In this document: positions 1-64,000 of the stretch, one piece after another
Layout: each line of letters opens with the position of its first letter
How positions within the stretch are numbered: position 1 is the first letter of the stretch
Origin: a virus
Taxonomy: Duplodnaviria > Heunggongvirae > Uroviricota > Caudoviricetes
IMG/VR virus record: IMGVR_UViG_3300045972_000219
Length of the DNA stretch: 64,000 bases
Direction: 5' to 3' (one strand)
Notes under the pieces: generated by a model
The model's input: only the letters and a program-made list of their open reading frames with translations
Database searches by the model: none
Told to the model about the DNA's origin: nothing
Translations under genes and position numbers: made by a program

Positions 1-9
1 TTTTTTTTT

Positions 10-465
10 TTACAATAGTCTATTTAGAGTTTTACCATTATCATTCAAAAGATAAGTTTCACAATCAGTAAATATATGATGCTTAACTCCATCCATGATA
101 CATGTAATAGCTAACATTAAACATCCATCTTTATTAGGTTCAATACTACTATCTGTAATAACTGGACCTTGCTTTGTTTCAGTATAGTATGGTGGTTCTC
201 CACGCTGAAAAAGAACAGAGTCTAAATTTCCTAAATAAATATCACTAACTGGTACAATACTATTTAGTAAACTAATCCAATTTTCTCCTTCTGGAAGGAT
301 AGAAGTTACTGGAAGTTTAGCATCTAAAGCCATTTCATCTATTCTTACAACTGTATATCCAAGTCTTCCTGCTAATAGAAATTCATTAACTGTCTCTACT
401 TCAGGTTGAGAAATACCATCAATATACTTCCAAGTATTCCATCCATTATGAAATTTCAAAATCAT
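10..465 (-). CDS. hypothetical protein (151 aa)
   Basis: Intact ORF at the left edge, divergent from the plus-strand arm. No recognisable motif. Confidence 0.45.
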   Translation of the reverse strand: MILKFHNGWNTWKYIDGISQPEVETVNEFLLAGRLGYTVVRIDEMALDAKLPVTSILPEGENWISLLNSIVPVSDIYLGNLDSVLFQRGEPPYYTETKQGPVITDSSIEPNKDGCLMLAITCIMDGVKHHIFTDCETYLLNDNGKTLNRLL

Positions 466-537
466 TGTGTGTCTCCTTTGTTTGTGTGTAAATAAGTGTA
501 TTTGTGTGTAGGTAATTTTATGTTCATTTCTTTTTTT

Positions 538-551
538 AACACATATTATAT
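538..551 (+). promoter_or_regulatory. conserved box AACACATATTATAT after a T-run (copy 1 of 4), putative phage promoter element
   Basis: Exact 14-mer repeated at 13252 and 16394 and as the variant TATACATATTATAT at 5871. Each copy lies about 30-45 nt upstream of an RBS and start codon. Confidence 0.4.
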
Positions 552-583
552 CATAGTCTTAATAACTAATAAAAGGAGGATGT

Positions 584-823
584 ATGAAATTATTTGAGAA
601 TTGTAATGAGTGTATTTACAAAGTAGATTTAAAAACAGACCGTACAAGGAATCATTGTAGACGATTTCCACCACAGTCAACAGGAATACCTGATGGAACA
701 GGTAGAGATTGTTATTGGGAGTTTCCACCTGCATATTATCGATGTGGTGAATATGTGCAAGAACTTTCTAAAGAATGTACTTGCCATAACCATCCTGATT
801 ATTGTGAAAAACATGCAGCATAA
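584..823 (+). CDS. Cys-rich small protein (79 aa)
   Basis: RBS AAAGGAGGATGTATG. Multiple Cys/His residues, possibly zinc-binding. Confidence 0.55.
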   Translation: MKLFENCNECIYKVDLKTDRTRNHCRRFPPQSTGIPDGTGRDCYWEFPPAYYRCGEYVQELSKECTCHNHPDYCEKHAA

Positions 824-833
824 GGAGATTGAA

Positions 834-1037
834 ATGGAAATATTAGTAATCAATCTTAGTGCTATACCTTGGGTGAATGAAAAAATGGATGAAATTAAAA
901 GACGTATTAAACAGGAAGGAATTAATCCTAAGAATATTATAAATATTCAATATGAAAGATATAATGATTATCACAGTTCATGTATTATATTTTATCGAAT
1001 AGAGGAGAATAGAAATGAGTATAGTAGCAACGATTAA
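834..1037 (+). CDS. hypothetical protein (about 67 aa; internal start of track ORF 693..1037)
   Basis: ATG preceded by AAGGAGATTGAA. The upstream part of the track ORF overlaps the previous gene. Confidence 0.4.
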   Translation: MEILVINLSAIPWVNEKMDEIKRRIKQEGINPKNIINIQYERYNDYHSSCIIFYRIEENRNEYSSND

Positions 1038-1203
1038 TATTCAAGTAGAAATTCAAACAGGTGATGATGGAGAACCTTTAATGGGAAGAGAAGAGCTTCA
1101 GATTGCTCTTCAAACAACTGTTAGTGAGTTCGAAGATATTCTTAATCGTAAACCTTTTACTGCAGGTATTTATGATACCAATTTTGATGTGGAGGAGGAA
1201 TAA
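1015..1203 (+). CDS. hypothetical acidic protein (62 aa)
   Basis: RBS AGAGGAGAATAGAAATG. Confidence 0.5.
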   Translation: MSIVATINIQVEIQTGDDGEPLMGREELQIALQTTVSEFEDILNRKPFTAGIYDTNFDVEEE

Positions 1204-1206
1204 CAA

Positions 1207-1383
1207 ATGCCAAGTATGACACTTAAAGCCACACCAACTAGTACTATTCAGGTAAGGACAAAAGAATATATTGATACACTTGCAGATAATACAAACTCAA
1301 TGCCTGAAAGACTAAATGCATCTACTCAGGCAAGACTTCTTATTAATGAGATGGTAAGAAGAGCCAAAATGCAGGGAGACTGA
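1207..1383 (+). CDS. hypothetical protein (58 aa, below track threshold)
   Basis: ATG immediately after the previous stop; in-frame ORF to TGA at 1381-1383. Confidence 0.35.
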   Translation: MPSMTLKATPTSTIQVRTKEYIDTLADNTNSMPERLNASTQARLLINEMVRRAKMQGD

Positions 1384-1385
1384 AC

Positions 1386-1601
1386 ATGAATATTACTAAA
1401 GAGCAAGTAAAAGAAGAATTAGAAAAGATTCTTGCAATGTCCGATGAAGAATTTGCAATATGGAATGATGCCAGATCAACCATTCAAGAAGGTATTGGAG
1501 ATTGTATGAATCATGGGTATATGGATGGTGAAATCTGTCAACTCAATGATTTAAAGGTCACATTAGCAACGTTTATCATATTCTATGATAATGAGGAGTA
1601 A
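1386..1601 (+). CDS. hypothetical protein (71 aa)
   Basis: Tightly coupled to the previous ORF. Confidence 0.5.
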   Translation: MNITKEQVKEELEKILAMSDEEFAIWNDARSTIQEGIGDCMNHGYMDGEICQLNDLKVTLATFIIFYDNEE

Positions 1602-1759
1602 TAAATGAGAGTATGGGTATGTATGTCAGGAGCAGTATCCAGTTCAAAGGTGGTGCATTTATCATTTATCAGAGAGAATTCCCCCGACCAACAAAAGGTT
1701 AAATATTTAGATATTAAATATATAGTAAACAGATCAATATCTAAATAAAAGGAGTAATT

Positions 1760-4216
1760 ATGTCAGTAAAAGTAACAGACTTCTGCGATGTAATGTCTGA
1801 TAGCTTTTTGAAGTATGCATTCAGTGTAGTTATCGGACGTTCAATTCCTGATTTTAGAGATGGCTTAAAGCCAGTACATCGTAGAGTGCTTCAATCATGT
1901 AATGTTGAAGGGATACGTAGTACTTCGCCATGTAAGAAAGCTGCACGACTTGTAGGTGCATGTCTTGGTAGATTTCACCCACATGGAGATGCATCTGTAT
2001 ATGATGCAGCTATTCGTTTAGCTCAACCATGGAAAATGAATGTACCTCTTATGGATTCACAAGGTAATATAGGGTCTATTCATGGAGACAGCTCTGCGGC
2101 GATGAGATATGTGGAGATGCGATCAGCTGCAGTGTGTGAGTATATCTTTAAAGATCTTAAGAAAGAAACTGTACCTTGGTCTCCTACTTATGATTCTTCA
2201 GATGTTGAACCCATGCTGCTCCCTATCCATTTCCCTAATCTCCTGATCAATGGTGCATCAGGTATGGCAGTAGGATATGCAACAGATATTCCTCCTCATA
2301 ATCCGAAGGAGGCTATTGATGCATGTCTACTCTTACTGAAGAAACCTGACGCTACTTTAGATGAAGTAATGAAGGTTATTCCCTCACCAGATTTTCCAAC
2401 AGGAGGACTAATTATTAATCCTTCTGAAATACGTAATGCCTATGCCACTGGTAAAGGTAATCTCCGTGTGAGAGCACCTTATGAAGTGAAAGATCGTAGT
2501 AGAGGTGCATCAAGTATTATTTATAAGACAATCCCATATGGTACATCTACAGATAAGATACGTGAGAAGGTTGCTGAATTAGCAAAGGATAAACGTATTC
2601 AAGTTACTGACTGTAGGGATGAGTCTGATAAGAAAAATTATAGACTCGTTGTAGATGTACCTAATGGTGTATCGCCTGAAACAACTGCAGCATTATTGTA
2701 TCAGCTCACTCCATTGGAATCAACTGTTAAGATTAATCTTAATGGTATTATCAATGATGGAATTAAGCAAGTAGGTATTATTGAAATGCTTAATATCTTT
2801 CTTGAGTTCCGTAGAGGAGTAGTAATTAATCGTACATCATATGAACTCCGTGAGTTTAAATCACGAAAGCATATTGTTGAAGGATTAATCAAGTCATGTA
2901 AAGGTATTGATGAAGTTATCAAGATTGTACGTGCTGCTGAATCAAAGGATGCTGCATCAGTTAAACTTCAAGAGAAGTTTGAATTAACTGAAAGGCAAGC
3001 TGAAGCAGTTCTTGCAATGCGTATCAGTCAGCTGACTAAGCTGAATATCAATCAGTTGAAGGAAGAGAATACCAGTCTTGAGTCTTCAATTAATCAACGT
3101 ATTGATATTTTAAAGACAAAAGAGTATGTAGATGATATCATTTCAGATGAATTGAAAGCTGCATCTAATTCTCTTAAACGTCTTAGACTTACTGAAGTAT
3201 CTTCAGTAGACGTTAAGAAGACTGTTGGTGATGAAGCGTTAGCTGTAACTATTGTTGAAGAAGATGTTGTTATTACAATATCCACACAGGGTTATCTGAA
3301 GCGTATTCCTCAATCAGCATTTACATCACAGGGTCGTGGTGGTAAAGGTCGTAAAGGAATGAAGGCAAGAAAAGATGATATGATTGAGAGGATTCTACAG
3401 TGTTCTTCTCATGATGACTTACTATTATTCACTGATACAGGACGTGTCTTTAGTTCTAAGGCATTCCGTATCCCTGAGTCTACTCCTGATAAAGTAGGTT
3501 CACATGCATCAGCTTTCCTTGCTATGAAAGATGGGGAGAAAGTAGTTGAAGTAATTCCTGTTAAGAAGCTTGGAAAGAAAGATTCAGTCATTATTTGTAC
3601 TGCAAATAATAAGATTAAGAGAACTGCAGCAGAGGAATATACTGATATTCGTCCTTCCGGTGTTATTGCAATTAAGCTAGAAGATAAGGATAAGATTCTT
3701 TCTGCATTTGTCGGAAGGGATGCTGATGAAGTATTTGTAGGTACTAGTGAAGGTAAGAGTTTACGATTTCCTGTAGCAAATATTAATCCAACTAATCGTA
3801 CTACGATGGGCGTAATGGCAATTAATGTAGCTAAAGGTGAAAAGATTGTAAACTGTACAATAGTACCTAAAAAGACTACATGTCAAGTCATAGCAATATC
3901 CAATGAAGGCAATGGTAAGAAAATGGATATTGAAGATTTCCCAACTGCTTCTCGTGGTTGTAAGGGTGTTCTCGCTATGTCCCGTAGACCAAATACTAAG
4001 ATGGTTTATCTCGGTACTGCTTCCGATGAAGATAAAGGTTTAATTATCACAACATCAGAAGGAATTTGTATCAGAATTCGCCTTGAAGATGTTGCATCTT
4101 TAAAACGTGTGACTAAAGGTAGTCGTCTCATTAGACTTACTGAAGGTGACTCTATTATGTCAGTTACTACAACAACTGACGAAATAGAGACAGATGTTGA
4201 GGAAGGTGAAGAATGA
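1760..4216 (+). CDS. gyrA: DNA gyrase subunit A (type IIA topoisomerase A subunit), full length with C-terminal beta-pinwheel domain
   Basis: N-terminal region GRSIPDFRDGLKPVHRRVL...HPHGDASVYDA is the canonical GyrA/ParC breakage-reunion domain with the catalytic Tyr region. QGRGGKGRKG matches the GyrA-box (QRRGGKG) that distinguishes GyrA from ParC. RBS AAAAGGAGTAATTATG. Confidence 0.88.
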   Translation: MSVKVTDFCDVMSDSFLKYAFSVVIGRSIPDFRDGLKPVHRRVLQSCNVEGIRSTSPCKKAARLVGACLGRFHPHGDASVYDAAIRLAQPWKMNVPLMDSQGNIGSIHGDSSAAMRYVEMRSAAVCEYIFKDLKKETVPWSPTYDSSDVEPMLLPIHFPNLLINGASGMAVGYATDIPPHNPKEAIDACLLLLKKPDATLDEVMKVIPSPDFPTGGLIINPSEIRNAYATGKGNLRVRAPYEVKDRSRGASSIIYKTIPYGTSTDKIREKVAELAKDKRIQVTDCRDESDKKNYRLVVDVPNGVSPETTAALLYQLTPLESTVKINLNGIINDGIKQVGIIEMLNIFLEFRRGVVINRTSYELREFKSRKHIVEGLIKSCKGIDEVIKIVRAAESKDAASVKLQEKFELTERQAEAVLAMRISQLTKLNINQLKEENTSLESSINQRIDILKTKEYVDDIISDELKAASNSLKRLRLTEVSSVDVKKTVGDEALAVTIVEEDVVITISTQGYLKRIPQSAFTSQGRGGKGRKGMKARKDDMIERILQCSSHDDLLLFTDTGRVFSSKAFRIPESTPDKVGSHASAFLAMKDGEKVVEVIPVKKLGKKDSVIICTANNKIKRTAAEEYTDIRPSGVIAIKLEDKDKILSAFVGRDADEVFVGTSEGKSLRFPVANINPTNRTTMGVMAINVAKGEKIVNCTIVPKKTTCQVIAISNEGNGKKMDIEDFPTASRGCKGVLAMSRRPNTKMVYLGTASDEDKGLIITTSEGICIRIRLEDVASLKRVTKGSRLIRLTEGDSIMSVTTTTDEIETDVEEGEE

Positions 4217-4319
4217 GATTTAAGGAATTTGTAATGAGCAATCTTGGAGCATTTACGCTACTATCCTTCCTTCTCGGAGGGGTAGTAGCACTCTTTATAA
4301 TTATCAAAGTGGGGGTAAT

Positions 4320-4574
4320 ATGAGACACAGATTAACACAGATCATATTCAGAAGATCAACATCTCTTGAGTGGTATACTGCAAATACTATTTTAGATGAA
4401 CTTGAGATAGCAAGAGAAACTGATACTGATAAATTTAAAATTGGAGACGGTAAGACAGAATGGAACTACTTACCGTATTCAACTACTCTACCTGAAAAGA
4501 TTTATATGTATGCTGGATGTAAGGCACCTAGTAAACAAGAATATATCGATTTAGTTCAGAATTTCAATATATAG
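4320..4574 (+). CDS. hypothetical protein (84 aa)
   Basis: ORF track. A 29-aa hydrophobic mini-ORF (about 4234-4323) precedes it. Confidence 0.45.
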   Translation: MRHRLTQIIFRRSTSLEWYTANTILDELEIARETDTDKFKIGDGKTEWNYLPYSTTLPEKIYMYAGCKAPSKQEYIDLVQNFNI

Positions 4575-4594
4575 TATATTAAAAGGAGTTATTA

Positions 4595-4795
4595 ATGTTA
4601 AAGAAGATGTGGTTTATTGCATTTTGGTTAATCTTTAATATATCTGGATTATCAGGTATATTTATGGGGCTTAATTCACCTAGTACTATTAATGTTTTAA
4701 TGTCAGTTATCGCTATACTAACATTAGTTACAATTAATACACTAATCTATCGTGCAGTCAAAAACAAAAAGGAGAAATTGAATGAGAATGTTTAA
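4595..4795 (+). CDS. small membrane protein (66 aa, 2 TM)
   Basis: RBS AAAAGGAGTTATTAATG; two hydrophobic helices. Confidence 0.5.
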   Translation: MLKKMWFIAFWLIFNISGLSGIFMGLNSPSTINVLMSVIAILTLVTINTLIYRAVKNKKEKLNENV

Positions 4796-5636
4796 ATTTG
4801 TCGTGTTGGTCGTGGTATTGGGGATGCTTACTGGATGTATGACAACTATTGAACCTGGTCATACTGGTATTAAAATCAACAAAGTAGGAGATAACCGTGG
4901 TGTCTCGAAAGAGAATCTTGTATCTGGATGGGTATTTTACTTCCCAATTACTACTAAAATTGTCGAATATCCTACATTCAATCAGCGTGTTGCCTGGACT
5001 GCCAATAAGAATGAAGGAAGCCCTACAAATGAAGAGCTTAGCTTTCAAACAAAAGACAACGTCCCTGTTACGATGGACGTTGCGGTAAACTATACCTTAC
5101 TTGAAGCCAAAGTACCTGAGTTCTATACTAAATTCCGTGCCGATAAGATCAGTTATTTTACTCATGGATTCCTTCGAGATCAGGCACGTAATGCAGTAAC
5201 TCAAATAGGTAGTGAATACTTGTTTGATGAGGTTAATGGGAGTAAGAAAGAAGAATTTCTTACTAAAGTTAATCAGTATCTAGCTAAATCAGTCACAGAA
5301 TTTGGTGTGGTTATTGCAGCTAATGGAGTGTCACTTATAGGTGCAATGCGACCACCTGAGAATCTTCGTAATGCAATCAATGCGAGGGTTCAAGCTATTC
5401 AAGAATCAATGAAAGCAGAAAATGAACTACGTACGTATAAGGCTAATGCTGCAAAGGCAGTAGCTCAAGCTGAAGGTGAAGCTGCATCTATGAGAGCTAA
5501 ATCAGCTTCAATTACACCTCAGTTTATGGAATTGAAGAAGCTTGAAATTGAAGAAGAGCGTATTAAGAAGTGGAATGGAGTTCTACCAGTTACTATGCTT
5601 GGTGGGAATTCTTCTACTTTATTACAGCTTAAGTAA
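4782..5636 (+). CDS. SPFH/band-7 (prohibitin/HflC-like) domain lipoprotein
   Basis: Signal peptide with lipobox LTGC. Central region (NVPVTMDVAVNYTL...ARNAVTQIGSEY...) plus an Ala/Glu-rich coiled coil is typical of SPFH proteins. RBS AAGGAGAAATTGAATG. Confidence 0.7.
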   Translation: MRMFKFVVLVVVLGMLTGCMTTIEPGHTGIKINKVGDNRGVSKENLVSGWVFYFPITTKIVEYPTFNQRVAWTANKNEGSPTNEELSFQTKDNVPVTMDVAVNYTLLEAKVPEFYTKFRADKISYFTHGFLRDQARNAVTQIGSEYLFDEVNGSKKEEFLTKVNQYLAKSVTEFGVVIAANGVSLIGAMRPPENLRNAINARVQAIQESMKAENELRTYKANAAKAVAQAEGEAASMRAKSASITPQFMELKKLEIEEERIKKWNGVLPVTMLGGNSSTLLQLK

Positions 5637-5831
5637 TGTAGCCCAAGGACTCTTACGGTGTGTTAGATTCCAGCGGGGTATAATGGAGTGATAGTTAACA
5701 ACTATCTATGATGGGTATGCGGATAGTATACTAATGTCATAAATCTATCCATGACGCTTTGAGGACGCTCTTAGCCTATCTGGTCTTTCCTGCATTATGT
5801 CGTCTACGTGAGAGTTGGTATAAGCTACATA

Positions 5832-5871
5832 AAGTCCACCATCCTTTTTGGGTGGTGGACTTTCTTTTTTT
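5832..5871 (+). terminator. rho-independent terminator (AAGTCCACCATCC / GGTGGTGGACTT hairpin plus T-run)
   Basis: GC-rich hairpin followed by TTTCTTTTTTT. Lies inside the N-terminal extension of track ORF 5808..6317, which is therefore not coding. Confidence 0.6.
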
Positions 5872-5884
5872 ATACATATTATAT
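5871..5884 (+). promoter_or_regulatory. TATACATATTATAT box (copy 2, variant) directly after the terminator
   Basis: Same terminator-box-RBS arrangement as at 538, 13252 and 16394. Confidence 0.4.
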
Positions 5885-5909
5885 TCTTACTAAACTTAAA
5901 GGAGACTAT

Positions 5910-6317
5910 ATGAAAATGAAGATTTCGAGAGAGTTGTTTGATATATGGAAAGTAGATTATGATAAAGCTGCAATTATTTCAAGAGAAAAATTACTTCCAG
6001 CTATTGACCTTATGAAAACAATTTTAGAAAGAAATTTTCCAATACAAGAGATTATTTTATCTCTTGTTGAAAAAGATCCCGATCATTGGTATACTGGCAT
6101 TGTAAATGTAAATAGTGAGAGAGCACAAGTCCCTATGAGCTTTCATAGTCTAGGTGGAGGAATGTATCTTCGTAATCTTTTAAGAGATAATGGATTTGAT
6201 GATGATTATTTTGGAGTAGGATTAGATTATGTATATGTTGGAATTATTGAGGAAGCTCTCTTTCAGAAGCGTATTACTAAAGATGGAATAGATGATATAT
6301 ACATAGTGGAGGAATAG
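5910..6317 (+). CDS. hypothetical protein (about 135 aa); paralog of minus-arm ORF 44108..44686
   Basis: Start at internal ATG with RBS AAAGGAGACTATATG. C-terminal DDDYFGVGLDYVYVGIIEEALF resembles DSSYFGIELDYVIFGLIEEAIL in 44108..44686. Confidence 0.55.
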   Translation: MKMKISRELFDIWKVDYDKAAIISREKLLPAIDLMKTILERNFPIQEIILSLVEKDPDHWYTGIVNVNSERAQVPMSFHSLGGGMYLRNLLRDNGFDDDYFGVGLDYVYVGIIEEALFQKRITKDGIDDIYIVEE

Positions 6318-6318
6318 C

Positions 6319-6963
6319 ATGTATTTAATTATTTTTACAGATGAGATCTATTGGACTAATGAGATTACAGATGAAGACAAAATTGATGCTAAAGATGCAA
6401 CTTGGTGTCGTATTGTAGATTGTAAAACAAAGAAATATTGGCAGGATGGTCAATGGCATGATGTGATGGAAAGTGTTGTTGATAATATTGAAGGTGATGC
6501 AGATGACGATAACCATGCAGATAACTATGATAAAGAAATAGCTATTAAAGCTATAATTAAATTTACAGAGGAACAGAATAAAATATCTAATGATACAATT
6601 ACAGTTACTAGACCAGTAGGTATGCGTGAAAATGATCCAGTTATATGTAGTTGGTCTAATACTAATGGTTTTGGTTTTGCTAAGTTTGATGCAAGAATTC
6701 CAGGAACTAATGATGTTAAGATTCCAGAAGATGTGAAATTAGACACATTAGAAGTATTTATTAATGGTTTATCAATGCAATTTGGATTTGATTATATTTT
6801 ATCAGATACATCAATTATATTTGATAAAACTAACAGTATAGATGCAACTACATCAGTTAATTTGAGATGGCTAAGTGAATCTATAGTCTATGGTGGAAAT
6901 ACAATAATTATGGATGAATCAAATAAAATAACTATGGAGGAATCAAATGGTGAAAAGAAGTAA
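6319..6963 (+). CDS. hypothetical protein (214 aa)
   Basis: ORF track; start overlaps the previous stop. Confidence 0.55.
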   Translation: MYLIIFTDEIYWTNEITDEDKIDAKDATWCRIVDCKTKKYWQDGQWHDVMESVVDNIEGDADDDNHADNYDKEIAIKAIIKFTEEQNKISNDTITVTRPVGMRENDPVICSWSNTNGFGFAKFDARIPGTNDVKIPEDVKLDTLEVFINGLSMQFGFDYILSDTSIIFDKTNSIDATTSVNLRWLSESIVYGGNTIIMDESNKITMEESNGEKK

Positions 6964-7117
6964 TAAACAAATTCAAGATGATTTTAATAAAATACTAATT
7001 CAGACAGTGATTAATAATCCGCCTAAGAATTTCAATAGTGACTACTTTATGCTATTAGTTCTTTCAGGTCGTACTGATGAAGCTTCAGCTTATTTACAAA
7101 ATTTACAAGTATCATAA
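6947..7117 (+). CDS. hypothetical protein (56 aa)
   Basis: RBS GGAGGAATCAAATG overlapping the end of the previous gene. Confidence 0.35.
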   Translation: MVKRSNKQIQDDFNKILIQTVINNPPKNFNSDYFMLLVLSGRTDEASAYLQNLQVS

Positions 7118-7140
7118 CACTACTTATAAAGGAGTTTAAA

Positions 7141-7380
7141 ATGACAAAATCACAAATTCTTGAAGCCGTATTACAAGCAATTCCATATCCAGATCAGATT
7201 AAAGATATTGATATGGAGTCTAGAACTAGTAGTGTAAAATTTGCATGGCGTGGAGATGTATTCGTAGTTGGAGATACTCTAAATGTAGATTGTTTAGAAG
7301 ATGGATGTCTATGTGGAAACAACATATCTATCATATTTAGAGAACTTCTGAAGAAAACTAAATTTATTAGGGAGCTTTGA
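7141..7380 (+). CDS. hypothetical protein (79 aa)
   Basis: RBS AAAGGAGTTTAAAATG. Confidence 0.5.
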   Translation: MTKSQILEAVLQAIPYPDQIKDIDMESRTSSVKFAWRGDVFVVGDTLNVDCLEDGCLCGNNISIIFRELLKKTKFIREL

Positions 7381-7384
7381 TACA

Positions 7385-7561
7385 ATGAATAGACGTCGAT
7401 TCAGGATGGTTCCTCCAGATGTTAGGTATATGGACTGTATTAAATGTGATAAAAAAGTAGACTTCAAATTAGTTAAAGCTGAACCTAATGATCTTACTTT
7501 ATATTCAGTATCATCTTACTATAAATGTACTGAATGTGGACATTTAATACTAATTATTTAA
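7385..7561 (+). CDS. zinc-ribbon protein (58 aa, CxxC...CxxC)
   Basis: CIKCDK ... CTECGH motifs. Confidence 0.4.
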   Translation: MNRRRFRMVPPDVRYMDCIKCDKKVDFKLVKAEPNDLTLYSVSSYYKCTECGHLILII

Positions 7562-7571
7562 GGAGAATATA

Positions 7572-7757
7572 ATGCAAGTAACTGTACGATGTCCACTTTG
7601 TGGAAAAGATACTTTATTCAATATAAGTACAGCAAGAGTAATGTCCACCCCAGTATTAACTATCGATGATCAAGCTCCATTTGACTTTACTGAGACTGAT
7701 TGTCCTCATTGTAAAAAAGAACTTAGTGTACAATTAACAGTTGAATTATTTGAATAA
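7572..7757 (+). CDS. zinc-ribbon protein (61 aa)
   Basis: CPLCG ... CPHCK. RBS AAGGAGAATATAATG. Confidence 0.5.
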   Translation: MQVTVRCPLCGKDTLFNISTARVMSTPVLTIDDQAPFDFTETDCPHCKKELSVQLTVELFE

Positions 7758-7769
7758 AAGGAGAATATA

Positions 7770-7976
7770 ATGGCTAAAGGTGAGATTAAAGATTATACTC
7801 ACAGACCAAATGTTCAAAAGTTCCTTCCTTGGTGGAGGGAATTCATCCAAAAGAATAATATTCCTAAAGGATCAGGTTTAGAAAAAGCTTTAGTTATTCT
7901 TAAAAAGGGTAAGACAAAATTCCTTGATAGAAAGGATAGAGTTGGTCTTATGCAAGCTCTATCAGATGAAGCTTGA
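7770..7976 (+). CDS. hypothetical protein (68 aa)
   Basis: RBS AAAGGAGAATATAATG. Confidence 0.5.
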   Translation: MAKGEIKDYTHRPNVQKFLPWWREFIQKNNIPKGSGLEKALVILKKGKTKFLDRKDRVGLMQALSDEA

Positions 7977-8302
7977 TGAGAAGTATATTACGGTGTCCTA
8001 AACATCAGATATCTTTTAAAGGAAATGAGTGCTGTCCGAAGTGTTACCCTGATGCAAATAATCATCCTAAAATAAATATAGAGAGGATACATATTATGAA
8101 ATGTCCACATTGCGGATTTAATGATGGTAGAGGAGAAAAGAGTTATTATAAGATAAAAGCTAAGGGAACTAGAGTAGTTAATATACCTCCTGAAACTCAG
8201 TCTGTAGATATTTTTGGATGCCCAAGTTGTCTTAAACTATTTATAAAAGTAGATGGACAAGGAGAGGCTATATGCCAGTCAATGCAACAGGAACAAGCGT
8301 AG
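7973..8302 (+). CDS. multi-zinc-ribbon protein (109 aa)
   Basis: CPKH..CCPKC, CPHCG, CPSC motifs. Confidence 0.5.
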   Translation: MMRSILRCPKHQISFKGNECCPKCYPDANNHPKINIERIHIMKCPHCGFNDGRGEKSYYKIKAKGTRVVNIPPETQSVDIFGCPSCLKLFIKVDGQGEAICQSMQQEQA

Positions 8303-9237
8303 TATTTTCTAGCGGTAATGTTAATAATGGTTATTGGATCCAATCATCCGAGTACACATCTTCATCTGGAACTGGCGTGAATATTATTAGCCATCCTATG
8401 ACTAGTGTAAGCTTTAATCAGAGTGATGACGATGATGAATCAGGTCTTAAACCAACAAAGGGTATTCACCCTAAATTGATATTTAAGTATACTAAGTCTA
8501 GACTTACAAAGCCTGATTTAGATACACTTAAACAGAATTTATCTAAGCTCCGACCTATGATTGTATCAGCTGATATAATGGGTCAACGTGTTTTGTTCGA
8601 AGAGTTATCACAGCAGTTAGCAGTGTGTGTAAAAGAACAAGAAGCTCTAGCTATTGGATGCGGTCATCGCCTTCCAAGAGAACTTGCAAAGAAATATACT
8701 GATAAATGTCGAGATAAGGTTATTCGCTTCGAACCTCTTGAAAAATTCCCTAGAATGATTCCTGAGAGAGTAAGAAATAAGATAATTGAAATCAAAGCAA
8801 CAGATGTATTTGATGAATATTGGGTGTTATTTATTGATGAGTCTAAACAAAAGCTTCAGTCTAATAAGGATAAGATCAAAGAAAAAGATCCTATCTTATT
8901 TGGATGCTTTAAGTTCAATCCTGAGACATTATATTATATCACAGATTGGATTGATGAGTACTGTGATTTAACAATGTCTAAATTAGTAGGTGAAATCAAA
9001 ATTGACGATCCTGAATTTGCATTAGATAGAGTTCCTGATGTAGATCAGAAGTACGTTGATGAGATTGTTGCTGCAGTTAGGGAAAGAGCAAGAAGACTTG
9101 AAATGACTAAAGCTTCTAACTATAAAGAACTTATGGTCGAAGAAGACCGAGTTAAGAAAGAGAAAGAAGTAGCTGAAAACACTATAGGTAAACGTGTCAG
9201 AGATGCATTTGGTCGTTTTATGAAAAGGGGTAAATAA
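8272..9237 (+). CDS. hypothetical protein (321 aa)
   Basis: ORF track; no recognisable motif. Confidence 0.55.
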   Translation: MPVNATGTSVVFSSGNVNNGYWIQSSEYTSSSGTGVNIISHPMTSVSFNQSDDDDESGLKPTKGIHPKLIFKYTKSRLTKPDLDTLKQNLSKLRPMIVSADIMGQRVLFEELSQQLAVCVKEQEALAIGCGHRLPRELAKKYTDKCRDKVIRFEPLEKFPRMIPERVRNKIIEIKATDVFDEYWVLFIDESKQKLQSNKDKIKEKDPILFGCFKFNPETLYYITDWIDEYCDLTMSKLVGEIKIDDPEFALDRVPDVDQKYVDEIVAAVRERARRLEMTKASNYKELMVEEDRVKKEKEVAENTIGKRVRDAFGRFMKRGK

Positions 9238-9642
9238 ATGAGTGAAAAAATAAACTATACAGAAAGAAATAAATATCTTACTATTGCAATAGGGAAATGC
9301 TGGCACGAGCCACATACATCTAGTCCATATCATGATGATACTATATCATGGCACTGTAAATGTGGAATGCCATCAAAGAACCATATTCCTAGAGTTGGTT
9401 TTGGAAGTGATGCAAAACCTGAATTTAAGCAATATTATGATTTTTCATCAGGTGATGGAATGCAAATATTGAAACAGTGGCTTGATAAAAAAGAAAATAA
9501 TTATTTAAATTCCAATTTCTTCACATGGGCTGAACTTCATATTAGATCAAAACCAGATAGTCCATACTGGTGGTGGTGGATTCTTCTTGATCCTGATACA
9601 TTTGCAGATACTCTCTATGAATTTTTGAAAGAAAGGGGTTAA
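9238..9642 (+). CDS. hypothetical protein (134 aa)
   Basis: Start abuts the previous stop. Confidence 0.5.
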   Translation: MSEKINYTERNKYLTIAIGKCWHEPHTSSPYHDDTISWHCKCGMPSKNHIPRVGFGSDAKPEFKQYYDFSSGDGMQILKQWLDKKENNYLNSNFFTWAELHIRSKPDSPYWWWWILLDPDTFADTLYEFLKERG

Positions 9643-9644
9643 TA

Positions 9645-9860
9645 ATGGCATTAAAAAGAATATGTGATGAATGTGGTGCTGATGCAAAGCCACACTATAA
9701 CATTAAGGTTAGAGGAAATAACTATAGAGTTATAGTTCAGAAAGTTGATTTAAAGAAAGAAGAAGATCCAGATGCAGATCTTTGTATATCGTGCCTTTCA
9801 CACAATATAAGTAAATTAGATGATACTCCTAGAGAGTGTACATGTGACTGTCACCGTTAA
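9645..9860 (+). CDS. Cys-rich protein (71 aa)
   Basis: CDECG ... CISCLSH ... CTCDCH. Confidence 0.5.
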   Translation: MALKRICDECGADAKPHYNIKVRGNNYRVIVQKVDLKKEEDPDADLCISCLSHNISKLDDTPRECTCDCHR

Positions 9861-9902
9861 AAAATAGAAGCTAAAATATCTAGGACTTAACTGGAGATAA
9901 TA

Positions 9903-10082
9903 ATGTTAGCTAAAAGAAGATTTAAAGCTAGAAAAAAGAAGAAATCAAAATTTGAAATGATTACTCCATATGAATTTGAACAAATTAAAAAGAATATAAC
10001 AACCACATTTGAAAAGTTCAAGAAACTACTTGAAAGTGAGATACATCAAGGAATAGATGTACCACCAAATTTAATGAGGTAA
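9903..10082 (+). CDS. small basic protein (59 aa)
   Basis: RBS CTGGAGATAATAATG. Lys/Arg-rich N-terminus. Confidence 0.35.
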   Translation: MLAKRRFKARKKKKSKFEMITPYEFEQIKKNITTTFEKFKKLLESEIHQGIDVPPNLMR

Positions 10083-10129
10083 AATAATAAATAACAAAAA
10101 AATATTACAATGATATCAGGAGAAGAAAT

Positions 10130-10654
10130 ATGGCAAGGACTGAAATTATGCGGAGGTACCTTCGGAAACGTGAAGTAAGGTACAAGTTAGATGAAAACTC
10201 AGGCAAGTACGTTGCTCAAAATCATAATAACCCTAAACGTGGTATTATGATTGCCTTCAAATTTGAAGGAAACATTATCATTTCATGGTCTCGTTGCGAT
10301 GTTAATGAAGATAAATGGGATAATAATAAAGCATACGATATGGCAATAAATCGTGCTAATTCATTCATCAATAAGATGAAGCTATATCCTCAGAAGGCTT
10401 CAGATATTGACTTCTATGCCAAGACTCCATTCTCTATCCGTAAAGAATTTGTGATCTTTGCAGATCGTGCAGCTAGAGTCTTTCAAGATGCTAAACTTAC
10501 TCCCTTTATGTATACAGAAGTTGAGAAGTTTAGAAACTCTAAGAAGACAAGAGATGAGAATTCTAAATTAACAACTCATTATAGTGTATTCAAAAATGTA
10601 CCACTTACATGTAAATGTGCATCTACTTGTCCAAGTTGTGATTGTGAAGGGTAA
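10130..10654 (+). CDS. hypothetical protein (174 aa) with C-terminal Cys cluster
   Basis: RBS CAGGAGAAGAAATATG. Ends ...CKCASTCPSCDCEG. Confidence 0.55.
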   Translation: MARTEIMRRYLRKREVRYKLDENSGKYVAQNHNNPKRGIMIAFKFEGNIIISWSRCDVNEDKWDNNKAYDMAINRANSFINKMKLYPQKASDIDFYAKTPFSIRKEFVIFADRAARVFQDAKLTPFMYTEVEKFRNSKKTRDENSKLTTHYSVFKNVPLTCKCASTCPSCDCEG

Positions 10655-10763
10655 TTTATTAAGTAATTAAAACCTACTAAACATCCCGATATGATATTGT
10701 ATTGGAGGAGGCACTTGGTTTGTCCTGAGATGGACTCCCAAGGGAGCAACAGGTAGGTGTATT

Positions 10764-11036
10764 ATGGAAAAGACAGTGGACACTGGACTTAGATGCTTAA
10801 CACCGCTACAATTATCTCTTTTGTTTCATTATCATCACAAGCATGAGTGCTACGATAAAGATGATTTTATCGCAGTACTCGCACATGATGAAATGAGCGA
10901 TATGGGATTATTGGAATGTAAGGCTGGTCACTGGTTTAGTACTAAGCTTGGTACTGGACATGTAAGATTCATTTTGGGTATGTCTATTCAATTAGATAGA
11001 CGTGAAAAGTGCGTGAGGCGTAGAGGTTTGATTTAA
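10764..11036 (+). CDS. hypothetical protein (90 aa)
   Basis: ORF track. Confidence 0.4.
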   Translation: MEKTVDTGLRCLTPLQLSLLFHYHHKHECYDKDDFIAVLAHDEMSDMGLLECKAGHWFSTKLGTGHVRFILGMSIQLDRREKCVRRRGLI

Positions 11037-11044
11037 TGTATATT

Positions 11045-11119
11045 GGTAAGTAACTCAGTTGGCAGAGTCCTTGACTGTTAATCAAGTTGTCGCAGGTTCG
11101 AGCCCTGCCTTACCAGCCA
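11045..11119 (+). tRNA. tRNA-Asn (anticodon GTT)
   Basis: Cloverleaf folded by hand: acceptor TGGTAAG / CTTACCA; anticodon stem CTTGA / TCAAG with loop CTGTTAA; T-arm GCAGG-TTCGAGC-CCTGC; discriminator G; encoded CCA. Confidence 0.8.
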
Positions 11120-11812
11120 TACACTTTTCTAGCTGGACTGTATTCCCTTTGATAAGGATACATATAAACTGACTTCATATCCAAACATGAAGCATCCAGC
11201 TAGATCAAGTTTGAGATAGGTTGTATAGGGGTACGTCTACTACGCCCAGTAAGTGATATATGGAACTACGAGCCTCCTATGATCACCAGAGTAGACTACG
11301 GGACTGTGACAATTGGCGAGGTCACACGTAATAAACATGAAAGGTATGAGACGAAGGCTCTCTTCCCACATGGATCAGGCAAGCTAGAAAAAGGGTACGT
11401 ACTGAAGTAGTAGGGCATTGAGACGTGGTGCTTAGCGAGGATGAATAATCCCAGACGAGTAAACCGGATAACCGAGAAAGGTACTATAAGACTGTCTCTC
11501 TAGCAACGGATAGTAGATTTTGGTCAGCGGCAAGCAGTAGTTAGCTAAAAACTTATATCATTACACTTAACTATGCTTTAATATAAGATGCTAATGAAGT
11601 TAACGTGTACCTGAGAGTGAGCCGAAACTCTCCTTGAAAATTTTATGGAACCCGTCAAGTTTGTGCTTGGACTTTGGATTCTACCCTAGACCACGTTCGA
11701 GTCGTGGATACAACTATCTCACCGGTAATGCCAGTACTATCCTTACTACCGACAACTCCTTGTGCTGAAGGGTTGCTTGAAGAAATCGGAGATGGATAAT
11801 TAAATTAATGAG
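11120..11812 (+). ncRNA. candidate structured ncRNA region (about 690 nt ORF-free, GC-elevated)
   Basis: No ORF of 60 aa or more in any frame. GC is visibly higher than in flanking coding DNA. Long-range inverted repeats (for example CTAGCTGGA...TCCAGCTAG at 11128-11205). A tRNA-like T-arm CCACG-TTCGAGT-CGTGG lies at about 11691-11707. Confidence 0.3.
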
Positions 11813-12043
11813 GTGAATATGGGAGTTCCAATTAAGAACTATAATATGAAAAAAGTAGATGCTGAAATTGATAACTTCTGTCAAGATATCACTCCAGTCA
11901 AAGAAGGTGGAACAAAAATTACTGATTTCGAAGATTTAAAAATAGCTTTTCTTGAGTTAAATGAAAAACACAATAAATTAGCTATAGACTATACTAAATT
12001 AAAATCATCTATTCGTAATCAAATGCTAATAGCAAATATTTAA
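11813..12043 (+). CDS. hypothetical protein (76 aa)
   Basis: RBS GAGGTGAATATG. Confidence 0.45.
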   Translation: MNMGVPIKNYNMKKVDAEIDNFCQDITPVKEGGTKITDFEDLKIAFLELNEKHNKLAIDYTKLKSSIRNQMLIANI

Positions 12044-12055
12044 TGGAGGAAAAAA

Positions 12056-12175
12056 TGGATAGTGCAAGTTTCTTTAGTCACGATAATCAAGCATTGCTGA
12101 TTATTGTATTTGGACTAGTTATAGCTGGACTTGGAATTTTTATATACGATAAATTCTACAAGAAAGAAGACTAAT
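12056..12175 (+). CDS. small membrane protein (39 aa)
   Basis: RBS GGAGGAAAAAATG; single TM helix. Confidence 0.35.
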
Positions 12176-12397
12176 ATGTTTGATCAGGCTACTCAAGACC
12201 AAATAGCTCATATTATGCTTAAAAGTGGAATTCCTAAACAAAAGATAGAAGCTTTAAATTATCTACAAGATACTAGTGTATTAGGTGTAGGTTTGAAGGA
12301 GACGACAATATGTGTGGATCTTCAATTAGTAGTGAAGAAAGACGAATTTTCTTTATTGAAACCAGTATTAAAGACAATGAAGTCGAGGACTTCATAA
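12176..12397 (+). CDS. hypothetical protein (73 aa; internal start of track ORF 12131..12397)
   Basis: ATG directly after the stop of the preceding mini-ORF. Confidence 0.45.
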   Translation: MFDQATQDQIAHIMLKSGIPKQKIEALNYLQDTSVLGVGLKETTICVDLQLVVKKDEFSLLKPVLKTMKSRTS

Positions 12398-12459
12398 GAG
12401 ATATAAGAGCTAAGATTGTTAGAGCTACTGATATATCGGAATTTTTAAAATAGCACTAA

Positions 12460-12543
12460 AGGGTTATGGCGGAATGGCAGACGCACTAGACTTAGGATCT
12501 AGCGGAGGAATCCATGAGAGTTCAAGTCTCTCTAACCCTACCA
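12460..12543 (+). tRNA. tRNA-Leu (anticodon TAG), class II with long variable arm
   Basis: Acceptor AGGGTTA / TAACCCT; anticodon stem CTAGA / TCTAG with loop CTTAGGA; variable arm about 15 nt; T-arm GAGAG-TTCAAGT-CTCTC; encoded CCA. Confidence 0.75.
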
Positions 12544-12562
12544 TCATTCACTGGATAATAAA

Positions 12563-13132
12563 ATGAAAAATATTGTACTTAAAAACTACTATAATGAATT
12601 AATGTTTTGTATAGCATCATTCATTACACTCATTGTAATCATAATAGAATTAAATGTATCTAGTGATTATCATTTATCATCACTATATCTCATACCAATA
12701 TGTATAGTTAGTATGTACTGTCATCCTAATCAAATATACGGAATACTTTTCTTTTGTATAGTTGGATGGACAATAACTAATTTTATTGATGATGAGTATC
12801 ATATTTCTCACATAGTAATCAATAATCTAATACGTGCAATGATATATGGCGGTGTATCATTTGTAGTGTATATGTTTAAAATTACTCTTATAAATGAGAG
12901 AATTGCACTAAATAAACTTCAAGATATCAATGATGAAATAAAGACTCTAGAGGGTTTACTTCCTATTTGTGCATGGTGTCATAAGATTAAGAATGATGAT
13001 GGTTACTGGACTAAATTAGAAGAATATGTTACTGTTCATTCAAGTGCTCATTTTACACATGGTATTTGCACTGATTGCAATACTAAGGTGTTAAATGAGT
13101 TAGAAGTTAGATATAACGAAATAGTACCTTGA
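12563..13132 (+). CDS. polytopic membrane protein with C-terminal Cys/His zinc-binding domain
   Basis: 4-5 TM helices, then LLPICAWCHKIKNDDGYW...HSSAHFTHGICTDC. I recall this motif type from C-terminal extensions of bacterial sensory proteins. Confidence 0.5.
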   Translation: MKNIVLKNYYNELMFCIASFITLIVIIIELNVSSDYHLSSLYLIPICIVSMYCHPNQIYGILFFCIVGWTITNFIDDEYHISHIVINNLIRAMIYGGVSFVVYMFKITLINERIALNKLQDINDEIKTLEGLLPICAWCHKIKNDDGYWTKLEEYVTVHSSAHFTHGICTDCNTKVLNELEVRYNEIVP

Positions 13133-13214
13133 ACGCCTATGGATGACTGCCATCTTAAGCGCATCATTCGAGGTCTATTGTCATAGTTTCAATCTTGGCA
13201 GAGAAAGAAACTAA

Positions 13215-13251
13215 AGAGCATATCCTTTATTGGATATGCTCTTATTTTTTT
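13215..13251 (+). terminator. rho-independent terminator (AGAGCATATCC-TTTATT-GGATATGCTCT plus T-run)
   Basis: 11-bp perfect stem, then a T-run. Confidence 0.7.
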
Positions 13252-13265
13252 AACACATATTATAT
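13252..13265 (+). promoter_or_regulatory. AACACATATTATAT box (copy 3)
   Basis: Exact repeat directly after the terminator T-run. Confidence 0.4.
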
Positions 13266-13428
13266 TTAAGTTACTAATTCGATTTAAGGAGATGTTATGT
13301 GGATTACTGAAAACTGTTATACTATAATGGGATGGACATGCTTTAAATTATCAATTCTTCATTCAGTAGTATCGCATACATTTTTAGATACAAATTTAAT
13401 AATACTATACTAATTAAAGGGGGATTTA

Positions 13429-13710
13429 ATGAGAAAACGTCAAATTAAAAAATTAAGAAAGAAACATATACTACATCCAAATGTAAGGGTGACATTCACT
13501 GACACTGCAGATATGTCAATTAAGGACTTTTTCTTTAATTGGAAAAGCATCGCTGTCCCTGATTCACTACAACCTCCAGTTTTTATTGAGACACAAGAAC
13601 AGTTTCTTGAGTACTTTGGTAAACCTAATCTTGAAGGGACAAAAGGTGATCATAAAGTAGCAATGGATTATTTATATGCAAGTACTATACATCATGATGA
13701 GGAGAAATAA
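13429..13710 (+). CDS. hypothetical protein (93 aa)
   Basis: RBS AAAGGGGGATTTAATG. Confidence 0.5.
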   Translation: MRKRQIKKLRKKHILHPNVRVTFTDTADMSIKDFFFNWKSIAVPDSLQPPVFIETQEQFLEYFGKPNLEGTKGDHKVAMDYLYASTIHHDEEK

Positions 13711-13711
13711 A

Positions 13712-14680
13712 ATGGTAAGATGCTTCTTTCATTCAGCTGATTTAGATGGTCATTCATCAGGTGCAATTGTGAAATATAATGTACCTAATGCTGTATTACA
13801 TGGTATAAATTATGGTCAAGACTTTCCATTTGATATAATTGATAAATCTGATGTTGTTTATATAGTAGACTTTTCTCTACCAATGGACGATATGATTAAA
13901 TTATCTCATATATGTAATCTCGTATGGATAGATCATCATAAATCTAGCATCCTTGAGTATGGAGAAAAGAAGGATCAGTTTGGTATTTCAACTACCACTT
14001 TCTTAAGAGATGGTACTGCTGCCTGTGAATTAACATGGGAGTGGTTCGCTACTGGTTTACTTCATAGTAGTGAATCTGTATGGGTAATGCCAAAAGCAAT
14101 ATATTTATTAGGTCGTTACGATGTTTGGAATTTTGAAGATGTTCCTGATTGTCTCAACTTCCAATATGGTATGAGAAATCATGACACTATTCCATATCTT
14201 CCTGCAACAGATACTAGACCTGAAATAGATAATATGCCTTTTTGGAGAGAACTATTTGATATTTCAAAAGAAGCTAGTTTGAAAATTAATCCAATAATTG
14301 AAGAAGGAAAATTTATACAAGAATATGAAGCTAAACAGAATAAGAAATATTGCGGAGCTACTGCTTTTGAAATTATGTTTAAAGGATTAAAGTGCATTTG
14401 CGTTAATAAAGCACTAACTAATTCTATAGTATTTGATAGTGTCTATGATCCATATAAGCATGATGCCATGTTATCATATTACAGAAGTAAACATGGGGAT
14501 TGGAAGGTGTCAATGTATACTACTCATGATGATGTTGATGTTTCTTTAATCTGTAAAGATATGAAGGGTGGTGGGCATAAAAAGGCGGCAGGCTTTCAAT
14601 GTATGAATATTCATGAAGTAATAGGTTATCCTCAGGTATGTTTAGACTTTCCATCATGTAGCGGAGGAAGATCAATATGA
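13712..14680 (+). CDS. DHH/DHHA1-family phosphoesterase (NrnA/RecJ-like nanoRNase or cyclic-nucleotide phosphodiesterase-like)
   Basis: DHH motif I (FFHSADLDGHSSGAI), motif III (LVWIDHHKSS) and DHHA1 motif (GGGHKKAAGF). RBS AGGAGAAATAAAATG (internal start of track ORF 13676..14680). Confidence 0.8.
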   Translation: MVRCFFHSADLDGHSSGAIVKYNVPNAVLHGINYGQDFPFDIIDKSDVVYIVDFSLPMDDMIKLSHICNLVWIDHHKSSILEYGEKKDQFGISTTTFLRDGTAACELTWEWFATGLLHSSESVWVMPKAIYLLGRYDVWNFEDVPDCLNFQYGMRNHDTIPYLPATDTRPEIDNMPFWRELFDISKEASLKINPIIEEGKFIQEYEAKQNKKYCGATAFEIMFKGLKCICVNKALTNSIVFDSVYDPYKHDAMLSYYRSKHGDWKVSMYTTHDDVDVSLICKDMKGGGHKKAAGFQCMNIHEVIGYPQVCLDFPSCSGGRSI

Positions 14681-15039
14681 GATGTGCTTTTTGTGGAAGA
14701 GAAGGGGCTACCGATTGTGGTAGCCTCACCTTTCAGTGTGAAGGAGAGTGTGATGAGACAACACTCTGTATAGATGAGAAAATGATTAGATGTAGAGAAC
14801 AAGCATATAAAGAAATTATTAGATCTAATCCTTTAGTCTATAATACTTTAAGAGCTGGTGGAACTGATGTAGATGTAATAATTAGTCTTGTAAAAGAGAA
14901 TGAAGATTACAAGAATAGACTTCTTAAAAATTATACAGAAAATCCATGTAGAACCATCATATTCAAAGGAGATTTAAATGCAAGAGCCATTGATACAATT
15001 GAAGGAAATAATTTGGGAGATAACGACAAATTGCAATAA
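14677..15039 (+). CDS. Cys-rich protein (120 aa)
   Basis: N-terminal CAFCG..CGS..CEGEC..C cluster. 3' end overlaps the next gene by about 60 nt. Confidence 0.45.
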   Translation: MRCAFCGREGATDCGSLTFQCEGECDETTLCIDEKMIRCREQAYKEIIRSNPLVYNTLRAGGTDVDVIISLVKENEDYKNRLLKNYTENPCRTIIFKGDLNARAIDTIEGNNLGDNDKLQ

Positions 15040-16033
15040 TGGGTGTAATTATTGCGGTAGTAAAGATATCCTAAACAATGATGCACCTAATAGAATTCAG
15101 ACTATCTGTGATGAGATAGCTGAATATGTTGCAACTGTTGAAGGAACTGTCTCTATCGACATCTCAGGTGGAGATCCGTTATCTTGTTTCTATGCCGATC
15201 ATCAGTATATAATAGATGTAATGCCAGAGAATGTTCGTCTTAAGATACTCGTTAATCCTTTATCATTTTCTAAAGTTGAGATGAGTTCATGGATCAACAT
15301 CCTTAAGATGTACTATTGGGTTGGGATTAGTGTCAATACTATTGAAGAACTTAATGCTCTTAAATACTATTGGCATATGTTTAAGGCTAATGAAGTCAAT
15401 GTAACGATTATCTCTAATTTCTCCCGAGACAATATCTGGCATTATGATGATATTGAATCATTTGTTATTGGCGATCATCCAATTGATGAAGATCAATTAA
15501 CTTGGCAAATTCAATACACAATGGGTGATAACTCCACTGCAATCTATACTAATTCAGATGCACTTAGTATGTTCTTTAACAAGATTACAAACTCTTTTAA
15601 TAATGGTCGTAAATTAGTAATTGCAGATAATATGAATGAAGGAGAATGTTCTGCAGGTAAATATTCTTTAGGTATCCTTCAAAATGGAGATGTAGTTGCA
15701 TGTCTTTCCATGAGAAGTTGGGGTACTCCTGAATCTATGGGTAATATATTAGATACTAAACTATCTACTATATGGGAAAATAACTTTGGGTACTTTAGGA
15801 CACAATCATTTAAGTGCTGTAAAGACGTTTGTAATGCACCCTACTGTGCTGAAACTAAATCAAGATCTATGATGGATATGCTCACTAATCCTAGAGTTCC
15901 AAATCCTAAACCAAAACCATTCACACCACTTCCTGGAATGACTTGTGTATATGGAGTAACCACTAATCCATTATATCCAGGTAATGTATTTGTGTATGGT
16001 GTTGCAACAGACGGTCCAATTCTAAATAAATAG
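14978..16033 (+). CDS. radical SAM enzyme with SPASM/twitch-like C-terminal Cys cluster
   Basis: CNNGCNYCG is a Cx3Cx2C motif. SGGDPL glycine-rich SAM motif. C-terminal region has at least 7 Cys (CSAG...ACLSM...CC..C..C). RBS AAAGGAGATTTAAATG. Confidence 0.7.
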   Translation: MQEPLIQLKEIIWEITTNCNNGCNYCGSKDILNNDAPNRIQTICDEIAEYVATVEGTVSIDISGGDPLSCFYADHQYIIDVMPENVRLKILVNPLSFSKVEMSSWINILKMYYWVGISVNTIEELNALKYYWHMFKANEVNVTIISNFSRDNIWHYDDIESFVIGDHPIDEDQLTWQIQYTMGDNSTAIYTNSDALSMFFNKITNSFNNGRKLVIADNMNEGECSAGKYSLGILQNGDVVACLSMRSWGTPESMGNILDTKLSTIWENNFGYFRTQSFKCCKDVCNAPYCAETKSRSMMDMLTNPRVPNPKPKPFTPLPGMTCVYGVTTNPLYPGNVFVYGVATDGPILNK

Positions 16034-16043
16034 GAGATTAATA

Positions 16044-16349
16044 ATGTCTATAACTTACAAATATGGTTTATCATTTAACTGTGAGACATCTAGTGATGAT
16101 GATATTGGTGATTGCAGTGGTACTTTAGATGCTGTAAGTAACGATCTAGATAAGATAATTAAATGGGCAGTTGAAGGTGATAGTGACTTTGATGGTGAGA
16201 TATTAACTGATCATGAACTCATTGGTGAAGAAGTGTGTGATCTTGGAGGAGAGATTGTAGCTGTCCTTGTTGAAAAAGGTGATGAAGATCAATGTGCTGT
16301 AGCTGTAATATTTGAAGAAGCAGAGTATAAGACTATCATATTAGAATAG
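16044..16349 (+). CDS. acidic Cys-containing small protein (101 aa), candidate partner or substrate of the radical SAM enzyme
   Basis: Immediately downstream of the radical SAM gene. Asp/Glu-rich with 5 Cys. Confidence 0.45.
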   Translation: MSITYKYGLSFNCETSSDDDIGDCSGTLDAVSNDLDKIIKWAVEGDSDFDGEILTDHELIGEEVCDLGGEIVAVLVEKGDEDQCAVAVIFEEAEYKTIILE

Positions 16350-16353
16350 AAAT

Positions 16354-16393
16354 AAGCGAGTATACCTTAATTGGTATACTCGCTTATTTTTTT
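16354..16393 (+). terminator. rho-independent terminator (13-bp stem, loop TTAATT, T-run)
   Basis: AAGCGAGTATACC-TTAATT-GGTATACTCGCTT followed by ATTTTTTT. Confidence 0.75.
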
Positions 16394-16407
16394 AACACAT
16401 ATTATAT
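16394..16407 (+). promoter_or_regulatory. AACACATATTATAT box (copy 4)
   Basis: Exact repeat directly after the terminator. Confidence 0.4.
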
Positions 16408-16436
16408 CTTAGTCAAATAAAACTAAAGGAGGTTAT

Positions 16437-16676
16437 ATGATATTAAATGGAATGATAGAAAGAGATATTAGAATTCGTGTTGAAGTAGAAATTACTGAAA
16501 ATAATAATTATACGTGGAAAAGAGATCCGACTGAATATGCTAAAGAAGTCATAGGAAAAATGACATGTAGTAAATTTGATATAATGCTTTACTCTGAAAT
16601 TTATCCAGAGGTTAATGTGATAAAAGTATTTATTAACGATTTTCAGACTATGCAATTTATTAGGGAGACTATATGA
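16437..16676 (+). CDS. hypothetical protein (79 aa)
   Basis: RBS AAAGGAGGTTATATG. Confidence 0.45.
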   Translation: MILNGMIERDIRIRVEVEITENNNYTWKRDPTEYAKEVIGKMTCSKFDIMLYSEIYPEVNVIKVFINDFQTMQFIRETI

Positions 16677-17095
16677 GAGAATACAAATTCGTTGGAGAAA
16701 CTGAAATTGATGAGATAGCTAACCTTCTTGAGTTAGAAGATAGTACTGTCCGTCTCATCTATGGAATCGAACAAAATAAAAATGGTTGGGATGCAGTATC
16801 CTATGTAGTCTACAGCGGCCACATTATCTTTGGTAGTTCAAAGAATGTTAATCCACCTAGTGGAATGAGTGCATTTGTACTTGACTCTACACATCCAGTA
16901 TTTGAAAAAAGTGATATTATAAGCACTCTTCATGTTATGGAATTTTGTATGATGGCTGAAGGAGCCACTATTAATTTATTCTTAAATGATTGTCAAGAAT
17001 TAGACAAAGCTAGACCTTCAGCAACATGTTACTGGTTTTTCAGAAAATATACTGATCTTTTAGAACATACACTATCACAATATCGAGGAGAATAA
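16673..17095 (+). CDS. hypothetical protein (140 aa)
   Basis: ORF track. Confidence 0.5.
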   Translation: MREYKFVGETEIDEIANLLELEDSTVRLIYGIEQNKNGWDAVSYVVYSGHIIFGSSKNVNPPSGMSAFVLDSTHPVFEKSDIISTLHVMEFCMMAEGATINLFLNDCQELDKARPSATCYWFFRKYTDLLEHTLSQYRGE

Positions 17096-17098
17096 AAT

Positions 17099-17470
17099 AT
17101 GAAAATAGTAGAAGAAAAATTAAATTTAATTTGCGATAATTGTGGTGAGAGAAATGGTCTTCATTCGTTAATTAATTTAACATGTCCATCTAAAAAACAA
17201 CGATTAACAGGAGTAACTGAATGGGATGAATCCAGTAAGTTCAAATTAAAACCTGAAGATAGGGAAACTGAATTACAGATTCTTAAAGATTTAATTAAAA
17301 AACATGAGTATTCTTGCATTAAAGCTTATGAAAAAATAGATCTAGAGTTAATGATTAAACAAGGAGATATTATTACTGCACACTTGATTGATCAGACTCT
17401 TAAAAATGTGTCTATAATTAATTATAGTGCAGGAATTACTGACAATGTAGATTTTCTAGAGGAGAAGTAA
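17099..17470 (+). CDS. hypothetical protein with N-terminal zinc ribbon (123 aa)
   Basis: CDNCG ... CPSKK. Confidence 0.5.
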   Translation: MKIVEEKLNLICDNCGERNGLHSLINLTCPSKKQRLTGVTEWDESSKFKLKPEDRETELQILKDLIKKHEYSCIKAYEKIDLELMIKQGDIITAHLIDQTLKNVSIINYSAGITDNVDFLEEK

Positions 17471-17673
17471 TGGAATTCTTTATACTTGTTAGAAGAAAGA
17501 AAGGTCTCCATTATATTCAAGGTAATCTTTACTGGAAAGGACTGGACTCGGTTGAAGATATTCTGAACTGTACTAGATTTGATACAAAGAAAGAGGCTGA
17601 AGAATTCATTACTGAACGATTATATGGTTATGGACTCAAGATTAAGAAAGTTACATTAACATTGGAGGGATAA
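17470..17673 (+). CDS. hypothetical protein (67 aa)
   Basis: ORF track. Confidence 0.45.
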   Translation: MEFFILVRRKKGLHYIQGNLYWKGLDSVEDILNCTRFDTKKEAEEFITERLYGYGLKIKKVTLTLEG

Positions 17674-19757
17674 TGGGTATCAAGGCAGATCGTCTCAAGC
17701 TTAAAGGAACTGCTGCTCATTGGGTTAATCGTAATGAGGGTAGTCCTAGTTTCAACTTCCAGAAATATCTATGCTCCGAAAAGCCCTTAAAAGATCTGAG
17801 GGATGATGTAGAGAAACTCTGTAAGAAGCTTCTCAAAGTCAAATATAGCGTTACGACAATGATGCCATATATCAATAGGTACTTATACTCCGATAGAGTA
17901 CCTGGAGACTGGCAGCTACAAAGGGTAATTGAATATGCAAGGACTAATCCTGAACAGTCTAATGCAACTCTAATCGAGGCAGTAAATAAAGACCGTAAAA
18001 AGATTATGGATGAATGGATTGAATATCTTTATACTGTTAATGAAGAATACAAGATGGATCCATTCTTTCGTTTCTTTGTAATGTCAGCTATCCTTGACGA
18101 TCTTAAAGATGGAGAGCCTTCAGTTCCCCCAACATTAGATGCTGCAGCTCTATCAATGGTTTATAGTGATATCGACAAGCATCCAGAACACCAGTCATTT
18201 AGTAAATTATACTCTAAGTTTGGTATTGTAATTGCCACAGATCGTGCCAAAAATAGCGGTAATAACTTCGAGATGGCAAGTGGAGGTACTTGGATTAAAG
18301 TACCGAGAACATATAAAAGTGACCCAATGTGGAAGATTAACTATGAGCAGGTAAGATTGATCTCTCACAGTAAATGGTGTACTGCAGGTACAGCCGCAGA
18401 ATCATATCTCCCAAGAGGAGATTTTTGGGTATTCCATGAGCATGGTGGAGCTAAACTTGCCATACGTTTTGAAGGAGATAACGTTGGTGAGATACAAGGC
18501 CCACAAAATAATGGAGTTATTCCTGCATCTCATGCAGATAAAGTTGAAGAACTAGTCTTATCAAAGGGAATTAATCTTAATGATCAACAGACCCTTCAGC
18601 TAGCTATTGTATTAGAGCAAGGAGATGAAGGCTCTCTCAACTATGAAGGAATCAAATTTAATTTTGACGACTGTATTAAAATGAATGCTAAGGGTACTAC
18701 TTATCTACAAAATTATGTAGAAGGTAAAGTTAATAGTTCTAATGAGAAGAACTATGCTAATCATTACCATGTTCAAAATATGGGGAGCAACAAAGTAAAG
18801 GCAATGGCAGAGGGATATATAGTTGTATCTGGAATGTCTAGTGGGAGAGGTAAACCACCTAGAATTTATATTCATCCAGATAATACTTCATTTACCATCA
18901 TTCAGAATATGAATAAAAATCTCTTTTACTTATCTAAATGTGATCATCGTGTCATAATGATGCTTGCATTATTAGGTAATCAAGATGCAATTGATTTACT
19001 TAGAGATAGTCTAAGAGAAAATAGAAATCGTTATCATACTTTTGAGGAAGCTATAATTGCTCATGTAAATATTAGTGATAAATTGACTGATATTTTAGAT
19101 AATACTGATCTTAATGAATTAATTATTCCTAAGTACATAGTATCTAAACCATCTAGAATACCTAAGAGTAAATACATTTATGGAGCCACTCCTACACCAA
19201 TGGTATATCAAGTTAAAGGTTTAGATGATAATATGGAGATTCATTATGATGAAGAATTTTCACGAAGTAATTGGGATAGGTTAGATATTAAAATTGATGG
19301 ATTAATTGCAGGATATTTAGCTATTCGATGGGATGATGTATATTTCAATAATCCCAATATATCTACTGATAAAAAAAGAAATTTACTTAAATTTGTAAAG
19401 CAAATACACATAGAACTTAAGGATATAGAATTTAGTGATTATGATATAAATACTTATAGGATAGGTGATGATTACCAAAGTCATTATTTTGAAAAGATTT
19501 ATAGAGTGCCTTGGAAAGGTAAATGGGGTGGATTTAGAGTAGATGGTAGTCCGGTAAAAGAATACGACTGGAGTGATAGATATAAGCATTTTAATATTCT
19601 CCATAAACAAATGGATACTATTAAACAACGTGTACCTAAAGTTACTGAAGTAGATCCGTTCATTCCTAAACCCCTTCCAACAGCTAAGGATATTAAAAGA
19701 ATGTCTTTAGGTTTAGAAAAAGTTACTAAACGTTACAAAACACTATTGGAGGTATAA
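17673..19757 (+). CDS. large hypothetical protein (694 aa)
   Basis: Long intact ORF; I recognise no catalytic motif. Confidence 0.6.
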   Translation: MGIKADRLKLKGTAAHWVNRNEGSPSFNFQKYLCSEKPLKDLRDDVEKLCKKLLKVKYSVTTMMPYINRYLYSDRVPGDWQLQRVIEYARTNPEQSNATLIEAVNKDRKKIMDEWIEYLYTVNEEYKMDPFFRFFVMSAILDDLKDGEPSVPPTLDAAALSMVYSDIDKHPEHQSFSKLYSKFGIVIATDRAKNSGNNFEMASGGTWIKVPRTYKSDPMWKINYEQVRLISHSKWCTAGTAAESYLPRGDFWVFHEHGGAKLAIRFEGDNVGEIQGPQNNGVIPASHADKVEELVLSKGINLNDQQTLQLAIVLEQGDEGSLNYEGIKFNFDDCIKMNAKGTTYLQNYVEGKVNSSNEKNYANHYHVQNMGSNKVKAMAEGYIVVSGMSSGRGKPPRIYIHPDNTSFTIIQNMNKNLFYLSKCDHRVIMMLALLGNQDAIDLLRDSLRENRNRYHTFEEAIIAHVNISDKLTDILDNTDLNELIIPKYIVSKPSRIPKSKYIYGATPTPMVYQVKGLDDNMEIHYDEEFSRSNWDRLDIKIDGLIAGYLAIRWDDVYFNNPNISTDKKRNLLKFVKQIHIELKDIEFSDYDINTYRIGDDYQSHYFEKIYRVPWKGKWGGFRVDGSPVKEYDWSDRYKHFNILHKQMDTIKQRVPKVTEVDPFIPKPLPTAKDIKRMSLGLEKVTKRYKTLLEV

Positions 19758-19759
19758 TA

Positions 19760-20284
19760 ATGATTAAGATCATACATAAAGAAGAGAGACCATTCATACT
19801 TGAAAATGAATCATCGTGGAGAAATTTATTTACTCTCCACGAGTATAAACTCATGAATGATAAAAAGAAATTAGCTACAGCTAAAATAACCGAAATACCT
19901 TTTGGTTATATGAAACATTTTAATATTCCACTTCATTGCTATACAGATGATTATAGTTATGAAATGGGAACAACCTTAGATCAACTAGTTGATGAAGAAA
20001 ATGTAATGATAGGATTTTCAAGTATTCCTGATAAAATCTATTATATTGATGAATTAAAATCATGGGATAAAGGTTATGGACAGGCATTACTGTCAGATAT
20101 CATAAATTCATTTGATTCTTACACGAGACATATGTTTTGTCTTTTCGCTTATCCAATACTGAAAGATAAGAATGAATTTCATGAGGGTAGTAAAGAAGAA
20201 GTAAAAAAACTTATAGATTATTATAAACAGTTTGAGTTTAAGCAGTCTGTATCTCATAAAGGTGTAATGTATCTTGTAAAATAA
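19760..20284 (+). CDS. hypothetical protein (174 aa)
   Basis: ORF track. Confidence 0.55.
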   Translation: MIKIIHKEERPFILENESSWRNLFTLHEYKLMNDKKKLATAKITEIPFGYMKHFNIPLHCYTDDYSYEMGTTLDQLVDEENVMIGFSSIPDKIYYIDELKSWDKGYGQALLSDIINSFDSYTRHMFCLFAYPILKDKNEFHEGSKEEVKKLIDYYKQFEFKQSVSHKGVMYLVK

Positions 20285-20349
20285 TCGCATATTAAATTAA
20301 GGTATTAAATACTAATAACAATTAATCACTACAATAAAAGGAGAAATAA

Positions 20350-20751
20350 ATGAGCGTTTTATCACCATTGGAAGTGTTACAGGCAAAGTATAATGCATTA
20401 GAAATTAAATATCTTGATCTTGAAAGTCAGTTAAAATCAGTTCTTTCATCAACATTTGAAGGTCAAAGTGAACTATTTGACCTAAGAAGTAAACTAGAGA
20501 CAATCTTTAATGTTATCGTTGATGATGAAGATATTGATGATGAAGATACTGAGTCATGTGATGGTGAATGTAATAAGTGTGATATTAATGATGCGCTTAA
20601 TACTCCATATGCTGATGAATTCTTTGATGATGCAAAACAGAAAGATACAGATCCTGAAACTAAACCACATGCAGTACCATCTGTAAATGACGTTCTTGGT
20701 ATGATCCAGGCAACAATTGCACAAATCAACAAGAATGGCGGTCGTGTTTAA
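20350..20751 (+). CDS. acidic coiled-coil protein (133 aa)
   Basis: RBS AAAAGGAGAAATAAATG. DDEDIDDEDTESCDGECNKCD acidic/Cys segment. Confidence 0.5.
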   Translation: MSVLSPLEVLQAKYNALEIKYLDLESQLKSVLSSTFEGQSELFDLRSKLETIFNVIVDDEDIDDEDTESCDGECNKCDINDALNTPYADEFFDDAKQKDTDPETKPHAVPSVNDVLGMIQATIAQINKNGGRV

Positions 20752-20762
20752 TAACAAAGAAT

Positions 20763-20799
20763 TACTACACTGGACTCAGTCAGTCCAGTGTAGTAATAA
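20763..20799 (+). promoter_or_regulatory. 16-bp perfect hairpin without U-tract (ATTACTACACTGGACT-CAGTC-AGTCCAGTGTAGTAAT)
   Basis: Perfect inverted repeat ending at the RBS of the next gene. It could be a processing or attenuation site. Confidence 0.4.
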
Positions 20800-21149
20800 T
20801 GAGGTATATTATGTTTTTACAAGAAATGTCAACAATAGGAGTATACGATAATCATAAGATTACTGTATATGAAGAACCATTTGCAAATCCTAGCTTTCAT
20901 GTAAGATATAAAGATGAGTGGGAAGTAATTCTGCAGATTAAAGACTTTGAAATTTTAGAAAAGAAATTTGGTAAGTATGAGAAAGGTACCCATCTACCAA
21001 AAAAAGAGATAAAAGAGTTAGTTAATTACCTTCAGCAAAATAATAAATTTCTTAAAAATAATACTAATTGGGAGTATTTAATTACAACATGGAATACAAA
21101 TAATCCTAGATATGAAGTTAGTATTGATTTCAAAATACCAATTCAATGA
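20799..21149 (+). CDS. hypothetical protein, paralog A of a duplicated 115-aa family
   Basis: About 55% identical to 23119..23466 (shared VGVYD.HK.TVYEE...NPSFH..YK.EWE..LQI.DF). Lies directly upstream of the tmRNA. Confidence 0.55.
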   Translation: MRYIMFLQEMSTIGVYDNHKITVYEEPFANPSFHVRYKDEWEVILQIKDFEILEKKFGKYEKGTHLPKKEIKELVNYLQQNNKFLKNNTNWEYLITTWNTNNPRYEVSIDFKIPIQ

Positions 21150-21152
21150 TTT

Positions 21153-21570
21153 GGGGGTGAACTAGTTTCGACGGGGGACTAATAGTTATAAACACGCTCA
21201 GAGGTTTCTCGTTGGCCTCTTTAAACTACGAGAACACAATTAATTGCCAACGCTATTAATGCAGTACGTAACTTCTTTGCAGCAGACAACTATGCCTTTG
21301 CAGGTGTAGCAGCTGCTTAAGAAGTAAAAATTCCTACAGCTTAATCGTAGGTGGGGTAGAGAGTAGAGAGCGACCTTGTAACTCTTCACCCATCAACAGA
21401 AGAAACAATTAGGAAGAAATTAGTTTGACTGATACTAATCAACAACAGTCTAGAGTCCAATCCGATTTGCCTTTTTGGGATACAGCTCGAAACACTAAAC
21501 AGGCTATGAGCGTACATGTTGTAATGAAAGGTTTTTCGGACCCGAGTGGCAGTACTCGGCACCTCCACCA
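21153..21570 (+). ncRNA. ssrA: tmRNA (SsrA-like transfer-messenger RNA), phage-encoded
   Basis: The 5' end GGGGGTGAACTAGTTTCGACGGGGG matches the tmRNA 5' consensus (E. coli GGGGCUGAUUCUGGAUUCGACGGG). The 3' end CACCTCC-A-CCA pairs with the 5' 7-mer and includes a G3:U70 wobble, the Ala identity element. TTTCGGAC precedes the T-arm as in E. coli. Internal tag ORF 21279-21320 GCAGCAGACAACTATGCCTTTGCAGGTGTAGCAGCTGCTTAA encodes AADNYAFAGVAAA-stop. The T-loop is non-canonical (CCGAG-TGGCAGTA-CTCGG). Confidence 0.7.
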
Positions 21571-22612
21571 AATTTAAGATAAGGGAAAACCTACTTGATA
21601 GGTAATGGTTAAATTGGACTCCGAGGGTTAATTTCTCTCTAGTAATACCAGTCCTACCTTATCTTAATCCTTCTATTCCTTCCACCACGGAGAAATCTAC
21701 ATCTCCACTAGATTGTAGAACGGTCTAAAAGCTTAATGTGAGTTTGATCACTCAACGAGAGCTTAATAGCATAGGGGTTCTGGAGGCTTTTATGCTGGCG
21801 GAAGGAAATCAATTTGGGCATCACTGACGAAAGCTGCTCTATCCGTTTTACTTTAAAGGTTTTGATGCATGCATCTTTATCTTTCTAAAGTAAAGCCTGA
21901 TAGAACCAGTTCGTAAACGCATGCCAAGTCAATGGGCTTATTAATTTAAGCCCATTGGCGGTACTAATTTGTCGGTAAGGGCTTAAGCCACCCTTACAAA
22001 TTCCGTGTCCTACCTCTCGATATAGGATTACGTTGGTATAGTGTTAACCTTGCCAGTAGCAAGCATTTAATGATCGTCTGATCTGAGGATGTAAGACTTG
22101 TGAATCGTGCTGGTTGAACTCGATAGGACTTAGCTCCGCTATACAAGGTTCAAGAGGAGAGATTACTTCAAACTATCTTGATAAATCGAATCGAAGAAGT
22201 CCAAGAGAGATATTCTCCTTGGCCTCAGTCTATAATTTATTATAGACAATCAGTCCCACTATCAACTATAGGTAGGGGAGTCATGCTAACTGACAACTGA
22301 TGAGCCTATTGCCGTTAGATAGAGAAAAGTGGAGGGACGAAAGACTATATGTCATTTATATCCCGTAGAAGCGCACCTAATTGTGGTTGACTATAAAAAC
22401 TTATCAGTAAATTCAAGTCAAGATAAGAAATCACAATACAATAGGTTAAGTCTCTAGGCAAGTTGGAGCTAGTCCAGACATAAAGATGTAGAGCGACTTA
22501 GGACTCTACAAGCTATTCGAGAAAGAGATGCTATCGGATAGAAGTCATGAATACTTAAGGGGGTATGGCCGTATACCCATCATCTCCGGCCAATAAATTA
22601 TAGGAGACCATA
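21571..22612 (+). ncRNA. candidate large structured ncRNA (about 1040 nt ORF-free, GC-elevated) directly 3' of the tmRNA
   Basis: No ORF of 60 aa or more in six frames. GC is higher than in flanking coding DNA. Many local hairpins. Ends at the RBS of ORF 22613. Confidence 0.3.
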
Positions 22613-22816
22613 ATGGTTAGAATTCTTCCAATAGGGACTAGAGTTAAAATCATTATGAACTTATATAATAGTGATGAGACTCATATAGTTGTAGAGAAAG
22701 GTACATTAGCAACTGTCATTGATAACGTGGAAGATGAAGGAATTAATGTCCATGTTGATGACACAGTATTCACTAATATGGCTTTATGTGATTGGGAGTA
22801 TGAGGTTATACAATGA
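22613..22816 (+). CDS. hypothetical protein (67 aa)
   Basis: RBS TAGGAGACCATAATG. Confidence 0.45.
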   Translation: MVRILPIGTRVKIIMNLYNSDETHIVVEKGTLATVIDNVEDEGINVHVDDTVFTNMALCDWEYEVIQ

Positions 22817-23106
22817 AACCAAAGAATGCAGATAAATTAAAAGCTCTTCAAAATGAAGTGAGAGTACTAAAAGCTAGTCAATTATTTGTCTTAACTGATG
22901 CTTATCGAAAAATTGATAAATGTGGTCAAGATAGATATATGGGTAGTGGTATAACTCTCACAATTAAAAATATAAATAAAGATAACAATGTTATTGTAGA
23001 GGAAGTAATCATTACTGATGGACTTAGCCCTGAAACAATAGCTGCTATAAAAGCAGATCTTAAAAGAAGTTATGAAACTATGTCATATCCTCATAATAAG
23101 ATCTAA
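22813..23106 (+). CDS. hypothetical protein (97 aa)
   Basis: Start overlaps the previous stop. Confidence 0.5.
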   Translation: MKPKNADKLKALQNEVRVLKASQLFVLTDAYRKIDKCGQDRYMGSGITLTIKNINKDNNVIVEEVIITDGLSPETIAAIKADLKRSYETMSYPHNKI

Positions 23107-23118
23107 AAAGGAAAATTT

Positions 23119-23466
23119 ATGGTACAGCCAATATTTCTAACAGAAATGGCTACTGTAGGTGTATACGATAGTCATAAAGTAACAGTGTACGAAGAAACTT
23201 TAGGTAATCCATCATTTCATATCAAATATAAAAATGAATGGGAAATAGTATTGCAAATCAGAGACTTTGTAATTTTAGAAGTTAAACATGGTAATTTTAA
23301 AAAAGGTGATAAATTTCCTAGAAAAGAATATAAGGATCTAATTAAATTTCTCAATTCTAATGATGAGGATCTAAATATTAGTAATTGGAAATATTTAATT
23401 GATGCATGGAATAGAAATAATCCTAAATATAAAATATCTACAAGCACACAACTACCAATTTATTAA
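23119..23466 (+). CDS. hypothetical protein, paralog B of the 115-aa family
   Basis: See 20799..21149. RBS AAAGGAAAATTTATG. Confidence 0.55.
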   Translation: MVQPIFLTEMATVGVYDSHKVTVYEETLGNPSFHIKYKNEWEIVLQIRDFVILEVKHGNFKKGDKFPRKEYKDLIKFLNSNDEDLNISNWKYLIDAWNRNNPKYKISTSTQLPIY

Positions 23467-23508
23467 AAAATAAACGGGCATGTATCCCAACGGCAGAGGA
23501 ACAAGATT

Positions 23509-24027
23509 GTGGCTGTAAAAATTAGTGGAGGAAATATGGGAAGTAAACTAACATGGAATGTTAAAATCCTTCCAAAGATTGTTGAAAAGTCATTTTCAGT
23601 TGATTCAGTTCTAAAACAATTAGATCTTAAATTAACTGGAGGAAATAGAGAAACTGTTAAGCGTTACATTAATTCTATGAATCTAGATACATCTCATTTT
23701 ACAGGTCAAGGACATCGTAAGGGTATAGTCGGTCAGCCTTTATATATTGGGATGACACTAGATGAAATAATGATAAGAGATAGCACCTACACTAATACTC
23801 ACAGACTAAAGCTTCGCATGATCAAAGAAGGTCTACGTGATCATAAATGTGAGAAGTGTGGTTTAAATGAATGGGTAGGAAAACCTATACCACTTGAGTT
23901 ACATCATAAAAATGATATAAGAAATGATCATCGTAATAAAAATATCGAATTAATATGCCCTAATTGTCATGCACTCACAGATAATTACAGAGCTAAAAAT
24001 ATAGATATTAAATATAGATCAGCTTAA
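23509..24027 (+). CDS. HNH endonuclease (free-standing homing-endonuclease-like)
   Basis: CEKCG...ELHHKNDIRNDHRNKNIELICPNCH is a canonical HNH motif with a zinc-finger cysteine pair. Likely start at the internal ATG (about 23536) with RBS GGAGGAAATATG. Confidence 0.75.
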   Translation: MAVKISGGNMGSKLTWNVKILPKIVEKSFSVDSVLKQLDLKLTGGNRETVKRYINSMNLDTSHFTGQGHRKGIVGQPLYIGMTLDEIMIRDSTYTNTHRLKLRMIKEGLRDHKCEKCGLNEWVGKPIPLELHHKNDIRNDHRNKNIELICPNCHALTDNYRAKNIDIKYRSA

Positions 24028-24031
24028 TATC

Positions 24032-24116
24032 GCTTGTGTGGTGGAATTGGTATACACAAGGCACTTAAAATGCCTCGGCTTTAGCCATAGCAGTTCGAGT
24101 CTGCTCACAAGCACCA
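24032..24116 (+). tRNA. tRNA-Leu (anticodon TAA), class II
   Basis: Acceptor GCTTGTG / CACAAGC; anticodon stem AGGCA / TGCCT with loop CTTAAAA; variable arm about 13 nt; T-arm AGCAG-TTCGAGT-CTGCT; encoded CCA. Starts 5 nt after the HNH stop. Confidence 0.75.
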
Positions 24117-24133
24117 ATTAAAAGGAGGTTCTA

Positions 24134-24328
24134 ATGCAACCACATCAAGAAAGAGTAGTTCAAGAGAAAGAGGAACTTGATAAAAAAGCTAATGCATTAA
24201 GTGATTTTATAGGGAATAGTCCAATTTTCGAAACAATTGATCCTGAAGAACAAGAACGACTTAAAGAACAAAATGATATCATGTGGCAATACTCTGAAGT
24301 ACTTGGTAAGCGTATTGCAGCTTTCTAA
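24134..24328 (+). CDS. hypothetical protein (64 aa)
   Basis: RBS AAAAGGAGGTTCTAATG. Confidence 0.5.
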   Translation: MQPHQERVVQEKEELDKKANALSDFIGNSPIFETIDPEEQERLKEQNDIMWQYSEVLGKRIAAF

Positions 24329-24329
24329 T

Positions 24330-24895
24330 GTAATCTAAAAACAGCCTATAAGATTCTTAGGGACGGTTAAGCCACGTAGGATACAGTCTCATGAACTGTA
24401 CTCTGAAGGGATAACTCCATGATTACAGTAGATGTTTACCACTACTTGCCAGATAAACAATAGGTTATTGCAACGTATTGCTGGAGAGGTAATAAGCTAA
24501 CTAGATAGGTCTATGCATGGATGCTATCTAGTGACGTCGAAATAAGAAGGTTATTCTAGATAGTCCTTCTTAGCGGTAAACACTTTAAACAAATTAATGT
24601 GTGGGTGACAAGCGGAATTGTTTAAACGTCTCTTCAGAGCAAGGAGAGGCCCACACATTTAATATGAAAGATTGATCTTGATATCCAACTTCTAACGGTA
24701 CAATTCCGTTGATGGTACCAATAAGGCAATGTATTAGACTGCAATCTAATCGAAGCCAAATGGTTGCCCTTGCAGGGGAGAAGTGTGAAAGAGAGAATTA
24801 GTTGCGGGAGACAATCTGCGGACTGTCAAACAGATGCATTTTCTATGACACGGAAGTGTGGATATCAAGATGAATGTTCCATATAAAAGGAGAAA
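24330..24895 (+). ncRNA. candidate structured ncRNA region (about 570 nt ORF-free)
   Basis: No ORF on the plus strand. GC-elevated. Only an overlapping minus-strand ORF (24746..25033), which is probably spurious. Confidence 0.25.
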
Positions 24896-24899
24896 TGTT

Positions 24900-25001
24900 A
24901 TGAAGTGTGGAATAACTAAAGAGAAGATGTATTGCATTACATGTAAACAAGTAGTAGATGGAACAAGTGGTATTTGTCCTAATTGTGGAGCAGCTATATA
25001 A
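24900..25001 (+). CDS. zinc-ribbon mini-protein (33 aa, MKCGITKEKMYCITCKQVVDGTSGICPNCGAAI)
   Basis: Strong RBS AAAAGGAGAAATGTTATG. CxxC...CxxC motif. Embedded between two ORF-free regions. Confidence 0.4.
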   Translation: MKCGITKEKMYCITCKQVVDGTSGICPNCGAAI

Positions 25002-25029
25002 AACCGTATTTGAATATTACGAATATTCT

Positions 25030-26183
25030 TCAATAAAAAATTATTAACATAAAATTACATAACTCAGATTGACCCATGAGTACGGTTTTCTTTCGGGAAG
25101 ACAGTGCAATAATGGGGTGTCATGGGGGGGCAGGTTTCATGTCCTCGTTGGAGGTAAACCAACGGAAGAATAACTCTAGTAATAGAGATAAAAGATTTCT
25201 ATGATCCATAAGTAGAGTCTGGTGAGAAATATGCTATCCATTGTGAATGCACTCACTTCAATTGAAAACCATTAATACACAATATTCTTGGGCGGAGGAA
25301 ACCCTAAAGGCTTCCAAAGAGAATATTACTTGGTATGAAGGTCGCATACTGAGTTGAGTCGAAAGACAATAGAATGTATTAATGCTTGTAATGTGCAATG
25401 GACTAGTCATCCGGAGTGCGTACATGAGTTATCGGTTATCCCTATTGCGTTTGCCAAAGCGCACCTAGATTGGCATCTAGGTCAAGAAATTGGTGGGAAA
25501 TGACTAAATACAGTAAGTATCCTTGACAGGAGAAAACAGAAGGGTGACGCATCTAAACTACTCAAAAGGTAGCATGATGACAACGTCAACCTCATCCTTC
25601 ATCAAACGACTAATGGATAAATTCTATTATAATCATTGGATCTGAAATCCAAACTATATGAGATGATATCTATAAAAGCAAAAGTGTTGACGGCATTTGA
25701 ACTAAAATGAACTTATTCCTCTGTAATATGGGGATATCTGAAAGTACCGCAAGGAAATCAGATAAGAAGAAACGAGTAACATTGACCTAACAGGTGGGAA
25801 CCTGTGAACTCTGCCAAGAGAGGATGTGTGAAAGAAGTAATCTATACAGTCAGATGCAGAAGAGTTGCAAGACTCTAAAACTTGTGTTCATGGATGCTAC
25901 TATCTTGAAAGGGATAGTGTGTAAAGAGTTTCGAAAGAAATTTTAACGTATCCATTACGGGTCAATTTACTCAGCCCAACAATTAATAATCGCCTTATTC
26001 CCCTCCATAGGAATAAGGCGATTTATTAAATCTCCTTTCCACCGTAGATTAATGGGAGATGAGCACTCATGTAGAGCATGCTACCTTTATGGTCACAATG
26101 CATGTACTAAGTCTGGCAATCTCGATGTGATCCCGACTCTCGCTCACAAGTGGATGGACATCCACTATAAATAACGTCTAAAT
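25030..26183 (+). ncRNA. candidate large structured ncRNA (about 1150 nt ORF-free, GC-elevated) ending at a terminator
   Basis: No ORF in any frame. GC is markedly above the genome average. Ends with an intrinsic terminator at 26184-26230. Confidence 0.3.
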
Positions 26184-26230
26184 TAACCCTTATTCCTTAA
26201 TTGGAAAAAGGGTTAATTTTTTTTTTTTAC
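26184..26230 (+). terminator. rho-independent terminator (TTAACCCTTATTCC-TTAATT-GGAAAAAGGGTTAA plus T11)
   Basis: Hairpin with the same CC-TTAATT-GG loop as the terminators at 16354 and 26975, followed by 11 T. Confidence 0.75.
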
Positions 26231-26308
26231 CGCATTATTAAATAATATATATGTATATTAATATAGTATAAGAAGTTCAAATTCGATGTATAAAAAAAGG
26301 AGAAACAA

Positions 26309-26971
26309 ATGAAAACGACAGTATGGATGATCATTCTAATTATTATGATTGGACTGATGGGATGTAAGACTGAGGACAAGTTTTCAGGAAAGTACGGTTC
26401 TAGTGATGTCGCACTAACGATTGAGAAGAATGAGAATGTTAAAGATGAATACAAATTCACATTTTCAGGCAGTCCGATGTTTGGTGAGTTTGATGTACTT
26501 GTCAATGTGAAAACAGATGGAACTGCACATTACGTTATGAAAGATCATTACATAATTGACAGTGGAAAAGAGACTAAGAATAAATGTGAACTTGATATCA
26601 AGTTCTTCAATGACACAGTAACAATAAAAGAAGAGCCATGCGGTATATACACAGTTGATGGTGTATATAAAAAAGAAAACGTCCAATCATCAAATGCTCA
26701 GACAGCGAATACAGTTAAACCAGTAGCTAAAACAGAAGCTCCAAAGAGCACTGAAGTTGAACAGAAGATCATATTTCAAACCAACAGTATACAGTATGAT
26801 AAATCTGTATACAATCCAGCAGTAGAGTGTAACAGAGAGTGTAACAAAGTATCCGAAAAAGTAGTAGATTATACATCACAAGGATGGAAAGTAGTTTCTT
26901 CAGTACCACGTACGCAAGCAGTTGCTACATGGTGTAAATGTGACGGAGTTGAGTATATAGTATCGAAATGA
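26309..26971 (+). CDS. secreted lipoprotein (220 aa)
   Basis: Signal peptide with lipobox LMGC. RBS AAAAAGGAGAAACAAATG. Last gene of the plus-strand arm. Confidence 0.55.
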   Translation: MKTTVWMIILIIMIGLMGCKTEDKFSGKYGSSDVALTIEKNENVKDEYKFTFSGSPMFGEFDVLVNVKTDGTAHYVMKDHYIIDSGKETKNKCELDIKFFNDTVTIKEEPCGIYTVDGVYKKENVQSSNAQTANTVKPVAKTEAPKSTEVEQKIIFQTNSIQYDKSVYNPAVECNRECNKVSEKVVDYTSQGWKVVSSVPRTQAVATWCKCDGVEYIVSK

Positions 26972-26974
26972 AAA

Positions 26975-27017
26975 TAACCCTCATTCCTTAATTGGAATGA
27001 GGGTTATTTTTTTTTTA
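26975..27017. terminator. bidirectional intrinsic terminator at the convergence of the plus and minus arms
   Basis: ATAACCCTCATTCC-TTAATT-GGAATGAGGGTTAT is a 14-bp stem flanked by AAAA on the left and T9 on the right. The stop codon of minus-strand ORF 27015..27266 lies in the T-run. Confidence 0.7.
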
Positions 27018-27266
27018 GATTTTAGTATGACATCCCTTACACATTGTTGGACCAGATGTTTTAGCATGACATCCTTTACACTCTTTATGAGCATAATTCT
27101 TTCCAATACCATCAATTTTACCAACTCTTAGTATATGGCATGCGTTACATTTATTAGCTGTTGCGTGTGTTGTATGATTAAAACTAACATCTTTACCCAA
27201 CTTAATAATCTCTGATGCATATACTGATTGGCTAACGAGTACAATCATTAAAATTAAAATCTTCAT
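27015..27266 (-). CDS. triheme cytochrome c7-family protein (PpcA-like periplasmic c-type cytochrome)
   Basis: Signal peptide MKILILMIVLVSQSVYASE. Three CxxCH haem-binding motifs (CNACH, CKGCH, CKGCH) in a mature domain of about 66 aa. From memory, the motif spacing aligns with Geobacter PpcA (V.F.H..H...C..CH...GKI.G.GK..AH..CKGCH....GPT.C..CH.K). Confidence 0.7.
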   Translation of the reverse strand: MKILILMIVLVSQSVYASEIIKLGKDVSFNHTTHATANKCNACHILRVGKIDGIGKNYAHKECKGCHAKTSGPTMCKGCHTKI

Positions 27267-27436
27267 TGATATTCCTTCTATACCACAGGTGGGTATTTTT
27301 GTAATAGTGATTTATCTATGTGTATCTTACAAATAAAATGACGCTTACCAAAGGCAAACATTCTAACTAGGTCTTCTCTGGGTTTCATTTCATTACATTG
27401 GATGCATTTGAAGTGAGTCAATTTAGGCATAACAAA

Positions 27437-28138
27437 TTACCCCTTGATGTATCTAATAAAGCCTACTACTTGAAACGTCTTACCTATATCCAGTTTTCTA
27501 GTCCTTCGATAAACTCCGTCTCCTTCTCTTTGACTTCCTTTAGCTCCTGGACCTGTGTTACCTTCTATGTCGTCAAATTCATTTTTAGCTATTTGCCTTT
27601 CAATAGTTCCACCATGTCCAGCAAAATTACCAGTAGCTTCCCCATGTGCCCAAATAGCTATATCTCCTAAGGCTAAGTTTTCTATACCAAGAAATACTCT
27701 ATTGGCAGGAATAACTTTATATGCAAATGGATTCTTTTGGCAGGCTTTATATAATAGACTAGCTCTAGCTAACTTAGGAAATACATCTGGTTGCTTTGTT
27801 TTCTCTGCAGCTATATGATAATTATAGAGAGCAAAAGCCACACAGTACGGATTTCCTTTAGGAAGTCCTACATATCTAAGAAATGTTTCTACTTCTGGTC
27901 CATCGTTATTACCTGTTTTTTCTTGTGTTCCGATATATTTTCTAGCATTTCCAACTGCTATTTCTTGAAGAGTAGTAACTCTTTTAGGTTCTTCTTTTTT
28001 AACTATAGCAGTTGGTATATGACAGTCAATACATTTAGCTATTGACAGTGATGGAAATAGAGCAAGCGAGAATAAACATACCAAGATATACTGCAGCGGC
28101 AATATTCCCTTCAACAAAGATCTCTCTAAGAACGTCAT
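27437..28138 (-). CDS. secreted CHAP/NlpC-P60-like cysteine peptidase (putative cell-wall hydrolase or endolysin) with N-terminal CxxCH motif
   Basis: N-terminal hydrophobic signal or anchor, then KCIDCH (CxxCH). Catalytic-type Cys in GNPYCVAFALYNYH and His in AIWAHGEATGNFAGHGGTIE at CHAP-like spacing. Confidence 0.5.
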   Translation of the reverse strand: MTFLERSLLKGILPLQYILVCLFSLALFPSLSIAKCIDCHIPTAIVKKEEPKRVTTLQEIAVGNARKYIGTQEKTGNNDGPEVETFLRYVGLPKGNPYCVAFALYNYHIAAEKTKQPDVFPKLARASLLYKACQKNPFAYKVIPANRVFLGIENLALGDIAIWAHGEATGNFAGHGGTIERQIAKNEFDDIEGNTGPGAKGSQREGDGVYRRTRKLDIGKTFQVVGFIRYIKG

Positions 28139-28430
28139 ATTTAGTACCCCTAGTGAATTTAATTATAGCAAATGAGGCAATAACTAAAAGTGTTAAATTA
28201 ATAAATTTAGTTGTAACAATTTGAAGATTACTACCAGACAATACTTGAGCAAAATAACCTAACACTCCAGCTATAATAATTGTAATAATAACTAAATATT
28301 TCTCATCAAATCCAATACGTTTTAACTTACTCATCTTTTTCTCTGGCTCTGGTGTAGTTTCAAATCCTACTGTTTTTTCTTCACTCATCTTTTTCTCCTT
28401 ATTTAAGTGGGATAATAACCTTATCGACAT
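28035..28430 (-). CDS. membrane protein (131 aa, 3 TM), possible holin-like partner of the downstream peptidase
   Basis: Three hydrophobic helices. Located immediately upstream of the peptidase gene in the transcription direction. Confidence 0.45.
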   Translation of the reverse strand: MSIRLLSHLNKEKKMSEEKTVGFETTPEPEKKMSKLKRIGFDEKYLVIITIIIAGVLGYFAQVLSGSNLQIVTTKFINLTLLVIASFAIIKFTRGTKYDVLREIFVEGNIAAAVYLGMFILACSISITVNS

Positions 28431-29730
28431 CGATTTTAGTTACTTTAATAGTCATGTCATGACGTTTCTTTAGGTTAGCATTGAGTAATGATGCAGATAG
28501 TCTTGAACAAAGTAGACCTACATTATCGATTCCCATTCTATAGTACAATTCACCTGCACATTTACTACAAATATGCTCTGTTGTACAATATAGGGGTGAT
28601 CGTAACATAACTGTTTTATCTACGTATTTGGGTAGATTCTCAGCATCTAGCAATACTAGTTTATTCTTATCTACTACATATCGTAGATAATAGTCTTTTT
28701 TGTTCTTGTCTGTGATTTTAGCAGTGTAACCTTTTTTAGTCTTACAATCTGTGCCAGGTTTATCAAGAACAACAGACTGGAAGGAAGCATTCATCTTCTT
28801 TGTTTCATAACCACCTATCTGAGTACCTACAGCAGATGAGAATGAGGCAGTAGTAATCATATCAGCATAGATATCAGTCTCATCTTTTTGAATACCTTCA
28901 GTTAAGTTACTTGTAGATAACTGAAGATTGTTTTCATCATCAGATTTTTGAGACATACCACGCATAATAGCTACGTTCTTATAGGTATTTTCGTATGATC
29001 CACCCTTATAACCAGAGTCATATAGATCAAGACCACCAGCATCAGTCCTATCTAGTTCAGTTCTAGCTAAATCAAGAAGTTCTTTTTCGATCTTCTGAAC
29101 TGTAGATGCATCTAGTTTACCTACATATTTCTTTAATAGTTCTTCTTTTCTTTTCTTTACAGCTGGAAAAGAGAGAATACTATTATAGTCATATGAACCT
29201 GAAGTGAATGCAACAGTGCCATAACTAATCCAAGCTATACGATCTAAATGATTAATAAATTCTTCAGATGTTATCTTTTCCTCTAATAGGAGAACTGATA
29301 AATCACTATTTAATTTACCTAGAGTACTACTATTGAATGGAGAATTATAGTACGGCATTTTAGATCTAATATTTTCACTTCCACCTAATACAAATAGATT
29401 TATTATATATCTACCAACAGTAGTTAATACTTCACCATTAAATCCTAAAGCCCATGCAGGAGTTAGATTAGGTTTAGGATTACCTGATTTAGTTACTACT
29501 TCTTTACTAAAAGAAAACTCAGCATGAGATTCTATACGTGGTGGTTCATCTTTTTTATTAGCTACATTTGTCTTAAGCCAGTCCATAGTAATGTCATCTG
29601 GCTGAAGGCTTAGAAGTTCGTTTACGAGGGTTGGACTTAATTTGCTTCTCTTTAACATCACTACTCCTTTCTTGAAAGACAAATAGAAATGCAAGACCAG
29701 CCACAGATAGAAAGTGGGTAGCAAATCCAA
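28399..29730 (-). CDS. hypothetical protein (about 420-443 aa) with C-terminal Cys cluster
   Basis: Track ORF begins with a non-ATG start. The likelier start is the internal ATG near 29657 (MLKRSKLS...). The C-terminus has CTTEHICSKCAG...C. Confidence 0.55.
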   Translation of the reverse strand: MDLLPTFYLWLVLHFYLSFKKGVVMLKRSKLSPTLVNELLSLQPDDITMDWLKTNVANKKDEPPRIESHAEFSFSKEVVTKSGNPKPNLTPAWALGFNGEVLTTVGRYIINLFVLGGSENIRSKMPYYNSPFNSSTLGKLNSDLSVLLLEEKITSEEFINHLDRIAWISYGTVAFTSGSYDYNSILSFPAVKKRKEELLKKYVGKLDASTVQKIEKELLDLARTELDRTDAGGLDLYDSGYKGGSYENTYKNVAIMRGMSQKSDDENNLQLSTSNLTEGIQKDETDIYADMITTASFSSAVGTQIGGYETKKMNASFQSVVLDKPGTDCKTKKGYTAKITDKNKKDYYLRYVVDKNKLVLLDAENLPKYVDKTVMLRSPLYCTTEHICSKCAGELYYRMGIDNVGLLCSRLSASLLNANLKKRHDMTIKVTKIDVDKVIIPLK

Positions 29731-29947
29731 GTGTCACTGCATCAAGAATAAATGCAAATATTGTTGCAGTAATTCCAAAGCATAATCTACATCGTATCCA
29801 ATGCTTATAATCTGGACATTCAACATTAGGATGAAGAAAAGGTGTTTTTCTTTCGATCCACACCCTTGCATTTTCAAATAATGATCCATCAACAATTATC
29901 TTACAAATTATATAGCTTGCAAGCGCTAATTCAATAAGGTGCAACAT
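29594..29947 (-). CDS. membrane protein (117 aa)
   Basis: 3 hydrophobic helices. The 3' end overlaps the 5' extension of the next track ORF. Confidence 0.4.
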   Translation of the reverse strand: MLHLIELALASYIICKIIVDGSLFENARVWIERKTPFLHPNVECPDYKHWIRCRLCFGITATIFAFILDAVTLGFATHFLSVAGLAFLFVFQERSSDVKEKQIKSNPRKRTSKPSAR

Positions 29948-29956
29948 AAGAAGTCC

Positions 29957-30850
29957 TTATGCATAAATGTAATATTCAATAATCAAGCTTTTATTTGCTC
30001 CTGCTTTAGTCAAATCCATACCAAGAGGCTCAGAAGGAAAAGTAATTCTTGAGAACATTTCAAGATTGATATAGTGTTTATCAGCTGAAATAGTTTTACC
30101 AGTACTATCAAGAACTGGTATACCGTCTGCATCAGTCTCAACAAGTGATTCTTCAGCAAAGAATAGTGCAAGCTCATTGACATACGGTACATAATTAGCT
30201 AGATAGCTAGTATTAGTTTTGTTTTCTTCAATCATACTAGCTGTAGGAGCAAATCTTAAGTCACGGTCACTAATTCTTAATGTAAGAAGACGATAAATGA
30301 TAGGATCATCTTCATCCTTTTTAAGACTCCATTTACCATTAAGATTATACTCATCTGCATCAGTTGCACACTGACCCTGTGTCTCAAATTCCTTATAGTA
30401 ATACTCTTCAGAAGTACCTACTACTTTCTTTCCATAGTATTTACCTAACTCACTAGGACTGAATGTAGTAGCATTTTTAGTTGCAATACTAGTATTATCA
30501 ATAACTCTAAATGGCACTGGACTGGTAAGACCCATTTCAAGATTAGCTACATCAATTGGAACGAATGGAACACCATTAGGTGTACCACCTTGACCAATTT
30601 GAAAAAGACAAACTCGTCTATTAAGGTTATTACGATATACTTGAGTATTTAAATCAGTATCATTGATACCTACATTAAATAACTTTTCAAGTAAGAATGT
30701 TCTTCCTCTTAATACAATCAAGTTATCTTTAGAACAAAGAACTTCACCAGTCTGTTCATCTTTAATAACAACTCTGCCACCAATGGAAATACCAAAACGA
30801 TCTTTTGATAAGATTCCATCAGCTAGTTTTAATGTTTTTACATCTTCCAT
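29957..30850 (-). CDS. hypothetical protein (297 aa)
   Basis: ORF track; possibly structural; no motif. Confidence 0.55.
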   Translation of the reverse strand: MEDVKTLKLADGILSKDRFGISIGGRVVIKDEQTGEVLCSKDNLIVLRGRTFLLEKLFNVGINDTDLNTQVYRNNLNRRVCLFQIGQGGTPNGVPFVPIDVANLEMGLTSPVPFRVIDNTSIATKNATTFSPSELGKYYGKKVVGTSEEYYYKEFETQGQCATDADEYNLNGKWSLKKDEDDPIIYRLLTLRISDRDLRFAPTASMIEENKTNTSYLANYVPYVNELALFFAEESLVETDADGIPVLDSTGKTISADKHYINLEMFSRITFPSEPLGMDLTKAGANKSLIIEYYIYA

Positions 30851-30860
30851 AAACAGTCTC

Positions 30861-33362
30861 CTAAATATCTATTACTAGAGGATTGATACATACATTATAT
30901 TTTCTTTGTATTAAAATAGTTTCATTATTCCCAATGTGGAAATATGAATCTAATACAGTTCTACCATTTTTCCTAGAGTTTTTATATTGAGCTTCTACGT
31001 CTTCAAATTTACATCTCTGGATGGATTCATTTATGCGAAATTTGGAAGTTATACGAGAATCATCATAAATTTCAATATACTCTTTCCAAGAGAACTTAGT
31101 GAAGAATTTATCGTCATCTATTGTCTTAGCCATATCATCTACTACATAGTAAAACTCTAATGTCTTCAAATCAACAGTATATGCTTTGAAGTAGTTAATC
31201 ATTTTACGTATGTACTCTATAATATATTCAGTACCTATTACATTCAATTTTAATGATGTACTAGATATAAATGATTCAATGGCATGAATAATAGTTTCCA
31301 TAGCTCTTCTAAGATAGAGTTCACCAGTTAATAAATCTTTATCCTGCTGTTTAGCATTATTAATGAATGCTAATAATTGAGGAGATTTAGCTTGTAGATA
31401 ACTAGTTAAAGTAGTATGCCCCTCATATATATCTGTAGTAGGACTACCTTTTGATTTAAAGAGACTTTCATAATCTTTCTTAAAAGAAGCATATGATTCA
31501 TAGTGAGTTGTCAATTTTATAGCTTTCTCTAAAACAAGCCTTAATGTAGTGTTACCATCATATTTAGATGCAACTTCACTAGATTCAACTGGATTGGACG
31601 TTGGATTATTTGGGCTTGCTTTTTCCCATATAAATCCATCCATATTAATCTTACTAGTTACATTCATATTGTAATCATGAATCATTTCAGCTGTCTTAGG
31701 AAACATCGCAGCTAATTCGTCATTAGTCTTATTCCAAGTGGTATCTAGATTAAAACTATGAAGCTTATCACTAATTGGAATAACTTTATCTTGGAATCCT
31801 AGTAGACTACAAGATATTAGATGAATTGCAACAAACGAATCTAATAGATTAATTGACTGACCAGCTATTTCAGATGCAGTAAATGATAAATTAGTTGAAG
31901 ATACATGCTTCTTTATCCAGCATAACATTGTATATAGATAAGATGTACTAACGCTTAGATCAGTTAAATCTATTGCTGCACTAACTGAAATGTATTTAGT
32001 TTGAATAGCACTAAAATTCTGTTTTAATGCATCTTCTCTAGTTGCCATCCAAGTATCATCAGGAGCAATAGCTACATCATAGTCTTCAATACTAGCAATC
32101 CAACTATCCATATTATTAGTGATAAATGAATCTAAATCACTAGCATTATATGGTACCCTATTAAACTGAAGAACTTCAGTAGGATTTCTTTTTAGTTCAT
32201 TCTTACCAGTCTCTTTATTATATTGAGTGTACAAACCTTGTGATCTAGTCAAATAATGGGAGTAGACATTGATATTATCAAATCCAAATATATTTAATAT
32301 AGTTGAAAAGATTTTATCTGTACCTTTATACCTAAATAGGTCATTCAAGTTCTTAAGGATTTTCTTTTGGATGGATATGTGAAGATCATCTAAGAAGTCA
32401 ATATTTAGTGAATAGAGAAGGTTTCTTACTCCCCACTCATCTAACGTATCAACATCAAACAGTGTCTCCATCTTATCATTGAGCATGTTCTGAATAGTCA
32501 TAAATGTCACAAACATTCTTGCAAATTTACGATACATTCCAGACCAAGCAAGACCATAAGTAAATAGAACTCGTTTAAAATAAACAAGGTTCTTTATATA
32601 ATACTTTTGGAATTGAATGATTTCATTTTCAGATAAATAATTACTAGACATCTTAAGTATTTCAAAGTCTTCAGCATATCTAGCTCTATACATGTCTACT
32701 TCATATTGTCCATGAAGATTGAGATAGTAATCATTTAACTCATGAACAGTTCCTACAGTATAGATAGTCATACTATAATCTGAGCCAATAGGAATTATCT
32801 TACTAACCCAATTAATTACTACTCTATTATATTCATTGACAAGTTTGTAATGTTCAGGTGGAATTATTTGAGTAGATTTATTAGCTTTAATTATTACACA
32901 TTTACTAAAGTTTGGTATCATATTTGCTACTTTTAAATTCATTACATCATAAGTATCATTACTACGATTAATGGTTAATGATGCAGGAACAGCTATAGCG
33001 TCTAATCTGGTTAATATATCAGATGCTATAGGATTAAGTTCTATATATGTACTAGTACTATTTACATTATCCAGATACTTTGCTTTAGTTGTACCTTCAA
33101 ATTCAGCAGCAAACTTAAGGTCTGCAGCAGGATCATAAGTGTTAACATAATCTACTGGTGGATCTTCTAACGCACTACCTAGCAGAATCCTACGTCTTGC
33201 TTCAAGATAAGCAGACGAGACTGAGATTGTTTTCTCAGTCTCGTATTTTTCTGCTTCTAATGTATCTTTTATGATAAGCTCTTTAGAAAAATTCACTAAC
33301 TTAGTAAATTCATTAATTGAATTTTTTTCAAGAGTAGACAATACTTCATTAGTGGTTGCCAT
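30861..33362 (-). CDS. large hypothetical protein (833 aa)
   Basis: Long intact ORF; no recognisable catalytic motif. Confidence 0.6.
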   Translation of the reverse strand: MATTNEVLSTLEKNSINEFTKLVNFSKELIIKDTLEAEKYETEKTISVSSAYLEARRRILLGSALEDPPVDYVNTYDPAADLKFAAEFEGTTKAKYLDNVNSTSTYIELNPIASDILTRLDAIAVPASLTINRSNDTYDVMNLKVANMIPNFSKCVIIKANKSTQIIPPEHYKLVNEYNRVVINWVSKIIPIGSDYSMTIYTVGTVHELNDYYLNLHGQYEVDMYRARYAEDFEILKMSSNYLSENEIIQFQKYYIKNLVYFKRVLFTYGLAWSGMYRKFARMFVTFMTIQNMLNDKMETLFDVDTLDEWGVRNLLYSLNIDFLDDLHISIQKKILKNLNDLFRYKGTDKIFSTILNIFGFDNINVYSHYLTRSQGLYTQYNKETGKNELKRNPTEVLQFNRVPYNASDLDSFITNNMDSWIASIEDYDVAIAPDDTWMATREDALKQNFSAIQTKYISVSAAIDLTDLSVSTSYLYTMLCWIKKHVSSTNLSFTASEIAGQSINLLDSFVAIHLISCSLLGFQDKVIPISDKLHSFNLDTTWNKTNDELAAMFPKTAEMIHDYNMNVTSKINMDGFIWEKASPNNPTSNPVESSEVASKYDGNTTLRLVLEKAIKLTTHYESYASFKKDYESLFKSKGSPTTDIYEGHTTLTSYLQAKSPQLLAFINNAKQQDKDLLTGELYLRRAMETIIHAIESFISSTSLKLNVIGTEYIIEYIRKMINYFKAYTVDLKTLEFYYVVDDMAKTIDDDKFFTKFSWKEYIEIYDDSRITSKFRINESIQRCKFEDVEAQYKNSRKNGRTVLDSYFHIGNNETILIQRKYNVCINPLVIDI

Positions 33363-33372
33363 ATGGTCACCT

Positions 33373-34224
33373 TTACTCTATTTTATACGATCTAATAAGT
33401 TGTTTCTGTCTACGTTTTATTAACCATGTAACAACTGATATGAAACCACCACTTCCTAAAATCCCCATTATTTTATCAAAGTTCTTAGCAGACCATAACA
33501 TCATACTATACCAAGGGCTAGAGTCAACTATTACTTCTTTACGAGATATTGGTATAACTTTAGGAATACTCTTAAATACCATAGATGCTTCTACAGTAAT
33601 AACACGTTTACCTGATCTAATAGGTGTTACATCAAAAGACCATATAGACTTACCGAATCTAGCATCTACCTTTTGTATTTCAGCAGATCTGTTATCTACA
33701 ATAAAGTCTTTCTTGTCATATTTTAATTCAACTTTCATGTCGCTACTAACAGGTAGTTCTGTACTCTTTGTACTTTTATCTTTGATGTCATTAGTGATCT
33801 TTACTGTAACTACAACTTTATCACCAACTTTCATCTTAGCTGGAATGTCGTCTTCTATATTTCCTAAACGAACTTCCTCATAATCTCTATCTTTAGTAAT
33901 TACTTTAACTGGTTTATAGACTTTAGGTATAATAGGTTGCGCCACTTGGACACTTACTGGAGTAGGAACAGACTCCTCAGTTCTAGGCGCATAACGTGGC
34001 ATAGATGTAGTTGGATGACCTTTTGGTTTGAATATAGGGTCATAAGTCTGTTTCTCATGAACGATAGGCTTCATCTGAGTTGCAGGTTCTTTTATATCTT
34101 TTGTTTCAAATTTATACATATCTAGTTGTGGATCAGCCTTACTCTTACATGATGCACAACCAGTACTAATTAATACTATAATTAAAAGAGCAAAATATCT
34201 CATTAGTTTCTTCATGATCCGCAT
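33373..34224 (-). CDS. lipoprotein with C-terminal membrane anchor (283 aa)
   Basis: Signal peptide with lipobox ISTGC. C-terminal hydrophobic helix followed by basic residues. Confidence 0.55.
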   Translation of the reverse strand: MRIMKKLMRYFALLIIVLISTGCASCKSKADPQLDMYKFETKDIKEPATQMKPIVHEKQTYDPIFKPKGHPTTSMPRYAPRTEESVPTPVSVQVAQPIIPKVYKPVKVITKDRDYEEVRLGNIEDDIPAKMKVGDKVVVTVKITNDIKDKSTKSTELPVSSDMKVELKYDKKDFIVDNRSAEIQKVDARFGKSIWSFDVTPIRSGKRVITVEASMVFKSIPKVIPISRKEVIVDSSPWYSMMLWSAKNFDKIMGILGSGGFISVVTWLIKRRQKQLIRSYKIE

Positions 34225-35378
34225 CTCCCAATCTGAATGATTAATGCAATGTATGTGAATAGTGCTCTACGATATGAAATCTTTGTAGCTTCTCTCTGCG
34301 TCTCCTGAAAGCGAGGGCAATTATCAGCCAGCATACGACTAAGGTTATTTTTGATAAGAATGATATTCTTATCTGTGATATTAGAACGAGCATATATCGA
34401 AAGAACAAATGGTAAGTACATTTGAGTACATACAATCTTGAACTCAGGGTCATGCTTCTCAGAGATAAGTAATTCTAAGATAGACACCATAATATGCTCT
34501 ACCCCTTCATCTCCCTTCTTTCTGAGAATTTCTAGAGCAGAACGCAGCATACCAGTAGATATTTCATTACCTCTAGCTGCAATATTTATTAGACGCTCAT
34601 CTGGTGCTGTAGAGAGAAAATGCATAAATGCACCTCTAGCTACATTATAAACAGCACCTGAATCTGATCCACGTTCAGGTCTATAATTATCTTCTTCACC
34701 TTCATTGGATGTATCATCCACATTCATATATAGTTTTTTATCATTAATGTCATAGTATTGTCTTGCATAGTTTACTACAAAAGAGTTTGTTCTACTCCAC
34801 ATATTTACAGAGTACTTTAAGATCTGTTCATCATCATTAGATGTCAGATCTTTAATATATCCAGCATGGCAGTTTTCAGCCATTTTTTCTAAGGCGGAGT
34901 TCAATGAACCTAAACGTTTTAAGTCATTCTTTAATGATAGTTGGTTGACCATGTAATCCATTACTTCTTTTTTAGTACCGTGAGGAAACTGTCTTTTATG
35001 TAACATAGAGTAGTGACGGTATACAATAACCATATATACAATCCTAGTAGCTAGTTCATTCTTTTCTTTAAGAAAGAATCTAACCACTAGGGACATTGCA
35101 AGTATGTATTCACTATTTAATACTTTCCATGCAGAATTAACTGATGGAATTCTTTTCATTGTGTTTTTTATGTCATCTCTAGTTACACCTATAGATTCCA
35201 TCATTTCATCTTCTAATGACACTGGAAAATAAGGACGCTCTTCCAGAGTATTAGCAGTAATAATAGACGTATTTGAATCAAACCACCCTTTACAAAGATC
35301 AAGTAGTCTTTTTTTATGTATAGGATTAGACATGTTTGTATCTATTTTTTTATATAATATAACTAGTTCAGATGACAT
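34212..35378 (-). CDS. hypothetical protein (388 aa)
   Basis: ORF track. Confidence 0.55.
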   Translation of the reverse strand: MSSELVILYKKIDTNMSNPIHKKRLLDLCKGWFDSNTSIITANTLEERPYFPVSLEDEMMESIGVTRDDIKNTMKRIPSVNSAWKVLNSEYILAMSLVVRFFLKEKNELATRIVYMVIVYRHYSMLHKRQFPHGTKKEVMDYMVNQLSLKNDLKRLGSLNSALEKMAENCHAGYIKDLTSNDDEQILKYSVNMWSRTNSFVVNYARQYYDINDKKLYMNVDDTSNEGEEDNYRPERGSDSGAVYNVARGAFMHFLSTAPDERLINIAARGNEISTGMLRSALEILRKKGDEGVEHIMVSILELLISEKHDPEFKIVCTQMYLPFVLSIYARSNITDKNIILIKNNLSRMLADNCPRFQETQREATKISYRRALFTYIALIIQIGRCGS

Positions 35379-35381
35379 AAT

Positions 35382-35741
35382 TTACTCCAAATTATTTTCA
35401 GATTTATACTGAGAAAGAGCATCATTATATTTATTACACTCTGGAAATTTATTAACTAGCATCTGTAGTGACTCGATAATCATTTGAGTAGTAGATTCAT
35501 TCTTTATTCCCCTACCAATAATAGTATAACTAAACCCACTTATAATATCTTGAGATGATAACGATTCATTCCTATGAATTTCATCTAATTCAGAATCATT
35601 AGGAAGTCTATATGTGGTTCTTTCAAATATAGATACACCTTCATCTAATTTATCTTTTTCAGCTACATCTAAATTTAGACTAGGTTCGTCTAGTACAGTA
35701 CTACGTAATCCATTTTTTTCTAAGAAATCTTGAATAGCCAT
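35382..35741 (-). CDS. hypothetical protein (119 aa)
   Basis: RBS AAAGGAGAATTAAAATG on the minus strand. Confidence 0.5.
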   Translation of the reverse strand: MAIQDFLEKNGLRSTVLDEPSLNLDVAEKDKLDEGVSIFERTTYRLPNDSELDEIHRNESLSSQDIISGFSYTIIGRGIKNESTTQMIIESLQMLVNKFPECNKYNDALSQYKSENNLE

Positions 35742-35797
35742 TTTAATTCTCCTTTTTATGTTTTTATTATATTATTATTATGTTCTTGTATAATCTG

Positions 35798-36172
35798 TTA
35801 GCCTGTAGCTTTAGAGACAGCTTTAGCCCATTTTTTACAATCTTCTTCAGTTTTACAAACATCACCTTTTTTAATACCATCAGTGCCTATTAAAATATGG
35901 TCATTAATATTGATTTTATCACCTATTTTAAAGCCGCATATCGCCCGATGACTCCATCCATACCACTTTTTAGATTCAGATGAATAACCTATACTACCTG
36001 ATTCAAACTTATCTATTTTAAACTTTTTAGCTAGACGTTCTTTGTGACTATCTTTAGATTTACCTTTATTTTTCTTTCCTTCTAATAAAAAATCTTCTTT
36101 AAGGCATATTTCTTGAATAATATCAAATTCTTCTAATAATTCTTCTGTTAAGAATAAACAGTGTTCTCTCAT
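35798..36172 (-). CDS. hypothetical protein (124 aa)
   Basis: RBS AAAAGGAGTAAATCC...ATG on the minus strand. First gene of a minus-strand unit. Divergent from the plus-strand island at 36292. Confidence 0.5.
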   Translation of the reverse strand: MREHCLFLTEELLEEFDIIQEICLKEDFLLEGKKNKGKSKDSHKERLAKKFKIDKFESGSIGYSSESKKWYGWSHRAICGFKIGDKININDHILIGTDGIKKGDVCKTEEDCKKWAKAVSKATG

Positions 36173-36291
36173 TGGATTTACTCCTTTTAGTTTTTAGTTA
36201 ATATAATAATTTATTATGTCTCTACCGTATTTTATATAAGTGAAATGTCATATTATTTAAATAAGAAATAAACTAATTAAAGGAGAATATC

Positions 36292-36825
36292 ATGTTATCT
36301 TATTTAAAGAATTTTTGGATGATGATGAAATTAAGCTTTACAAGAGAGTTTTGTTTAACCTGCCATAAAAATGGTACATACTGGTCGCAGTCTAAACATA
36401 TTAGTCAAAATGAACATTTTGAAATTCGTTTATGGAATATGAAGGTATTTGCATTTACTTCATATTGGAAAAATCCAGCTTTAGTTCTTCAGACAGTGGA
36501 CAATGAACCAGTTGTTTTCATAAATGATGCATTTATGAAAGTAGATGAAGATATTCAGATATTTGCATTAAATCATGAAGTTGGACATTTACAATTCAAA
36601 CATTTGGAAAATCTACAACCTAATACACTACATTGTAATGTATTACATGAAGTGGAGGCAGATAGTTTTGCAGTAGGAGTTATGGTCTCATTAGGATATG
36701 ATGAAGAAAGAATAACTGATACAATCAAACGTCTACTTCCTATTGATAGTGTTTATTATCAGGAGAGAATAAACTGTATTCCATTTGCTTATGAAGGAGC
36801 TATTAATCAACTTAAAGTAGTATAA
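36292..36825 (+). CDS. ImmA/IrrE-family HExxH zinc metallopeptidase
   Basis: HEVGHLQFKH followed about 25 aa later by EVEADSFAVGVMVSLG, which is the ImmA/IrrE (COG2856-type) signature. Opposite-strand island inside the minus arm. RBS AAAGGAGAATATCATG. Confidence 0.65.
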   Translation: MLSYLKNFWMMMKLSFTREFCLTCHKNGTYWSQSKHISQNEHFEIRLWNMKVFAFTSYWKNPALVLQTVDNEPVVFINDAFMKVDEDIQIFALNHEVGHLQFKHLENLQPNTLHCNVLHEVEADSFAVGVMVSLGYDEERITDTIKRLLPIDSVYYQERINCIPFAYEGAINQLKVV

Positions 36826-36839
36826 GAAAGGAGCATCAC

Positions 36840-37025
36840 ATGTTCACAGAAGAAGAAATGAGAATGCTTCTTATTCTTGTTGAAAAAGAGATGCAGTTCA
36901 GTAAATTGACTGCATCTTTGTTGGTTGGCGTTAAAGATAAATTAAACAATGAGCTTACCCTTCATGAGAAGGGTAAAGTTTACATCGATGGTGATTATAA
37001 TAATGGGATAGGAAATTGTCCATAA
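36840..37025 (+). CDS. hypothetical protein (61 aa) co-transcribed with the metallopeptidase
   Basis: RBS AAGAAAGGAGCATCACATG. Confidence 0.45.
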   Translation: MFTEEEMRMLLILVEKEMQFSKLTASLLVGVKDKLNNELTLHEKGKVYIDGDYNNGIGNCP

Positions 37026-37042
37026 GGAATTTATCATAAAAT

Positions 37043-37072
37043 AAGGAGGGGTCACTTCCCTTCTTTTTTTTA
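37043..37072 (+). terminator. putative intrinsic terminator ending the plus-strand island
   Basis: GGAGGGG-TCACTT-CCCTTCT imperfect hairpin, then T8. Confidence 0.45.
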
Positions 37073-37255
37073 TATATGGAACGTAGGAAAATCGTCAAGA
37101 TATATTATATCTACTAACTTCCAGTTATGATCAAACATAGTCCGTATACGATATACTGTAAAACTTATACCAAATGGGCTTCTAATAACATCACCAATTT
37201 TATATTTCTGATAATCAGTAAACATCTTCTTTGTAATAGATTCTAAATAATTCAT
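37070..37255 (-). CDS. hypothetical protein (61 aa)
   Basis: ORF track. Confidence 0.4.
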   Translation of the reverse strand: MNYLESITKKMFTDYQKYKIGDVIRSPFGISFTVYRIRTMFDHNWKLVDIIYLDDFPTFHI

Positions 37256-37266
37256 ATTAACCTTCT

Positions 37267-37542
37267 TTATAACTTCCCTATATGTTTAATTCCACCAGTA
37301 TCCATATCTTTTTTATTAGTTATTTTTCTGATAATGTCTTCTAATTCCATTAATTCTTTTCTAAGTTTTCTTCTCTGGTACATTTTATCTACAACTATCT
37401 TAGGAACATCTTCTTTTTTTATAATTTCTTTTTGCACTAATATAACTATTAAATCTTCTAAAAATCTGACGATAGCTTTATCTGATTCAGTTAGTTCCTG
37501 ATGAATTTTAGTTAATCTCATACGAGCATCAATTGGTAGCAT
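37267..37542 (-). CDS. hypothetical protein (91 aa)
   Basis: ORF track; Lys/Glu-rich. Confidence 0.45.
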   Translation of the reverse strand: MLPIDARMRLTKIHQELTESDKAIVRFLEDLIVILVQKEIIKKEDVPKIVVDKMYQRRKLRKELMELEDIIRKITNKKDMDTGGIKHIGKL

Positions 37543-37572
37543 AATTTGTCCCTCATTCTTCTAAATCTTCTA

Positions 37573-37612
37573 AAAAAAAAATTAGAAAGGAGTTGTTAGC
37601 TCCTTTCTAATC
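37573..37612 (-). terminator. rho-independent terminator for minus-strand transcripts
   Basis: On the minus strand: TTAGAAAGGAG-CTAACAA-CTCCTTTCTAA, an 11-bp perfect stem, then T9 (plus-strand A-run 37573-37582). Confidence 0.7.
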
Positions 37613-37622
37613 ATTTGTTCAA

Positions 37623-37967
37623 TTAAGTTTCAACTTCGAGGTCAATAACCAATCGGTCATTATCAAAATCGTACTCGATATGGATTGGATCACCATCTTC
37701 ATCAATAAGTTGCCGAAATAAAAGATAATCAATAAGATTTATTTCATGTTCAGACATTTTCTCAGTAATAGCCGCTAAGACTTCTGGAAATTGTTTTTCA
37801 ATCTGTGGATGAATGTGAACAAATTTATAAAGCTCTTTGAATTTTTCATAAGCTTCAATCATAATGGCATTTCCAGTGGCACCTTTACCTGCTGCTGCAA
37901 ACGACATCATACGAACAGCTTTATACTGCTCTTCAAGGATCAATGGGTAAGGGTATCTAGATATCAT
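37623..37967 (-). CDS. hypothetical protein (114 aa)
   Basis: ORF track. Confidence 0.5.
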   Translation of the reverse strand: MISRYPYPLILEEQYKAVRMMSFAAAGKGATGNAIMIEAYEKFKELYKFVHIHPQIEKQFPEVLAAITEKMSEHEINLIDYLLFRQLIDEDGDPIHIEYDFDNDRLVIDLEVET

Positions 37968-38373
37968 TAGCTGACCACCTTCCTTCCTCTTGATAATTTT
38001 TTATGTCATGAATATTAGAGTCAATTTCTTCTTTACCATGACTATTGATTTCGAATATCTCATCAATAGATTGCCCTGTACCTTCATGTACAAGGTTGAT
38101 AACTTGATCTGTGAATGAATTAAGAAGATTATTCATTTCCTTAGATTTAAAATCAACTACAACATTTGGACGAATAGTTTTTCCTAAATATGGACCACTT
38201 ATATAATTTTGAAATTCAATATGAGTTGAACCTTTATTAATTACTACTTCATAGTGAAGTTCATGATCACCATCTTTATTTGTTACTTTGATGTTTGCAG
38301 AAAATATACAGTATACTGGATTGATTGACATCTCGATTTTCTTATGCATTATTGATCCTCCTCTATTTCGCAT
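37957..38373 (-). CDS. hypothetical protein (138 aa)
   Basis: ORF track. Confidence 0.5.
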   Translation of the reverse strand: MRNRGGSIMHKKIEMSINPVYCIFSANIKVTNKDGDHELHYEVVINKGSTHIEFQNYISGPYLGKTIRPNVVVDFKSKEMNNLLNSFTDQVINLVHEGTGQSIDEIFEINSHGKEEIDSNIHDIKNYQEEGRWSANDI

Positions 38374-38570
38374 GGTGGTTGTACATTATGAATGATATTA
38401 TCTATAATACTATCATAGCTAATAGTAAATATATGACCGTTGTGTTCAACAGTCACAGTACGCTTTTCTTCTGCAGCTAACAATAGTGCATCCTCTATAC
38501 ATGTTCTAACACTACAACCTGCTGATGCAGATGTTTCGATTCTTCGGATATGTAAATATTTTCTTTCCAT
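38349..38570 (-). CDS. hypothetical protein (73 aa)
   Basis: ORF track. Confidence 0.45.
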   Translation of the reverse strand: MERKYLHIRRIETSASAGCSVRTCIEDALLLAAEEKRTVTVEHNGHIFTISYDSIIDNIIHNVQPPCEIEEDQ

Positions 38571-38785
38571 TATAGTATAAACCTCTCATTCACAATTGAT
38601 TGGATTGTATTAAGCCGTGTTTCGTATTCTTTATTAACTCTATCCATACCTTCAGCTCTTACTTTAGCTCCAAGATATAATACAGTTAAGGTTGCAGCGT
38701 CAAATGCAACGAATTCACCATCAGGAGTACTTCTATAGTGAAGTACTCCATCTATAGTTTTTTCTTCATAATACATATTTTTCAT
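38570..38785 (-). CDS. hypothetical protein (71 aa)
   Basis: ORF track. Confidence 0.45.
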   Translation of the reverse strand: MKNMYYEEKTIDGVLHYRSTPDGEFVAFDAATLTVLYLGAKVRAEGMDRVNKEYETRLNTIQSIVNERFIL

Positions 38786-38884
38786 TCCCTCCTTTTCAAC
38801 AACTCAATAATCACAGCAAGCATCACAATGATGACAAAAAGAAGTAAATTAGTACCAAGCAGCATCCATGTAATTGTCATTCAT

Positions 38885-39298
38885 TTATCCTTTCTTATCA
38901 AAGATATTTATTGGGGGAATTTCCTCAACATATGACCCTAATTTATTACTAAAATCAGTATCTTTCAGCATATTTATAAGTATCTTAGCTGTCTCAGGTT
39001 CAAATTGCCCATGTTGGTAGTTGTACAACTGGATTATAAGACCATCCAATCCAGGTCTAGACTGATAATTTGAATCTTCACCATCTTCTTCTCTGATAGA
39101 ATCAGACTCTCCAAAACATCTAATAGGAAAATCTAATGTAACGAATCCTGCTGATACTAGAGTCCAGAAGACTCTTCTTTCCATATTCTCAGGTAAGGAA
39201 CGCATAGCCTGAAGCATATGAACATGAGCAACTTGTTTAGGAAAGATGAACGGAATATCTCGTGTACCATCATTCATCATTATATATTTAAATTCCAT
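38885..39298 (-). CDS. hypothetical protein (137 aa)
   Basis: ORF track. Confidence 0.5.
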   Translation of the reverse strand: MEFKYIMMNDGTRDIPFIFPKQVAHVHMLQAMRSLPENMERRVFWTLVSAGFVTLDFPIRCFGESDSIREEDGEDSNYQSRPGLDGLIIQLYNYQHGQFEPETAKILINMLKDTDFSNKLGSYVEEIPPINIFDKKG

Positions 39299-39723
39299 TA
39301 TGGTAGCTCCTTATAGACCTTACGCCACAGGTAGTCTAGTATTTGTGCATTTCTAGGTGCAGGATTATTAGGTGTGATGAACTTAAAAGTTCTTATGAAT
39401 CTACCAGATCTATCTTTGATCTTATCTCTTTTATCATTACATTTAACAGTAAAAGACATTTCATGCCTAGATAGGTCAAATGATTTTGGAATAAGATTAC
39501 ACCATGTTCCATAACTATCATGTATAGACAGTGTATCTTCACTCATCATAACTTCAACAGGAGAAGGTCTAACTGTCACTATACTAAGTCTAGATGAGTG
39601 TGGATTTTGATCAATAACTACATATAATCTATCTAACATGAATGCTTCTAATGATGCTTTAAATTCATCCTTCGATAGCTCTTCCGTATCCTGACTAATA
39701 ATACTCATTAAATTATTTTCCAT
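39298..39723 (-). CDS. hypothetical protein (141 aa)
   Basis: ORF track. Confidence 0.5.
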   Translation of the reverse strand: MENNLMSIISQDTEELSKDEFKASLEAFMLDRLYVVIDQNPHSSRLSIVTVRPSPVEVMMSEDTLSIHDSYGTWCNLIPKSFDLSRHEMSFTVKCNDKRDKIKDRSGRFIRTFKFITPNNPAPRNAQILDYLWRKVYKELP

Positions 39724-39724
39724 T

Positions 39725-39985
39725 TTAATCCTCCAATTTTAATGAATCAAGATAATCTGCAAATTCAGTGGCCATTCTTGCAAGGATTCTTAATTTTTCA
39801 GTTCCATTTTCAAAATCATGCAGATATACAGTTTCACTACATCCATGAATAATGAATAAAGTATTCATTTTTTCTGGATCGTCTTCATGAGCTATAGATG
39901 CTTTATTCTTTTTACCATGAAATGCTTCTACTGCTGAAAATGAATGATATCCTTTTGGATTAAGCCATTCTCGCTTATGATACAT
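39725..39985 (-). CDS. hypothetical protein (86 aa)
   Basis: ORF track. Confidence 0.45.
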   Translation of the reverse strand: MYHKREWLNPKGYHSFSAVEAFHGKKNKASIAHEDDPEKMNTLFIIHGCSETVYLHDFENGTEKLRILARMATEFADYLDSLKLED

Positions 39986-39988
39986 CTT

Positions 39989-40513
39989 TTAATCCTCCAA
40001 ATCTTTTAATGTAAGATCACCCTCTCTCATTTTCTTATTAAAGGCTTCAGTTCTGATGGATATTAAAAGTCCTATATTTTCTTTTGGTTTAGTTAGCTTT
40101 AATTTTTCTCTTTCTTCATATTGTTTTTGTTTTAGACTTTCCATATTATCTCTATATTCCAGTTCTTTAAATGCATCTTTACAAATACAGCAGTACCCAG
40201 TAATACTATAATTATTTTGTCTCATTATCCATGCTTGAATAGGAAGCATTATATTACCACAATAAATACAACGTTCTTTTCCACCTATCTCAATAAACTT
40301 AGTAGGTCTAAGATCTTCATGTGTTGAATCCCAACTACGCTCATAACCAGTACTAGTTCTAGATGTTCCAAAGCAATTCCTAAAGAATTTATCAGCTTGT
40401 TTATCGATTTTCTTACCATTTATTTCCATTTTAATTCTCCTCCTTTTCTCTATTTTGTATTTTTTCTTGGAGATGTTGTACAGCTGTATCAGATAAAAAT
40501 ATTTCTTTACCAT
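39989..40513 (-). CDS. hypothetical protein with Cys cluster (174 aa)
   Basis: CIYCG ... CCICK motifs. Confidence 0.5.
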   Translation of the reverse strand: MVKKYFYLIQLYNISKKKYKIEKRRRIKMEINGKKIDKQADKFFRNCFGTSRTSTGYERSWDSTHEDLRPTKFIEIGGKERCIYCGNIMLPIQAWIMRQNNYSITGYCCICKDAFKELEYRDNMESLKQKQYEEREKLKLTKPKENIGLLISIRTEAFNKKMREGDLTLKDLED

Positions 40514-40612
40514 TTGGGACTTTCACAAGAAACCCAACACCTACATCATTGATTTCAAATTCCATACAACCATATTCTTCATCTATAATAAAACTGACTT
40601 TTTCTTTCATTT

Positions 40613-40951
40613 TTAATCCTCCTTAACTACCTCAAATGGTTGTCCATTGGAATCCAACCAACATGCAGTATACAAAATCCCCTGACAATTTTCTTCTGGA
40701 ATGTATATGAAGTAATCTTCCTCACCAATATAAACCCAATTAATTTCCTCTTTATCTTTGATTAGTTTCAGGTTGTTATCTCTAACTGCTTTAATCTCAT
40801 AGGATGGTAACTCATAATCATGTTTTTTAATGAATTTCTCAATATCCTTTACAATCCTATCTACTGGTTCTTCAGTATTAACCACTCCAATGAATCCTAA
40901 GAAATCACATTCCCATGGTACGTTATTATTTGTGAATATAGCAAATAACAT
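40613..40951 (-). CDS. hypothetical protein (112 aa)
   Basis: ORF track. Confidence 0.5.
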   Translation of the reverse strand: MLFAIFTNNNVPWECDFLGFIGVVNTEEPVDRIVKDIEKFIKKHDYELPSYEIKAVRDNNLKLIKDKEEINWVYIGEEDYFIYIPEENCQGILYTACWLDSNGQPFEVVKED

Positions 40952-41223
40952 TAATCCTCCTCCCTGATAAGATAGTTATCAAACATACTTAGTCTAAAGA
41001 ACGGTTTATCCATTACTTCTTCTAACATTTCATCAGCCCATTTTTCAATGTTAGTAATTGAGAAGTCTTGATTACTGTTAATAAACTCTTTGACACTATG
41101 ATTAGTATCCCATGTTTCTTTTCTAAGTAAAGAATATTCTTCTTCTTTAATTAACCGATGAATCATCGTAATTCGATTTATTGCTTTTTCTCTCGTAATA
41201 TACTGTGTTGATTGGATACCCAT
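40951..41223 (-). CDS. hypothetical protein (90 aa)
   Basis: ORF track. Confidence 0.45.
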   Translation of the reverse strand: MGIQSTQYITREKAINRITMIHRLIKEEEYSLLRKETWDTNHSVKEFINSNQDFSITNIEKWADEMLEEVMDKPFFRLSMFDNYLIREED

Positions 41224-41235
41224 TTTAATCCTCCT

Positions 41236-41466
41236 TTAATAACCATAACCATTTTTTAGTGGACATTTATCAGGGATTGCTTTATTAATTCTGATTACTC
41301 GATGCTTCCAATCATATTTATCATCTTTAATATCTTTTGCAAAACAATTTACTGCTTTAGGATGATCACATACAGGCTTTGCTTCTCCTACAGTGAACCC
41401 ACCAGAGTGACTTAAATGTCTACACTCTGTACATCGTTTTATTGTAATTTCGATAGTTACACTCAT
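41236..41466 (-). CDS. zinc-finger protein (76 aa)
   Basis: CTECRH ... CDHP ... C. Confidence 0.45.
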   Translation of the reverse strand: MSVTIEITIKRCTECRHLSHSGGFTVGEAKPVCDHPKAVNCFAKDIKDDKYDWKHRVIRINKAIPDKCPLKNGYGY

Positions 41467-41576
41467 ATTATCCTCCTTAATTATATTATCAGCTAAAAAA
41501 TAATATGTAATTACTTTCTTCTTCGTATCGCCTCTATCATCTTCTGTAGCAACTCATATGCTGGTTGACGATGATC

Positions 41577-41616
41577 AGAGCATCCCTTACTAAATAGATT
41601 TAGTAAGGGATGCTCT
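41577..41616. promoter_or_regulatory. 19-bp perfect palindrome (AGAGCATCCCTTACTAAAT-AG-ATTTAGTAAGGGATGCTCT) in a 190-nt intergenic gap
   Basis: Perfect inverted repeat with no adjacent U-tract on either strand. Candidate operator, RNase III site or U-less terminator. Confidence 0.4.
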
Positions 41617-41655
41617 TTCATGAATTTATCAGCATCTGAGGCTAGTTTGTCTAGC

Positions 41656-41949
41656 CTATCCATTAGAACTCCTAGCTGTAGATATGGTGTATGCAGGTTC
41701 TTTAGAGATATATACTTGTTTACTTTGGATGAGTTCAGCTACTCTAACTATCGTCATCTTCTTAAATGCATCCCAGTTTAATTCGTAATACTGTATAGCT
41801 GGATAAGTCATTTTAATATAGATACGATGCTCAAGCATTTTCTTTGCTAGAGTATGAATACAGTTAATCCTGACCATCGATTTAACATCATGAAGCTTAC
41901 CTGAAGCGGTAGTTGTTTTCCAACCTTCCATTTCATTAGTTTTACACAT
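41656..41949 (-). CDS. hypothetical protein (97 aa)
   Basis: ORF track. Confidence 0.45.
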   Translation of the reverse strand: MCKTNEMEGWKTTTASGKLHDVKSMVRINCIHTLAKKMLEHRIYIKMTYPAIQYYELNWDAFKKMTIVRVAELIQSKQVYISKEPAYTISTARSSNG

Positions 41950-41951
41950 AA

Positions 41952-42137
41952 CTATTCCCTTTCATTATAAATTAGAAATGAACATATAACTGCAATCATT
42001 ATTGCAAATAATACTTTCCACCATGAATAATTGTACGATGGATTTAACGATGATAAATGAGATGCATTAATACCAGCAACATTTCCTAGTAAAAATATTA
42101 TCAATGGTAGAATTACATATCTTACTATATTATTCAC
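41952..42137 (-). CDS. small membrane protein (61 aa)
   Basis: 2 TM helices. Confidence 0.4.
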   Translation of the reverse strand: MNNIVRYVILPLIIFLLGNVAGINASHLSSLNPSYNYSWWKVLFAIMIAVICSFLIYNERE

Positions 42138-42149
42138 TATATTTCTCCT

Positions 42150-42422
42150 TTAATTCCATGGATGGTTATATGGTTTTGGTTTAACTAAAAAGGTAACATC
42201 TTCAATTCTCTTATAAATAAATACACCATGTCCATCATTAGTTAAATCACATTTTATATCTACATGTGGCGGAGCTAATACTTCTATCCACGGAAAAAAT
42301 GTTAAAAATAATCGCATCATTAATGTTGGTTCTTGTTCGTATGTAAGAACTTCTTCCCAAGTATAATCTATTTTAGGTTTATCAATATCTTTAGATTGTA
42401 ATAGCCTATCTCGCATCAGCAT
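42150..42422 (-). CDS. hypothetical protein (90 aa)
   Basis: ORF track. Confidence 0.45.
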   Translation of the reverse strand: MLMRDRLLQSKDIDKPKIDYTWEEVLTYEQEPTLMMRLFLTFFPWIEVLAPPHVDIKCDLTNDGHGVFIYKRIEDVTFLVKPKPYNHPWN

Positions 42423-42434
42423 TTTATTTCTCCT

Positions 42435-42617
42435 TTATTTTGCTTTTTCGAGTGGACACCATTCAGGAAACTCATCGAGTAGTGGCACCTGTTTTTTACC
42501 TGTAGCAGTGCAATCAAAGTTTGGATATCCGTAACCAGTAGCTTGTGGGTTTTTGAAGTGTCTACAATTTTCACATTTATCAGTTCCAATGGGGTACAGT
42601 CGCTTATATTTTTTCAT
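42435..42617 (-). CDS. zinc-ribbon protein (60 aa)
   Basis: CENCRH ... C ... CPLEK. Confidence 0.45.
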   Translation of the reverse strand: MKKYKRLYPIGTDKCENCRHFKNPQATGYGYPNFDCTATGKKQVPLLDEFPEWCPLEKAK

Positions 42618-42637
42618 TTCATTTCTCCTTTTTTTTT

Positions 42638-42832
42638 TTATTTATTTTTTGGGAATACTTCATCGATATTTCTAGGCTCTCTACCAAGTAAACGAGCAGT
42701 GTCATGTTCAAGTTCAATCCATCGAATACGCCAAACTTGTATTTTTAAATTATTTATTAACATACCCCAAGCAAAGAAACCAATTGCAGTTGCAATTAAA
42801 ACAATACTAAATAATATGTCTTGATTCATCAC
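42638..42832 (-). CDS. small membrane protein (64 aa)
   Basis: 1 TM helix. Confidence 0.4.
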   Translation of the reverse strand: MMNQDILFSIVLIATAIGFFAWGMLINNLKIQVWRIRWIELEHDTARLLGREPRNIDEVFPKNK

Positions 42833-43056
42833 ATATCCTCCAAAGCCTTATTAAGTGATTTGACTACATTCTTAACAGACTTTTCAGCTATTTCTCTAGC
42901 TCTCATTCTATCGTAGCATACATATTTTAGCTGACGTCCATTAGCCCTAATGACATAAGAGCCATCCTGACAGAGAATAACTCTCATCGTCAGGATGGCT
43001 CTTATGATAACAAGTGTATCTATTCCGTTATGACTAGTCCAGTTCATTTTAATCAC
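42829..43056 (-). CDS. hypothetical protein (75 aa)
   Basis: ORF track. Confidence 0.45.
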   Translation of the reverse strand: MIKMNWTSHNGIDTLVIIRAILTMRVILCQDGSYVIRANGRQLKYVCYDRMRAREIAEKSVKNVVKSLNKALEDM

Positions 43057-43693
43057 TACTACATGATGAACTTGAATCTGAACAGGATGAAGAAGATGAA
43101 TCTGAAGAATAACTGCTTGAAGAACTCGAATCAGATGAATAAGAGCTACCTGAGTCTGAAGAATATGAAGAACGATCAGGTTCAGTAACTACAGTAGGTG
43201 CATCATCATAAGAACTAGATGATCCTCCTCCATCAAACTCTCCTCCACCTGTTACAAACTTTTCTTCTTCAGTTACATCAGATAAGAATGCTGCAGCAAC
43301 CATAGCTCCTGTAGCCATTCCTACTCCACCAGCTACAGCCATGTTAACATTACTGTCAATTTCTCGTACAGTTACTACTGGTTTATTATCTTTTGTGAGA
43401 TATTGCTTATTAATATGATTTAATCCTTGATTAGTTACTACATTATTAGTACTTTTGAGACTACTAACAGTATTACCAGCTATAGCTAATTCTTTATTAA
43501 GAGTAATTATCTCACAATTCAATCTAGATATTTCTTCTCTATTAACTTGGTTAGCTTCTTTTGATCTGATTGCTGCATCTTCAAGATCTTGATTAGCTTT
43601 CTTTAGTTTAGACATTTTAGTCATCATACTAATTGTAAGTATCATGTCAATTACCGCTAATACAGATACAATTATAATCATTCCTGTGCTCAT
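43049..43693 (-). CDS. membrane-anchored coiled-coil protein with Ser-rich low-complexity tail (214 aa)
   Basis: N-terminal TM helix, coiled coil, then SSYSSDSGSSYSSDSSSSSSYSSDSSSSSCSDSSSSCSSD. Confidence 0.5.
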   Translation of the reverse strand: MSTGMIIIVSVLAVIDMILTISMMTKMSKLKKANQDLEDAAIRSKEANQVNREEISRLNCEIITLNKELAIAGNTVSSLKSTNNVVTNQGLNHINKQYLTKDNKPVVTVREIDSNVNMAVAGGVGMATGAMVAAAFLSDVTEEEKFVTGGGEFDGGGSSSSYDDAPTVVTEPDRSSYSSDSGSSYSSDSSSSSSYSSDSSSSSCSDSSSSCSSD

Positions 43694-43908
43694 TTATTTC
43701 TCCCTTTGTTTTTTGATGAAAATCCATAACATGCATGTTCACAGCATATATTACACTCACCAATACCATCTAGATGATCAGATTGTGGATGACCGCATAT
43801 GCAATTTTTATCTAACTGAGATTTTTGTTTCTTTTCAGCTATCATCTCAGCCATTACTTGTTTCTTTACCCATAATTCTTCTCGATCACTTAACATTATA
43901 AACCTCAT
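43690..43908 (-). CDS. Cys/His-rich protein (72 aa)
   Basis: CICGHPQSDH ... CNICCEHAC. Confidence 0.45.
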   Translation of the reverse strand: MRFIMLSDREELWVKKQVMAEMIAEKKQKSQLDKNCICGHPQSDHLDGIGECNICCEHACYGFSSKNKGRNK

Positions 43909-44111
43909 TATACTCGATATAAATTAACTTCCCTATCACAGAAACTACAATATACTTTATCTTTATCAGGCACAGCTTTGTGCTGATGGGCGAAGGTATT
44001 ACATTTAGGACATTTACCTTTTCTAAATCTTACTACCCTCTTTATTTCTACTCTTCTATGAGCTGATTTTTCCATAGCTACTAGACTTAAGAAACCCCCT
44101 TCGATAATCAT
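43908..44111 (-). CDS. zinc-ribbon protein (67 aa)
   Basis: CPKCN ... CSFCD. Confidence 0.45.
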   Translation of the reverse strand: MIIEGGFLSLVAMEKSAHRRVEIKRVVRFRKGKCPKCNTFAHQHKAVPDKDKVYCSFCDREVNLYRV

Positions 44112-44686
44112 ATTACAGTTTCTCCTTTCATATAAGCTTCAATTTGTTCATGTGTATCACCCTGAGTCTCAGGGTTAAAATCTAGTGTATGACCTGACAT
44201 GCTAGGGAATTCTTTAATACATTCTTCTAGTATAACATCTTCTTCATGTATACTATCATCATCTTCTGGATTGGTAATAATAAATCTAGTTTTAGGATTC
44301 TGCTGGAGGTATCCAATAATATTCCAATGATTAACTTCATCCTTAGTAAAGCGATAATCAAGAATAGCTTCTTCAATAAGACCAAAGATTACATAATCTA
44401 ATTCTATACCAAAGTATGAGCTATCGAAACATGCGTCTTCTAATTCTTCGTATATCTTATTATACGTTGGATTTACAATGAACTGCGTTTCTGAAACCCA
44501 TTTTTGTTCATGTTTCTTCATTGAATCATATAGACTGAGACCCCATCTAAATTGATCTGTAATTCTTCTAAGGAACTCTACTGCTGGTTTACGCATATTA
44601 CTTGGGATGGCTCGAACTTTATCAAACTTCTTATCCCAAAACTTCTCAGCTTCCATAATAGACATCGCAGTTGTTCCTTCAGTCAT
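44108..44686 (-). CDS. hypothetical protein (192 aa); paralog of 5910..6317
   Basis: Shared motif DSSYFGIELDYVIFGLIEEAIL. Confidence 0.55.
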   Translation of the reverse strand: MTEGTTAMSIMEAEKFWDKKFDKVRAIPSNMRKPAVEFLRRITDQFRWGLSLYDSMKKHEQKWVSETQFIVNPTYNKIYEELEDACFDSSYFGIELDYVIFGLIEEAILDYRFTKDEVNHWNIIGYLQQNPKTRFIITNPEDDDSIHEEDVILEECIKEFPSMSGHTLDFNPETQGDTHEQIEAYMKGETVI

Positions 44687-44699
44687 TTGTCTTCTCCTT

Positions 44700-44993
44700 T
44701 TAGTGTCCTTGAGCTTCCATAGTATATGGTAACCATGAGTGTACTATCTTTCCAGTATCAGTTATAAAATGTATTTCACCATTACTTACTGCTACTTTAT
44801 GACCCATATAAATTGCTCCTGAATGAGTAGTAATTTTCCATACAGTGGGGTCATCACTAGTTTGAGGTTGACTTACTCTACCATCTACATCTTCTCTTTT
44901 TTTACAGCTGGATAGCATGGAAGAACTAGTTATCGCAAAAGTAAATATACTAAGTATAAAGATGATACTATATACTATTTTAATTAGCCTCAT
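44700..44993 (-). CDS. small lipoprotein (97 aa)
   Basis: Signal peptide and lipobox-like LSSC. Confidence 0.45.
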   Translation of the reverse strand: MRLIKIVYSIIFILSIFTFAITSSSMLSSCKKREDVDGRVSQPQTSDDPTVWKITTHSGAIYMGHKVAVSNGEIHFITDTGKIVHSWLPYTMEAQGH

Positions 44994-45291
44994 TTGAATC
45001 TCCTTTATTTACAACTGTATCAATATTAATTTCTTTTAATTTCAATTCACCATTAACATGAATATCTACATCTACAACATGTTTAACAGAGATAACATTT
45101 ACATCATGTCCGATCATAGATAATTTAAATGGTAGACCAGCACCTCTCCAATGTGCAATTCCAGCATCTCCACCTTTAGAAGCCTCTTCTTTCCATGACT
45201 GTAAAAACTCTGAAAATTTTGATGCATGATCTAGATTTTCAAATTCGACTACAACTCTACTAGGTGTATCATTTCTCATGTTATCCTCCAT
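44980..45291 (-). CDS. hypothetical protein (103 aa)
   Basis: ORF track. Confidence 0.45.
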   Translation of the reverse strand: MEDNMRNDTPSRVVVEFENLDHASKFSEFLQSWKEEASKGGDAGIAHWRGAGLPFKLSMIGHDVNVISVKHVVDVDIHVNGELKLKEINIDTVVNKGDSNEAN

Positions 45292-45394
45292 TTAGTTTAT
45301 TTAACAGAATCATAATATGTATCCGTATTTTAAATAATAATATACTCATATTAGTTTAATAAGAAATTAACCTATTAAAAAAAAGGAGATAAAA

Positions 45395-45763
45395 ATGAAA
45401 AGAAGTATTATTACTATAAGTCGATTTATGTATACTGAAAAGGGAGATTTCTACGGACAGGAATCTTTCTTTACTACTGATCATTGTCAAGGAGTAGAAT
45501 CTGGTAAAAGAGGAAAACCATTAGGAGATGACTGGGTTCCTTGTACATCTTATCTTCCAATGACAGTTGTTGAAAGACCAGGAATTGAAGATGGTGTCGT
45601 TGATACTCTTGAAAAATTCTTAGTGCTTCGATGGGGTACAAGGTGGATTCCTAATCCTGACCCTGATTTCAGAGTACCTGAATTTGAAGATGTAGTTGTT
45701 AGACTTGAAGAAGACTTAACAAGGCTTGTAGAAAGGATAGAGATTTATAAAAAGAAGGATTAA
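45395..45763 (+). CDS. hypothetical protein (122 aa) on the opposite strand, moron-like
   Basis: Own AT-rich upstream region with RBS AAAAAAGGAGATAAAAATG. Ended by a bidirectional terminator. Lone plus-strand gene inside the minus arm. Confidence 0.55.
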   Translation: MKRSIITISRFMYTEKGDFYGQESFFTTDHCQGVESGKRGKPLGDDWVPCTSYLPMTVVERPGIEDGVVDTLEKFLVLRWGTRWIPNPDPDFRVPEFEDVVVRLEEDLTRLVERIEIYKKKD

Positions 45764-45769
45764 AAGTAA

Positions 45770-45808
45770 TAAAAAAGAAAGAGAGATGAGTCTCTCTTTC
45801 TTTTTTAT
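45770..45808. terminator. bidirectional intrinsic terminator
   Basis: AAGAAAGAGAGA-TGAG-TCTCTCTTTCTT is a 12-bp perfect stem flanked by an A-run and a T-run. It lies between convergent genes 45395..45763 (+) and 45808..46188 (-). Confidence 0.75.
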
Positions 45809-46188
45809 TATGACTTTTCAGCCCACTTACGAACAAATGCGGCATCTTCATTATCTAATTCAACTAATCCTGATTCAGTTACAAAGCATGCATCTAGTAA
45901 TTTATTAGCATGATTTTCAACTACCCACCCATGACACCTCCAACTATCAAGAAAATCAGATGTACGCACTACGAATTCTTTAGCAGAGTATCTACTATTT
46001 AATGAGTCTTTAAAGTCTTTTTTAAATTTACCAAAGAGAAAGATACAAAGAAATTTCATTCTCATTCTTCGTCTCATTATTTTATCTACTTCTTTATCAA
46101 GGAGTTCTTTACGAGATGTCTTAATTTGTTCAATAGCATTCTTTGCTGCTTGAACAACTAATTCTTTCTTTACTTTAAATACACTCAT
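45808..46188 (-). CDS. hypothetical protein (126 aa)
   Basis: ORF track. Confidence 0.5.
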   Translation of the reverse strand: MSVFKVKKELVVQAAKNAIEQIKTSRKELLDKEVDKIMRRRMRMKFLCIFLFGKFKKDFKDSLNSRYSAKEFVVRTSDFLDSWRCHGWVVENHANKLLDACFVTESGLVELDNEDAAFVRKWAEKS

Positions 46189-46452
46189 TTATATTCCTTT
46201 TTCTTCTTGAAGTTTTACAAAGTGATGTTCAATTTTATCTGATAAAGAGTATATATCAGATTTACCCGAATCTAATACATCCGCTATATGTTCAACAACT
46301 TTATCTATTTCAATACTATTTAATGGTTCACTTAATGTAAGCTCTACTTCAAATTTAATCTTTGTTGCACGATCACCAATTACTTCTACTGGATTTCTAA
46401 ACCCTTTCTCATTCAGTTTATAATCGTCATTTAAATCAGGATGTCTAGACAT
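46189..46452 (-). CDS. hypothetical protein (87 aa)
   Basis: ORF track. Confidence 0.45.
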   Translation of the reverse strand: MSRHPDLNDDYKLNEKGFRNPVEVIGDRATKIKFEVELTLSEPLNSIEIDKVVEHIADVLDSGKSDIYSLSDKIEHHFVKLQEEKGI

Positions 46453-46474
46453 AATTATTTTCCTTTCTTATCTC

Positions 46475-46753
46475 TTAGTATTTTCTACCAAGTACGTCTT
46501 CATCACAATAAGGGCAATTGTCATGATAATTATATACGTAACAACTACAATTATCACATCTAACCATTCCCTCAACTGCTTTTTTATGTAATACTTCCAA
46601 TCTATTTTTATCTTTCATATCTCCATATAATATACCGCAACGAGAACACTTAGCTGAAGGAGGTGGAGGAGCATTACGAATAATGACTCCTGCCTCCCTT
46701 AGCATCCAAGTCCAGTTATGCCAACCTAAAGCACATCTGATAGATCGTTTCAT
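46475..46753 (-). CDS. zinc-ribbon protein (92 aa)
   Basis: CSRCG ... CDNCSC ... CPYCD. Confidence 0.45.
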   Translation of the reverse strand: MKRSIRCALGWHNWTWMLREAGVIIRNAPPPPSAKCSRCGILYGDMKDKNRLEVLHKKAVEGMVRCDNCSCYVYNYHDNCPYCDEDVLGRKY

Positions 46754-46884
46754 TAGAATTTACCTTCCCACCAATTTGAGTTATTGATGAAATCTAACAA
46801 GATTGTATTTGGAGAGTTGTTAGGTGTAAAACAGTTGTATGTATCGCATGCACAACAGTAATATCTTGAGACAATATATTCCAT

Positions 46885-47148
46885 TTAGTTATCCTTTTCA
46901 ACAATACTCTTAAGATAAGATTCAGGTGGATTTTCAGTACCTATACATGCATTACAATCAACAGTTAATACTCCATCCTCATTATAATTAGTATCGTGTT
47001 TTGCATGAAACATTCCATACCCTTGTTCATCTAGAACAAGTTCATCTGTTTCTTCAGTCATACAAAATATATCACCTTCTTTAATATCTATCAAACCTCT
47101 TTGAAGATATTCAAATCCATCTTCTGTTTGTCTAAATGTTTTTCTCAT
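46885..47148 (-). CDS. hypothetical protein (87 aa)
   Basis: ORF track. Confidence 0.45.
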   Translation of the reverse strand: MRKTFRQTEDGFEYLQRGLIDIKEGDIFCMTEETDELVLDEQGYGMFHAKHDTNYNEDGVLTVDCNACIGTENPPESYLKSIVEKDN

Positions 47149-47503
47149 TGTAGTGACCCTCTTCTTGATATATCTCCGATTTAGTTAAATCCAATGATCC
47201 CATCTTAACTGCATACTTCATATGTTTTTTTATCTTAGCTTTCTTAGCATCAATTCTCCATCTACCTTTTAAGTCTGAATCAAAATTAATTAGGTGAGTT
47301 GGAATTTGAAGTGAAATACCACTATCCTGAAGTAATTCAATAGCTCCTAATAAATCATATATCTCATTAGTGAGCATTTCTAAATTACCTGTACCATCAG
47401 GATAATTACCTGATAAAGAGAAGCGAGTGATTTTCATAGCAGCTTGAGTTATTTCACTCGCTTCTTCAGCTATACATTGAAAGATATGTTCAACTGCATT
47501 CAT
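47132..47503 (-). CDS. hypothetical protein (123 aa)
   Basis: ORF track. Confidence 0.5.
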   Translation of the reverse strand: MNAVEHIFQCIAEEASEITQAAMKITRFSLSGNYPDGTGNLEMLTNEIYDLLGAIELLQDSGISLQIPTHLINFDSDLKGRWRIDAKKAKIKKHMKYAVKMGSLDLTKSEIYQEEGHYNEKNI

Positions 47504-47775
47504 ATTATTTTCCTCATTTTAACAGTGAATTCAACATTAGTCATTTTTTCCATATAATGTAAATCTACTAATGGAAAGATATCAAATGTCTCTGATTCTG
47601 GATAAACAAAGTTTTTATCTTCAGACTTCATAACCTTTTTACCAGTTATATCAATCAACGTATGTGCATTATCCACTAAACGCATAGGAAGTGTATGATG
47701 ACCGATTACTGATATAGGTCTGACAAATTTAAAATACATGTCATTCTTTAGTCTTACAAAATAATGATTGACCAT
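47500..47775 (-). CDS. hypothetical protein (91 aa)
   Basis: ORF track. Confidence 0.45.
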   Translation of the reverse strand: MVNHYFVRLKNDMYFKFVRPISVIGHHTLPMRLVDNAHTLIDITGKKVMKSEDKNFVYPESETFDIFPLVDLHYMEKMTNVEFTVKMRKII

Positions 47776-48371
47776 TAGAGTTTATAGCTCTCCTTTTCTT
47801 CTTTTCGTCTTACTCGTATAACAACGGGAACATCTAAACCAATATCTTCTAATACTTTATGAAGTTCCCAGACGTAACAATTGAAGTTACCATCTCTACG
47901 TATTTCTCCTTCTACTTCCACTTCTTCTTTTCGTTGTACTCGTAGTTCTTGTCTATAAGCATCTCTACATTGACATTGCATTTCATAGTCAGCATTTAAG
48001 TCGCTTAATTGTTGTTTAACATTATAATAATCATTGGATGCAATTTGAAATTTAGTTACCATTGAGGCTAGTTGTTCTTTAGCCTCAACAAGCTCTCTAT
48101 TTAAACACAGTATAAGTGTTTCTCTAGCTGATATAATCTCTTCTGCTCTAGCGTGATTATCTTGTTTTTGAAGTTCAAGATCGACAAGGCGTTGTAATAA
48201 AACTTCACAACACTTATCTTTAGTTTCACTCTGTTTAACTAAAGAATTTTTAGCTTCAGCAAGTTCATTAGTGAGACGACTGATAGTACAAAATGGACAT
48301 ATACCCATAAACTCATACCGTGCAACAGTATCAATGTTTTTATGTTCTTCACACACCGTTATCTTCGTCAT
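47775..48371 (-). CDS. coiled-coil protein with N-terminal Cys cluster (198 aa)
   Basis: CEEHK ... CPFC; long heptad-like region. Confidence 0.5.
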   Translation of the reverse strand: MTKITVCEEHKNIDTVARYEFMGICPFCTISRLTNELAEAKNSLVKQSETKDKCCEVLLQRLVDLELQKQDNHARAEEIISARETLILCLNRELVEAKEQLASMVTKFQIASNDYYNVKQQLSDLNADYEMQCQCRDAYRQELRVQRKEEVEVEGEIRRDGNFNCYVWELHKVLEDIGLDVPVVIRVRRKEEKESYKL

Positions 48372-48694
48372 ATTAATCCTCTCTTTCTAAATTTATCAAA
48401 GTACTGTTCAGTCAACATTTTACAGTATCTCCATGCCATCTTATGACGAACTCTACGTCTTTTAATATGTCTATCAAAGACAAATATCTTATCTTCAAAA
48501 GACACGATACTAATATTTTTAGTTCGATAAAGTTTAGGAGCATAAGCTAATGCTTGAGCATGGTTGTGAGCTAATAGTTGAGCTTTGAGTACTCCTCTCC
48601 CCTCAACTTTAGCATCACTACCACCAAATAATCTACCCATAACACCATGAGCCAAGTCAACTACATCTAGTTTAGAGCTTATACATTCAGCCAT
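48368..48694 (-). CDS. hypothetical protein (108 aa)
   Basis: ORF track. Confidence 0.45.
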   Translation of the reverse strand: MAECISSKLDVVDLAHGVMGRLFGGSDAKVEGRGVLKAQLLAHNHAQALAYAPKLYRTKNISIVSFEDKIFVFDRHIKRRRVRHKMAWRYCKMLTEQYFDKFRKRGLI

Positions 48695-48821
48695 TATTTA
48701 TCCCCTCAATAGTGACCAGTATACATGATATAATCGCTGATAATATAAGCATACTTCCAATAATAATGAATATTGCCCATAGTAAATCAGCTACATTTGT
48801 ACATTCAGTCATTATCAACTC

Positions 48822-49103
48822 CTATATTTTCGATGGATTAAAAGGCTTATCTACAAAAACATGAGCATCCTTTTTAAAATACCTATGACGCTCATTTTCC
48901 TGTTTCTTCCCCAATTCAATACCAGCAAGGAAAAACCACATGCGTTCTGCATCACGGTCAGCAAACTGCCACTCATCGTGAGATTCCCACTTAGATTTAG
49001 CATCCTCAAACTCTTCTTCTACTCTTTTATCTTTTTTATCTTCTGTAATGAGGCTGGATTTTAGTTCTTCCATTGAAGGCACTACACGTTTAAATAACTC
49101 CAT
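48822..49103 (-). CDS. hypothetical protein (93 aa)
   Basis: ORF track. Confidence 0.45.
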   Translation of the reverse strand: MELFKRVVPSMEELKSSLITEDKKDKRVEEEFEDAKSKWESHDEWQFADRDAERMWFFLAGIELGKKQENERHRYFKKDAHVFVDKPFNPSKI

Positions 49104-49142
49104 AATTCCTCCTTTTTAGCTATCTTATTATACTTATTTCCA

Positions 49143-49454
49143 TTATGGGAAGAATTTACGAAAATCCGATTTATCCTTTGGAGGTATGTTAATATTATTT
49201 GAGTAACATATGATATCTAATCCCTGCTCTATAGCAAATGCCTTCATATTTTCAAAGGCATCTTTCCATCTATTTGTCTGTTCTATTTGTTTTTCATAGT
49301 CAATTAAAATATCAAACGCAAGTTGACGTTGAACTTTAAATCTCTCTTTCCATTTTGCTATTTCTTCTTTTAATTCATCACATTCATTCATTATTATCTC
49401 CTTGTTCCTTTGGTTTAATGTTGATACCATGAATTCTATAGTATTTAGGATCAA
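49143..49454 (-). CDS. hypothetical protein (103 aa)
   Basis: ORF track. Confidence 0.45.
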   Translation of the reverse strand: MILNTIEFMVSTLNQRNKEIIMNECDELKEEIAKWKERFKVQRQLAFDILIDYEKQIEQTNRWKDAFENMKAFAIEQGLDIICYSNNINIPPKDKSDFRKFFP

Positions 49455-49830
49455 CTATTCCACCATCTGTAATCCTACCAGAGCTAATCATTTCAACTTC
49501 TAAATTAGATTTATTACCAGCAATAATATCTTTCACACCAGTATTATATAGTGTAATATCAAATTCAAGCTTATTATCTTCATCTATTCTAGCACCTGTA
49601 ACTGATCCAATCACTTTAGATAAATCAGTTATACCTATGTCAGACATATTAGGTTCAGTCATCCTACCATTCTGATCAAATGTTACAGCCATTCCAAAGG
49701 AAGCATGTACAGCTTTTTCTAATGCGATCTTAGGGTAGATTCTATTATTAGCTGTAGGAACATCAGCTTGAATTGAATTGACTTTAAGAGTAATTGTATT
49801 AGAATCTTCAACTAATTCTTCTTTGACCAT
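49384..49830 (-). CDS. hypothetical protein (148 aa)
   Basis: ORF track. Confidence 0.5.
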   Translation of the reverse strand: MVKEELVEDSNTITLKVNSIQADVPTANNRIYPKIALEKAVHASFGMAVTFDQNGRMTEPNMSDIGITDLSKVIGSVTGARIDEDNKLEFDITLYNTGVKDIIAGNKSNLEVEMISSGRITDGGIVDPKYYRIHGINIKPKEQGDNNE

Positions 49831-49842
49831 TGTTATCTCCTT

Positions 49843-50187
49843 TTATTCTATAGGCTCTATTTTTAAACTAAGTGATTTTCTTTTCATTAGCTCTTTTTTA
49901 ACAGTTAAATGAAAAGCATTTTTTATTACATTATATATTTCATTATTTGTATTGATATCAATGTTTAAATAATATATTTTTTCACTTGTAAGAATATCAT
50001 AAATAAATTTTAAAATACCTACATTTTCAGGTGTATCTTCAAAATATACTTTATCATACTCATTATCAGTAAAACTACATTGAAACATCCAATAATCAAA
50101 ATCCTGTTCATTTACAGCATAAAGACGTTTATCATCACCCTGACCAAATATCATAAAACCAGAATTACTTATAGCTGCTATTAACAT
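49843..50187 (-). CDS. hypothetical protein (114 aa)
   Basis: ORF track. Confidence 0.45.
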   Translation of the reverse strand: MLIAAISNSGFMIFGQGDDKRLYAVNEQDFDYWMFQCSFTDNEYDKVYFEDTPENVGILKFIYDILTSEKIYYLNIDINTNNEIYNVIKNAFHLTVKKELMKRKSLSLKIEPIE

Positions 50188-50197
50188 TATAATCTCC

Positions 50198-50599
50198 TTA
50201 GTGTGGAATACTTACTGATTCAGCATAATTATCATCTTCAAAAAACATATTTGTAAGTTTAATTCCTTTTTGATCATAAGTAATTATTACTGAAGTTGGA
50301 TATTCTTCGTATAATACTGATACAACTAAAGGTACAATAGCATACTTAACCATCACTACATTACCTTTACCTGTATCAGGTTTCTTATCAACAATCAGAT
50401 ATACTTTGTTATCTTTAGGATGAGTAAAGATTTCAAAGACATTATGCGATCTAGCTGCTTTTATTTTATTTTCATGTACTATCTTATCAAATTTATAGGA
50501 TTGTATGCCACCAAGTATAGATAATCCTATAACAGTTATAAGTAATATACATGCAATAAGTAATACTGCAATGGGAAAATAATGTCTTCTTAGTATCAT
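50198..50599 (-). CDS. membrane-anchored protein (133 aa)
   Basis: N-terminal TM helix. Confidence 0.5.
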   Translation of the reverse strand: MILRRHYFPIAVLLIACILLITVIGLSILGGIQSYKFDKIVHENKIKAARSHNVFEIFTHPKDNKVYLIVDKKPDTGKGNVVMVKYAIVPLVVSVLYEEYPTSVIITYDQKGIKLTNMFFEDDNYAESVSIPH

Positions 50600-50832
50600 T
50601 ATAGTCTCCCTACTTTAATGAAAAATAAATCACCTTTCATTGCACCAACGAATCCTGCAAGACGCATTACATCTTTAGTATCAGCAGCTCCATAACCAAA
50701 TTTTGCACCAACTATACAATCAGCAGCAACTCCACCTTCATCATATATAGCTTTTCCTTCTTCTATTAGTTGTTTATGAAGATCAGCTAATTCCTGATTA
50801 ACAAATCCTTCAACTTCAATAGGTTGTGTCAT
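50599..50832 (-). CDS. hypothetical protein (77 aa)
   Basis: ORF track. Confidence 0.45.
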   Translation of the reverse strand: MTQPIEVEGFVNQELADLHKQLIEEGKAIYDEGGVAADCIVGAKFGYGAADTKDVMRLAGFVGAMKGDLFFIKVGRL

Positions 50833-50847
50833 TAATATCTCCTTATT

Positions 50848-51396
50848 TTAAATAAATCGATTGATGTTGCCATCAAGAATATTATCAGCAGAAATACGAG
50901 CTAGTTCTTCAGCATTAAGTTTATGACTCATTGCGTCAAGAAATCCTGCAAGACGGTATAAATCTGCACCGTTACACTGATGCCACTGTGCTCCACTCTT
51001 GAGCAGAGTCATAGCGGATTCTCCATTATAGTAGGCTTGAACCCCTTGCTCATAACACTTTTCAGGATACTCGTTTCTCTCCTTCTCGTAAGCCTCTTTC
51101 TTAACTTTAAGTTCTTCATCAGTAGGATTAATTCGGTTAAGATCTTCCACAATCTTTCCTTCAAGATATGAAAAATTAAACCAGTGACGACATTCAGGGT
51201 TGGAACATAGAATATTTATATGTGAGCCACCAGATGGTCCATCATAGAACTCTGTACCCTGACAATGAGGACATACAATCTTTTCTTCTTCAGCTTCTTT
51301 ACATATATACACTGGTTTTTCTCCTTTAAGCTTACGAATAAGATATAATAATTCTTTGAATTTACTAAACATAATTATACTCCCTCCGTAATACAT
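50848..51396 (-). CDS. zinc-ribbon protein (182 aa)
   Basis: CPHCQG ... CSNPEC. Confidence 0.5.
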   Translation of the reverse strand: MYYGGSIIMFSKFKELLYLIRKLKGEKPVYICKEAEEEKIVCPHCQGTEFYDGPSGGSHINILCSNPECRHWFNFSYLEGKIVEDLNRINPTDEELKVKKEAYEKERNEYPEKCYEQGVQAYYNGESAMTLLKSGAQWHQCNGADLYRLAGFLDAMSHKLNAEELARISADNILDGNINRFI

Positions 51397-51569
51397 TCAG
51401 CGTTAATAATGATTCCTTTTACCCCTGTATAATTGATAAATACATTATCTGGGTGTTTAGCCTTCTGTATAAACATACTACCTAATGCTTCAAGTTCTTC
51501 AGCCGTTCCTATAAAAGTGTATTCTTCAATCATCATCACTAAAGATGATTTATTTTGTATTATTTTCAT
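51375..51569 (-). CDS. hypothetical protein (64 aa)
   Basis: ORF track. Confidence 0.4.
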   Translation of the reverse strand: MKIIQNKSSLVMMIEEYTFIGTAEELEALGSMFIQKAKHPDNVFINYTGVKGIIINAECITEGV

Positions 51570-51657
51570 TTCATCCTCTCAATCAATTGGATTATGGTTA
51601 CTGCTATAATCACTAATATAACCATAATCCAATGTCTGTCGTATTTTATATGTTTCA

Positions 51658-52176
51658 TCATTCTAACCTTTGAGTTATATTTTTTATTCCTACGCTTTGC
51701 GATCTGTCATTCAAACCATCTAGTTCTAGAGTATATTCAATTTTCATTGAAGAGAGTACTGCTAGCTGATTATTAAGAAGATCAAGTATAGCTTTCATCT
51801 CAGTTACAAGTTGCTGAGGTGATTTATCAAGTATTGCTTTAGTATCAACAAGAGGTGTATCTCTTTCACTTACAATACTTCCATTACAAAGTGCCATGTT
51901 ATTCTCCTTTAGTCTCATTGGATTTCCTTTAAAATAAGTATTAGTATATTCTTTACATCCTATAAGTCGCTGATTGTCGTGAGGACATTTTAAATCAGCA
52001 TACTGATGTTTCCCTTTACGATATCCGCATATTTCGCATATAATATTGCTATCGCATGTATCACACACTACTATTGTACTTTTATTATATATCTCTTCAG
52101 GAGTAAATGGTATTTCACCAGAAGCATTGACTTTTTCAGTTTCACATATAGGGCATATACTTATTAAACTCCTCAT
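51658..52176 (-). CDS. multi-zinc-finger protein (172 aa)
   Basis: CPICE, CDTCD..CEICG, CPHD..C motifs. Confidence 0.5.
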   Translation of the reverse strand: MRSLISICPICETEKVNASGEIPFTPEEIYNKSTIVVCDTCDSNIICEICGYRKGKHQYADLKCPHDNQRLIGCKEYTNTYFKGNPMRLKENNMALCNGSIVSERDTPLVDTKAILDKSPQQLVTEMKAILDLLNNQLAVLSSMKIEYTLELDGLNDRSQSVGIKNITQRLE

Positions 52177-52397
52177 TAATGCATTCCTCCACCTGATGAT
52201 GCAGGTAATTCATGACCATTCATATTATTACCCGCTATGTAATCTACATCTTGATTTCTCTCATAATTCTGAAAGATACCACACGCAGTACATGAGAATT
52301 GTTTAGGAATGTCTATAGCTCTAGTGAAACGACCATTATGAGTATGACAACATTTACAAACTACATCAAATACTAAGTCTGTTTTACATGCGCTCAT
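52176..52397 (-). CDS. Cys-rich protein (73 aa)
   Basis: CKCCHTHNG ... CTAC. Confidence 0.45.
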   Translation of the reverse strand: MSACKTDLVFDVVCKCCHTHNGRFTRAIDIPKQFSCTACGIFQNYERNQDVDYIAGNNMNGHELPASSGGGMH

Positions 52398-52433
52398 ATT
52401 ATTCTCCTTTTAAATAAATGTATATGGATACAT

Positions 52434-52631
52434 TTATCCTCCGATATAAGGTCTATCAACTATTGAGAAAGTTATATTAGGAGAGCCATCTTCGACTCTC
52501 CCCTCCATAATTTGTCGTTCTTCATTTTTTAAGTGACAATTTTTAACATGTTGAATTACTTCATCTGAACTCTCATGTTTAAATTCACAATGGCCACATT
52601 TACATATTCCACTTGCAGGATTGTAACTCAT
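52434..52631 (-). CDS. zinc-finger protein (65 aa)
   Basis: CKCGHCEF ... H..C. Confidence 0.45.
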   Translation of the reverse strand: MSYNPASGICKCGHCEFKHESSDEVIQHVKNCHLKNEERQIMEGRVEDGSPNITFSIVDRPYIGG

Positions 52632-52633
52632 AT

Positions 52634-53020
52634 TTAATCCTCATAATATTCATTTAAACCACATGAAACACATCTACGACCTATTACATCATCGTCATCA
52701 GTGATAGCTGGTTCGATTTCTTGGAAGATATTTATCCAGTTATGGTCACATTTCTTAAGTTCATCATCTTCTTCTCCAAAATAAGCAGTAATTTCTGATT
52801 TTGCAAAATCTAATTTATCCTTAATTGTAGTCAAACGTCCTTGCATCTTATGATATGCAGTTAGTACTTCATAATGACTCATCATCTGACCATTTTTGTA
52901 ATAGAAGTTACCTGCTCCATCTAATAAAACAGTAGGGTTACAATCATATGCAAGTAGATGCGATTCATTAACCAGTTCATGAGCTTTATCAGTTATCGAT
53001 TTCATTATTAGTCTCCTCAT
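52634..53020 (-). CDS. hypothetical protein (128 aa)
   Basis: ORF track. Confidence 0.5.
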   Translation of the reverse strand: MRRLIMKSITDKAHELVNESHLLAYDCNPTVLLDGAGNFYYKNGQMMSHYEVLTAYHKMQGRLTTIKDKLDFAKSEITAYFGEEDDELKKCDHNWINIFQEIEPAITDDDDVIGRRCVSCGLNEYYED

Positions 53021-53684
53021 TTCTTAATATGTTGATTAAATTTTTTCTTCTTAGATAATCTATTGCTTTATCTTTGAAAGGATGTAATGGTGCAATTTTA
53101 CAAAATCTCTTAACTATCATAGCTAAGTCTTGAACTTGTATTTCAAGCTTTTTATTTCTTTCTCTAGTTATTTTACAGAATTTACAATCAATAGCTTTCA
53201 TATCTAGTACTACTCCGTATTCATCTGATGAGAGTAAACATGTCTCATATGGGTAATATATTCCTACTGATACATGATCTTTATAAATAACTATATTATA
53301 AAGAGATACATTCATTCTAGCTTTAAAATTAATAATAATTGCAAATTCATTTACATTTGATAATTCTACTGATGGTTCATCTGAAAGAATTCTAATGTCT
53401 TCAAAATACTTTAGAATAGAATATACTCTAGCATTAGAGTCATTCCAGTTTGATTGAGAATCTAAATCTTCAGATGCTAATATAATTGACTGTAAACGAG
53501 TTGCAATCATAGTAAGAATCAACTTGATTTCAATTTCTTCAGATAATGCTATGAGCAAATTAAACAGAGGATCAAGTACAGTAAGATCATCCATCCTATC
53601 TAATTCAGCATTTCTAATCTTAAGTGATTCTTTAATCCATTTAAACATTATTCCTCTAGGTGTCATTTTATATCTCCAGTACAA
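52989..53684 (-). CDS. hypothetical protein (231 aa)
   Basis: ORF track. Confidence 0.5.
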   Translation of the reverse strand: MYWRYKMTPRGIMFKWIKESLKIRNAELDRMDDLTVLDPLFNLLIALSEEIEIKLILTMIATRLQSIILASEDLDSQSNWNDSNARVYSILKYFEDIRILSDEPSVELSNVNEFAIIINFKARMNVSLYNIVIYKDHVSVGIYYPYETCLLSSDEYGVVLDMKAIDCKFCKITRERNKKLEIQVQDLAMIVKRFCKIAPLHPFKDKAIDYLRRKNLINILRNEETNNEIDN

Positions 53685-53738
53685 TTAGTAGATTTACAGT
53701 TAGGGCATATAGGACCAATGCCAGGTTTATAATTGTAA

Positions 53739-53939
53739 TTATCCCCCTCTACCTATAGCTTCAAATACTTTGTCAGGAGTGCATATACAGCTAAAAGTCA
53801 TTTCTTCAACAATACAGTCAGAATCAATAACTGTTATTTCCCCTTCTAAAATTTTAGCACAACTGGAACATACAAAAGTTTCAGTACAATCAATGCATGG
53901 ATCTTCGTTTACATTATAGTTCATCATTTTTCCCCACAT
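53739..53939 (-). CDS. Cys-rich protein (66 aa)
   Basis: CIDC ... CSSC ... C.C. Confidence 0.4.
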   Translation of the reverse strand: MWGKMMNYNVNEDPCIDCTETFVCSSCAKILEGEITVIDSDCIVEEMTFSCICTPDKVFEAIGRGG

Positions 53940-54132
53940 TAGTTGTCCTCTTATGGACTTTTAATTTACTTCTAAAAGCAATCATATCAGAGTCTATTAG
54001 TTCAAAACTAACAAACCCACATGAACCATACATCATTGTATACTGACCATGAATAGTGAGAGCTGGACTGTCAGCCCAGGTCCAATCACCTTTATCATTA
54101 AATGTAAAGTGACCAATCATAAGTCTTTCCAT
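53914..54132 (-). CDS. hypothetical protein (72 aa)
   Basis: ORF track. Confidence 0.4.
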   Translation of the reverse strand: MERLMIGHFTFNDKGDWTWADSPALTIHGQYTMMYGSCGFVSFELIDSDMIAFRSKLKVHKRTTNVGKNDEL

Positions 54133-54423
54133 CTTGTTTTAGCAACAGCAGGACTAATTGGTTTATCTTCATCATGGTATTTATCTCCGAATACACAGAT
54201 GAAGCATGGTCTTTGCCAATAGTCAGTATTATGATCTACACATGTTTCACACTTAGGATCTTTATTCGCCATTAGTTATCTTCCTTCTCGACTTTTAATT
54301 TAGCTCCACATATGGTACACCATACATGATCGACATCATTTTGAGTAGCTAATATATTTATATCACCATCCACACCACATTCACATTTTTCATATACAAT
54401 AGTTAAAATATTTTGCGTAGCCA

Positions 54424-54675
54424 TTAGATACCTACCTTTTTTTGTTTAAGCCTCCACCAATGTGGCTGAGTGCTTTTATTAAGGAATGTTAGATCTTTTA
54501 CACCTTTAATATCAAAATTAAAAGTGGAACTACAAGTAGTAAAGACATTTACCATTTCTTTTATGATTTCTTTCTTGACTTCAGTTTTATTTCCCTTATA
54601 GATATGAACTTTAAGGATACATGATATTTCCACGTCTTCATAATCTTTCTTTTTAGACATATGACTTATCTCCAT
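54424..54675 (-). CDS. hypothetical protein (83 aa)
   Basis: ORF track. Confidence 0.45.
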   Translation of the reverse strand: MEISHMSKKKDYEDVEISCILKVHIYKGNKTEVKKEIIKEMVNVFTTCSSTFNFDIKGVKDLTFLNKSTQPHWWRLKQKKVGI

Positions 54676-54878
54676 TATCGTTGAGTTTTTAATTCAAATT
54701 TTTCAAGAGTATAAATTATTTCACCAGAGATTGGAAGAATGTGTCTACCTTCAACCATACATCCTCTAATACCTTCTAATAGATGAGTGTCAACAATATT
54801 CCATCCATCATCTAGAAGTTTATTAAAATTAGTTAAACTACTCTCATCGTTCTGTAGTATTTTAGCAATTCGGATCAT
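54675..54878 (-). CDS. hypothetical protein (67 aa)
   Basis: ORF track. Confidence 0.45.
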   Translation of the reverse strand: MIRIAKILQNDESSLTNFNKLLDDGWNIVDTHLLEGIRGCMVEGRHILPISGEIIYTLEKFELKTQR

Positions 54879-54960
54879 ACATTTCTCTTTAGTAAAAAAT
54901 TAAGCCTCTCCCAATAATAGGAAGAGGCTTTAAGTTATCTAATAAATAATATGCATTTTC

Positions 54961-55335
54961 ATTTTTCAGCTTGCAAAACTATCTCAGGGATTGCAGATTC
55001 TAATGCTTTCCTACTTTCATGGAAGCCATCGAGAGTTTTGATTAGTGCTCGACCTCCCATGTAATGCCAGTCCATACGTAAACCTTTCTGGCATGCCACA
55101 CTGACAATTGCTTCTAAAATATAAGGGATTCCAACAGCTGTTGCTATTACTTCCCCATTCTTATATACATCCCAATTACAACATGAAATATCCTCTTCTA
55201 GAGTCTTAACCTTAGGGTAACAGACAGGATTTTGTCTTAGACTAATTATATCAGTCTTAAGACGTTGATCTAGATAACATCGAGCTAAGTTACTTGCATC
55301 TTGGTTTCTTAAAGCTAGCTCATAAGCTTCTTCAT
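54961..55335 (-). other. frameshifted extra copy of the C-terminal repeat domain of the 708-aa protein (about 125 codons, open but without start codon)
   Basis: Immediately 3' of the stop of 55315..57441, in the -1 frame. Nucleotide repeat of 55531-55590 at 55311-55375 with a 1-nt deletion. Conceptual translation INHEEAYELALRNQDASNLARCYLDQ... is paralogous to the in-frame INHEEAYQLALVKQEESNLSRCYLDM... Confidence 0.5.
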
Positions 55336-57441
55336 GGTTGATACTGTACCTTCAACTTCTACTATCTCTTTCTTCTCAGTATTCACCCTAGTTTTTAGTG
55401 GACTGTTAGGTCCATTTAGATATGTATTGAAGTTAGCTCTAAGAGTATTATGCACACTTCTGAGAGTCTTATACTTATCACACATATCTAAATAACAACG
55501 AGACAAATTACTTTCTTCCTGTTTTACTAAAGCTAGTTGGTAAGCTTCTTCATGGTTGATTACTACGCCTTTAACTTTTACTATCTCATCTTCCTGTTTA
55601 GGTATGTATGGAAATAATGCATTTCCATCGATGTCCAATCTAACATCAATGTTGTGAGGCTCTTTTAATTCTATCTTATCTTTTTTAACTATACCACGTT
55701 TTAAAGACCATCCCTGCTGTTTACAATATCTTTCTACATCTATTTCTGAATATGCAGCTATCCATTTAACACCACGAGTTAATACTTCATAAACATTAAG
55801 TTCTGGAAGTTCCTCTTTTCTTCTTAATGATACTAACTCTAATTGGTAAGCTCTAACCTCATCAGTACAGTTAATAATATATCCTGATTCAGCTACAACA
55901 ACATCTACGCCCATATTTAATAAATCAGATGTACAAAATTTGAGATTTAAGTTAGTACTGTTTATTAAATCTGGACATTTAGTAATATCTCCTTGATAAT
56001 TCCATCTAAGCGCCTCACAGATTCTTTGCACTGCTGATTCTGAAGGTGCTGCTATCCAACGTGTCCCTTCATCAGAGTCTGAGTCATACCCAATTAATAC
56101 TATTTGATATATTTCATGATTAGATATATCATTATTTTCCTCTGATTCTCCGAATATCCTCTCTTGATGCTTCTTAACTGCATCATCATACCATGACTTA
56201 TAAAATTCTAGACTCTTTTTTAATTCAGATAATTCTTCAGTGTCCATAATGGATTGCAATTCACTTACGGCTTTTATACTTGTCAACTTCTGTTCTTCTT
56301 TAAAGAATGGTGCATTCTCAGCTAACTTAACTGCATTCTCATAACGTTCTTTAAGACCTGTATTCTCTTCATTCAACTTATCATTAGATTCCATAAGTCC
56401 ATTAATTTCTTGAGTCATTCTATTAATTCTAGCTGCGAGTATTACTAATTCATTATTAGCTTGCTCAAACTGGTCACATTTAGTCTGATGAGCTTTACTT
56501 AGGATAGTTCTTTCTTCAGTGACAGACTTAATAGACTTTGTTAAATGAATGTATTTTTCGCTCTGCTCTTTGTACACCTGACCAAGCATAGCAGATTCTC
56601 TCTTTTCCTGTTCTAACTCACCCTTGAGAGTTCTTCTCTCTTTATCAAAATTACCAGTTAATTCAAGAACGAATTTACTATTTCTATCAACTTCTTCCCT
56701 TAAGGCAATTTTAAGATTATTATTTTCACTAATAAGTTCTCCAGCAGAATTACTGTAATCATTTTGAAGACCTCTAATCTGCTGATTAGCTTGAAATAAT
56801 TCTTCATTCATAGCGGCATACTGCTCCATATCTGTTTTATGCTGCTCTTCTAATGCTAAATTACGCATAGATAAGTTATGAACAAGGTCTTGTTCAGACT
56901 TTAACTGTTCTGATAGTTCTTGCATAACTGATTTACCCGCTTGTACAGGACTAGAAAATACTACTTTATCCTTTGATACTTGAGTCTTTAATAATTCACT
57001 AAAAAGATTACTATCAGATTGCTTAACAGCGTTCCAACCTTCACCATATGAATATGATACATATAAATTATCTTTATCAACACCTTCTACACTAATAACA
57101 GCAGGCCCAAGTCCAATGTATATTGCATCCTCGTCACTGTCGCCTAACTGATAAACAGGAGCACACATAAATTCTGTAATTATAGTTTGATCAGATCCTT
57201 CTTTTGCCAAGTCATAATTTGTCTTTTTAATAGAAGCACAACTATCTAGACCATGTGGAAGAAAATTCTCTCCAATTGTATTATCATCAAACTTTACATC
57301 ATATAATTCAGGGTAAGGTCCAAGATGTAAATCGCCAATCATATATGCATCCCTACTACGAATGGCAATTATAGTTCCGTAACGTATACCCTTACCTGTA
57401 TCATTACGTCTTACTCTTTCATTTAGTTGAAATGTACTCAT
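55315..57441 (-). CDS. coiled-coil protein with tandem C-terminal domain repeats (708 aa)
   Basis: RBS AAGGAGAATGTATG on the minus strand. About 250 aa of heptad-like coiled coil (residues about 160-410). Internal repeats (WIAAPSESAVQRICEALRW / WIAAYSEIDVERYCKQQGW; INCTDEVRAYQLELVSL / INHEEAYQLALVKQ). Confidence 0.65.
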   Translation of the reverse strand: MSTFQLNERVRRNDTGKGIRYGTIIAIRSRDAYMIGDLHLGPYPELYDVKFDDNTIGENFLPHGLDSCASIKKTNYDLAKEGSDQTIITEFMCAPVYQLGDSDEDAIYIGLGPAVISVEGVDKDNLYVSYSYGEGWNAVKQSDSNLFSELLKTQVSKDKVVFSSPVQAGKSVMQELSEQLKSEQDLVHNLSMRNLALEEQHKTDMEQYAAMNEELFQANQQIRGLQNDYSNSAGELISENNNLKIALREEVDRNSKFVLELTGNFDKERRTLKGELEQEKRESAMLGQVYKEQSEKYIHLTKSIKSVTEERTILSKAHQTKCDQFEQANNELVILAARINRMTQEINGLMESNDKLNEENTGLKERYENAVKLAENAPFFKEEQKLTSIKAVSELQSIMDTEELSELKKSLEFYKSWYDDAVKKHQERIFGESEENNDISNHEIYQIVLIGYDSDSDEGTRWIAAPSESAVQRICEALRWNYQGDITKCPDLINSTNLNLKFCTSDLLNMGVDVVVAESGYIINCTDEVRAYQLELVSLRRKEELPELNVYEVLTRGVKWIAAYSEIDVERYCKQQGWSLKRGIVKKDKIELKEPHNIDVRLDIDGNALFPYIPKQEDEIVKVKGVVINHEEAYQLALVKQEESNLSRCYLDMCDKYKTLRSVHNTLRANFNTYLNGPNSPLKTRVNTEKKEIVEVEGTVSTMKKLMS

Positions 57442-57450
57442 ACATTCTCC

Positions 57451-57813
57451 TTAATTTTTATTTAGCCCTTCATTATTGAAGCATTCAATTGTAATTATTC
57501 TACTGACAAGCCTTATACCAGTATGTTCAGGTAAAATATCATATTTAAGTCTACTCCACATTAAGAAGCTCCAGAACCCTATTCTGAATGAGTGATAGTA
57601 TGTATCATCTCTATATGCATCTACTGATATTCCAGCATCACTTATCTTAGAAACAAAATTCTTTTTGAATTTATTTCTTTGATAATCATTTTTAAATGGA
57701 CCGACATAAATGTATCTATTCGTTGGATCAGCCTTCATGATGTCATATTCGCCAACAATTGGTGAAAGCATCTTTAATGCTTTATTAGGATTATCATGTG
57801 AGTAAACACTCAT
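57451..57813 (-). CDS. hypothetical protein (120 aa)
   Basis: ORF track. Confidence 0.5.
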   Translation of the reverse strand: MSVYSHDNPNKALKMLSPIVGEYDIMKADPTNRYIYVGPFKNDYQRNKFKKNFVSKISDAGISVDAYRDDTYYHSFRIGFWSFLMWSRLKYDILPEHTGIRLVSRIITIECFNNEGLNKN

Positions 57814-58004
57814 ATATCAATCCCTTTAATATCAGTTCTTCCAATATTATTGGAAAACAATATTAACATAATTGCAAGACTTACTTTCCAACTAGTTAAA
57901 TATCCCAACCATACTGTTGCACCAATACCTATACTTATGGCAATTATAGCACGAATTACTATATATTTAATTTTATATACGTGATCAGATCTAACTCCCA
58001 TCAT
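57810..58004 (-). CDS. small membrane protein (64 aa)
   Basis: 2 TM helices. Confidence 0.4.
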   Translation of the reverse strand: MMGVRSDHVYKIKYIVIRAIIAISIGIGATVWLGYLTSWKVSLAIMLILFSNNIGRTDIKGIDI

Positions 58005-58155
58005 ATTCCCCTTTAACTATTTTTTAGTCGTTTAGCAACTGTTTTCCAATAATTTAATTTTTTACGAAGTATGGGAGCACATCTAGTTACTTCTCCATTT
58101 TCAACTATAAATGCAGCACATAAATATGAAGTATATACTACCCATATTCCATCTT

Positions 58156-58635
58156 TCATGATATAAATGGTGTTGCTGGATGTTTACTGCAATGAATAGT
58201 ATGCTTCTCACCTAATTGAAGACATTCATCACACATATCAGTCTCATCTAGTACTTGATTAAATACTAATTTAAGTTTAACTTCTAATTCTTTAATAGTT
58301 CCTGATATTGCAATAAATGGACCATCCATATTAGCGGGGGCAAACCTTTTTCTTTCCATATCACAAATTTGCTTGATGTAGTCGATTGAGCTTTGAATTC
58401 CTTGAGGAATTTTATCCGACTGTTTAAAAGGTGGAATAATATCTAAAGTCATAGGTGGCTCTCCTTCTTTACATTGAAAAGTAATTTTATCTTCAGTAAG
58501 ATTACGAGTGTGAAACCACTTATCTTTTATAATTTCATTAGTAGTCATCTTTCCTCCACGTATGCTAATTCCCATAATTAATTCACATTTTAATTTCATT
58601 CCTGCAATAAGGGCAGTAAATATAATCCTCTTCAA
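58156..58635 (-). CDS. hypothetical protein with C-terminal Cys/His cluster (159 aa)
   Basis: CDECLQLGEKHTIHCSKH. Confidence 0.5.
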   Translation of the reverse strand: MKRIIFTALIAGMKLKCELIMGISIRGGKMTTNEIIKDKWFHTRNLTEDKITFQCKEGEPPMTLDIIPPFKQSDKIPQGIQSSIDYIKQICDMERKRFAPANMDGPFIAISGTIKELEVKLKLVFNQVLDETDMCDECLQLGEKHTIHCSKHPATPFIS

Positions 58636-59674
58636 TTATTAGCGGACTATTACCACAATCAGTTACTATTTTTCTATTTACAACTTTCCATTCACATTTG
58701 GTTTGAGTTTCTTCCAAATTATCTGATGAAAGGACTTCCGAATGCAGATTCTTACTTGTTACTTGATCCAAAAGCATTTGAAGCGAAAAGACCGGCTTAG
58801 TGGCTGGTTCTGTCTTAATGGCTATATCGATATTTAGATTATGACCATCACATAATATACCAGTAGCCCATCGTTTCTTTTGTTCTTGTTCTACTAAACC
58901 ACGATATAGCTTATCATCAGATTTTGCTATATCTCCAATAGTATCTATTTCATCTATGATATTCCATAGTTGTTCAATAATCTTTTTATACTGTTTTTCA
59001 TAATTTTCACTCATTTTTGTTTCTCCTTGTAGTTTGATAAAATCATCTGCTAGGCGTTTGAAGTTTGTTGCTAGTTGTTCGTACTCACCTCTTATTTCTT
59101 CACATTCTCGTTCCGCATATATTGCTCTTTGGAGTGCATCACCAAGTTTATGATCTATTGCATGCATATCTTTGATAATAGCTACTAATCTATCTGTAAG
59201 ATAAACATTATGCTCTGCTACCTCGTCTCGTCCAGTAGTTGTGGCTGTAAGTTTATCTCGGATACCTGTATACATATTATCAATTTGAGTAATTATACCT
59301 GCCACGGAATCGCACAACGAAAAGCAAGGTGATTCCTCTTTGTAGTGATGTTTCCACATGTACAAGGCTAATGAGGATGCCTCTATGTGCGCCTTTTCCA
59401 GTTCACATTTTTTGGCTTCAGCTCTATTGTGATTATATTTTGCATTCTCTTTCCACTCTTCCAGCTCCGCTTGAGTGGTGGATAACTGTTGTTCAAGAGA
59501 TGATATCCTAGAAACAGGATGAATGTTGTTACAGCCATCCCAATACCAAAGTCCTGGCTTTTCAAAAGTATTGTCAGCAACATACACATTAAGTCCATTT
59601 ATGTTTGTTAAGTAAAACATTTCTGAGCTATTCATTATTTTTCTCCTTTTATAAGATCTCATCAACAAATCCAT
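58583..59674 (-). CDS. coiled-coil protein (363 aa), C-terminal CxxC pair
   Basis: Long heptad regions; ends ...CPYCRNEIKM. Confidence 0.55.
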   Translation of the reverse strand: MDLLMRSYKRRKIMNSSEMFYLTNINGLNVYVADNTFEKPGLWYWDGCNNIHPVSRISSLEQQLSTTQAELEEWKENAKYNHNRAEAKKCELEKAHIEASSLALYMWKHHYKEESPCFSLCDSVAGIITQIDNMYTGIRDKLTATTTGRDEVAEHNVYLTDRLVAIIKDMHAIDHKLGDALQRAIYAERECEEIRGEYEQLATNFKRLADDFIKLQGETKMSENYEKQYKKIIEQLWNIIDEIDTIGDIAKSDDKLYRGLVEQEQKKRWATGILCDGHNLNIDIAIKTEPATKPVFSLQMLLDQVTSKNLHSEVLSSDNLEETQTKCEWKVVNRKIVTDCGNSPLIIEEDYIYCPYCRNEIKM

Positions 59675-60254
59675 ATTTAAGACATTCTTTAGCAGTTAAG
59701 TCAATATCTCTAACTAATAACTTATCTAGTGTTTTCTTATCTATTTTTGTATAAGTAAGATAGATATCTTTGATAGTTTTCATCATAGTTTCAAGATTAA
59801 TGGATTTATCAACAAACTCACTATGTTTACCATTGAACCATGTAGATAACTGGTGGATCATCATGGTTGAATGTTTACCTATAGTTCGTTTACTACCTAC
59901 AACACTAATGAATGTAGCTGCACTTGCTGCTTCTCCTGTTACATGTGTATGAATAGGGGTACCTTGTGCAATACACTTACGAATATTCTCAAGTATAGAT
60001 ACTCCAACACATACATATCCACCTACACTATTAATATATACATTAATTGGAATATTACTGATTCCTAAGTCTGCCTGAATTTTAAGATTATAACATCTAC
60101 ATTCATCTAATGCTTTTGCAAATGCAATACCGCACTTCCAATCAATCATATCGTAAATGTAGATGTTATTATTTCTCCATGATATTTCAGCATCACTTCC
60201 ATGACCATTCTTTTCTTTAGCATCAAATAGTGAAGGATCTTTACCCCAATACAT
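59649..60254 (-). CDS. ClpP-family (S14) serine protease
   Basis: INSVGGYVCVGVSILENI ... GEAASAATFI (Ser) ... STMMIHQL (His) ... AKECLKYGFVDEIL parallels ClpP INSPGG ... GQAASMG ... MIHQP ... AVEYGLVDSIL, with the catalytic triad conserved. RBS AAGGAGAATATATG on the minus strand. Confidence 0.75.
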   Translation of the reverse strand: MYWGKDPSLFDAKEKNGHGSDAEISWRNNNIYIYDMIDWKCGIAFAKALDECRCYNLKIQADLGISNIPINVYINSVGGYVCVGVSILENIRKCIAQGTPIHTHVTGEAASAATFISVVGSKRTIGKHSTMMIHQLSTWFNGKHSEFVDKSINLETMMKTIKDIYLTYTKIDKKTLDKLLVRDIDLTAKECLKYGFVDEIL

Positions 60255-60382
60255 ATATTCTCCTTAGTCTTCGTTAGTAACTTCTTTTATAATCCATTTA
60301 CGTTTACACTGAGAACATTTATATATTGTACCACTACCCGATATACCTGTAGTATGTAAACTACTTGTACATTTAGGACAAT

Positions 60383-60610
60383 TCATATTTTTCTCCCTTC
60401 ATTATTTATTTTGTCGATTGGAATTCTTTGAGATGCTGAATATACCACAAAATAATTATCAGTTGTTATATAGCGATGTTTTTCTATTCTTTTAATAACA
60501 TCAGCTTGACCTGCTTTGAATCCATCTTTATAGAAATATTCTATACCTGCAACTGAAAATAGAGCTACAAAAATTATACCATACGTTACTAATATTGTAC
60601 TATTATTCAT
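60383..60610 (-). CDS. membrane protein (75 aa)
   Basis: 1 TM helix. A 41-aa zinc-ribbon mini-ORF lies just downstream (about 60263-60385). Confidence 0.45.
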   Translation of the reverse strand: MNNSTILVTYGIIFVALFSVAGIEYFYKDGFKAGQADVIKRIEKHRYITTDNYFVVYSASQRIPIDKINNEGRKI

Positions 60611-60891
60611 AGTCTATACCTCGTCTCATATCTTCTATCAAGATATTTAGGTCTGTATTTAGGACGTTTATTTTTAGTTATTCTTTTTCTTATAGTAGTT
60701 AAAGTAGTTGTTTCATAAACTGGAGGTGGCCATTCACGAGGTGCCTCTCTAAAAGTGTTAGGACTAGGTTTAAATATACATTGAATTAATTCTCCAGCTA
60801 ATCCAATTAGACCAATAAGTATTAAAAATGTGAAGAACATAACTAGCGCATCTTGAGCTTCCATTATTTTATTTCCTTTCCATAGTGACAT
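60607..60891 (-). CDS. membrane protein (94 aa)
   Basis: 1-2 TM helices; basic C-terminus. Confidence 0.45.
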   Translation of the reverse strand: MSLWKGNKIMEAQDALVMFFTFLILIGLIGLAGELIQCIFKPSPNTFREAPREWPPPVYETTTLTTIRKRITKNKRPKYRPKYLDRRYETRYRL

Positions 60892-61301
60892 TCATTACAA
60901 GATGTATCCCATCCAATTATTTGACCATCAAAGTACTCATTATATAGAATACCATTTTGATCAACTCCTACCTTTGTTAGATGAAAATTAATACTTCTAC
61001 CATCATAATATTTATCATTTATTACTAATAGCTTATTCTTGTATACAACCATGCTACCACGTCTAGAACTTTTAAGAATATCCTTAACGTTATTAAACTC
61101 GTTAATATCAATTGCACGCTGAATTATAGGGTCTATTTTATTATAATTTCCTTTTGTAATAAACCATGTAGATATAGTAATTGTAGATATCAATATTATT
61201 ATAAACATAATTAATTTGAATACCATACTATCCATTAAGTAACTAACTATGGAAAATCTTCCTCCACTCCACATACCTTTACCATAATATGAATCATTCA
61301 T
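60864..61301 (-). CDS. membrane-anchored protein (145 aa)
   Basis: N-terminal TM helices. Confidence 0.5.
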   Translation of the reverse strand: MNDSYYGKGMWSGGRFSIVSYLMDSMVFKLIMFIIILISTITISTWFITKGNYNKIDPIIQRAIDINEFNNVKDILKSSRRGSMVVYKNKLLVINDKYYDGRSINFHLTKVGVDQNGILYNEYFDGQIIGWDTSCNECHYGKEIK

Positions 61302-61313
61302 ATTTTTCCCCTT

Positions 61314-61520
61314 TCATATAAGTTCTCCGTTTTCGTTAACTTGTACAATTTCGTATTTACCTTCACCATAAGCTTCAATAAAATCAAGTAAAGTATTTTT
61401 TGTATAGTCTTCTGATTGAGCCGGAGTTTCAACATTGCCAGTAGAAATATTAACTAAAGAAAACCATTTTACCTGAACACTATGTTCTTTCATATCACTC
61501 TCCAGTTTTAGGTTCTTCAC
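61314..61520 (-). CDS. hypothetical protein (68 aa)
   Basis: ORF track. Confidence 0.45.
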   Translation of the reverse strand: MKNLKLESDMKEHSVQVKWFSLVNISTGNVETPAQSEDYTKNTLLDFIEAYGEGKYEIVQVNENGELI

Positions 61521-61893
61521 CCAGTATAGACCAAAAGTCTTTAGCTAGTATTACTGCACGATCAACAGGTATTGGATTGGCTGATGTAAAGTACTTCCTC
61601 AATTCACTTAATTTTCTTTCTTGTTCAACTACAACTAGTTTAAGTTCATGAGTAAGACGCTCAAGATCATTTACTTGTCTGTCCATACGTGTGACTAACA
61701 CACCAATTCCATTAAAAACACTTCTAGCTCTTTCTTTAGGAACTCCACACATACTAAGATAATTGAATGCTGCATCTTGTTCTTTTTGGTAATCTGAATA
61801 TTTAATCCAATCACCTTCATCTACTGGTGCTTCATCTATCTGCCCATCAATCCAATATCGTTTCATACATTCTCCTGATGTATCGACCTTCAT
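61495..61893 (-). CDS. hypothetical protein (132 aa)
   Basis: ORF track. Confidence 0.5.
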   Translation of the reverse strand: MKVDTSGECMKRYWIDGQIDEAPVDEGDWIKYSDYQKEQDAAFNYLSMCGVPKERARSVFNGIGVLVTRMDRQVNDLERLTHELKLVVVEQERKLSELRKYFTSANPIPVDRAVILAKDFWSILGEEPKTGE

Positions 61894-61918
61894 CCAATTA
61901 AGGATAAAGGTCGATACA

Positions 61919-62314
61919 TTATTTTTTAGCTGCAGTCATTGATGATTTATATAGAGTATAAGTTTCATCACCTGAGACAGATCCTTCAGGTATATGAATT
62001 ATATCTACAGAGCTAACACTCCATCTAGATGTCTTATATTTCCTACAGTTTTCACCAGGTCTGGATGAAATCTCTTTACTATTAGGCTCAGTTACGAAGA
62101 AATCGCCTTTATCTTTAAGAATAATTACATTTAGTGCATCTTTATCATTCTGTTCATTATAGTGATGAACAAGTCCATACTCACCAATATTAGAATTAAA
62201 TACAACAAAACCACGCATAAAGTTAGTGGTTCTAATTTCTACTAATTGTTTAGCTGTAAGCATCACATCTGTCTTAATACTAGTTTCAATTTCAATAGTT
62301 CTAGGTAGGTGCAT
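61919..62314 (-). CDS. hypothetical protein (131 aa)
   Basis: ORF track. Confidence 0.5.
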   Translation of the reverse strand: MHLPRTIEIETSIKTDVMLTAKQLVEIRTTNFMRGFVVFNSNIGEYGLVHHYNEQNDKDALNVIILKDKGDFFVTEPNSKEISSRPGENCRKYKTSRWSVSSVDIIHIPEGSVSGDETYTLYKSSMTAAKK

Positions 62315-62316
62315 TT

Positions 62317-63648
62317 TTATTTCCTCTCTTTTAATATAATTAATTGCTGTTTAGCTCTAGTTATCCCAGTATACATGAGTCTTAAATGTTTTTCACGAGC
62401 CATGAACTGTTCCTCAAATAGAACAACCTTATCGAATTCACTCCCTTGTGATTTATGCGTTGTGATACAATCTGCAAACTGGAAGAATTCTAGTCTACCC
62501 TTCATCTCAGGTTCTTTTGTTTCATACAGTACTGCTTCATCAATCTCTAGATAAGGATAGCTGCTTCCATCCTCATCAGTAAATCCAATAGTCAGTGAAC
62601 CAGTTTTATTATTTTGAGTGGAATTTACTAATGCTTTTAATAGGTCATTATCCTTTTTATTGAAAGACATTCCAAAGCAATCAAATATATCTTCACTACC
62701 GAAATTACCACCTACAGTAGCTATACCCATCTGACCGTTTACAATACCTTTCTTCCAGTTATTGCGGATACACATTACTTTATCACCAGTAGTGAGAAGC
62801 GGTCCAAATCCTTTAGCTTCTCTAATTTCCTGAGTGATATCTCTGCGAGTATCATTCTTACCACAGAGAACCTGATTAGCTTTAAGAATTAGATTAATAC
62901 TTACTTCATCTGGATCGAGCACCCATACATTTTTACCGTATTGACCGTAATTGAGCTTCTGACCCTTAATCATCATATGTGCTACTTGAACTATACCACC
63001 TGCATTACGATGAATTGTCTCAAGAGTAAAATCTCCTTGATCATTAATAACTGATTCTCCATGAATTGGTGGGAGCTGTTTATGATCACCAGATAAGAGA
63101 ATTGAAATATTATAACTGAGAAGATCATCTAGATACTTTTGATTAATCATTGAAGCTTCGTCAACAATAATCAATTTAATAGTATTAGGTATCTCATCTT
63201 TTGTTCTCTTACGGAATATAAGAGTCTTTTTCTTCTTTACTTTATCTAATTGATCTGCAGCTAAAATATAATCCATTTCGTAACCACATGCTTCACATAT
63301 AGCTATATCACCTAATACTATCATATGCTGCTGTTTACACTCAGGACACATCTGTACAATTGATGCCATTCCATCATATTCAGGAACATACATAAATTTA
63401 TGCATAGAAGTAGCTGGCATTCCTTTACGTTTCATAACCATAGCTGCTTTACCAGTATATGTTATATATACTACTTCAGAAGGATTTAGACCTAATTCTG
63501 AGCGTATATATCTTAAAAGGGAAGACTTCCCAGTCCCTGCGGATCCCCTTAGAATAAAATATTGTTTTGTTCCTCTATAAAACCACTCTAAAATCTTCTT
63601 AGCTGCATCCTTCTGTTCACCTTCCAATATTATATGATCTTCAGCCAT
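62317..63648 (-). CDS. SF1 DNA helicase, Dda/RecD-like, with zinc-ribbon insertion
   Basis: Walker A GSAGTGKSS; Walker B IIVDEASM; motif VI-like TTHKSQGSEFD. Inserted CPECKQQH...CEACGYE between motifs. Likely start at internal ATG (MAEDHIILEG) with RBS AGGAGACTATATG. The track ORF extends to 63708. Confidence 0.75.
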   Translation of the reverse strand: MAEDHIILEGEQKDAAKKILEWFYRGTKQYFILRGSAGTGKSSLLRYIRSELGLNPSEVVYITYTGKAAMVMKRKGMPATSMHKFMYVPEYDGMASIVQMCPECKQQHMIVLGDIAICEACGYEMDYILAADQLDKVKKKKTLIFRKRTKDEIPNTIKLIIVDEASMINQKYLDDLLSYNISILLSGDHKQLPPIHGESVINDQGDFTLETIHRNAGGIVQVAHMMIKGQKLNYGQYGKNVWVLDPDEVSINLILKANQVLCGKNDTRRDITQEIREAKGFGPLLTTGDKVMCIRNNWKKGIVNGQMGIATVGGNFGSEDIFDCFGMSFNKKDNDLLKALVNSTQNNKTGSLTIGFTDEDGSSYPYLEIDEAVLYETKEPEMKGRLEFFQFADCITTHKSQGSEFDKVVLFEEQFMAREKHLRLMYTGITRAKQQLIILKERK

Positions 63649-63656
63649 ATAGTCTC

Positions 63657-63956
63657 CTATGAGTCTTCGAGTTCGTCCTTCTCTGGTTGCATCGTAGATA
63701 CAATCCATGCAGTCAGTATTTTATACTGGTTGTATCTACACTCTTCCTTCAGGTCATTGAAATAATAATTGATTACTACAAAGAATGAATGGCTTATCAA
63801 AGCTTTTGTATTTACTGACTCTATATCAAATGTTACAATTGATTTATCTTTCAAAGTAATTTCTATTGTCTGGACGATAAAGTTCTCGCTACCAGTACCG
63901 TCTTCATCTATGAATATAGACTCAACATCCTCATAATCAGGTATTGTGATATCCAT
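63657..63956 (-). CDS. hypothetical protein (99 aa)
   Basis: RBS AAAAGGAGAGTAAAGATG on the minus strand. Confidence 0.5.
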   Translation of the reverse strand: MDITIPDYEDVESIFIDEDGTGSENFIVQTIEITLKDKSIVTFDIESVNTKALISHSFFVVINYYFNDLKEECRYNQYKILTAWIVSTMQPEKDELEDS

Positions 63957-64000
63957 CTTTACTCTCCTTTTTGTAAGTTACCCACTGATCACAATGACTA

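Follow-up and report, generated by a model that had tools for sequence, protein, structure and literature searches.

We tentatively propose that the non-coding gap directly downstream of the tRNA-Asn gene of an uncultured jumbo phage encodes a functional, processed large orphan non-coding RNA (ncRNA), which would be co-transcribed with tRNA-Asn and would carry a tRNA-like minihelix as a handle for processing or stability. The gap lies at positions 11120-11818 of the window, the whole 64,000-nucleotide stretch of phage DNA analyzed here. The RNA of this region is neither a tRNA, with or without an intron, nor a tmRNA, and it belongs to no Rfam family. The helix that closes its central part is statistically unusual and thermodynamically dominant.

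The source phage is AT-rich (33% GC), and the contig from which the window is taken extends to 171 kb. The window encodes gyrase A, an SPFH protein, a DHH phosphoesterase, a radical-SAM protein, and a split RNA polymerase beta subunit of the phiKZ/AR9 type, and contains three tRNAs and one tmRNA. The virion proteins are ~26% identical to their counterparts in the Bacillus phages PBS1 and AR9, and no close relative of the phage was found in INPHARED or IMG/VR. Elsewhere among the window ORFs, one matches the Thoeris inhibitor Tad6 and another a ClpP protease. The gap begins 1 nt past tRNA-Asn, with a tRNA-Leu 650 nt downstream, and the next gene starts at an ATG at 11819 behind the ribosome-binding site (RBS) GAGGTG at 11810-11815. 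Because the neighboring genes all lie on the + strand and neither a sigma-70-like promoter nor an intrinsic terminator was found inside 11120-11818, co-transcription with tRNA-Asn is plausible, and tRNA-Asn is the probable co-transcription partner of the region.

The sequence on the other side of tRNA-Asn has features of its own. The GC-rich island starts already at ~10700 and spans a 90-aa ORF (10764-11036), which shows a coding-like GC1>GC3 gradient and whose product has no homologue among 1.8 billion representative proteins. Within it, 10800-10919 folds into a very stable structure with a z-score of about -5 on both strands. If this ORF is not real, tRNA-Asn would be embedded in a non-coding region of ~1.16 kb.

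The first-pass annotation had described a ~690-nt non-coding block directly after tRNA-Asn, with elevated GC and no ORFs. The block itself was confirmed at 11120-11818 (~700 nt), and its GC of 0.43 is indeed elevated over the 0.33 of coding sequence. The statement on ORFs needs to be relaxed, as the longest reach up to 56 aa and shorter ones exist. All six frames contain 12-24 stops each, and these are of mixed type in every frame, so stop-codon recoding is not the explanation for the missing gene. Codon-position GC is flat across the region; real genes in this phage have a GC3 of ~0.17-0.29. No remnant of a protein was found when the six-frame translations were compared with PHROG, in which nothing scored better than E=0.17. 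A decayed protein-coding gene was rejected on these grounds, namely the lack of a residual frame, of codon periodicity, and of protein-family similarity. The GC content of the region is instead RNA-gene-like. It is the highest among the long ORF-free gaps in the window. Ordinary gaps have values of 0.25-0.36, and the remaining long gaps with high GC contain the tmRNA and a GOLLD RNA. A much shorter ORF-free gap of 171 nt at 5637-5807 also has a GC of 0.43, which is unusually high for a spacer here.

On folding, the sequence between the tRNA and the next RBS falls into three domains, each closed on its own (Table 1). Domain 1 is closed by a perfect 10-bp inverted repeat, UCUAGCUGGA/UCCAGCUAGA, at 11128-11137 and 11195-11204. 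The inverted repeats noticed earlier, CTAGCTGGA at 11129-11137 and TCCAGCTAG at 11195-11203, are present as described and form part of this longer repeat. The domain is far more stable than shuffled sequence, with z-scores of -5.0 (+ strand) and -4.9 (- strand). Its 5′ arm UUUUCUAGCU (11125-11140) is also complementary to AGCUAGAAAA (11376-11391) in the body of domain 2, and the motif UCUAGC occurs at 11128 and again at 11499, so alternative pairings between domain 1 and the body are possible. Domain 3 has a z-score of -2.1, and 12 nt separate its end from the RBS of the following ORF. The predicted fold shows no GNRA tetraloops.

Table 1. Predicted features of the gap downstream of tRNA-Asn and its upstream neighbor (window positions).
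Feature	Position	Strand	Description	Basis
tRNA-Asn(GTT)	11044-11119	+	Upstream neighbor with encoded CCA	ARAGORN; Rfam tRNA, 64.9 bits
Domain 1	11123-11210	+	88-nt three-way-junction hairpin with two inner hairpins	MFE; pair probabilities 0.83-1.0
P1, 5′ strand	11212-11226	+	UGAGAUA extension, bulged G, acceptor-like GUUGUAU (11220-11226)	Pairs with 11708-11721
P2, 5′ strand	11228-11233	+	GGGGUA, 1 nt past P1	Pairs with 11682-11687
Body	11234-11681	+	~450 nt, purine-rich, GC 0.43, without open frame	Predicted sub-helices of uncertain validity
P2, 3′ strand	11682-11687	+	UACCCU, followed by spacer AGA	MFE, pair probabilities
T-arm	11691-11707	+	5-bp stem, G53-C61-type closing pair, loop UUCGAGU	Pair probability 0.96-0.97
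P1, 3′ strand	11708-11721	+	Acceptor-like AUACAAC, extension UAUCUCA, no CCA after it	MFE, pair probabilities
Domain 3	11738-11798	+	Interrupted hairpin upstream of the RBS at 11810-11815	MFE; four sub-helices above 0.85

Domain 2 (11212-11721) is the central element of the gap. The hairpin CCACG-TTCGAGT-CGTGG, which had drawn attention to the region, is present at 11691-11707, and the ATACAAC that follows it at 11708-11714 has its matching 7-mer GTTGTAT at 11220-11226. These 7-mers turn out to be the inner half of a closing helix, P1, of 14 Watson-Crick pairs with one bulged G, formed between 11212-11226 and 11708-11721 with pair probabilities of 0.92-0.97. A second helix, P2, pairs GGGGUA with UACCCU at probabilities of 0.61-0.75, and the T-arm hairpin is placed between P2 and P1. 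The domain thus has the order P1-P2-body-P2′-T arm-P1′ in both the MFE and the ensemble of a single-sequence prediction. P1 adjoins the T stem without a spacer, as in tRNA; that is, the 7-bp GUUGUAU/AUACAAC helix is contiguous with a 5-bp T stem bearing a UUCRANN loop, which is the arrangement of a tRNA acceptor/T-arm, and the pair probabilities of this unit are 0.84-0.97. The loop is identical to that of the phage’s own tRNA-Leu(taa).

Several observations indicate that this arrangement is beyond chance. T-arm-type hairpins, defined by a 5-bp stem and a TTCRANN loop, occur only 8 times on both strands of the 64 kb, and these comprise the 3 real tRNAs, the hairpin at 11691-11707, and 4 with weak AT-rich stems. 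The T-arm at 11691-11707 is of real-tRNA quality, on a par with the T-arms of the three genuine tRNAs. Only 3 of 400 dinucleotide shuffles of the region produced a long-range helix of 14 bp or more with no more than one bulge; this strict-helix count replaced RNAduplex on the terminal thirds, which permits large loops. Given the rarity of the T-arm, the shuffle result, and the direct junction of P1 with the T stem, we consider the acceptor/T-arm minihelix real and non-random.

On the + strand, the 510-nt domain 2 as a whole folds no more stably than its shuffled counterparts (z=-0.07, compared with z=-2.8 for the phage’s own tmRNA), and on the - strand it gives z=-2.0. Local windows of 120 nt within the body all have z>=0. 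The + strand is favored only by the T-loop motif, the gene orientation, and a few G-U pairs. A control in which the interior was shuffled revealed no signal above background for a D-arm or an anticodon arm.

The first-pass annotation had read these elements as a hint at a degraded or intron-interrupted tRNA, or at a tRNA-derived structured RNA. The intron reading did not survive. ARAGORN with intron detection (introns of 0-700 nt) makes no call at its default threshold, no Rfam family matches, and shuffled controls equal or beat the real sequence. The proposed comparison with group I intron models likewise returned no family at E<=10 on either strand of a 1201-nt or a 536-nt stretch. A degraded tRNA is compatible with the data and leaves the 7 extra pairs past the acceptor-like stem unexplained. 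A structured RNA derived from or mimicking a tRNA fits the anatomy best, as far as one sequence can tell.

The most specific form of the intron reading is a tRNA-Pro(UGG) gene in which a self-splicing intron of ~419 nt sits at the 5′ border of the anticodon loop, a model that we regard as highly unlikely. At the relaxed setting -ps90 with introns allowed, ARAGORN does propose tRNA-Pro(tgg) with a 419-nt intron. When these 419 nt are removed in silico, tRNA-Pro is called at the default threshold, and the anticodon loop of the model, UUUGGAU, has U33 and A37. However, the call after removal reflects an optimization over many possible deletions. When the interior was shuffled with the acceptor and T-arm kept fixed, 50 of 300 sequences (17%) were still called at -ps90, and 12 of 300 (4%) passed at -ps95, where the real sequence fails. 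The same -ps90 setting makes 5 other false calls in the window, and -ps80 gives 143 calls in all. As shuffled interiors match or beat the real one, the D-arm and anticodon arm of the model are no better than random.

The structure and the nucleotides of the tRNA-Pro model point in the same direction. Forcing the cloverleaf costs 9.3 kcal/mol relative to the free fold, and no cloverleaf forms when the hypothetical spliced 77-mer is folded. The model has A8 in place of U8 and lacks G18-G19. The identity set of bacterial ProRS consists of G72 and A73, and the model carries G1-C72 and U73, contrary to this set. Group I introns require that the 5′ exon finish in a U that pairs with an internal guide, and that the intron itself finish in a G. 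Two registers are compatible with an anticodon loop of 7 nt, and they place G/C or U/U there, never U(-1) with a terminal G, and no CUUAC-type guide (the complement of GUAAGU) is found near the 5′ end of the intron. Neither group I nor group II models matched at E<=10. The acceptor 3′ strand runs into UAUC with no CCA, whereas the three tRNAs and the tmRNA of the phage all end in CCA. An uninterrupted tRNA with the T-arm and acceptor pattern was not found among the 185,579 species genomes of GTDB, nor in JGI metagenomes, in which 29 pattern matches were chance occurrences in coding DNA without a T stem.

An intron-containing tRNA was rejected on the ARAGORN controls, the fold cost, the splice nucleotides, and the missing CCA. 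A group I or II intron, RNase P RNA, tmRNA, GOLLD, ROOL, and Y RNA-like RNA were also rejected, as Rfam 15 was blank at E<=10. Bacterial tRNA genes with a group I intron do exist, cyanobacterial tRNA-Leu(UAA) being an example. In such genes, as in our region, several hundred non-coding nucleotides part the acceptor 5′ strand from the T-arm and acceptor 3′ strand. The region differs from them in having no intron core, no right splice nucleotides, and no convincing D-arm or anticodon arm.

A non-functional relic has to be weighed as well. The region could be a former tRNA or tmRNA-like gene broken by an insertion, or mosaic junk acquired with tRNA-Asn, of which only the T-arm and the end-pairing are recognizable. 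Such an origin would agree with a body MFE z-score of about 0 and local windows at z>=0, with the missing homologue and Rfam family, with the absence of an encoded CCA, and with a D-arm and anticodon arm no better than random; moreover, the GC-rich island that spans 10700-11800 could have arrived as one piece of foreign DNA. Against it, one would not expect a relic to retain a perfect T-arm and 14 Watson-Crick pairs across 480 nt, including 7 that no tRNA needs. It also would not be expected to hold RNA-gene-level GC over all 700 nt of an AT-rich genome whose ordinary spacers have 0.25-0.36, and jumbo-phage genomes are otherwise tightly packed. We judge a relic to be rather unlikely. If the region is a relic after all, it would show that a perfect T-arm with an acceptor match suffices to trigger false calls of intron-containing tRNAs.

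The blastn comparison of the region with 50,697 phage records gave nothing at E<=1e-5 and only chance matches of 25-37 nt at E<=10, and megablast with 25 kb of the window gave no match. Of the flanking and neighboring proteins, the 174-aa one has no relative, a 694-aa window protein has one relative at 59% identity, and the DHH phosphoesterase has numerous homologues, none of them syntenic, at whose loci nhmmer found nothing. Scans of IMG/VR with the flanking proteins also found nothing. Alignment scans of metagenome, viral, and genome collections revealed no relative, and the window’s own contig was absent from these collections too. Exact and degenerate DNA patterns (T-arm with acceptor, 5′ junction, an internal 18-mer, and tRNA-Asn) gave no true match; their results were zero, 29 chance matches in coding DNA, or one in a phage of 60% GC. 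Exact-protein look-ups returned, as the only other copies, 100% identical ones on contigs from the same samples. Hence no divergent homologue of 11120-11818 was found by nucleotide, protein, or pattern searches.

The region might alternatively act in cis, either as a structured 5′ leader or processing region of the mRNA for the small ORFs from 11819, or as a DNA element such as a replication or packaging site, an attP, or a MITE-like insertion with a 14-bp inverted repeat. This group of explanations appears quite improbable to us. A leader would be consistent with domain 3 stopping 12 nt short of the RBS of the next ORF; on the other hand, 700 nt of leader for a 74-aa ORFan would be unusual. 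For a DNA element, the P1 strands are readable as terminal inverted repeats, and folding of the - strand equals or surpasses that of the + strand, as expected for symmetry at the DNA level. The T-loop motif is nevertheless present on the + strand only. There is no target-site duplication at 11211/11722 and no second copy within the 64 kb, which speaks against a mobile element or repeat family. Replication origins of AT-rich phages are normally AT-rich, not GC-rich. Among the 65 ORFs, no Pfam family characteristic of an integrase, a transposase, or a reverse transcriptase was found. The 20-mer CACGTTCGAGTCGTGGATAC, which covers the T-arm and the start of the acceptor, is absent from the 185,579 species genomes. 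Because this T-arm and acceptor sequence is absent from the species genomes and no integrase is found among the 65 ORFs, the idea of a phage attP derived from a host tRNA was removed. The pseudogene, attP, and MITE readings lack support. One of the ORFs, however, encodes a 321-aa protein at 8272-9237 (+) that matches a PHROG annotated as transposase (E=6e-21) and carries no Pfam family.

Returning to the proposed large ncRNA, we can outline how it might be made. The + strand transcript of tRNA-Asn would carry the ncRNA from the 11120-11818 gap. Its core would be ~500 nt long, running from 11212 or 11220 to 11714 or 11721, with ends that are predicted to pair as the 14-bp helix and to stack directly on the canonical T-arm. 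In the resulting acceptor/T-arm minihelix, P2 would lead into the 450-nt body. The minihelix may serve as a handle for the tRNA-processing and protection machinery of the host, with RNase P acting at the 5′ side and RNase Z or exonucleases at the 3′ side, and T-loop modification enzymes possibly recognize it as well. Such a handle would free the body from the polycistronic transcript and stabilize it, and the body might then act on its own as a phage RNA, like GOLLD and ROOL. The 7 extra P1 pairs past the acceptor-like stem are not the usual substrate geometry of RNase P or RNase Z. The phage also encodes a tmRNA and a GOLLD RNA, so it does invest in large ncRNAs beside tRNA genes.

These other RNAs lie downstream in the window. 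The normal tmRNA of the phage is located at 21153-21570 (Rfam, 104 bits). It was missed by ARAGORN at default, has an atypical T-loop, and carries a tag frame that appears to end in ...GVAAA*, as read off the cmscan alignment. A divergent GOLLD RNA is found at 25539-25977 (+) with RF02032 (80.6 bits, E=1e-20, full model 1-416). It adjoins tRNA-Leu, 14 kb downstream of our region, and it was missed by the default Rfam scan because its score is under the gathering score of 150. Long-range helices between 25393-25497 and 26038-26103 appear to close a GOLLD unit of ~710 nt, and its full extent is probably ~25393-26103. The gap between tRNA-Leu(taa) and GOLLD (24117-25390) is ORF-poor, and in it a perfect 12-bp inverted repeat, AUCUUGAUAUCC/GGAUAUCAAGAU, closes an element of ~200 nt at 24675-24871. 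Directly 3′ of the tmRNA, the ~1040 nt at 21571-22612 (+) hold no ORF of 67 aa or more and reach a GC of 0.44. Rfam yields nothing for this stretch at E<=5, and it does not resemble 11120-11818; it is a second candidate large ncRNA.

Large ncRNAs beside phage tRNA genes, such as GOLLD and ROOL, are among the least understood RNAs of bacteria and phages. A bolder and more doubtful proposal is that the region is the founding member of a new phage RNA class, in which a ~450-nt body is held in a minimal tRNA mimic and matured by host enzymes. It would then be one of at least three large ncRNAs, with the divergent GOLLD and the unexplained 1-kb gap after the tmRNA, beside the tRNA and tmRNA genes of a jumbo phage related to AR9 and PBS1. 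The layout of the class would be an acceptor and T-arm with tmRNA-like wiring, without alanine identity, CCA, or tag. If true, this would be a third, unrelated RNA design in the genomic niche of GOLLD and ROOL, and the tRNA mimic that defines its ends would offer a concrete maturation mechanism by RNase P and RNase Z cleavage. A phage that combines a tmRNA, GOLLD, the 11120-11818 element, and the 1-kb gap would lend itself well to studying why phages devote sequence to RNAs of this kind.

In architecture, our region resembles tmRNA. The helix order predicted for it, P1-P2-body-P2′-T arm-P1′, is that of tmRNA, both fall in a similar size class (~500 nt for the region and 418 nt for the tmRNA of this phage), and both have the same GC (0.43) and are phage-encoded in a tRNA region. 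Despite this, the region matches no tmRNA covariance model at E<=10, and ARAGORN -m at default makes no call of a tag reading frame in it. It has U3-A70 rather than the G3-U70 alanine identity pair, a 1-nt spacer rather than a D-loop analogue of ~12 nt, and no encoded CCA, and its P1 runs 7 bp past the acceptor. If the proposed RNA exists, tmRNA-like architecture would not be bound to trans-translation.

GOLLD and ROOL share the genomic setting. They are phage or prophage RNAs of ~580-800 nt, and the region is likewise large, tRNA-adjacent, and located in a phage genome. The region matches neither model at E<=10, whereas the same type of scan finds the GOLLD of this phage (E=1e-20), and its predicted fold rests on one sequence with an MFE no better than shuffled. 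GOLLD sometimes carries whole tRNAs in its linker, whereas our region would be enclosed by a partial tRNA mimic. GOLLD and ROOL have been described as large ncRNAs beside phage tRNA genes with which they are possibly co-transcribed (PMC12286853, PMC5737381).

The closest functional analogy is the engineered tRNA scaffold, in which an insert takes the place of the anticodon arm, so that its ends are processed under the direction of the acceptor/T-arm module, which also protects it in vivo (PMC3753655). RNase P recognizes the coaxial stack of acceptor and T-arm rather than sequence (PMC4919922, PMC11143913). Scaffolds still have a D-arm and terminate in a free 3′ RCCA, whereas the region has neither D-arm nor CCA, and its 5′ leader is base-paired to the 3′ trailer. 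If the proposed RNA is matured in this way, the region would be a natural counterpart to the engineered tRNA scaffold.

Follow-up and report, generated by a model that had tools for sequence, protein, structure and literature searches.

The DNA analysed here is a 64,000-nucleotide stretch from a tailed phage of the Caudoviricetes (IMG/VR record IMGVR_UViG_3300045972_000219; hereafter, the window). Within it, a predicted co-transcribed unit of five genes lies between two strong terminators and encodes, in order, the small protein p93, a DHH/DHHA1 phosphoesterase, the small protein p120, a radical SAM enzyme and the small protein p101 (Table 1). A Shine-Dalgarno site is found upstream of all five genes. 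A preliminary description of the locus had reported a four-gene unit with a terminator downstream; an ORF check recovered all four of its ORFs at the positions in Table 1 and the terminator stands, but the count rises to five with the addition of p93. The downstream hairpin was passed over by a simple terminator scan and is supported by its folding energy (dG -33.1 kcal/mol) and z-score (-8.8). The first gene product, p93, has no match in Pfam or PHROG, and the gene calls of locus L022, which is on the same phage, include it as well. The p120 gene overlaps both of its neighbours, sharing an ATGA with the DHH stop codon and 62 nt with the 5' end of the radical SAM gene, an arrangement compatible with translational coupling. 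As had been described, p120 is Cys-rich and p101 is acidic and Cys-containing. In profile searches that included Pfam and PHROG, neither of the two had a family match; p120 retrieved only itself among 5.8e9 clusters and is an ORFan, and p101 had no tblastn match in deposited phages.

Table 1. Features of the five-gene unit and its boundaries (positions in the window)
Feature	Coordinates	Strand	Basis and remarks
Intrinsic terminator, upstream bound	13214..13243	bidirectional	12-bp stem, 5 GC pairs, then T-run
p93, basic, 93 aa, first gene of the unit	13429..13710	+	ORF with AAAGGGGGA Shine-Dalgarno site
DHH/DHHA1 phosphoesterase, 322 aa	13712..14680	+	phrog_4771 (PHROG 'DHH phosphoesterase') at 5e-35
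p120, Cys-rich, 120 aa, 8 Cys, N-terminal CxxC...CxxxC	14677..15039	+	ORF
Radical SAM enzyme, 351 aa, truncated SPASM/twitch-like domain and C-terminal repeat tail	14978..16033	+	Pfam Radical_SAM, SPASM
CX3CX2C (C19, C23, C26), radical SAM [4Fe-4S] motif	15032..15055	+	Invariant in 118 sequences
Auxiliary-cluster region, five conserved Cys	15647..15832	+	Alignments A1, A2; C224-x12-G237-x4-C242, then C280-C281-x3-C285
Pro/Lys-rich linker, residues 291-319	15848..15934	+	Between cluster domain and first repeat
Two tail repeats, GMTCVYGVTT and GNVFVYGVAT, residues 320-344	15935..16009	+	AF2 and family-wide motif
p101, highly acidic, 101 aa, pI 4.05, 27 Asp+Glu, 4 Cys	16044..16349	+	ORF
Intrinsic terminator, downstream bound	16348..16397	+	19-bp perfect hairpin and T7 run

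The radical SAM protein belongs to its superfamily by both its Pfam Radical_SAM score (PF04055, 30.9 bits, above gathering) and a partial TIM-barrel fold, and the Cx3Cx2C motif noted beforehand corresponds to C19, C23 and C26. A SPASM/twitch-like Cys cluster had also been proposed for its C-terminal part, and this is borne out as far as the domain is concerned, with Pfam SPASM (PF13186) matching residues 224-282 at 34.8 bits against a gathering score of 21.5; however, the full seven-Cys SPASM motif (CX9-15GX4C - gap - CX2CX5CX3C - gap - C) is absent, its first half being kept and its second reduced to CC-x3-C, such that only five Cys are conserved. Judging by this Cys pattern, the truncated SPASM/twitch domain probably binds one auxiliary Fe-S cluster. 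In both the alignment and the AF2 model, the catalytic core begins at residue 10, and there is no N-terminal, PqqD-like RRE. The nearest folds are those of ChlB (20.0), anSME (19.6), SuiB (19.6), CteB (19.0), SkfB (18.9) and PqqE (18.8), all of them peptide- or protein-modifying enzymes, and an identity as QueE or NrdG, which had been named beforehand as a competing assignment, finds no place among them. All 30 matches to named NCBIfam radical SAM equivalogs (PqqE, SbtM, HxsB/C, the KxxxW maturase, MoaA, NirJ and others) score far under their cutoffs, the best reaching 39 bits against 425. Among other candidates, prokaryotic viperin was rejected at 29 bits against 180 for NF038283 and 31.5 bits for PADLOC pVip, the latter over residues 11-125 only, as was MoaA, whose model matches far under its cutoff and in the N-terminal cluster region only. 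The automatic label 'AslB' that is attached to the family is generic and uninformative.

The family defined by this enzyme is sharply bounded and consists of 255 representatives at 50 % identity. It has no match in 50,697 deposited phages and three in 185,579 species genomes, these being a phage-like MAG contig with a tailed member (L026), a short fragment (L027) and an unrelated enzyme (L028); the family is thus restricted to viruses, i.e. phages. Nothing close to the protein was found among the viral predicted structures of BFVD, and a literature search on phage radical SAM/SPASM enzymes, phage RiPPs and radical SAM-substrate fusions returned nothing relevant. Across the family, the genomic neighbourhood is not conserved. 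Homologues of the window's neighbours are present at none of 20 other radical SAM loci, no neighbour family is common to diverse loci, and when 96 neighbours drawn from 16 loci were classified with Pfam, no family was present in more than two of the loci. No separate, conserved precursor-peptide gene lies beside the enzyme in the 20 loci. The four-gene arrangement itself is absent from those loci, and conservation of its gene order is rejected. Because none of the window's neighbours recurs there, p120 and p101 are likewise not family-level substrates, the role for which the small Cys proteins had been put forward as candidates. The unit is best explained as an accessory cassette of a large (jumbo-type) phage, made up of genes that are unrelated to one another, and not as a conserved functional module, with the lesson for annotation that genes of a phage accessory region can be tightly co-transcribed without forming such a module. 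The idea that one phosphoesterase replaces another, non-homologous one beside the enzyme, with DHH in the window and Metallophos in L003, is not supported, adjacency being seen in two of about 17 independent loci and PP2C genes lying three genes off. At locus L001, a reverse transcriptase and a member of the Gad2 family lie next to the radical SAM homologue, a setting that hints at an accessory or counter-defence region.

What does accompany the catalytic core throughout the family is its C-terminal tail. The preliminary description had remarked on an odd Pro/Gly/Tyr-rich tail, and this is present as described, Pro-rich and ending in two VYGV motifs; in the AF2 model, the two repeats form strands at residues 322-328 and 337-343 with pLDDT values of 62-73. 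The two copies share 17 of 30 bases, with the Tyr codon identical and the Val-Gly-Val codons differing at third positions, and, on this codon comparison, it is the protein motif that is conserved, and the repeat did not arise by recent duplication of DNA. Family-wide, the tail consists of a Pro-rich tether of ~35-60 residues (linker composition P 14 %, K 11 %; first Tyr at a median of 48 residues past CCKD) followed by one to seven copies of hydrophobic-hydrophobic-Tyr-Gly/Ala-Val. At least one motif occurs in 187 of the 191 members that have a recognisable CCKD motif, and a single motif in 44 of them. Three apparently tail-less members were examined: one has a frameshift and one an in-frame TAA, the repeats still being encoded in both, and one is truly tail-less; no separate repeat gene stands beside any of the three. 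Free-standing ORFs with two or more Tyr-Gly/Ala-Val motifs are also absent from the window and the loci. When motif specificity was counted with each position left free in turn, the centre was Tyr in 343 of 349 instances (Phe, Trp and His, 0), the +1 position was Gly, Ala or Ser in 98 % (Ala in 42 % of repeats), and the +2 position was Val in 85 %, the remainder being mostly Cys, Ile and Thr. The triad Y[GA]V occurs 405 times in 16,252 tail residues vs 4 times in 52,159 core residues. A glycyl-radical-like site, modelled on the PFL motif RVSGYAV, was considered for the repeats and rejected, as the small residue comes after the Tyr and is Ala in 42 % of them. In an AF2 docking test on a single-motif member, no strand was built for the motif, and AlphaFold thus lends docking of the tail no support.

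The reading favoured here, with a probability of about 0.4, is that the enzyme cross-links its own tail by Tyr-centred radical chemistry, the tail being a multi-copy substrate held by a covalent tether. This interpretation is suggested because the tail is the only constant companion of a radical SAM core that has no conserved partner gene, because the Tyr/Gly-Ala/Val motif is strict and conserved at the protein level, and because the enzyme has no RRE while its top folds are those of peptide and protein modifiers. Variable copy number, here from 1 to 7, is typical of multi-core precursors and was counted in favour of the same reading. In the proposed mechanism, reductive cleavage of SAM would yield a 5'-deoxyadenosyl radical, which would abstract hydrogen from one of the residues of the Tyr-Gly/Ala-Val triad, in the simplest case from the Val C-beta; the resulting carbon radical would then be captured by the Tyr ring or the phenol oxygen, giving a three-residue cross-link. 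The covalent tether would stand in for leader-peptide/RRE recognition, and the enzyme might act on its tail in cis or between subunits.

The proposed cross-link would be analogous to the aromatic-X-X cyclophanes of the 3-CyFE enzymes (ChlB, PDB 9gm3; MicB, PauB), among which ChlB places multiple cyclophanes on aromatic-X-X motifs (PMC12912966). The phage enzyme nevertheless differs from ChlB in several respects, as the two share 12 % identity, an RRE or leader-binding domain is absent from the phage protein, and its family has five conserved auxiliary Cys rather than the full two-cluster SPASM. Unlike the substrates of ChlB, MicB and PauB, which come from separate, adjacent genes, the putative phage substrate is fused to the enzyme, and the phage family, known here from sequence, is confined to phages. 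The canonical RiPP radical SAM maturase differs in the same direction, as the phage enzyme has neither an RRE nor a conserved adjacent precursor gene. MftC and PqqE, for example, work in conserved operons with precursors encoded by genes of their own and with chaperone/RRE partners (MftB, PqqD), and the NCBIfam model for PqqE scores the phage enzyme at 17 bits vs a cutoff of 381. Fusion of an enzyme to its substrate, with the core at the C-terminus or repeated, is by comparison established outside radical SAM chemistry. In the borosins (OphMA), the core is C-terminal on the polypeptide of the modifying enzyme, which is autocatalytic (PMC7878506), and the phage tail is likewise fused; plant BURP-domain cyclases carry repeated cores on the same polypeptide, are also autocatalytic, and form products that include Tyr side-chain cross-links (PMC10107690). 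However, the SAM methyltransferase of the borosins and the copper-dependent BURP domain are unrelated to radical SAM enzymes and are eukaryotic or bacterial, not viral, and split versions are known among the borosins, whereas none was found in the phage family.

A broader claim is held more tentatively than the self-modification that it builds on, namely that the family is the first radical SAM enzyme to carry its own multi-copy substrate, a single-gene 'autocatalytic RiPP' of the leaderless, RRE-less twitch/SPASM type that occurs only in large uncultivated phages, with a product that is presumably a rigidified peptide used against or within the host. Radical SAM/SPASM enzymes normally depend on a recognition domain and on a precursor peptide that is a molecule of its own. 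If the claim is true, the single-polypeptide, tether-for-leader design would be a new architecture for radical SAM chemistry, a scaffold well suited to enzymology and peptide engineering, and a first testable function for an orphan radical SAM gene, of which large phages have many.

Among the alternatives, the one that survives best, though it is rather unlikely, is that the tail serves in binding, assembly or localisation, with a Tyr-Gly/Ala-Val beta-hairpin or beta-meander through which the enzyme would oligomerise or dock on a host or phage structure while the catalytic domain modifies another protein in trans. There is a precedent for the latter in anSME, which acts on sulfatases in trans without needing an RRE; the phage enzyme shares only 14 % identity with anSME/AslB, has a truncated Cys set and no sulfatase partner, and anSME itself has no repeat tail. 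In structural beta repeats, Tyr and Phe are normally interchangeable, as are Val, Ile and Leu, whereas here Phe is never seen at the motif centre and the +1 position is nearly confined to Gly and Ala. Furthermore, one motif alone cannot form a hairpin, which tells against this alternative for the 44 single-motif members; no known Pfam repeat family matches the tail, and no candidate trans substrate is genetically linked to the enzyme.

Less probable again is a twitch-type enzyme in the manner of BtrN, MoaA, viperin or BlsE, with a small molecule, a nucleotide or a nucleic acid as its substrate; in some phages it might pair with an adjacent phosphoesterase, e.g. in nucleotide or DNA modification. 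Such adjacency is seen in this window and in L003, but its low rate and the distance of the PP2C genes speak against the pairing, as do the sub-cutoff viperin and MoaA matches, limited as they are to the N-terminal cluster region, and no nucleotide-pathway gene is consistently linked. This alternative also leaves the universal, sequence-strict tail without an explanation.

The DHH/DHHA1 phosphoesterase, for its part, is independent of the radical SAM gene. Its identification in the preliminary description is upheld by the PHROG match and by invariant catalytic motifs, while the Pfam scores for DHH (17.2 bits) and DHHA1 (22.3 bits) are both under gathering. The start codon coincides with that of a gene called independently on this phage, and homologues share the same Met (alignment A3). 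In a family alignment of 24 sequences, D10/D12, D53, D74-H75-H76, D137 and G286-G-G-H289 are invariant, making up a complete set of DHH motifs I (DxD), II (D), III (DHH) and IV (D) plus the DHHA1 GGGH; by these residues, the protein is apparently catalytically intact and an active phosphoesterase. The same motifs I-IV and GGGH are found in the DHH nanoRNases and phosphodiesterases NrnA, NrnB, Rv2837c/CnpB and GdpP, although only the DHHA1 segment aligns with solved DHH members (E 6e-4 to 0.03), and the phage proteins are shorter than NrnA (about 280-320 aa) and form a phage-dominated clade. It is very improbable that the locus forms one anti-defence or RiPP-like module, in which the radical SAM enzyme would mature p120 and/or p101 and the DHH protein degrade host immune nucleotide signals: co-transcription of tightly packed or overlapping genes between two terminators, the coupling suggested by the p120 overlaps, the seemingly intact DHH active site and the L001 neighbourhood all fit it, but a family of 255 representatives cannot depend on an ORFan and a protein without family match, p120, p101 and DHH recur beside radical SAM genes in 0 of 20 loci, the loci of DHH homologues that were examined have no radical SAM neighbour, DHH, p120 and p101 match no PADLOC or anti-defence family, and no literature was found that ties phage DHH enzymes to counter-defence. 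The DHH homologues, which number >2,445, make up a separate and very large phage family, for which the automatic naming at JGI is NrnB/cAMP/cGMP phosphodiesterase.

All four ORFs of the preliminary description are present in the window as described, including the Cys-rich p120 (120 aa) and the acidic p101 (101 aa). The downstream terminator that it had placed after them is also real, comprising a 19-bp hairpin and T-run (dG -33 kcal/mol, z = -8.8) that a simple consensus scan for terminators did not pick up. The count of four genes did not stand, since a second terminator and a gene for a 93-aa protein (p93) upstream make this a five-gene transcription unit, with good Shine-Dalgarno sites at all five genes.

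Features of the five-gene transcription unit, by position in the window
Feature	Position	Remarks
Terminator, strong, bidirectional	13214-13243	Bounds the unit upstream
p93 gene	13429-13710	Additional gene of the unit
DHH gene	13712-14680	PHROG 'DHH phosphoesterase', 5e-35
p120 gene	14677-15039	8 Cys; overlaps the gene on either side
Radical SAM gene	14978-16033	CX3CX2C; Pfam Radical_SAM and SPASM
p101 gene	16044-16349	Very acidic, pI 4.05

The identification of a DHH/DHHA1 phosphoesterase holds, given its PHROG match and the invariance, in an alignment of 24 homologues, of catalytic motifs D10/D12, D53, D74-H75-H76, D137 and G286-G-G-H289; the Pfam DHH and DHHA1 matches are under the gathering score. 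The protein has >2,400 relatives at about 45-50 % identity, and in three sampled contexts, on phage-like contigs of 55-95 kb, neither a radical SAM gene nor a p120-like gene is nearby. More distant relatives (about 22-30 % identity) in two annotated phages adjoin polynucleotide kinase/3'-phosphatase, or RNase H, RNA ligase and DNA ligase, contexts that point towards a possible role for the enzyme in nucleic-acid end processing. The degradation of immune signals by this enzyme, as first proposed, is conjectural. In a large phage, such a gene is nothing out of the ordinary.

The idea that these genes form a conserved functional module fails on comparison with 20 further loci that carry radical SAM homologues, taken from long metagenomic contigs and IMG/VR and representing about 13-16 independent phages. 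When all window genes between 12.5 and 20.3 kb were searched against these loci with phmmer, the radical SAM gene alone was matched. Additionally, all-against-all clustering of the loci with homologues gave no neighbour family common to diverse loci, and a Pfam census of 96 immediate neighbours at 16 loci found no family in more than two. There are zero p120 relatives among 5.8 billion protein clusters, and neither p120 nor p101 has a match in deposited phages. Because neighbours do not recur, p120 is without relatives and the sampled DHH contexts lack a radical SAM gene, the genes of the unit, although co-transcribed in the window, are accessory genes independent of one another; they do not make up a conserved system. 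The census did include two PP2C phosphatases, each three genes away from a radical SAM homologue, a Metallophos phosphoesterase immediately upstream of the homologue at locus L003, and a second Metallophos match. Of the PP2C genes, one is three genes upstream of the homologue at L018, and another adjoins a VWA-domain gene, the pair being two to three genes downstream at L016 (7158-8642). On L001, a 161-kb T4-like contig, the stretch 6001-8764 has the homologue and, directly after it, genes for a reverse transcriptase (RVT_1) and a protein of the Gad2 (anti-Gabija) family; Thg1 and RlaP genes are upstream.

In support of the radical SAM/SPASM call, CX3CX2C is present at C19/C23/C26 and both Pfam families exceed their gathering scores. 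In an exhaustive profile search, 255 of 1.84 billion representatives belong to the family at E <= 1e-30. A tblastn search of deposited phages gave no match, and no close relative was found among predicted viral structures. Scanning 185,579 species genomes gave three matches, every one on a MAG contig, i.e. a phage-like contig with a tailed family member (L026), a short fragment (L027) and an unrelated enzyme (L028). Judging from these searches, the family is effectively restricted to uncultivated large phages, T4-like ones included. The NCBIfam equivalogs all score far below their cutoffs (39 bits vs 425 for the best), and viperin-model matches are confined to the N-terminal cluster region. 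Unlike canonical RiPP maturases, the phage enzyme has no N-terminal RRE, because its core starts at residue 10; and in place of the seven Cys of a full SPASM motif it conserves just five auxiliary ones (C224-x12-G-x4-C242 and C280-C281-x3-C285), the simplest reading of which is one auxiliary cluster. The domains are of known kinds. What has not been described before is the radical SAM family, a variant confined to phages whose obligate architecture is unusual.

The hallmark of the family is its odd Pro/Gly/Tyr-rich tail, the existence of which had been correctly flagged. Following the CCKD motif, there is a Pro/Lys-rich linker and then one to seven copies of the repeat (P/G)-x-[V/T/I]-hydrophobic-[V/M/L/A]-Tyr-[Gly/Ala]-Val-x-[P/T], usually at intervals of 10-13 residues, with a median of 48 residues between CCKD and the first motif Tyr. 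At least one copy occurs in 187 of the 191 members with a recognizable CCKD motif, and among three apparently tail-less cases examined, L032 alone is truly so. In L033, annotated as tail-less, three YGV/YAV repeats carry on in another frame after a frameshift (about 2900-3100); in L034, likewise annotated, the conserved linker and a YGI motif come after an in-frame TAA (2117-2119). These interruptions could be sequencing errors, pseudogenes or recoding. L033 also has a second, unrelated radical SAM gene downstream of the interrupted homologue. At no locus are the repeats a separate gene, and they match no Pfam repeat family. With each position counted while left free, Tyr accounts for 343 of the 349 residues at X in hydrophobic-hydrophobic-X-[G/A]-V, and none is Phe, Trp or His; Gly, Ala and Ser make up 98 % of the residues at position +1, and Val 85 % of those at position +2 (the remainder mainly Cys, Ile and Thr), which is beta-branched (Val, Ile or Thr) in about 93 % of repeats. 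The tails contain Y[GA]V 405 times over 16,252 residues, compared with 4 times over 52,159 core residues, and among all ORFs of the window and loci, radical SAM proteins alone have at least two motifs. The window's two copies are identical at 17 of 30 bases, with the same Tyr codon and third-position differences in the flanking Val, Gly and Val codons; it is thus the peptide that is under selection. Some family members lengthen the tail with a C-terminal CxC...CxxC zinc-ribbon-like module and others terminate in an acidic '...DDLPF', like the C-terminal tip of bacterial SSB (P0014, P0016, P0017, P0102; P0059, P0081, P0092); P0102 has an additional N-terminal extension of about 170 aa.

With no conserved partner gene, no leader-recognition domain, and a sequence-strict, multi-copy Tyr motif as the one invariable companion of the enzyme, the best-supported hypothesis, to which we give a probability of roughly 0.4, sees the tail as a tethered substrate of the enzyme itself. 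The covalent tether would take the place of leader/RRE recognition, and the chemistry would be a Tyr-centred radical cross-link within the Tyr-Gly/Ala-Val triad, which fits the strict Tyr, the small +1 residue and the mostly beta-branched +2 residue. The closest analogy is the three-residue cyclophane made on repeated aromatic-X-X motifs by 3-CyFEs such as ChlB (PMC12912966). Enzyme-substrate fusions are established in borosins (PMC7878506) and BURP cyclases (PMC10107690); we found no literature precedent for a radical SAM enzyme fused to its substrate. Were the tail indeed a substrate, the arrangement would be a new way to organize radical SAM peptide chemistry. An AF2 model of a single-motif member lends the substrate hypothesis no support, the motif not being modelled as a strand (local pLDDT about 70 vs about 50 in the flanks). 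In a less likely reading, the tail is a beta-hairpin that serves binding or assembly, and the enzyme modifies another protein in trans, like anSME; an AF2 hairpin and the extra C-terminal modules of some members agree with this, but the absolute Tyr requirement and the single-motif members fit it poorly. It is improbable that the enzyme is of the twitch type with a small-molecule or nucleotide substrate; the reduced Cys set, the conserved polar core and an occasional adjoining phosphoesterase would be in keeping with this, but it leaves the tail unexplained. Least likely, and very improbable, is the original model of a module in which p120 or p101 is the radical SAM substrate, their genes being absent from the 20 loci.

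The 64-kb window, from a large, AT-rich phage (GC about 33 %), encodes topoisomerase II, a split multisubunit RNA polymerase beta subunit, virion proteins and a Dda-like helicase, as well as three tRNAs and one tmRNA. None of 50,697 deposited phage records is closely related to it at the DNA level; other metagenomes contain the same phage, on contigs of up to 171 kb. The tmRNA (21153-21570, +) matches the full-length Rfam model RF00023 (104 bits, E 1e-39), was not reported by ARAGORN and sits in an ORF-poor stretch right after gene 20799-21149, which with 23119-23466 (both +) encodes a small paralogous protein pair with weak DUF4160 matches (1.2e-4 and 1.6e-3, just under the gathering score). 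Immediately 3' of tRNA-Leu(taa), gene 24134-24328 (+) encodes a 64-aa protein matching PF21825 at 73 bits, a family labelled 'crAss001_48 related protein' in the Pfam copy used and 'Sequestin' in the precomputed annotation; it may be relevant to counter-defence. Gene 12563-13132 (+), which lies between an upstream tRNA-Leu(tag) and the strong bidirectional terminator downstream of it, encodes a predicted membrane protein of 189 aa that has a Cys/His motif (ICAWCHKIKNDDGYW...HFTHGICTDC) at its C-terminal end; the sole family match of this protein is a weak one to DUF7558. A 321-aa ORF (8272-9237, +) within the phage genome matches PHROG 'transposase' (phrog_10081, 6e-21). The region 24.4-26.3 kb is ORF-poor, and at about 26000-27000 the signs of the GC and AT skews are reversed and coding passes from the + to the - strand, which is a divergent or convergent transcription boundary or possibly a replication landmark.

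Follow-up and report, generated by a model that had tools for sequence, protein, structure and literature searches.

A complete one-piece tmRNA gene with a rare matched change of D-loop and T-loop in a jumbo phage distantly related to AR9/PBS1

We identified a complete, one-piece tmRNA (ssrA-like) gene in a 64,000-nt stretch of DNA (the window) from the virus record IMGVR_UViG_3300045972_000219 (Caudoviricetes). The element that hosts it is a jumbo phage, at least 171 kb in size and a distant relative of AR9/PBS1. Given its homology, intact elements, phage context and the joint change of two loops, the gene at 21153..21570 is probably a functional one-piece tmRNA gene of this phage; its expression, processing, charging, SmpB partner and benefit to the phage are predictions from sequence. 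The presence of tmRNA in phages is already known. This copy has a rare, matched change of two loops that hides it from the standard tmRNA finder.

Identification of the tmRNA gene

The gene is as follows:

21153..21570, + strand: complete one-piece tmRNA (ssrA-like) gene, 418 nt, with encoded 3' CCA (Rfam RF00023, identical assemblies, folding z-score -3.2)

A covariance-model search with RF00023 returns exactly these coordinates, with 104.3 bits (gathering score 47) and E 1.1e-39, and the alignment spans model positions 1-374 of 374 without truncation. This agreement is far beyond chance and bears out the proposal of a first-pass annotation of this DNA that a full-length tmRNA gene is present. 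The same annotation placed a tmRNA-like 5' end right after the ORF at 20799..21149, and indeed the stop codon TGA is followed by ttt and then by GGGGGTGAACTAGTTTCGACGGGGG from 21153. The order of elements in the RF00023 alignment is standard and collinear, and not that of a two-piece (permuted) gene. Contigs from four SRA/JGI samples carry the 418 nt with 100% identity to the window (five assemblies in all), which rules out assembly error as the origin of the sequence.

ARAGORN, which had been suggested as a further check, calls no tmRNA at 21153..21570 at any threshold when given the native sequence. A lone permuted call at -ps70 is on the reverse strand and is spurious. Changing TGG to TTC in the T-loop, with no other edit, makes the program call a standard tmRNA with the same coordinates. 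Because editing loop positions 2-3 to TC restores detection, the failure is due to the non-canonical T-loop alone.

A structured stretch of about 1 kb, 21571..22560, lies directly after the tmRNA and shows no sequence similarity to the GOLLD-like region of the window. As group I introns interrupt the T-loops of some tmRNAs (PMC11915505), we considered such an intron in view of this stretch. We rejected it since the T-arm runs on into the 3' strand of the acceptor stem without interruption, with a loop just 1 nt over consensus. Even at E values up to 10, 21560..22640 has no match to any Rfam family, whether group I intron or other.

Genomic context

Among the jumbo-phage genes of the window is one for a virion structural protein that resembles its counterparts in PBS1/AR9/phiR1-37. 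Others encode a split RNA polymerase beta subunit of the phiKZ/AR9 type, a Dda-like helicase and the head maturation protease discussed below. The tmRNA gene is located within a cluster of RNA genes that includes tRNAs at 11044, 12460 and 24032 and a GOLLD-like RNA.

Integration into ssrA is common, and the 3' ends of tmRNA genes are frequent attachment sites. The gene could thus be a host ssrA at the edge of a prophage, or be joined to phage sequence in a chimeric assembly, and not be encoded by the phage. Some IMG/VR loci fit such an origin: 85 of 117 matches to canonical tmRNA 3' ends have no matching 5' end within the fetched stretch, and such 3'-only matches resemble att-site fragments or cut loci. 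The gene described here, however, is full length and has more than 20 kb of the window on each side of it, with phage genes on both flanks and uniform base composition (GC 0.31-0.38). No integrase or smpB was found near it. The same junctions occur in five assemblies, and the same tmRNA gene is present on contigs of 61 kb and 171 kb. We therefore regard a prophage-edge or chimeric origin as extremely improbable.

Lacking in the 64-kb window is a gene for SmpB (tblastn with the SmpB encoded beside a bacterial tmRNA described below, L011, gave only noise at E > 1). None was found either in the ~6 kb past the window end (L155), where genes for tail and PAAR-like proteins are located.

The first-pass annotation took the ClpP-family protease at 59649..60254, together with the tmRNA, as a sign that the phage manipulates ribosome rescue or tag-directed proteolysis. 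We do not support this. The ClpP-fold ORF matches head maturation protease families (phrog_94, E 2e-37), and the best of its full-length matches in phages carry the annotation capsid maturation protease. It is located 38 kb from the tmRNA gene on the opposite strand. We assign the protease to capsid maturation and see no link between it and the tag. An ORF of 708 aa near the protease has no match in the phage records; thus, the head-module context is only partly documented.

The tRNA-like domain

The following elements form the tRNA-like domain:

21153..21159, + strand: acceptor stem, 5' strand GGGGGUG, pairing with 21560..21566, with G3 (21155) opposite U70 (21564)
21160..21172, + strand: D-loop analogue AACUAGUUUCGAC, with UAG at 21163..21165 where the consensus has uGG (Rfam alignment)
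21173..21199, + strand: helix H2, 5' strand, pairing with about 21508..21537 (Rfam consensus structure and inspection)
21542..21559, + strand: T-arm, with stem CCGAG (21542..21546) paired to CUCGG (21555..21559) and loop UGGCAGUA (21547..21554) (sequence, RF00023 and fold)
21560..21570, + strand: acceptor stem, 3' strand CACCUCC, followed by the discriminator A (21567) and CCA (21568..21570) (sequence, RF00023 alignment and comparison within the variant class described below)

The acceptor stem has 7 bp and carries the alanine identity pair G3:U70 along with A73 and the 3' CCA. Pairing of CACCTCC-A-CCA (21560..21570) with the 5' 7-mer, G3:U70 included, had been proposed at first pass and holds, with the U at 21564. 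All seven acceptor pairs also form in four distinct variant-class sequences, in which pair 3 is always G:U. Helix H2 includes ACGCUC (21194..21199) paired with GAGCGU (21508..21513). It begins with four G:U pairs in succession, a feature that we count against a functional reading. Also in agreement with the earlier annotation, TTTCGGAC stands before the T-arm as in E. coli tmRNA; the same holds for a fetched E. coli-type control (L048).

The canonical T-loop of tmRNA is the site of m5U and pseudouridine, and the elbow is the part bound by SmpB. Here the 5-bp T-stem is formed, and two of its pairs show compensatory changes across the variant-class tmRNAs. The T-loop, already recognized as non-canonical at first pass, is the 8-nt UGGCAGUA and not the canonical 7-nt UUCRANY. 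Positions 1 and 5 (U and A) are retained, and positions 2-3 are GG instead of UC. An alternative fold of the T-arm has a 7-bp stem and a GCAG loop. The conserved GG of the D-loop, which makes contact with the T-loop, is also changed, to AG.

The mRNA-like domain and pseudoknots

Between the two strands of H2, the following elements were identified:

21200..21234, + strand: pseudoknot PK1, with stem 1 AGAGG (21200..21204) paired to CCUCU (21216..21220) and stem 2 UUCUCGU (21206..21212) paired to ACGAGAA (21228..21234)
21235..21245, + strand: single-stranded spacer of 11 nt, CACAAUUAAUU, with the frame-setting UAAUU at its end (aligned to the equally long consensus AAAAAAUAAuU)
21246..21320, + strand: tag reading frame, with resume codon GCC at 21246, 24 codons (ANAINAVRNFFAADNYAFAGVAAA) and stop UAA at 21318..21320 (RF00023, ARAGORN on the edited sequence and inspection)
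21279..21316, + strand: candidate helix-5-like hairpin (MFE and centroid fold and inspection of a single sequence, with no comparative support)
21321..21507, + strand: region of the expected PK2-PK4, where the Rfam alignment is of low posterior probability and lacks several consensus pairs

Of the two PK1 stems, stem 2 belongs to the Rfam consensus structure; the counterpart of stem 1 in the alignment is the consensus GAGG/CCUC. The resume codon GCC (Ala) follows 11 nt past PK1 with UAAUU just before it, as in the Rfam consensus, and the resume-consensus window of ARAGORN falls on the same spacer after the T-loop edit. The frame is open throughout its 24 codons. The encoded peptide contains AANAINAVR, has ...NFFAADNYAFAGVAAA as its C-terminal part and ends in ...GVAAA, with the stop UAA directly after these residues.

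A 13-codon tag had been proposed at 21279-21320. The frame does read AADNYAFAGVAAA followed by the stop, but this is only the C-terminal part of the 24-residue tag, which starts 33 nt upstream. The stretch first taken as the whole tag is the one that can form the candidate hairpin at 21279..21316, with outer stem GCAGC/GCUGC and inner stem CUAUGCC/GGUGUAG, ending 1 nt before the stop codon.

Known tags range from 8 to 35 residues (PMC3968760), so that a tag of 24 residues falls inside this range. The tag is absent from the built-in list of known tags in ARAGORN ('Tag not identified'). ClpX of E. coli recognises LAA (PMC3968760). As the phage tag ends in VAAA and not LAA, efficient proteolysis is not assured.

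Folding of PK1 to PK4, which the earlier annotation had put forward as evidence to be sought, gives a mixed result. Both stems of PK1 form. PK4 is the best supported of the downstream pseudoknots, as a hairpin at about 21453..21487 with its loop GCCU (21469..21472) paired to AGGC (21501..21504) at the consensus GuC/GAC positions. Candidates for PK2 and PK3, from a crude enumeration of H-type pseudoknots in a single sequence with no homologues for covariation, are no better than those of shuffled sequence. The enumeration extended each stem to the maximum and missed even PK1; it was dropped as evidence.

The same elbow in bacterial tmRNAs

Pattern scans for the variant loop constrained the T-arm and the 3' strand of the acceptor stem only and left the D-loop free. 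Four real tmRNAs other than the phage gene were recovered in this way, with the loop UGGCAGUG: L011, L033, L021 and L022, of which the last two are near-identical. L011, found in a Symbiobacteriaceae MAG (DATGYC010000041, 3724..4103, 178 bits), is located directly 3' of rnr and smpB. L033 and L021/L022 are metagenomic (122-124 bits) and represent two uncultured bacterial lineages, and L033 and L021 adjoin uvrC and other cellular genes. The position of ssrA beside rnr-smpB is the usual chromosomal arrangement. Most matches to these patterns arose by chance and lie outside any tmRNA (14 of 15 in the species-genome scan), with 12 of 15 also due to chance in the metagenome scan. For the TTCGGAC-type pattern, there is about 1 real case across 185,579 species genomes.

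Although the D-loop was free to vary, all five tmRNAs with the T-loop UGGCAGUR (the phage gene and the four others) have YAG in the D-loop, whereas GG stands there in each of the 32 control tmRNAs (23 distinct) whose T-loop is canonical. Every acceptor and T-stem position is paired in all four distinct sequences of the variant class, with three compensatory double changes. As with the phage gene, ARAGORN misses every tmRNA with the variant elbow until two bases are edited. From these sequences, the T-loop UGGCAGUA and the D-loop UAG look like two halves of a single alternative elbow design that change together.

The resemblance to L011 extends to the 5' end (GGGGGYGAA..AGUUUCGACGGGGGA), PK1 (UGGCCUC.UUAAAC), the resume site UUGCCAAC and UUUCGGAC before the T-arm, and the pairing of T-loop UGGCAGUR with D-loop YAG is common to L011, L033, L021 and L022. 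The bacterial genes differ in that they are cellular, belong to high-GC genomes and are located next to rnr-smpB or uvrC. They encode short tags of ordinary type (ANNNNSVLLAA, ANNEYALAA), whereas that of the phage has 24 residues. The last T-loop base is G and the base before the D-loop AG is C in the bacterial members, as compared to A and U in the phage. The RNA bodies of the bacterial and phage genes are not alignable in detail.

These genes bear on whether the phage took up a host ssrA copy that is now on its way to becoming a pseudogene, with the odd loops and poor PK2-PK4 as early decay and trans-translation lost. The lack of an ARAGORN call at any threshold, the change of two of the most conserved loop motifs of tmRNA, the low posterior probability in the middle of the Rfam alignment and the lack of a conserved relative showing selection would all fit decay. 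However, both loop changes co-occur in chromosomal ssrA genes, one of them right after smpB, and these are presumably the sole tmRNAs of their genomes. Two random matches on exactly the same loop pair are very unlikely, given the single real case or so in 185,579 species genomes. The tRNA-like domain keeps all its helices, PK1, the resume context and the 24-codon frame are likewise intact, and the poorly matched part is the one that is variable and replaceable in tmRNAs (PMC3968760). Since the same loop pair is found in chromosomal ssrA with compensating T-stem changes, it looks like a rare working variant and not decay, and we consider the pseudogene explanation very improbable. It also follows from the bacterial ssrA genes with this T-loop that the canonical T-loop, which is near-universal, is evidently not obligatory.

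Predicted function

We predict that the gene acts as a tmRNA in the infected cell. It would be transcribed from the + strand, probably on one transcript with the upstream 116-aa ORF, the stop codon of which is only 3 nt away. RNase P would cut at G1, and the 3' end would be trimmed to the encoded CCA. The host alanyl-tRNA synthetase could charge the RNA with alanine via G3:U70 and A73, and SmpB would bind it. With none encoded in the 64 kb, SmpB would have to be supplied by the host or by a phage gene that lies beyond the sequence seen. EF-Tu would bring the tmRNA to ribosomes stalled on broken or stop-less mRNAs, where translation would resume at GCC 21246, append ANAINAVRNFFAADNYAFAGVAAA and end at UAA, freeing the ribosome. 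The Ala-rich C-terminus may mark the tagged product for host proteases. The likely benefit would be that free ribosomes stay steadily available as the phage turns off host transcription and mRNAs are cleaved.

The importance of PK1, the replaceability of PK2-4 and a need for D-loop/T-loop interactions in SmpB binding have been reported for tmRNA (PMC3968760). An altered elbow could change the binding of SmpB, and an RNA with such an elbow, in a phage with no SmpB seen in the 64-kb window, could be a decoy or inhibitor. Its tRNA-like domain might sequester SmpB, AlaRS or EF-Tu, or block stalled ribosomes, and in this way turn off trans-translation by the host. The mycobacteriophage DS6A provides a precedent: as cited in PMC11915505, it has a CDS-less tmRNA that inhibits the host tmRNA. 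By analogy, and so far as that citation goes, both would be phage-borne tmRNA derivatives acting on the trans-translation system of the host. The DS6A RNA is described there as being without a tag reading frame, whereas the present gene keeps a complete mRNA-like domain: PK1, a correctly spaced resume codon, an open frame of 24 codons, an Ala-rich end and a stop codon. We disfavor the decoy because an inhibitor would not need a complete mRNA-like part. As the same elbow is also found in normal tmRNAs of bacteria, we consider a decoy role very improbable, and trans-translation by a functional tmRNA remains the preferred reading.

A more specific form of trans-translation can be envisaged, in which YAG/UGGCAGUR is a distinct, undescribed elbow with a co-adapted SmpB or altered binding that the phage uses for a partly private process. 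The partner may be the SmpB of a host with the same elbow or a phage SmpB encoded elsewhere. The long tag ending in VAAA may fare differently from the host tag, through slower degradation or the action of a different protease. The swap of U/A in the phage for C/G in the bacterial genes may mean that the two loops are in direct Watson-Crick contact. We consider this speculative and rather unlikely.

Comparison with known tmRNAs

As in standard one-piece SsrA (RF00023), the phage gene has the acceptor stem, 5-bp T-stem, a stem-less D-loop ending in UUCGAC, H2, PK1, 11-nt spacer, Ala resume codon, Ala-rich tag end and UAA. It differs from standard SsrA, which has a 7-nt UUCRANY T-loop, GG in the D-loop and a tag of usually ~10 residues in place of 24 ending in VAAA. 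The phage gene is also phage-borne and without an adjacent smpB, and its PK2-PK4 region fits the model poorly.

The first-pass annotation considered a viral tmRNA uncommon, which is correct. Its novelty was overestimated, because phage tmRNAs are well documented: they occur in 402 of 18,146 phage genomes (about 2%) (PMC9004378), huge phages carry tmRNA along with SmpB (PMC7162821), and 79 unique phage tmRNAs are listed in a 2025 tmRNA database (PMC11915505). The present gene resembles these in being a complete ssrA in a large phage genome of lytic type with tRNAs, and the proposed role in sustaining translation is the same. The tmRNAs of marine Melnitz/pelagiphages are two-piece, whereas this one is one-piece. 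It further differs in being invisible to ARAGORN, by which tmRNAs were called in two of the surveys (PMC9004378, PMC7162821); the main candidates of the database were drawn from ARAGORN and BLASTN hits (PMC11915505). Surveys based on ARAGORN thus undercount tmRNAs, as two T-loop bases hide otherwise canonical genes both in this phage and on bacterial chromosomes.

Phages of the AR9/PBS1 kind carry their own RNA polymerases. With this gene, a jumbo phage related to them joins the phages that bring their own ribosome-rescue RNA. This fits the idea that a phage which replaces host transcription also has to provide its own versions of short-lived host RNAs on which translation depends. The joint change of D-loop GG to AG and of T-loop UUC... 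to UGGCAGUR in unrelated tmRNAs is a natural experiment on the elbow, and comparing RNAs of this type and their SmpB partners could reveal which contacts are truly required. If the host shares the rare elbow, the tmRNA could serve as a host marker for this uncultured phage.

Searches for phage relatives

A blastn search with the tmRNA against 50,697 phage records gave no match. Exact and degenerate T-arm patterns identified no tmRNA with this T-loop in IMG/VR; the single pattern match (L003) is not a tmRNA. The neighbouring 694-aa protein, used as a query, recovered no IMG/VR locus, and in the protein collection it matched only itself and one 59% homologue (P0002). Across these searches no divergent phage relative carrying the tmRNA was found. 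Two homologues of the upstream 116-aa ORF (P0004, P0005) are on contigs of ~1 kb, in each of which another ORF follows directly and there is no tmRNA. This is the arrangement of a paralogue of the 116-aa ORF in the window itself, at 23119.

A tmRNA gene in the phage window

The phage encodes an ssrA-like gene of 418 nt that matches the Rfam tmRNA family RF00023 at exactly 21153..21570 (+), over model positions 1-374 of 374 and with 104.3 bits against a gathering score of 47 (E 1.1e-39, Rfam scan of the whole window). The first-pass annotation had placed a tmRNA here, and its landmarks are present: the 5' end GGGGGTGAACTAGTTTCGACGGGGG begins at 21153, 3 bases past the TGA of the ORF at 20799..21149; CACCTCC-A-CCA forms the 3' end, its last base at 21570; and TTTCGGAC lies ahead of the stem-loop CCGAG-TGGCAGTA-CTCGG, in which the loop TGGCAGTA is non-canonical, as had been noted. 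The predicted fold of the RNA is more stable than those of shuffled sequence (z = -3.2) and keeps the acceptor stem and T-arm. All 418 nt agree (100% identity) between the window and contigs of four other samples (SRR35489184, SRR35489367, SRR35489233 and JGI 3300045974), so an assembly artefact is ruled out.

ARAGORN, which had been proposed as a check, makes no tmRNA call at default or relaxed thresholds, and reports only three tRNAs in the window:

11044, tRNA-Asn
12460, tRNA-Leu
24032..24116 (+), tRNA-Leu(UAA)

When two T-loop bases are changed in silico (TGGCAGTA to TTCCAGTA), ARAGORN calls a tmRNA of the standard type at 21153..21570. The T-loop is thus the only anomalous element; all others satisfy the program's rules. 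As a positive control, canonical tmRNAs were detected in 4/4 cases.

A group I intron in the T-loop, known for 883 tmRNA genes (PMC11915505), was considered and rejected: the T-arm is contiguous and 21560..22640 matches no Rfam family at E up to 10.

Anatomy and tag of the phage tmRNA

The elements are listed by RNA position, where position n is window coordinate 21152 + n.

G1-G7 with C408-C414 (+), acceptor stem, then A415 and C416-C417-A418
A8-C20 (+), D-loop analogue, AACUAGUUUCGAC
G21-C47 with 356-385 (+), 5' and 3' strands of helix H2
48-52 with 64-68 (+), PK1 first stem, AGAGG with CCUCU
54-60 with 76-82 (+), PK1 second stem, UUCUCGU with ACGAGAA
83-93 (+), spacer after PK1, 11-nt single strand CACAAUUAAUU
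94-96 (+), window 21246, resume codon GCC (covariance-model alignment and ARAGORN resume-site model)
317-320 with 349-352 (+), PK4, loop GCCU with AGGC, a hairpin-loop pairing at consensus positions

The alanine identity pair of the acceptor stem is G3:U412. Within H2, ACGCUC (42-47) is paired with GAGCGU (356-361), and the base of the helix is a run of four G:U pairs. The spacer equals the Rfam consensus AAAAAAUAAuU in length and shares its final UAAUU. The folding of PK1 to PK4 envisaged at first pass is borne out in part: both stems of PK1 are found and PK4 is recognisable, but PK2 and PK3 are candidate structures only, in a part of the covariance-model alignment with low posterior probability. 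A crude pseudoknot search of the PK2-PK4 region did no better than on shuffled sequence. In E. coli PK2-4 can be replaced, and in two-piece tmRNAs they are reduced (PMC3968760); the poor PK2-PK3 fit thus weakens nothing essential.

The tag frame runs from GCC at 21246 for 24 codons (ANAINAVRNFFAADNYAFAGVAAA) to the stop UAA at 21318..21320. The 13-residue tag first read at 21279..21320 is in the same frame and is the C-terminal part of the 24-residue tag. In the predicted fold a hairpin is possible at 21279..21316, just ahead of the stop codon, at the place expected for helix 5. The tag is long, yet inside the reported range of 8-35 residues (PMC3968760). It is absent from ARAGORN's list of known tags, and it ends in VAAA instead of the LAA bound by E. 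coli ClpX.

A rare elbow with matched D-loop and T-loop

Two pattern scans, both with the 5' end left free, recovered bacterial tmRNAs with a similar T-loop. The first covered one genome per species (185,579 species) with TTCGGAC-N5-TGG-N9/10-CNNCTCCACCA (TGG at T-loop positions 1-3), a pattern whose TTCGGAC prefix is common to about a quarter of distinct control tmRNA 3' ends; 14 of its 15 matches were due to chance and one was a real tmRNA. This locus (L011; 3724..4103, 178 bits), from a Symbiobacteriaceae MAG, has the T-arm GCGGG-UGGCAGUG-CCCGC, nearly the phage loop on another stem, and lies directly 3' of rnr and smpB, as is classic for chromosomal ssrA. The second scan, of metagenomes with GGAC-N5-TGGCAGT-N9-CTCCACCA, gave real tmRNAs in 3/15 matches (122-124 bits), namely L033 and the near-identical L021 and L022, which adjoin uvrC and other cellular genes:

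L033, 5302..5657 (-), tmRNA with variant T-loop and D-loop CAG
L021, 4315..4669, tmRNA with variant T-loop and D-loop CAG
L022, 8788..9142, tmRNA with variant T-loop and D-loop CAG

All four bacterial tmRNA genes, chromosomal ones with L011 included, share the T-loop UGGCAGUG and the D-loop CAG. No tmRNA with a T-loop of the phage type was found in IMG/VR, and the variant elbow (T-loop UGGCAGUR with D-loop YAG) is rare.

D-loop regions of the variant tmRNAs
Phage (window): GAACUAGUUUCGAC
L011: GAACAGUUUCGAC
L033: GAAUCAGCUUCGAC
L021/L022: GAACCAGCUUCGAC

The D-loop reads YAG in 5/5 tmRNAs with the variant T-loop, at a place where the Rfam consensus is GG. For comparison, among the matches listed for canonical-T-loop tmRNA 3' ends from IMG/VR (at least 120 loci), GG was present in 32/32 with a matching 5' end (23 distinct). 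In the four distinct variant sequences pairing is complete in both the acceptor stem (one compensatory change) and the T-stem (two compensatory changes).

In the elbow the D-loop contacts the T-loop, an interaction required for SmpB binding (PMC3968760). Because these interacting loops are changed jointly in unrelated tmRNAs, which presumably include their genome's working copy, the change argues for a rare functional elbow design and against damage. T-loop positions 1 and 5 (U...A) are kept and would correspond to the U54-A58 pair. Loop position 2 is pseudouridylated in E. coli tmRNA; the phage has G there. The phage differs from the bacterial variants at two bases: the one preceding the D-loop AG is U, not C, and the last one of the T-loop is A, not G. 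This difference, of which only two states are seen, fits a Watson-Crick contact between the loops (C:G to U:A) and also an extra T-stem pair (U:G to U:A). No description of this co-varying D-loop/T-loop design was found in the papers searched.

The bacterial variants are likewise missed by ARAGORN, and each is detected after the same two-base edit. The variant elbow thus reveals a blind spot in ARAGORN: where it occurs, genomes annotated by this program alone would seem to be without ssrA.

Proposed function

We consider the phage gene likely to encode a working tmRNA, since all elements of the textbook cycle are kept: the acceptor and T-arm with encoded CCA (substrates of RNase P and 3' trimming), the alanine identity set, the 12-bp acceptor/T stack for EF-Tu, H2, PK1, a resume codon at the proper distance, and a tag frame ending in alanines and then a stop codon. 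With these elements intact, and with bacterial precedents for the D-loop/T-loop pair, it is improbable that the gene is a captured copy in decay. Slightly less probable still is a decoy, as in DS6A, whose CDS-less tmRNA inhibits host tmRNA (PMC11915505); this would leave the retention of the whole mRNA-like domain unexplained.

With a working tmRNA made by the phage, ribosomes that have stalled on cleaved or truncated mRNAs would go on being freed in the course of infection. AR9/phiKZ-type phages supply RNA polymerases of their own, and if host transcription is shut off, host tmRNA would presumably cease to be replenished. Translation-related RNA genes surround the phage tmRNA, and the same ribosome-release role has been proposed for other phage tmRNAs (PMC9004378, PMC7162821). 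SmpB would be supplied by the host or by an unseen part of the phage genome. Among the sequences compared, the Symbiobacteriaceae tmRNA is closest to the phage RNA (in the tRNA-like domain, PK1 and resume region), but its genome is GC-rich, so at most this hints at the type of donor.

Phage tmRNAs are already known from 402 of 18,146 phage genomes (PMC9004378), with huge phages among the carriers (PMC7162821) and 79 unique phage sequences in the 2025 tmRNA database (PMC11915505). The gene itself is thus one more instance of something already known. What goes beyond this is the rare co-varying D-loop/T-loop design, here in a phage, and the long tag is a further difference.

Phage context

By its genes, the window belongs to a jumbo phage. 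A virion structural protein of 833 aa has ~26% identity to those of PBS1, AR9, phiR1-37 and large Staphylococcus and Listeria phages; also encoded are a Dda-like helicase and a split, phiKZ/AR9-like RNA polymerase beta subunit (phrog_2962). The ORF upstream of the tmRNA is present on a 171,491-nt contig, and GC is even across the window (31-38%). The tmRNA lies >20 kb from either window end, and no integrase or smpB was found near it in the window; a host ssrA at a prophage junction, by far the least credible reading, is thus excluded for practical purposes.

The ClpP-fold ORF at 59649..60254, linked at first pass to tag-directed proteolysis as a ClpP-family protease, has matches to families of head maturation proteases (phrog_94, E 2e-37); among phage records, the best of its full-length matches carry the annotation capsid maturation protease. 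We see no reason for such a link.

Other genes of the window include:

1760..4216 (+), full-length GyrA-type topoisomerase subunit (PF00521, E 3e-132)
14978..16033 (+), radical-SAM/SPASM protein
17673..19757 (+), 694-aa ORF without Pfam or PHROG family
55315..57441 (-), 708-aa ORF without Pfam or PHROG family

The first two are auxiliary genes of the large-phage kind. The 708-aa ORF has no tblastn match among 50,697 phage records, and the 694-aa ORF has one homologue only (59% identity) among 5.8 billion clustered proteins; the phage lineage is very sparsely sampled. ORFs are on the + strand up to ~27 kb and on the - strand beyond. Orientation changes at about 26000..27500, where cumulative GC skew peaks, a divergence or convergence point of two large transcription blocks just past the RNA-gene cluster.

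Neighboring RNA-rich stretches

The surroundings of the tmRNA could prove more interesting than the gene. Directly 3' of it, on the same strand, is an ORF-free kilobase (21571..22560, +) with GC of 0.40 (0.33 in the window) and a minimum free energy of -294 kcal/mol versus -246 +/- 9 for shuffles (z = -5.45 on the + strand, -2.37 on the - strand). A long-range stem, AAGAUAAGG/CCUUAUCUU, is at its start. It matches no Rfam family at E up to 10, and it resembles neither the GOLLD-like region nor any other part of the window. We regard it as a candidate large structured RNA of a kind not yet described.

A match to GOLLD RNA (RF02032) at 25539..25977 (+) spans model positions 1-416 of 416 with 80.6 bits (E 3.2e-20), below the gathering score of 150. 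It lies ~1.4 kb downstream of tRNA-Leu(UAA), within an ORF-poor stretch (24340..26300) of raised GC (0.37 vs 0.33), and has the look of a diverged giant RNA of the GOLLD type, carried by a jumbo phage. The ~1.2 kb preceding the match possibly form the variable 5' half of this RNA. Between tRNA-Leu and this region is a 64-aa ORF (24134..24328, +) of the crAss001_48-related protein family (PF21825, E 1.7e-20), labelled 'Sequestin' in the contig annotation.

The ORFs at 20799..21149 (+) and 23119..23466 (+) are paralogous (116 and 115 aa, 55% identical, E 2e-48), and both have weak, sub-threshold DUF4160 matches. Each is followed by a tRNA-like gene and, beyond it, by a stretch poor in ORFs and rich in RNA: the former precedes the tmRNA and the 1-kb structured region, the latter an HNH gene, tRNA-Leu and the GOLLD-like region. 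Their relatives P0004 and P0005, homologues of the 116-aa ORF with 50-54% identity, are on contigs of ~1 kb. The HNH endonuclease (23509..24027, +; phrog_10822, E 4e-42) ends 4 nt before tRNA-Leu(UAA) and could be a homing-endonuclease insertion beside an RNA gene.
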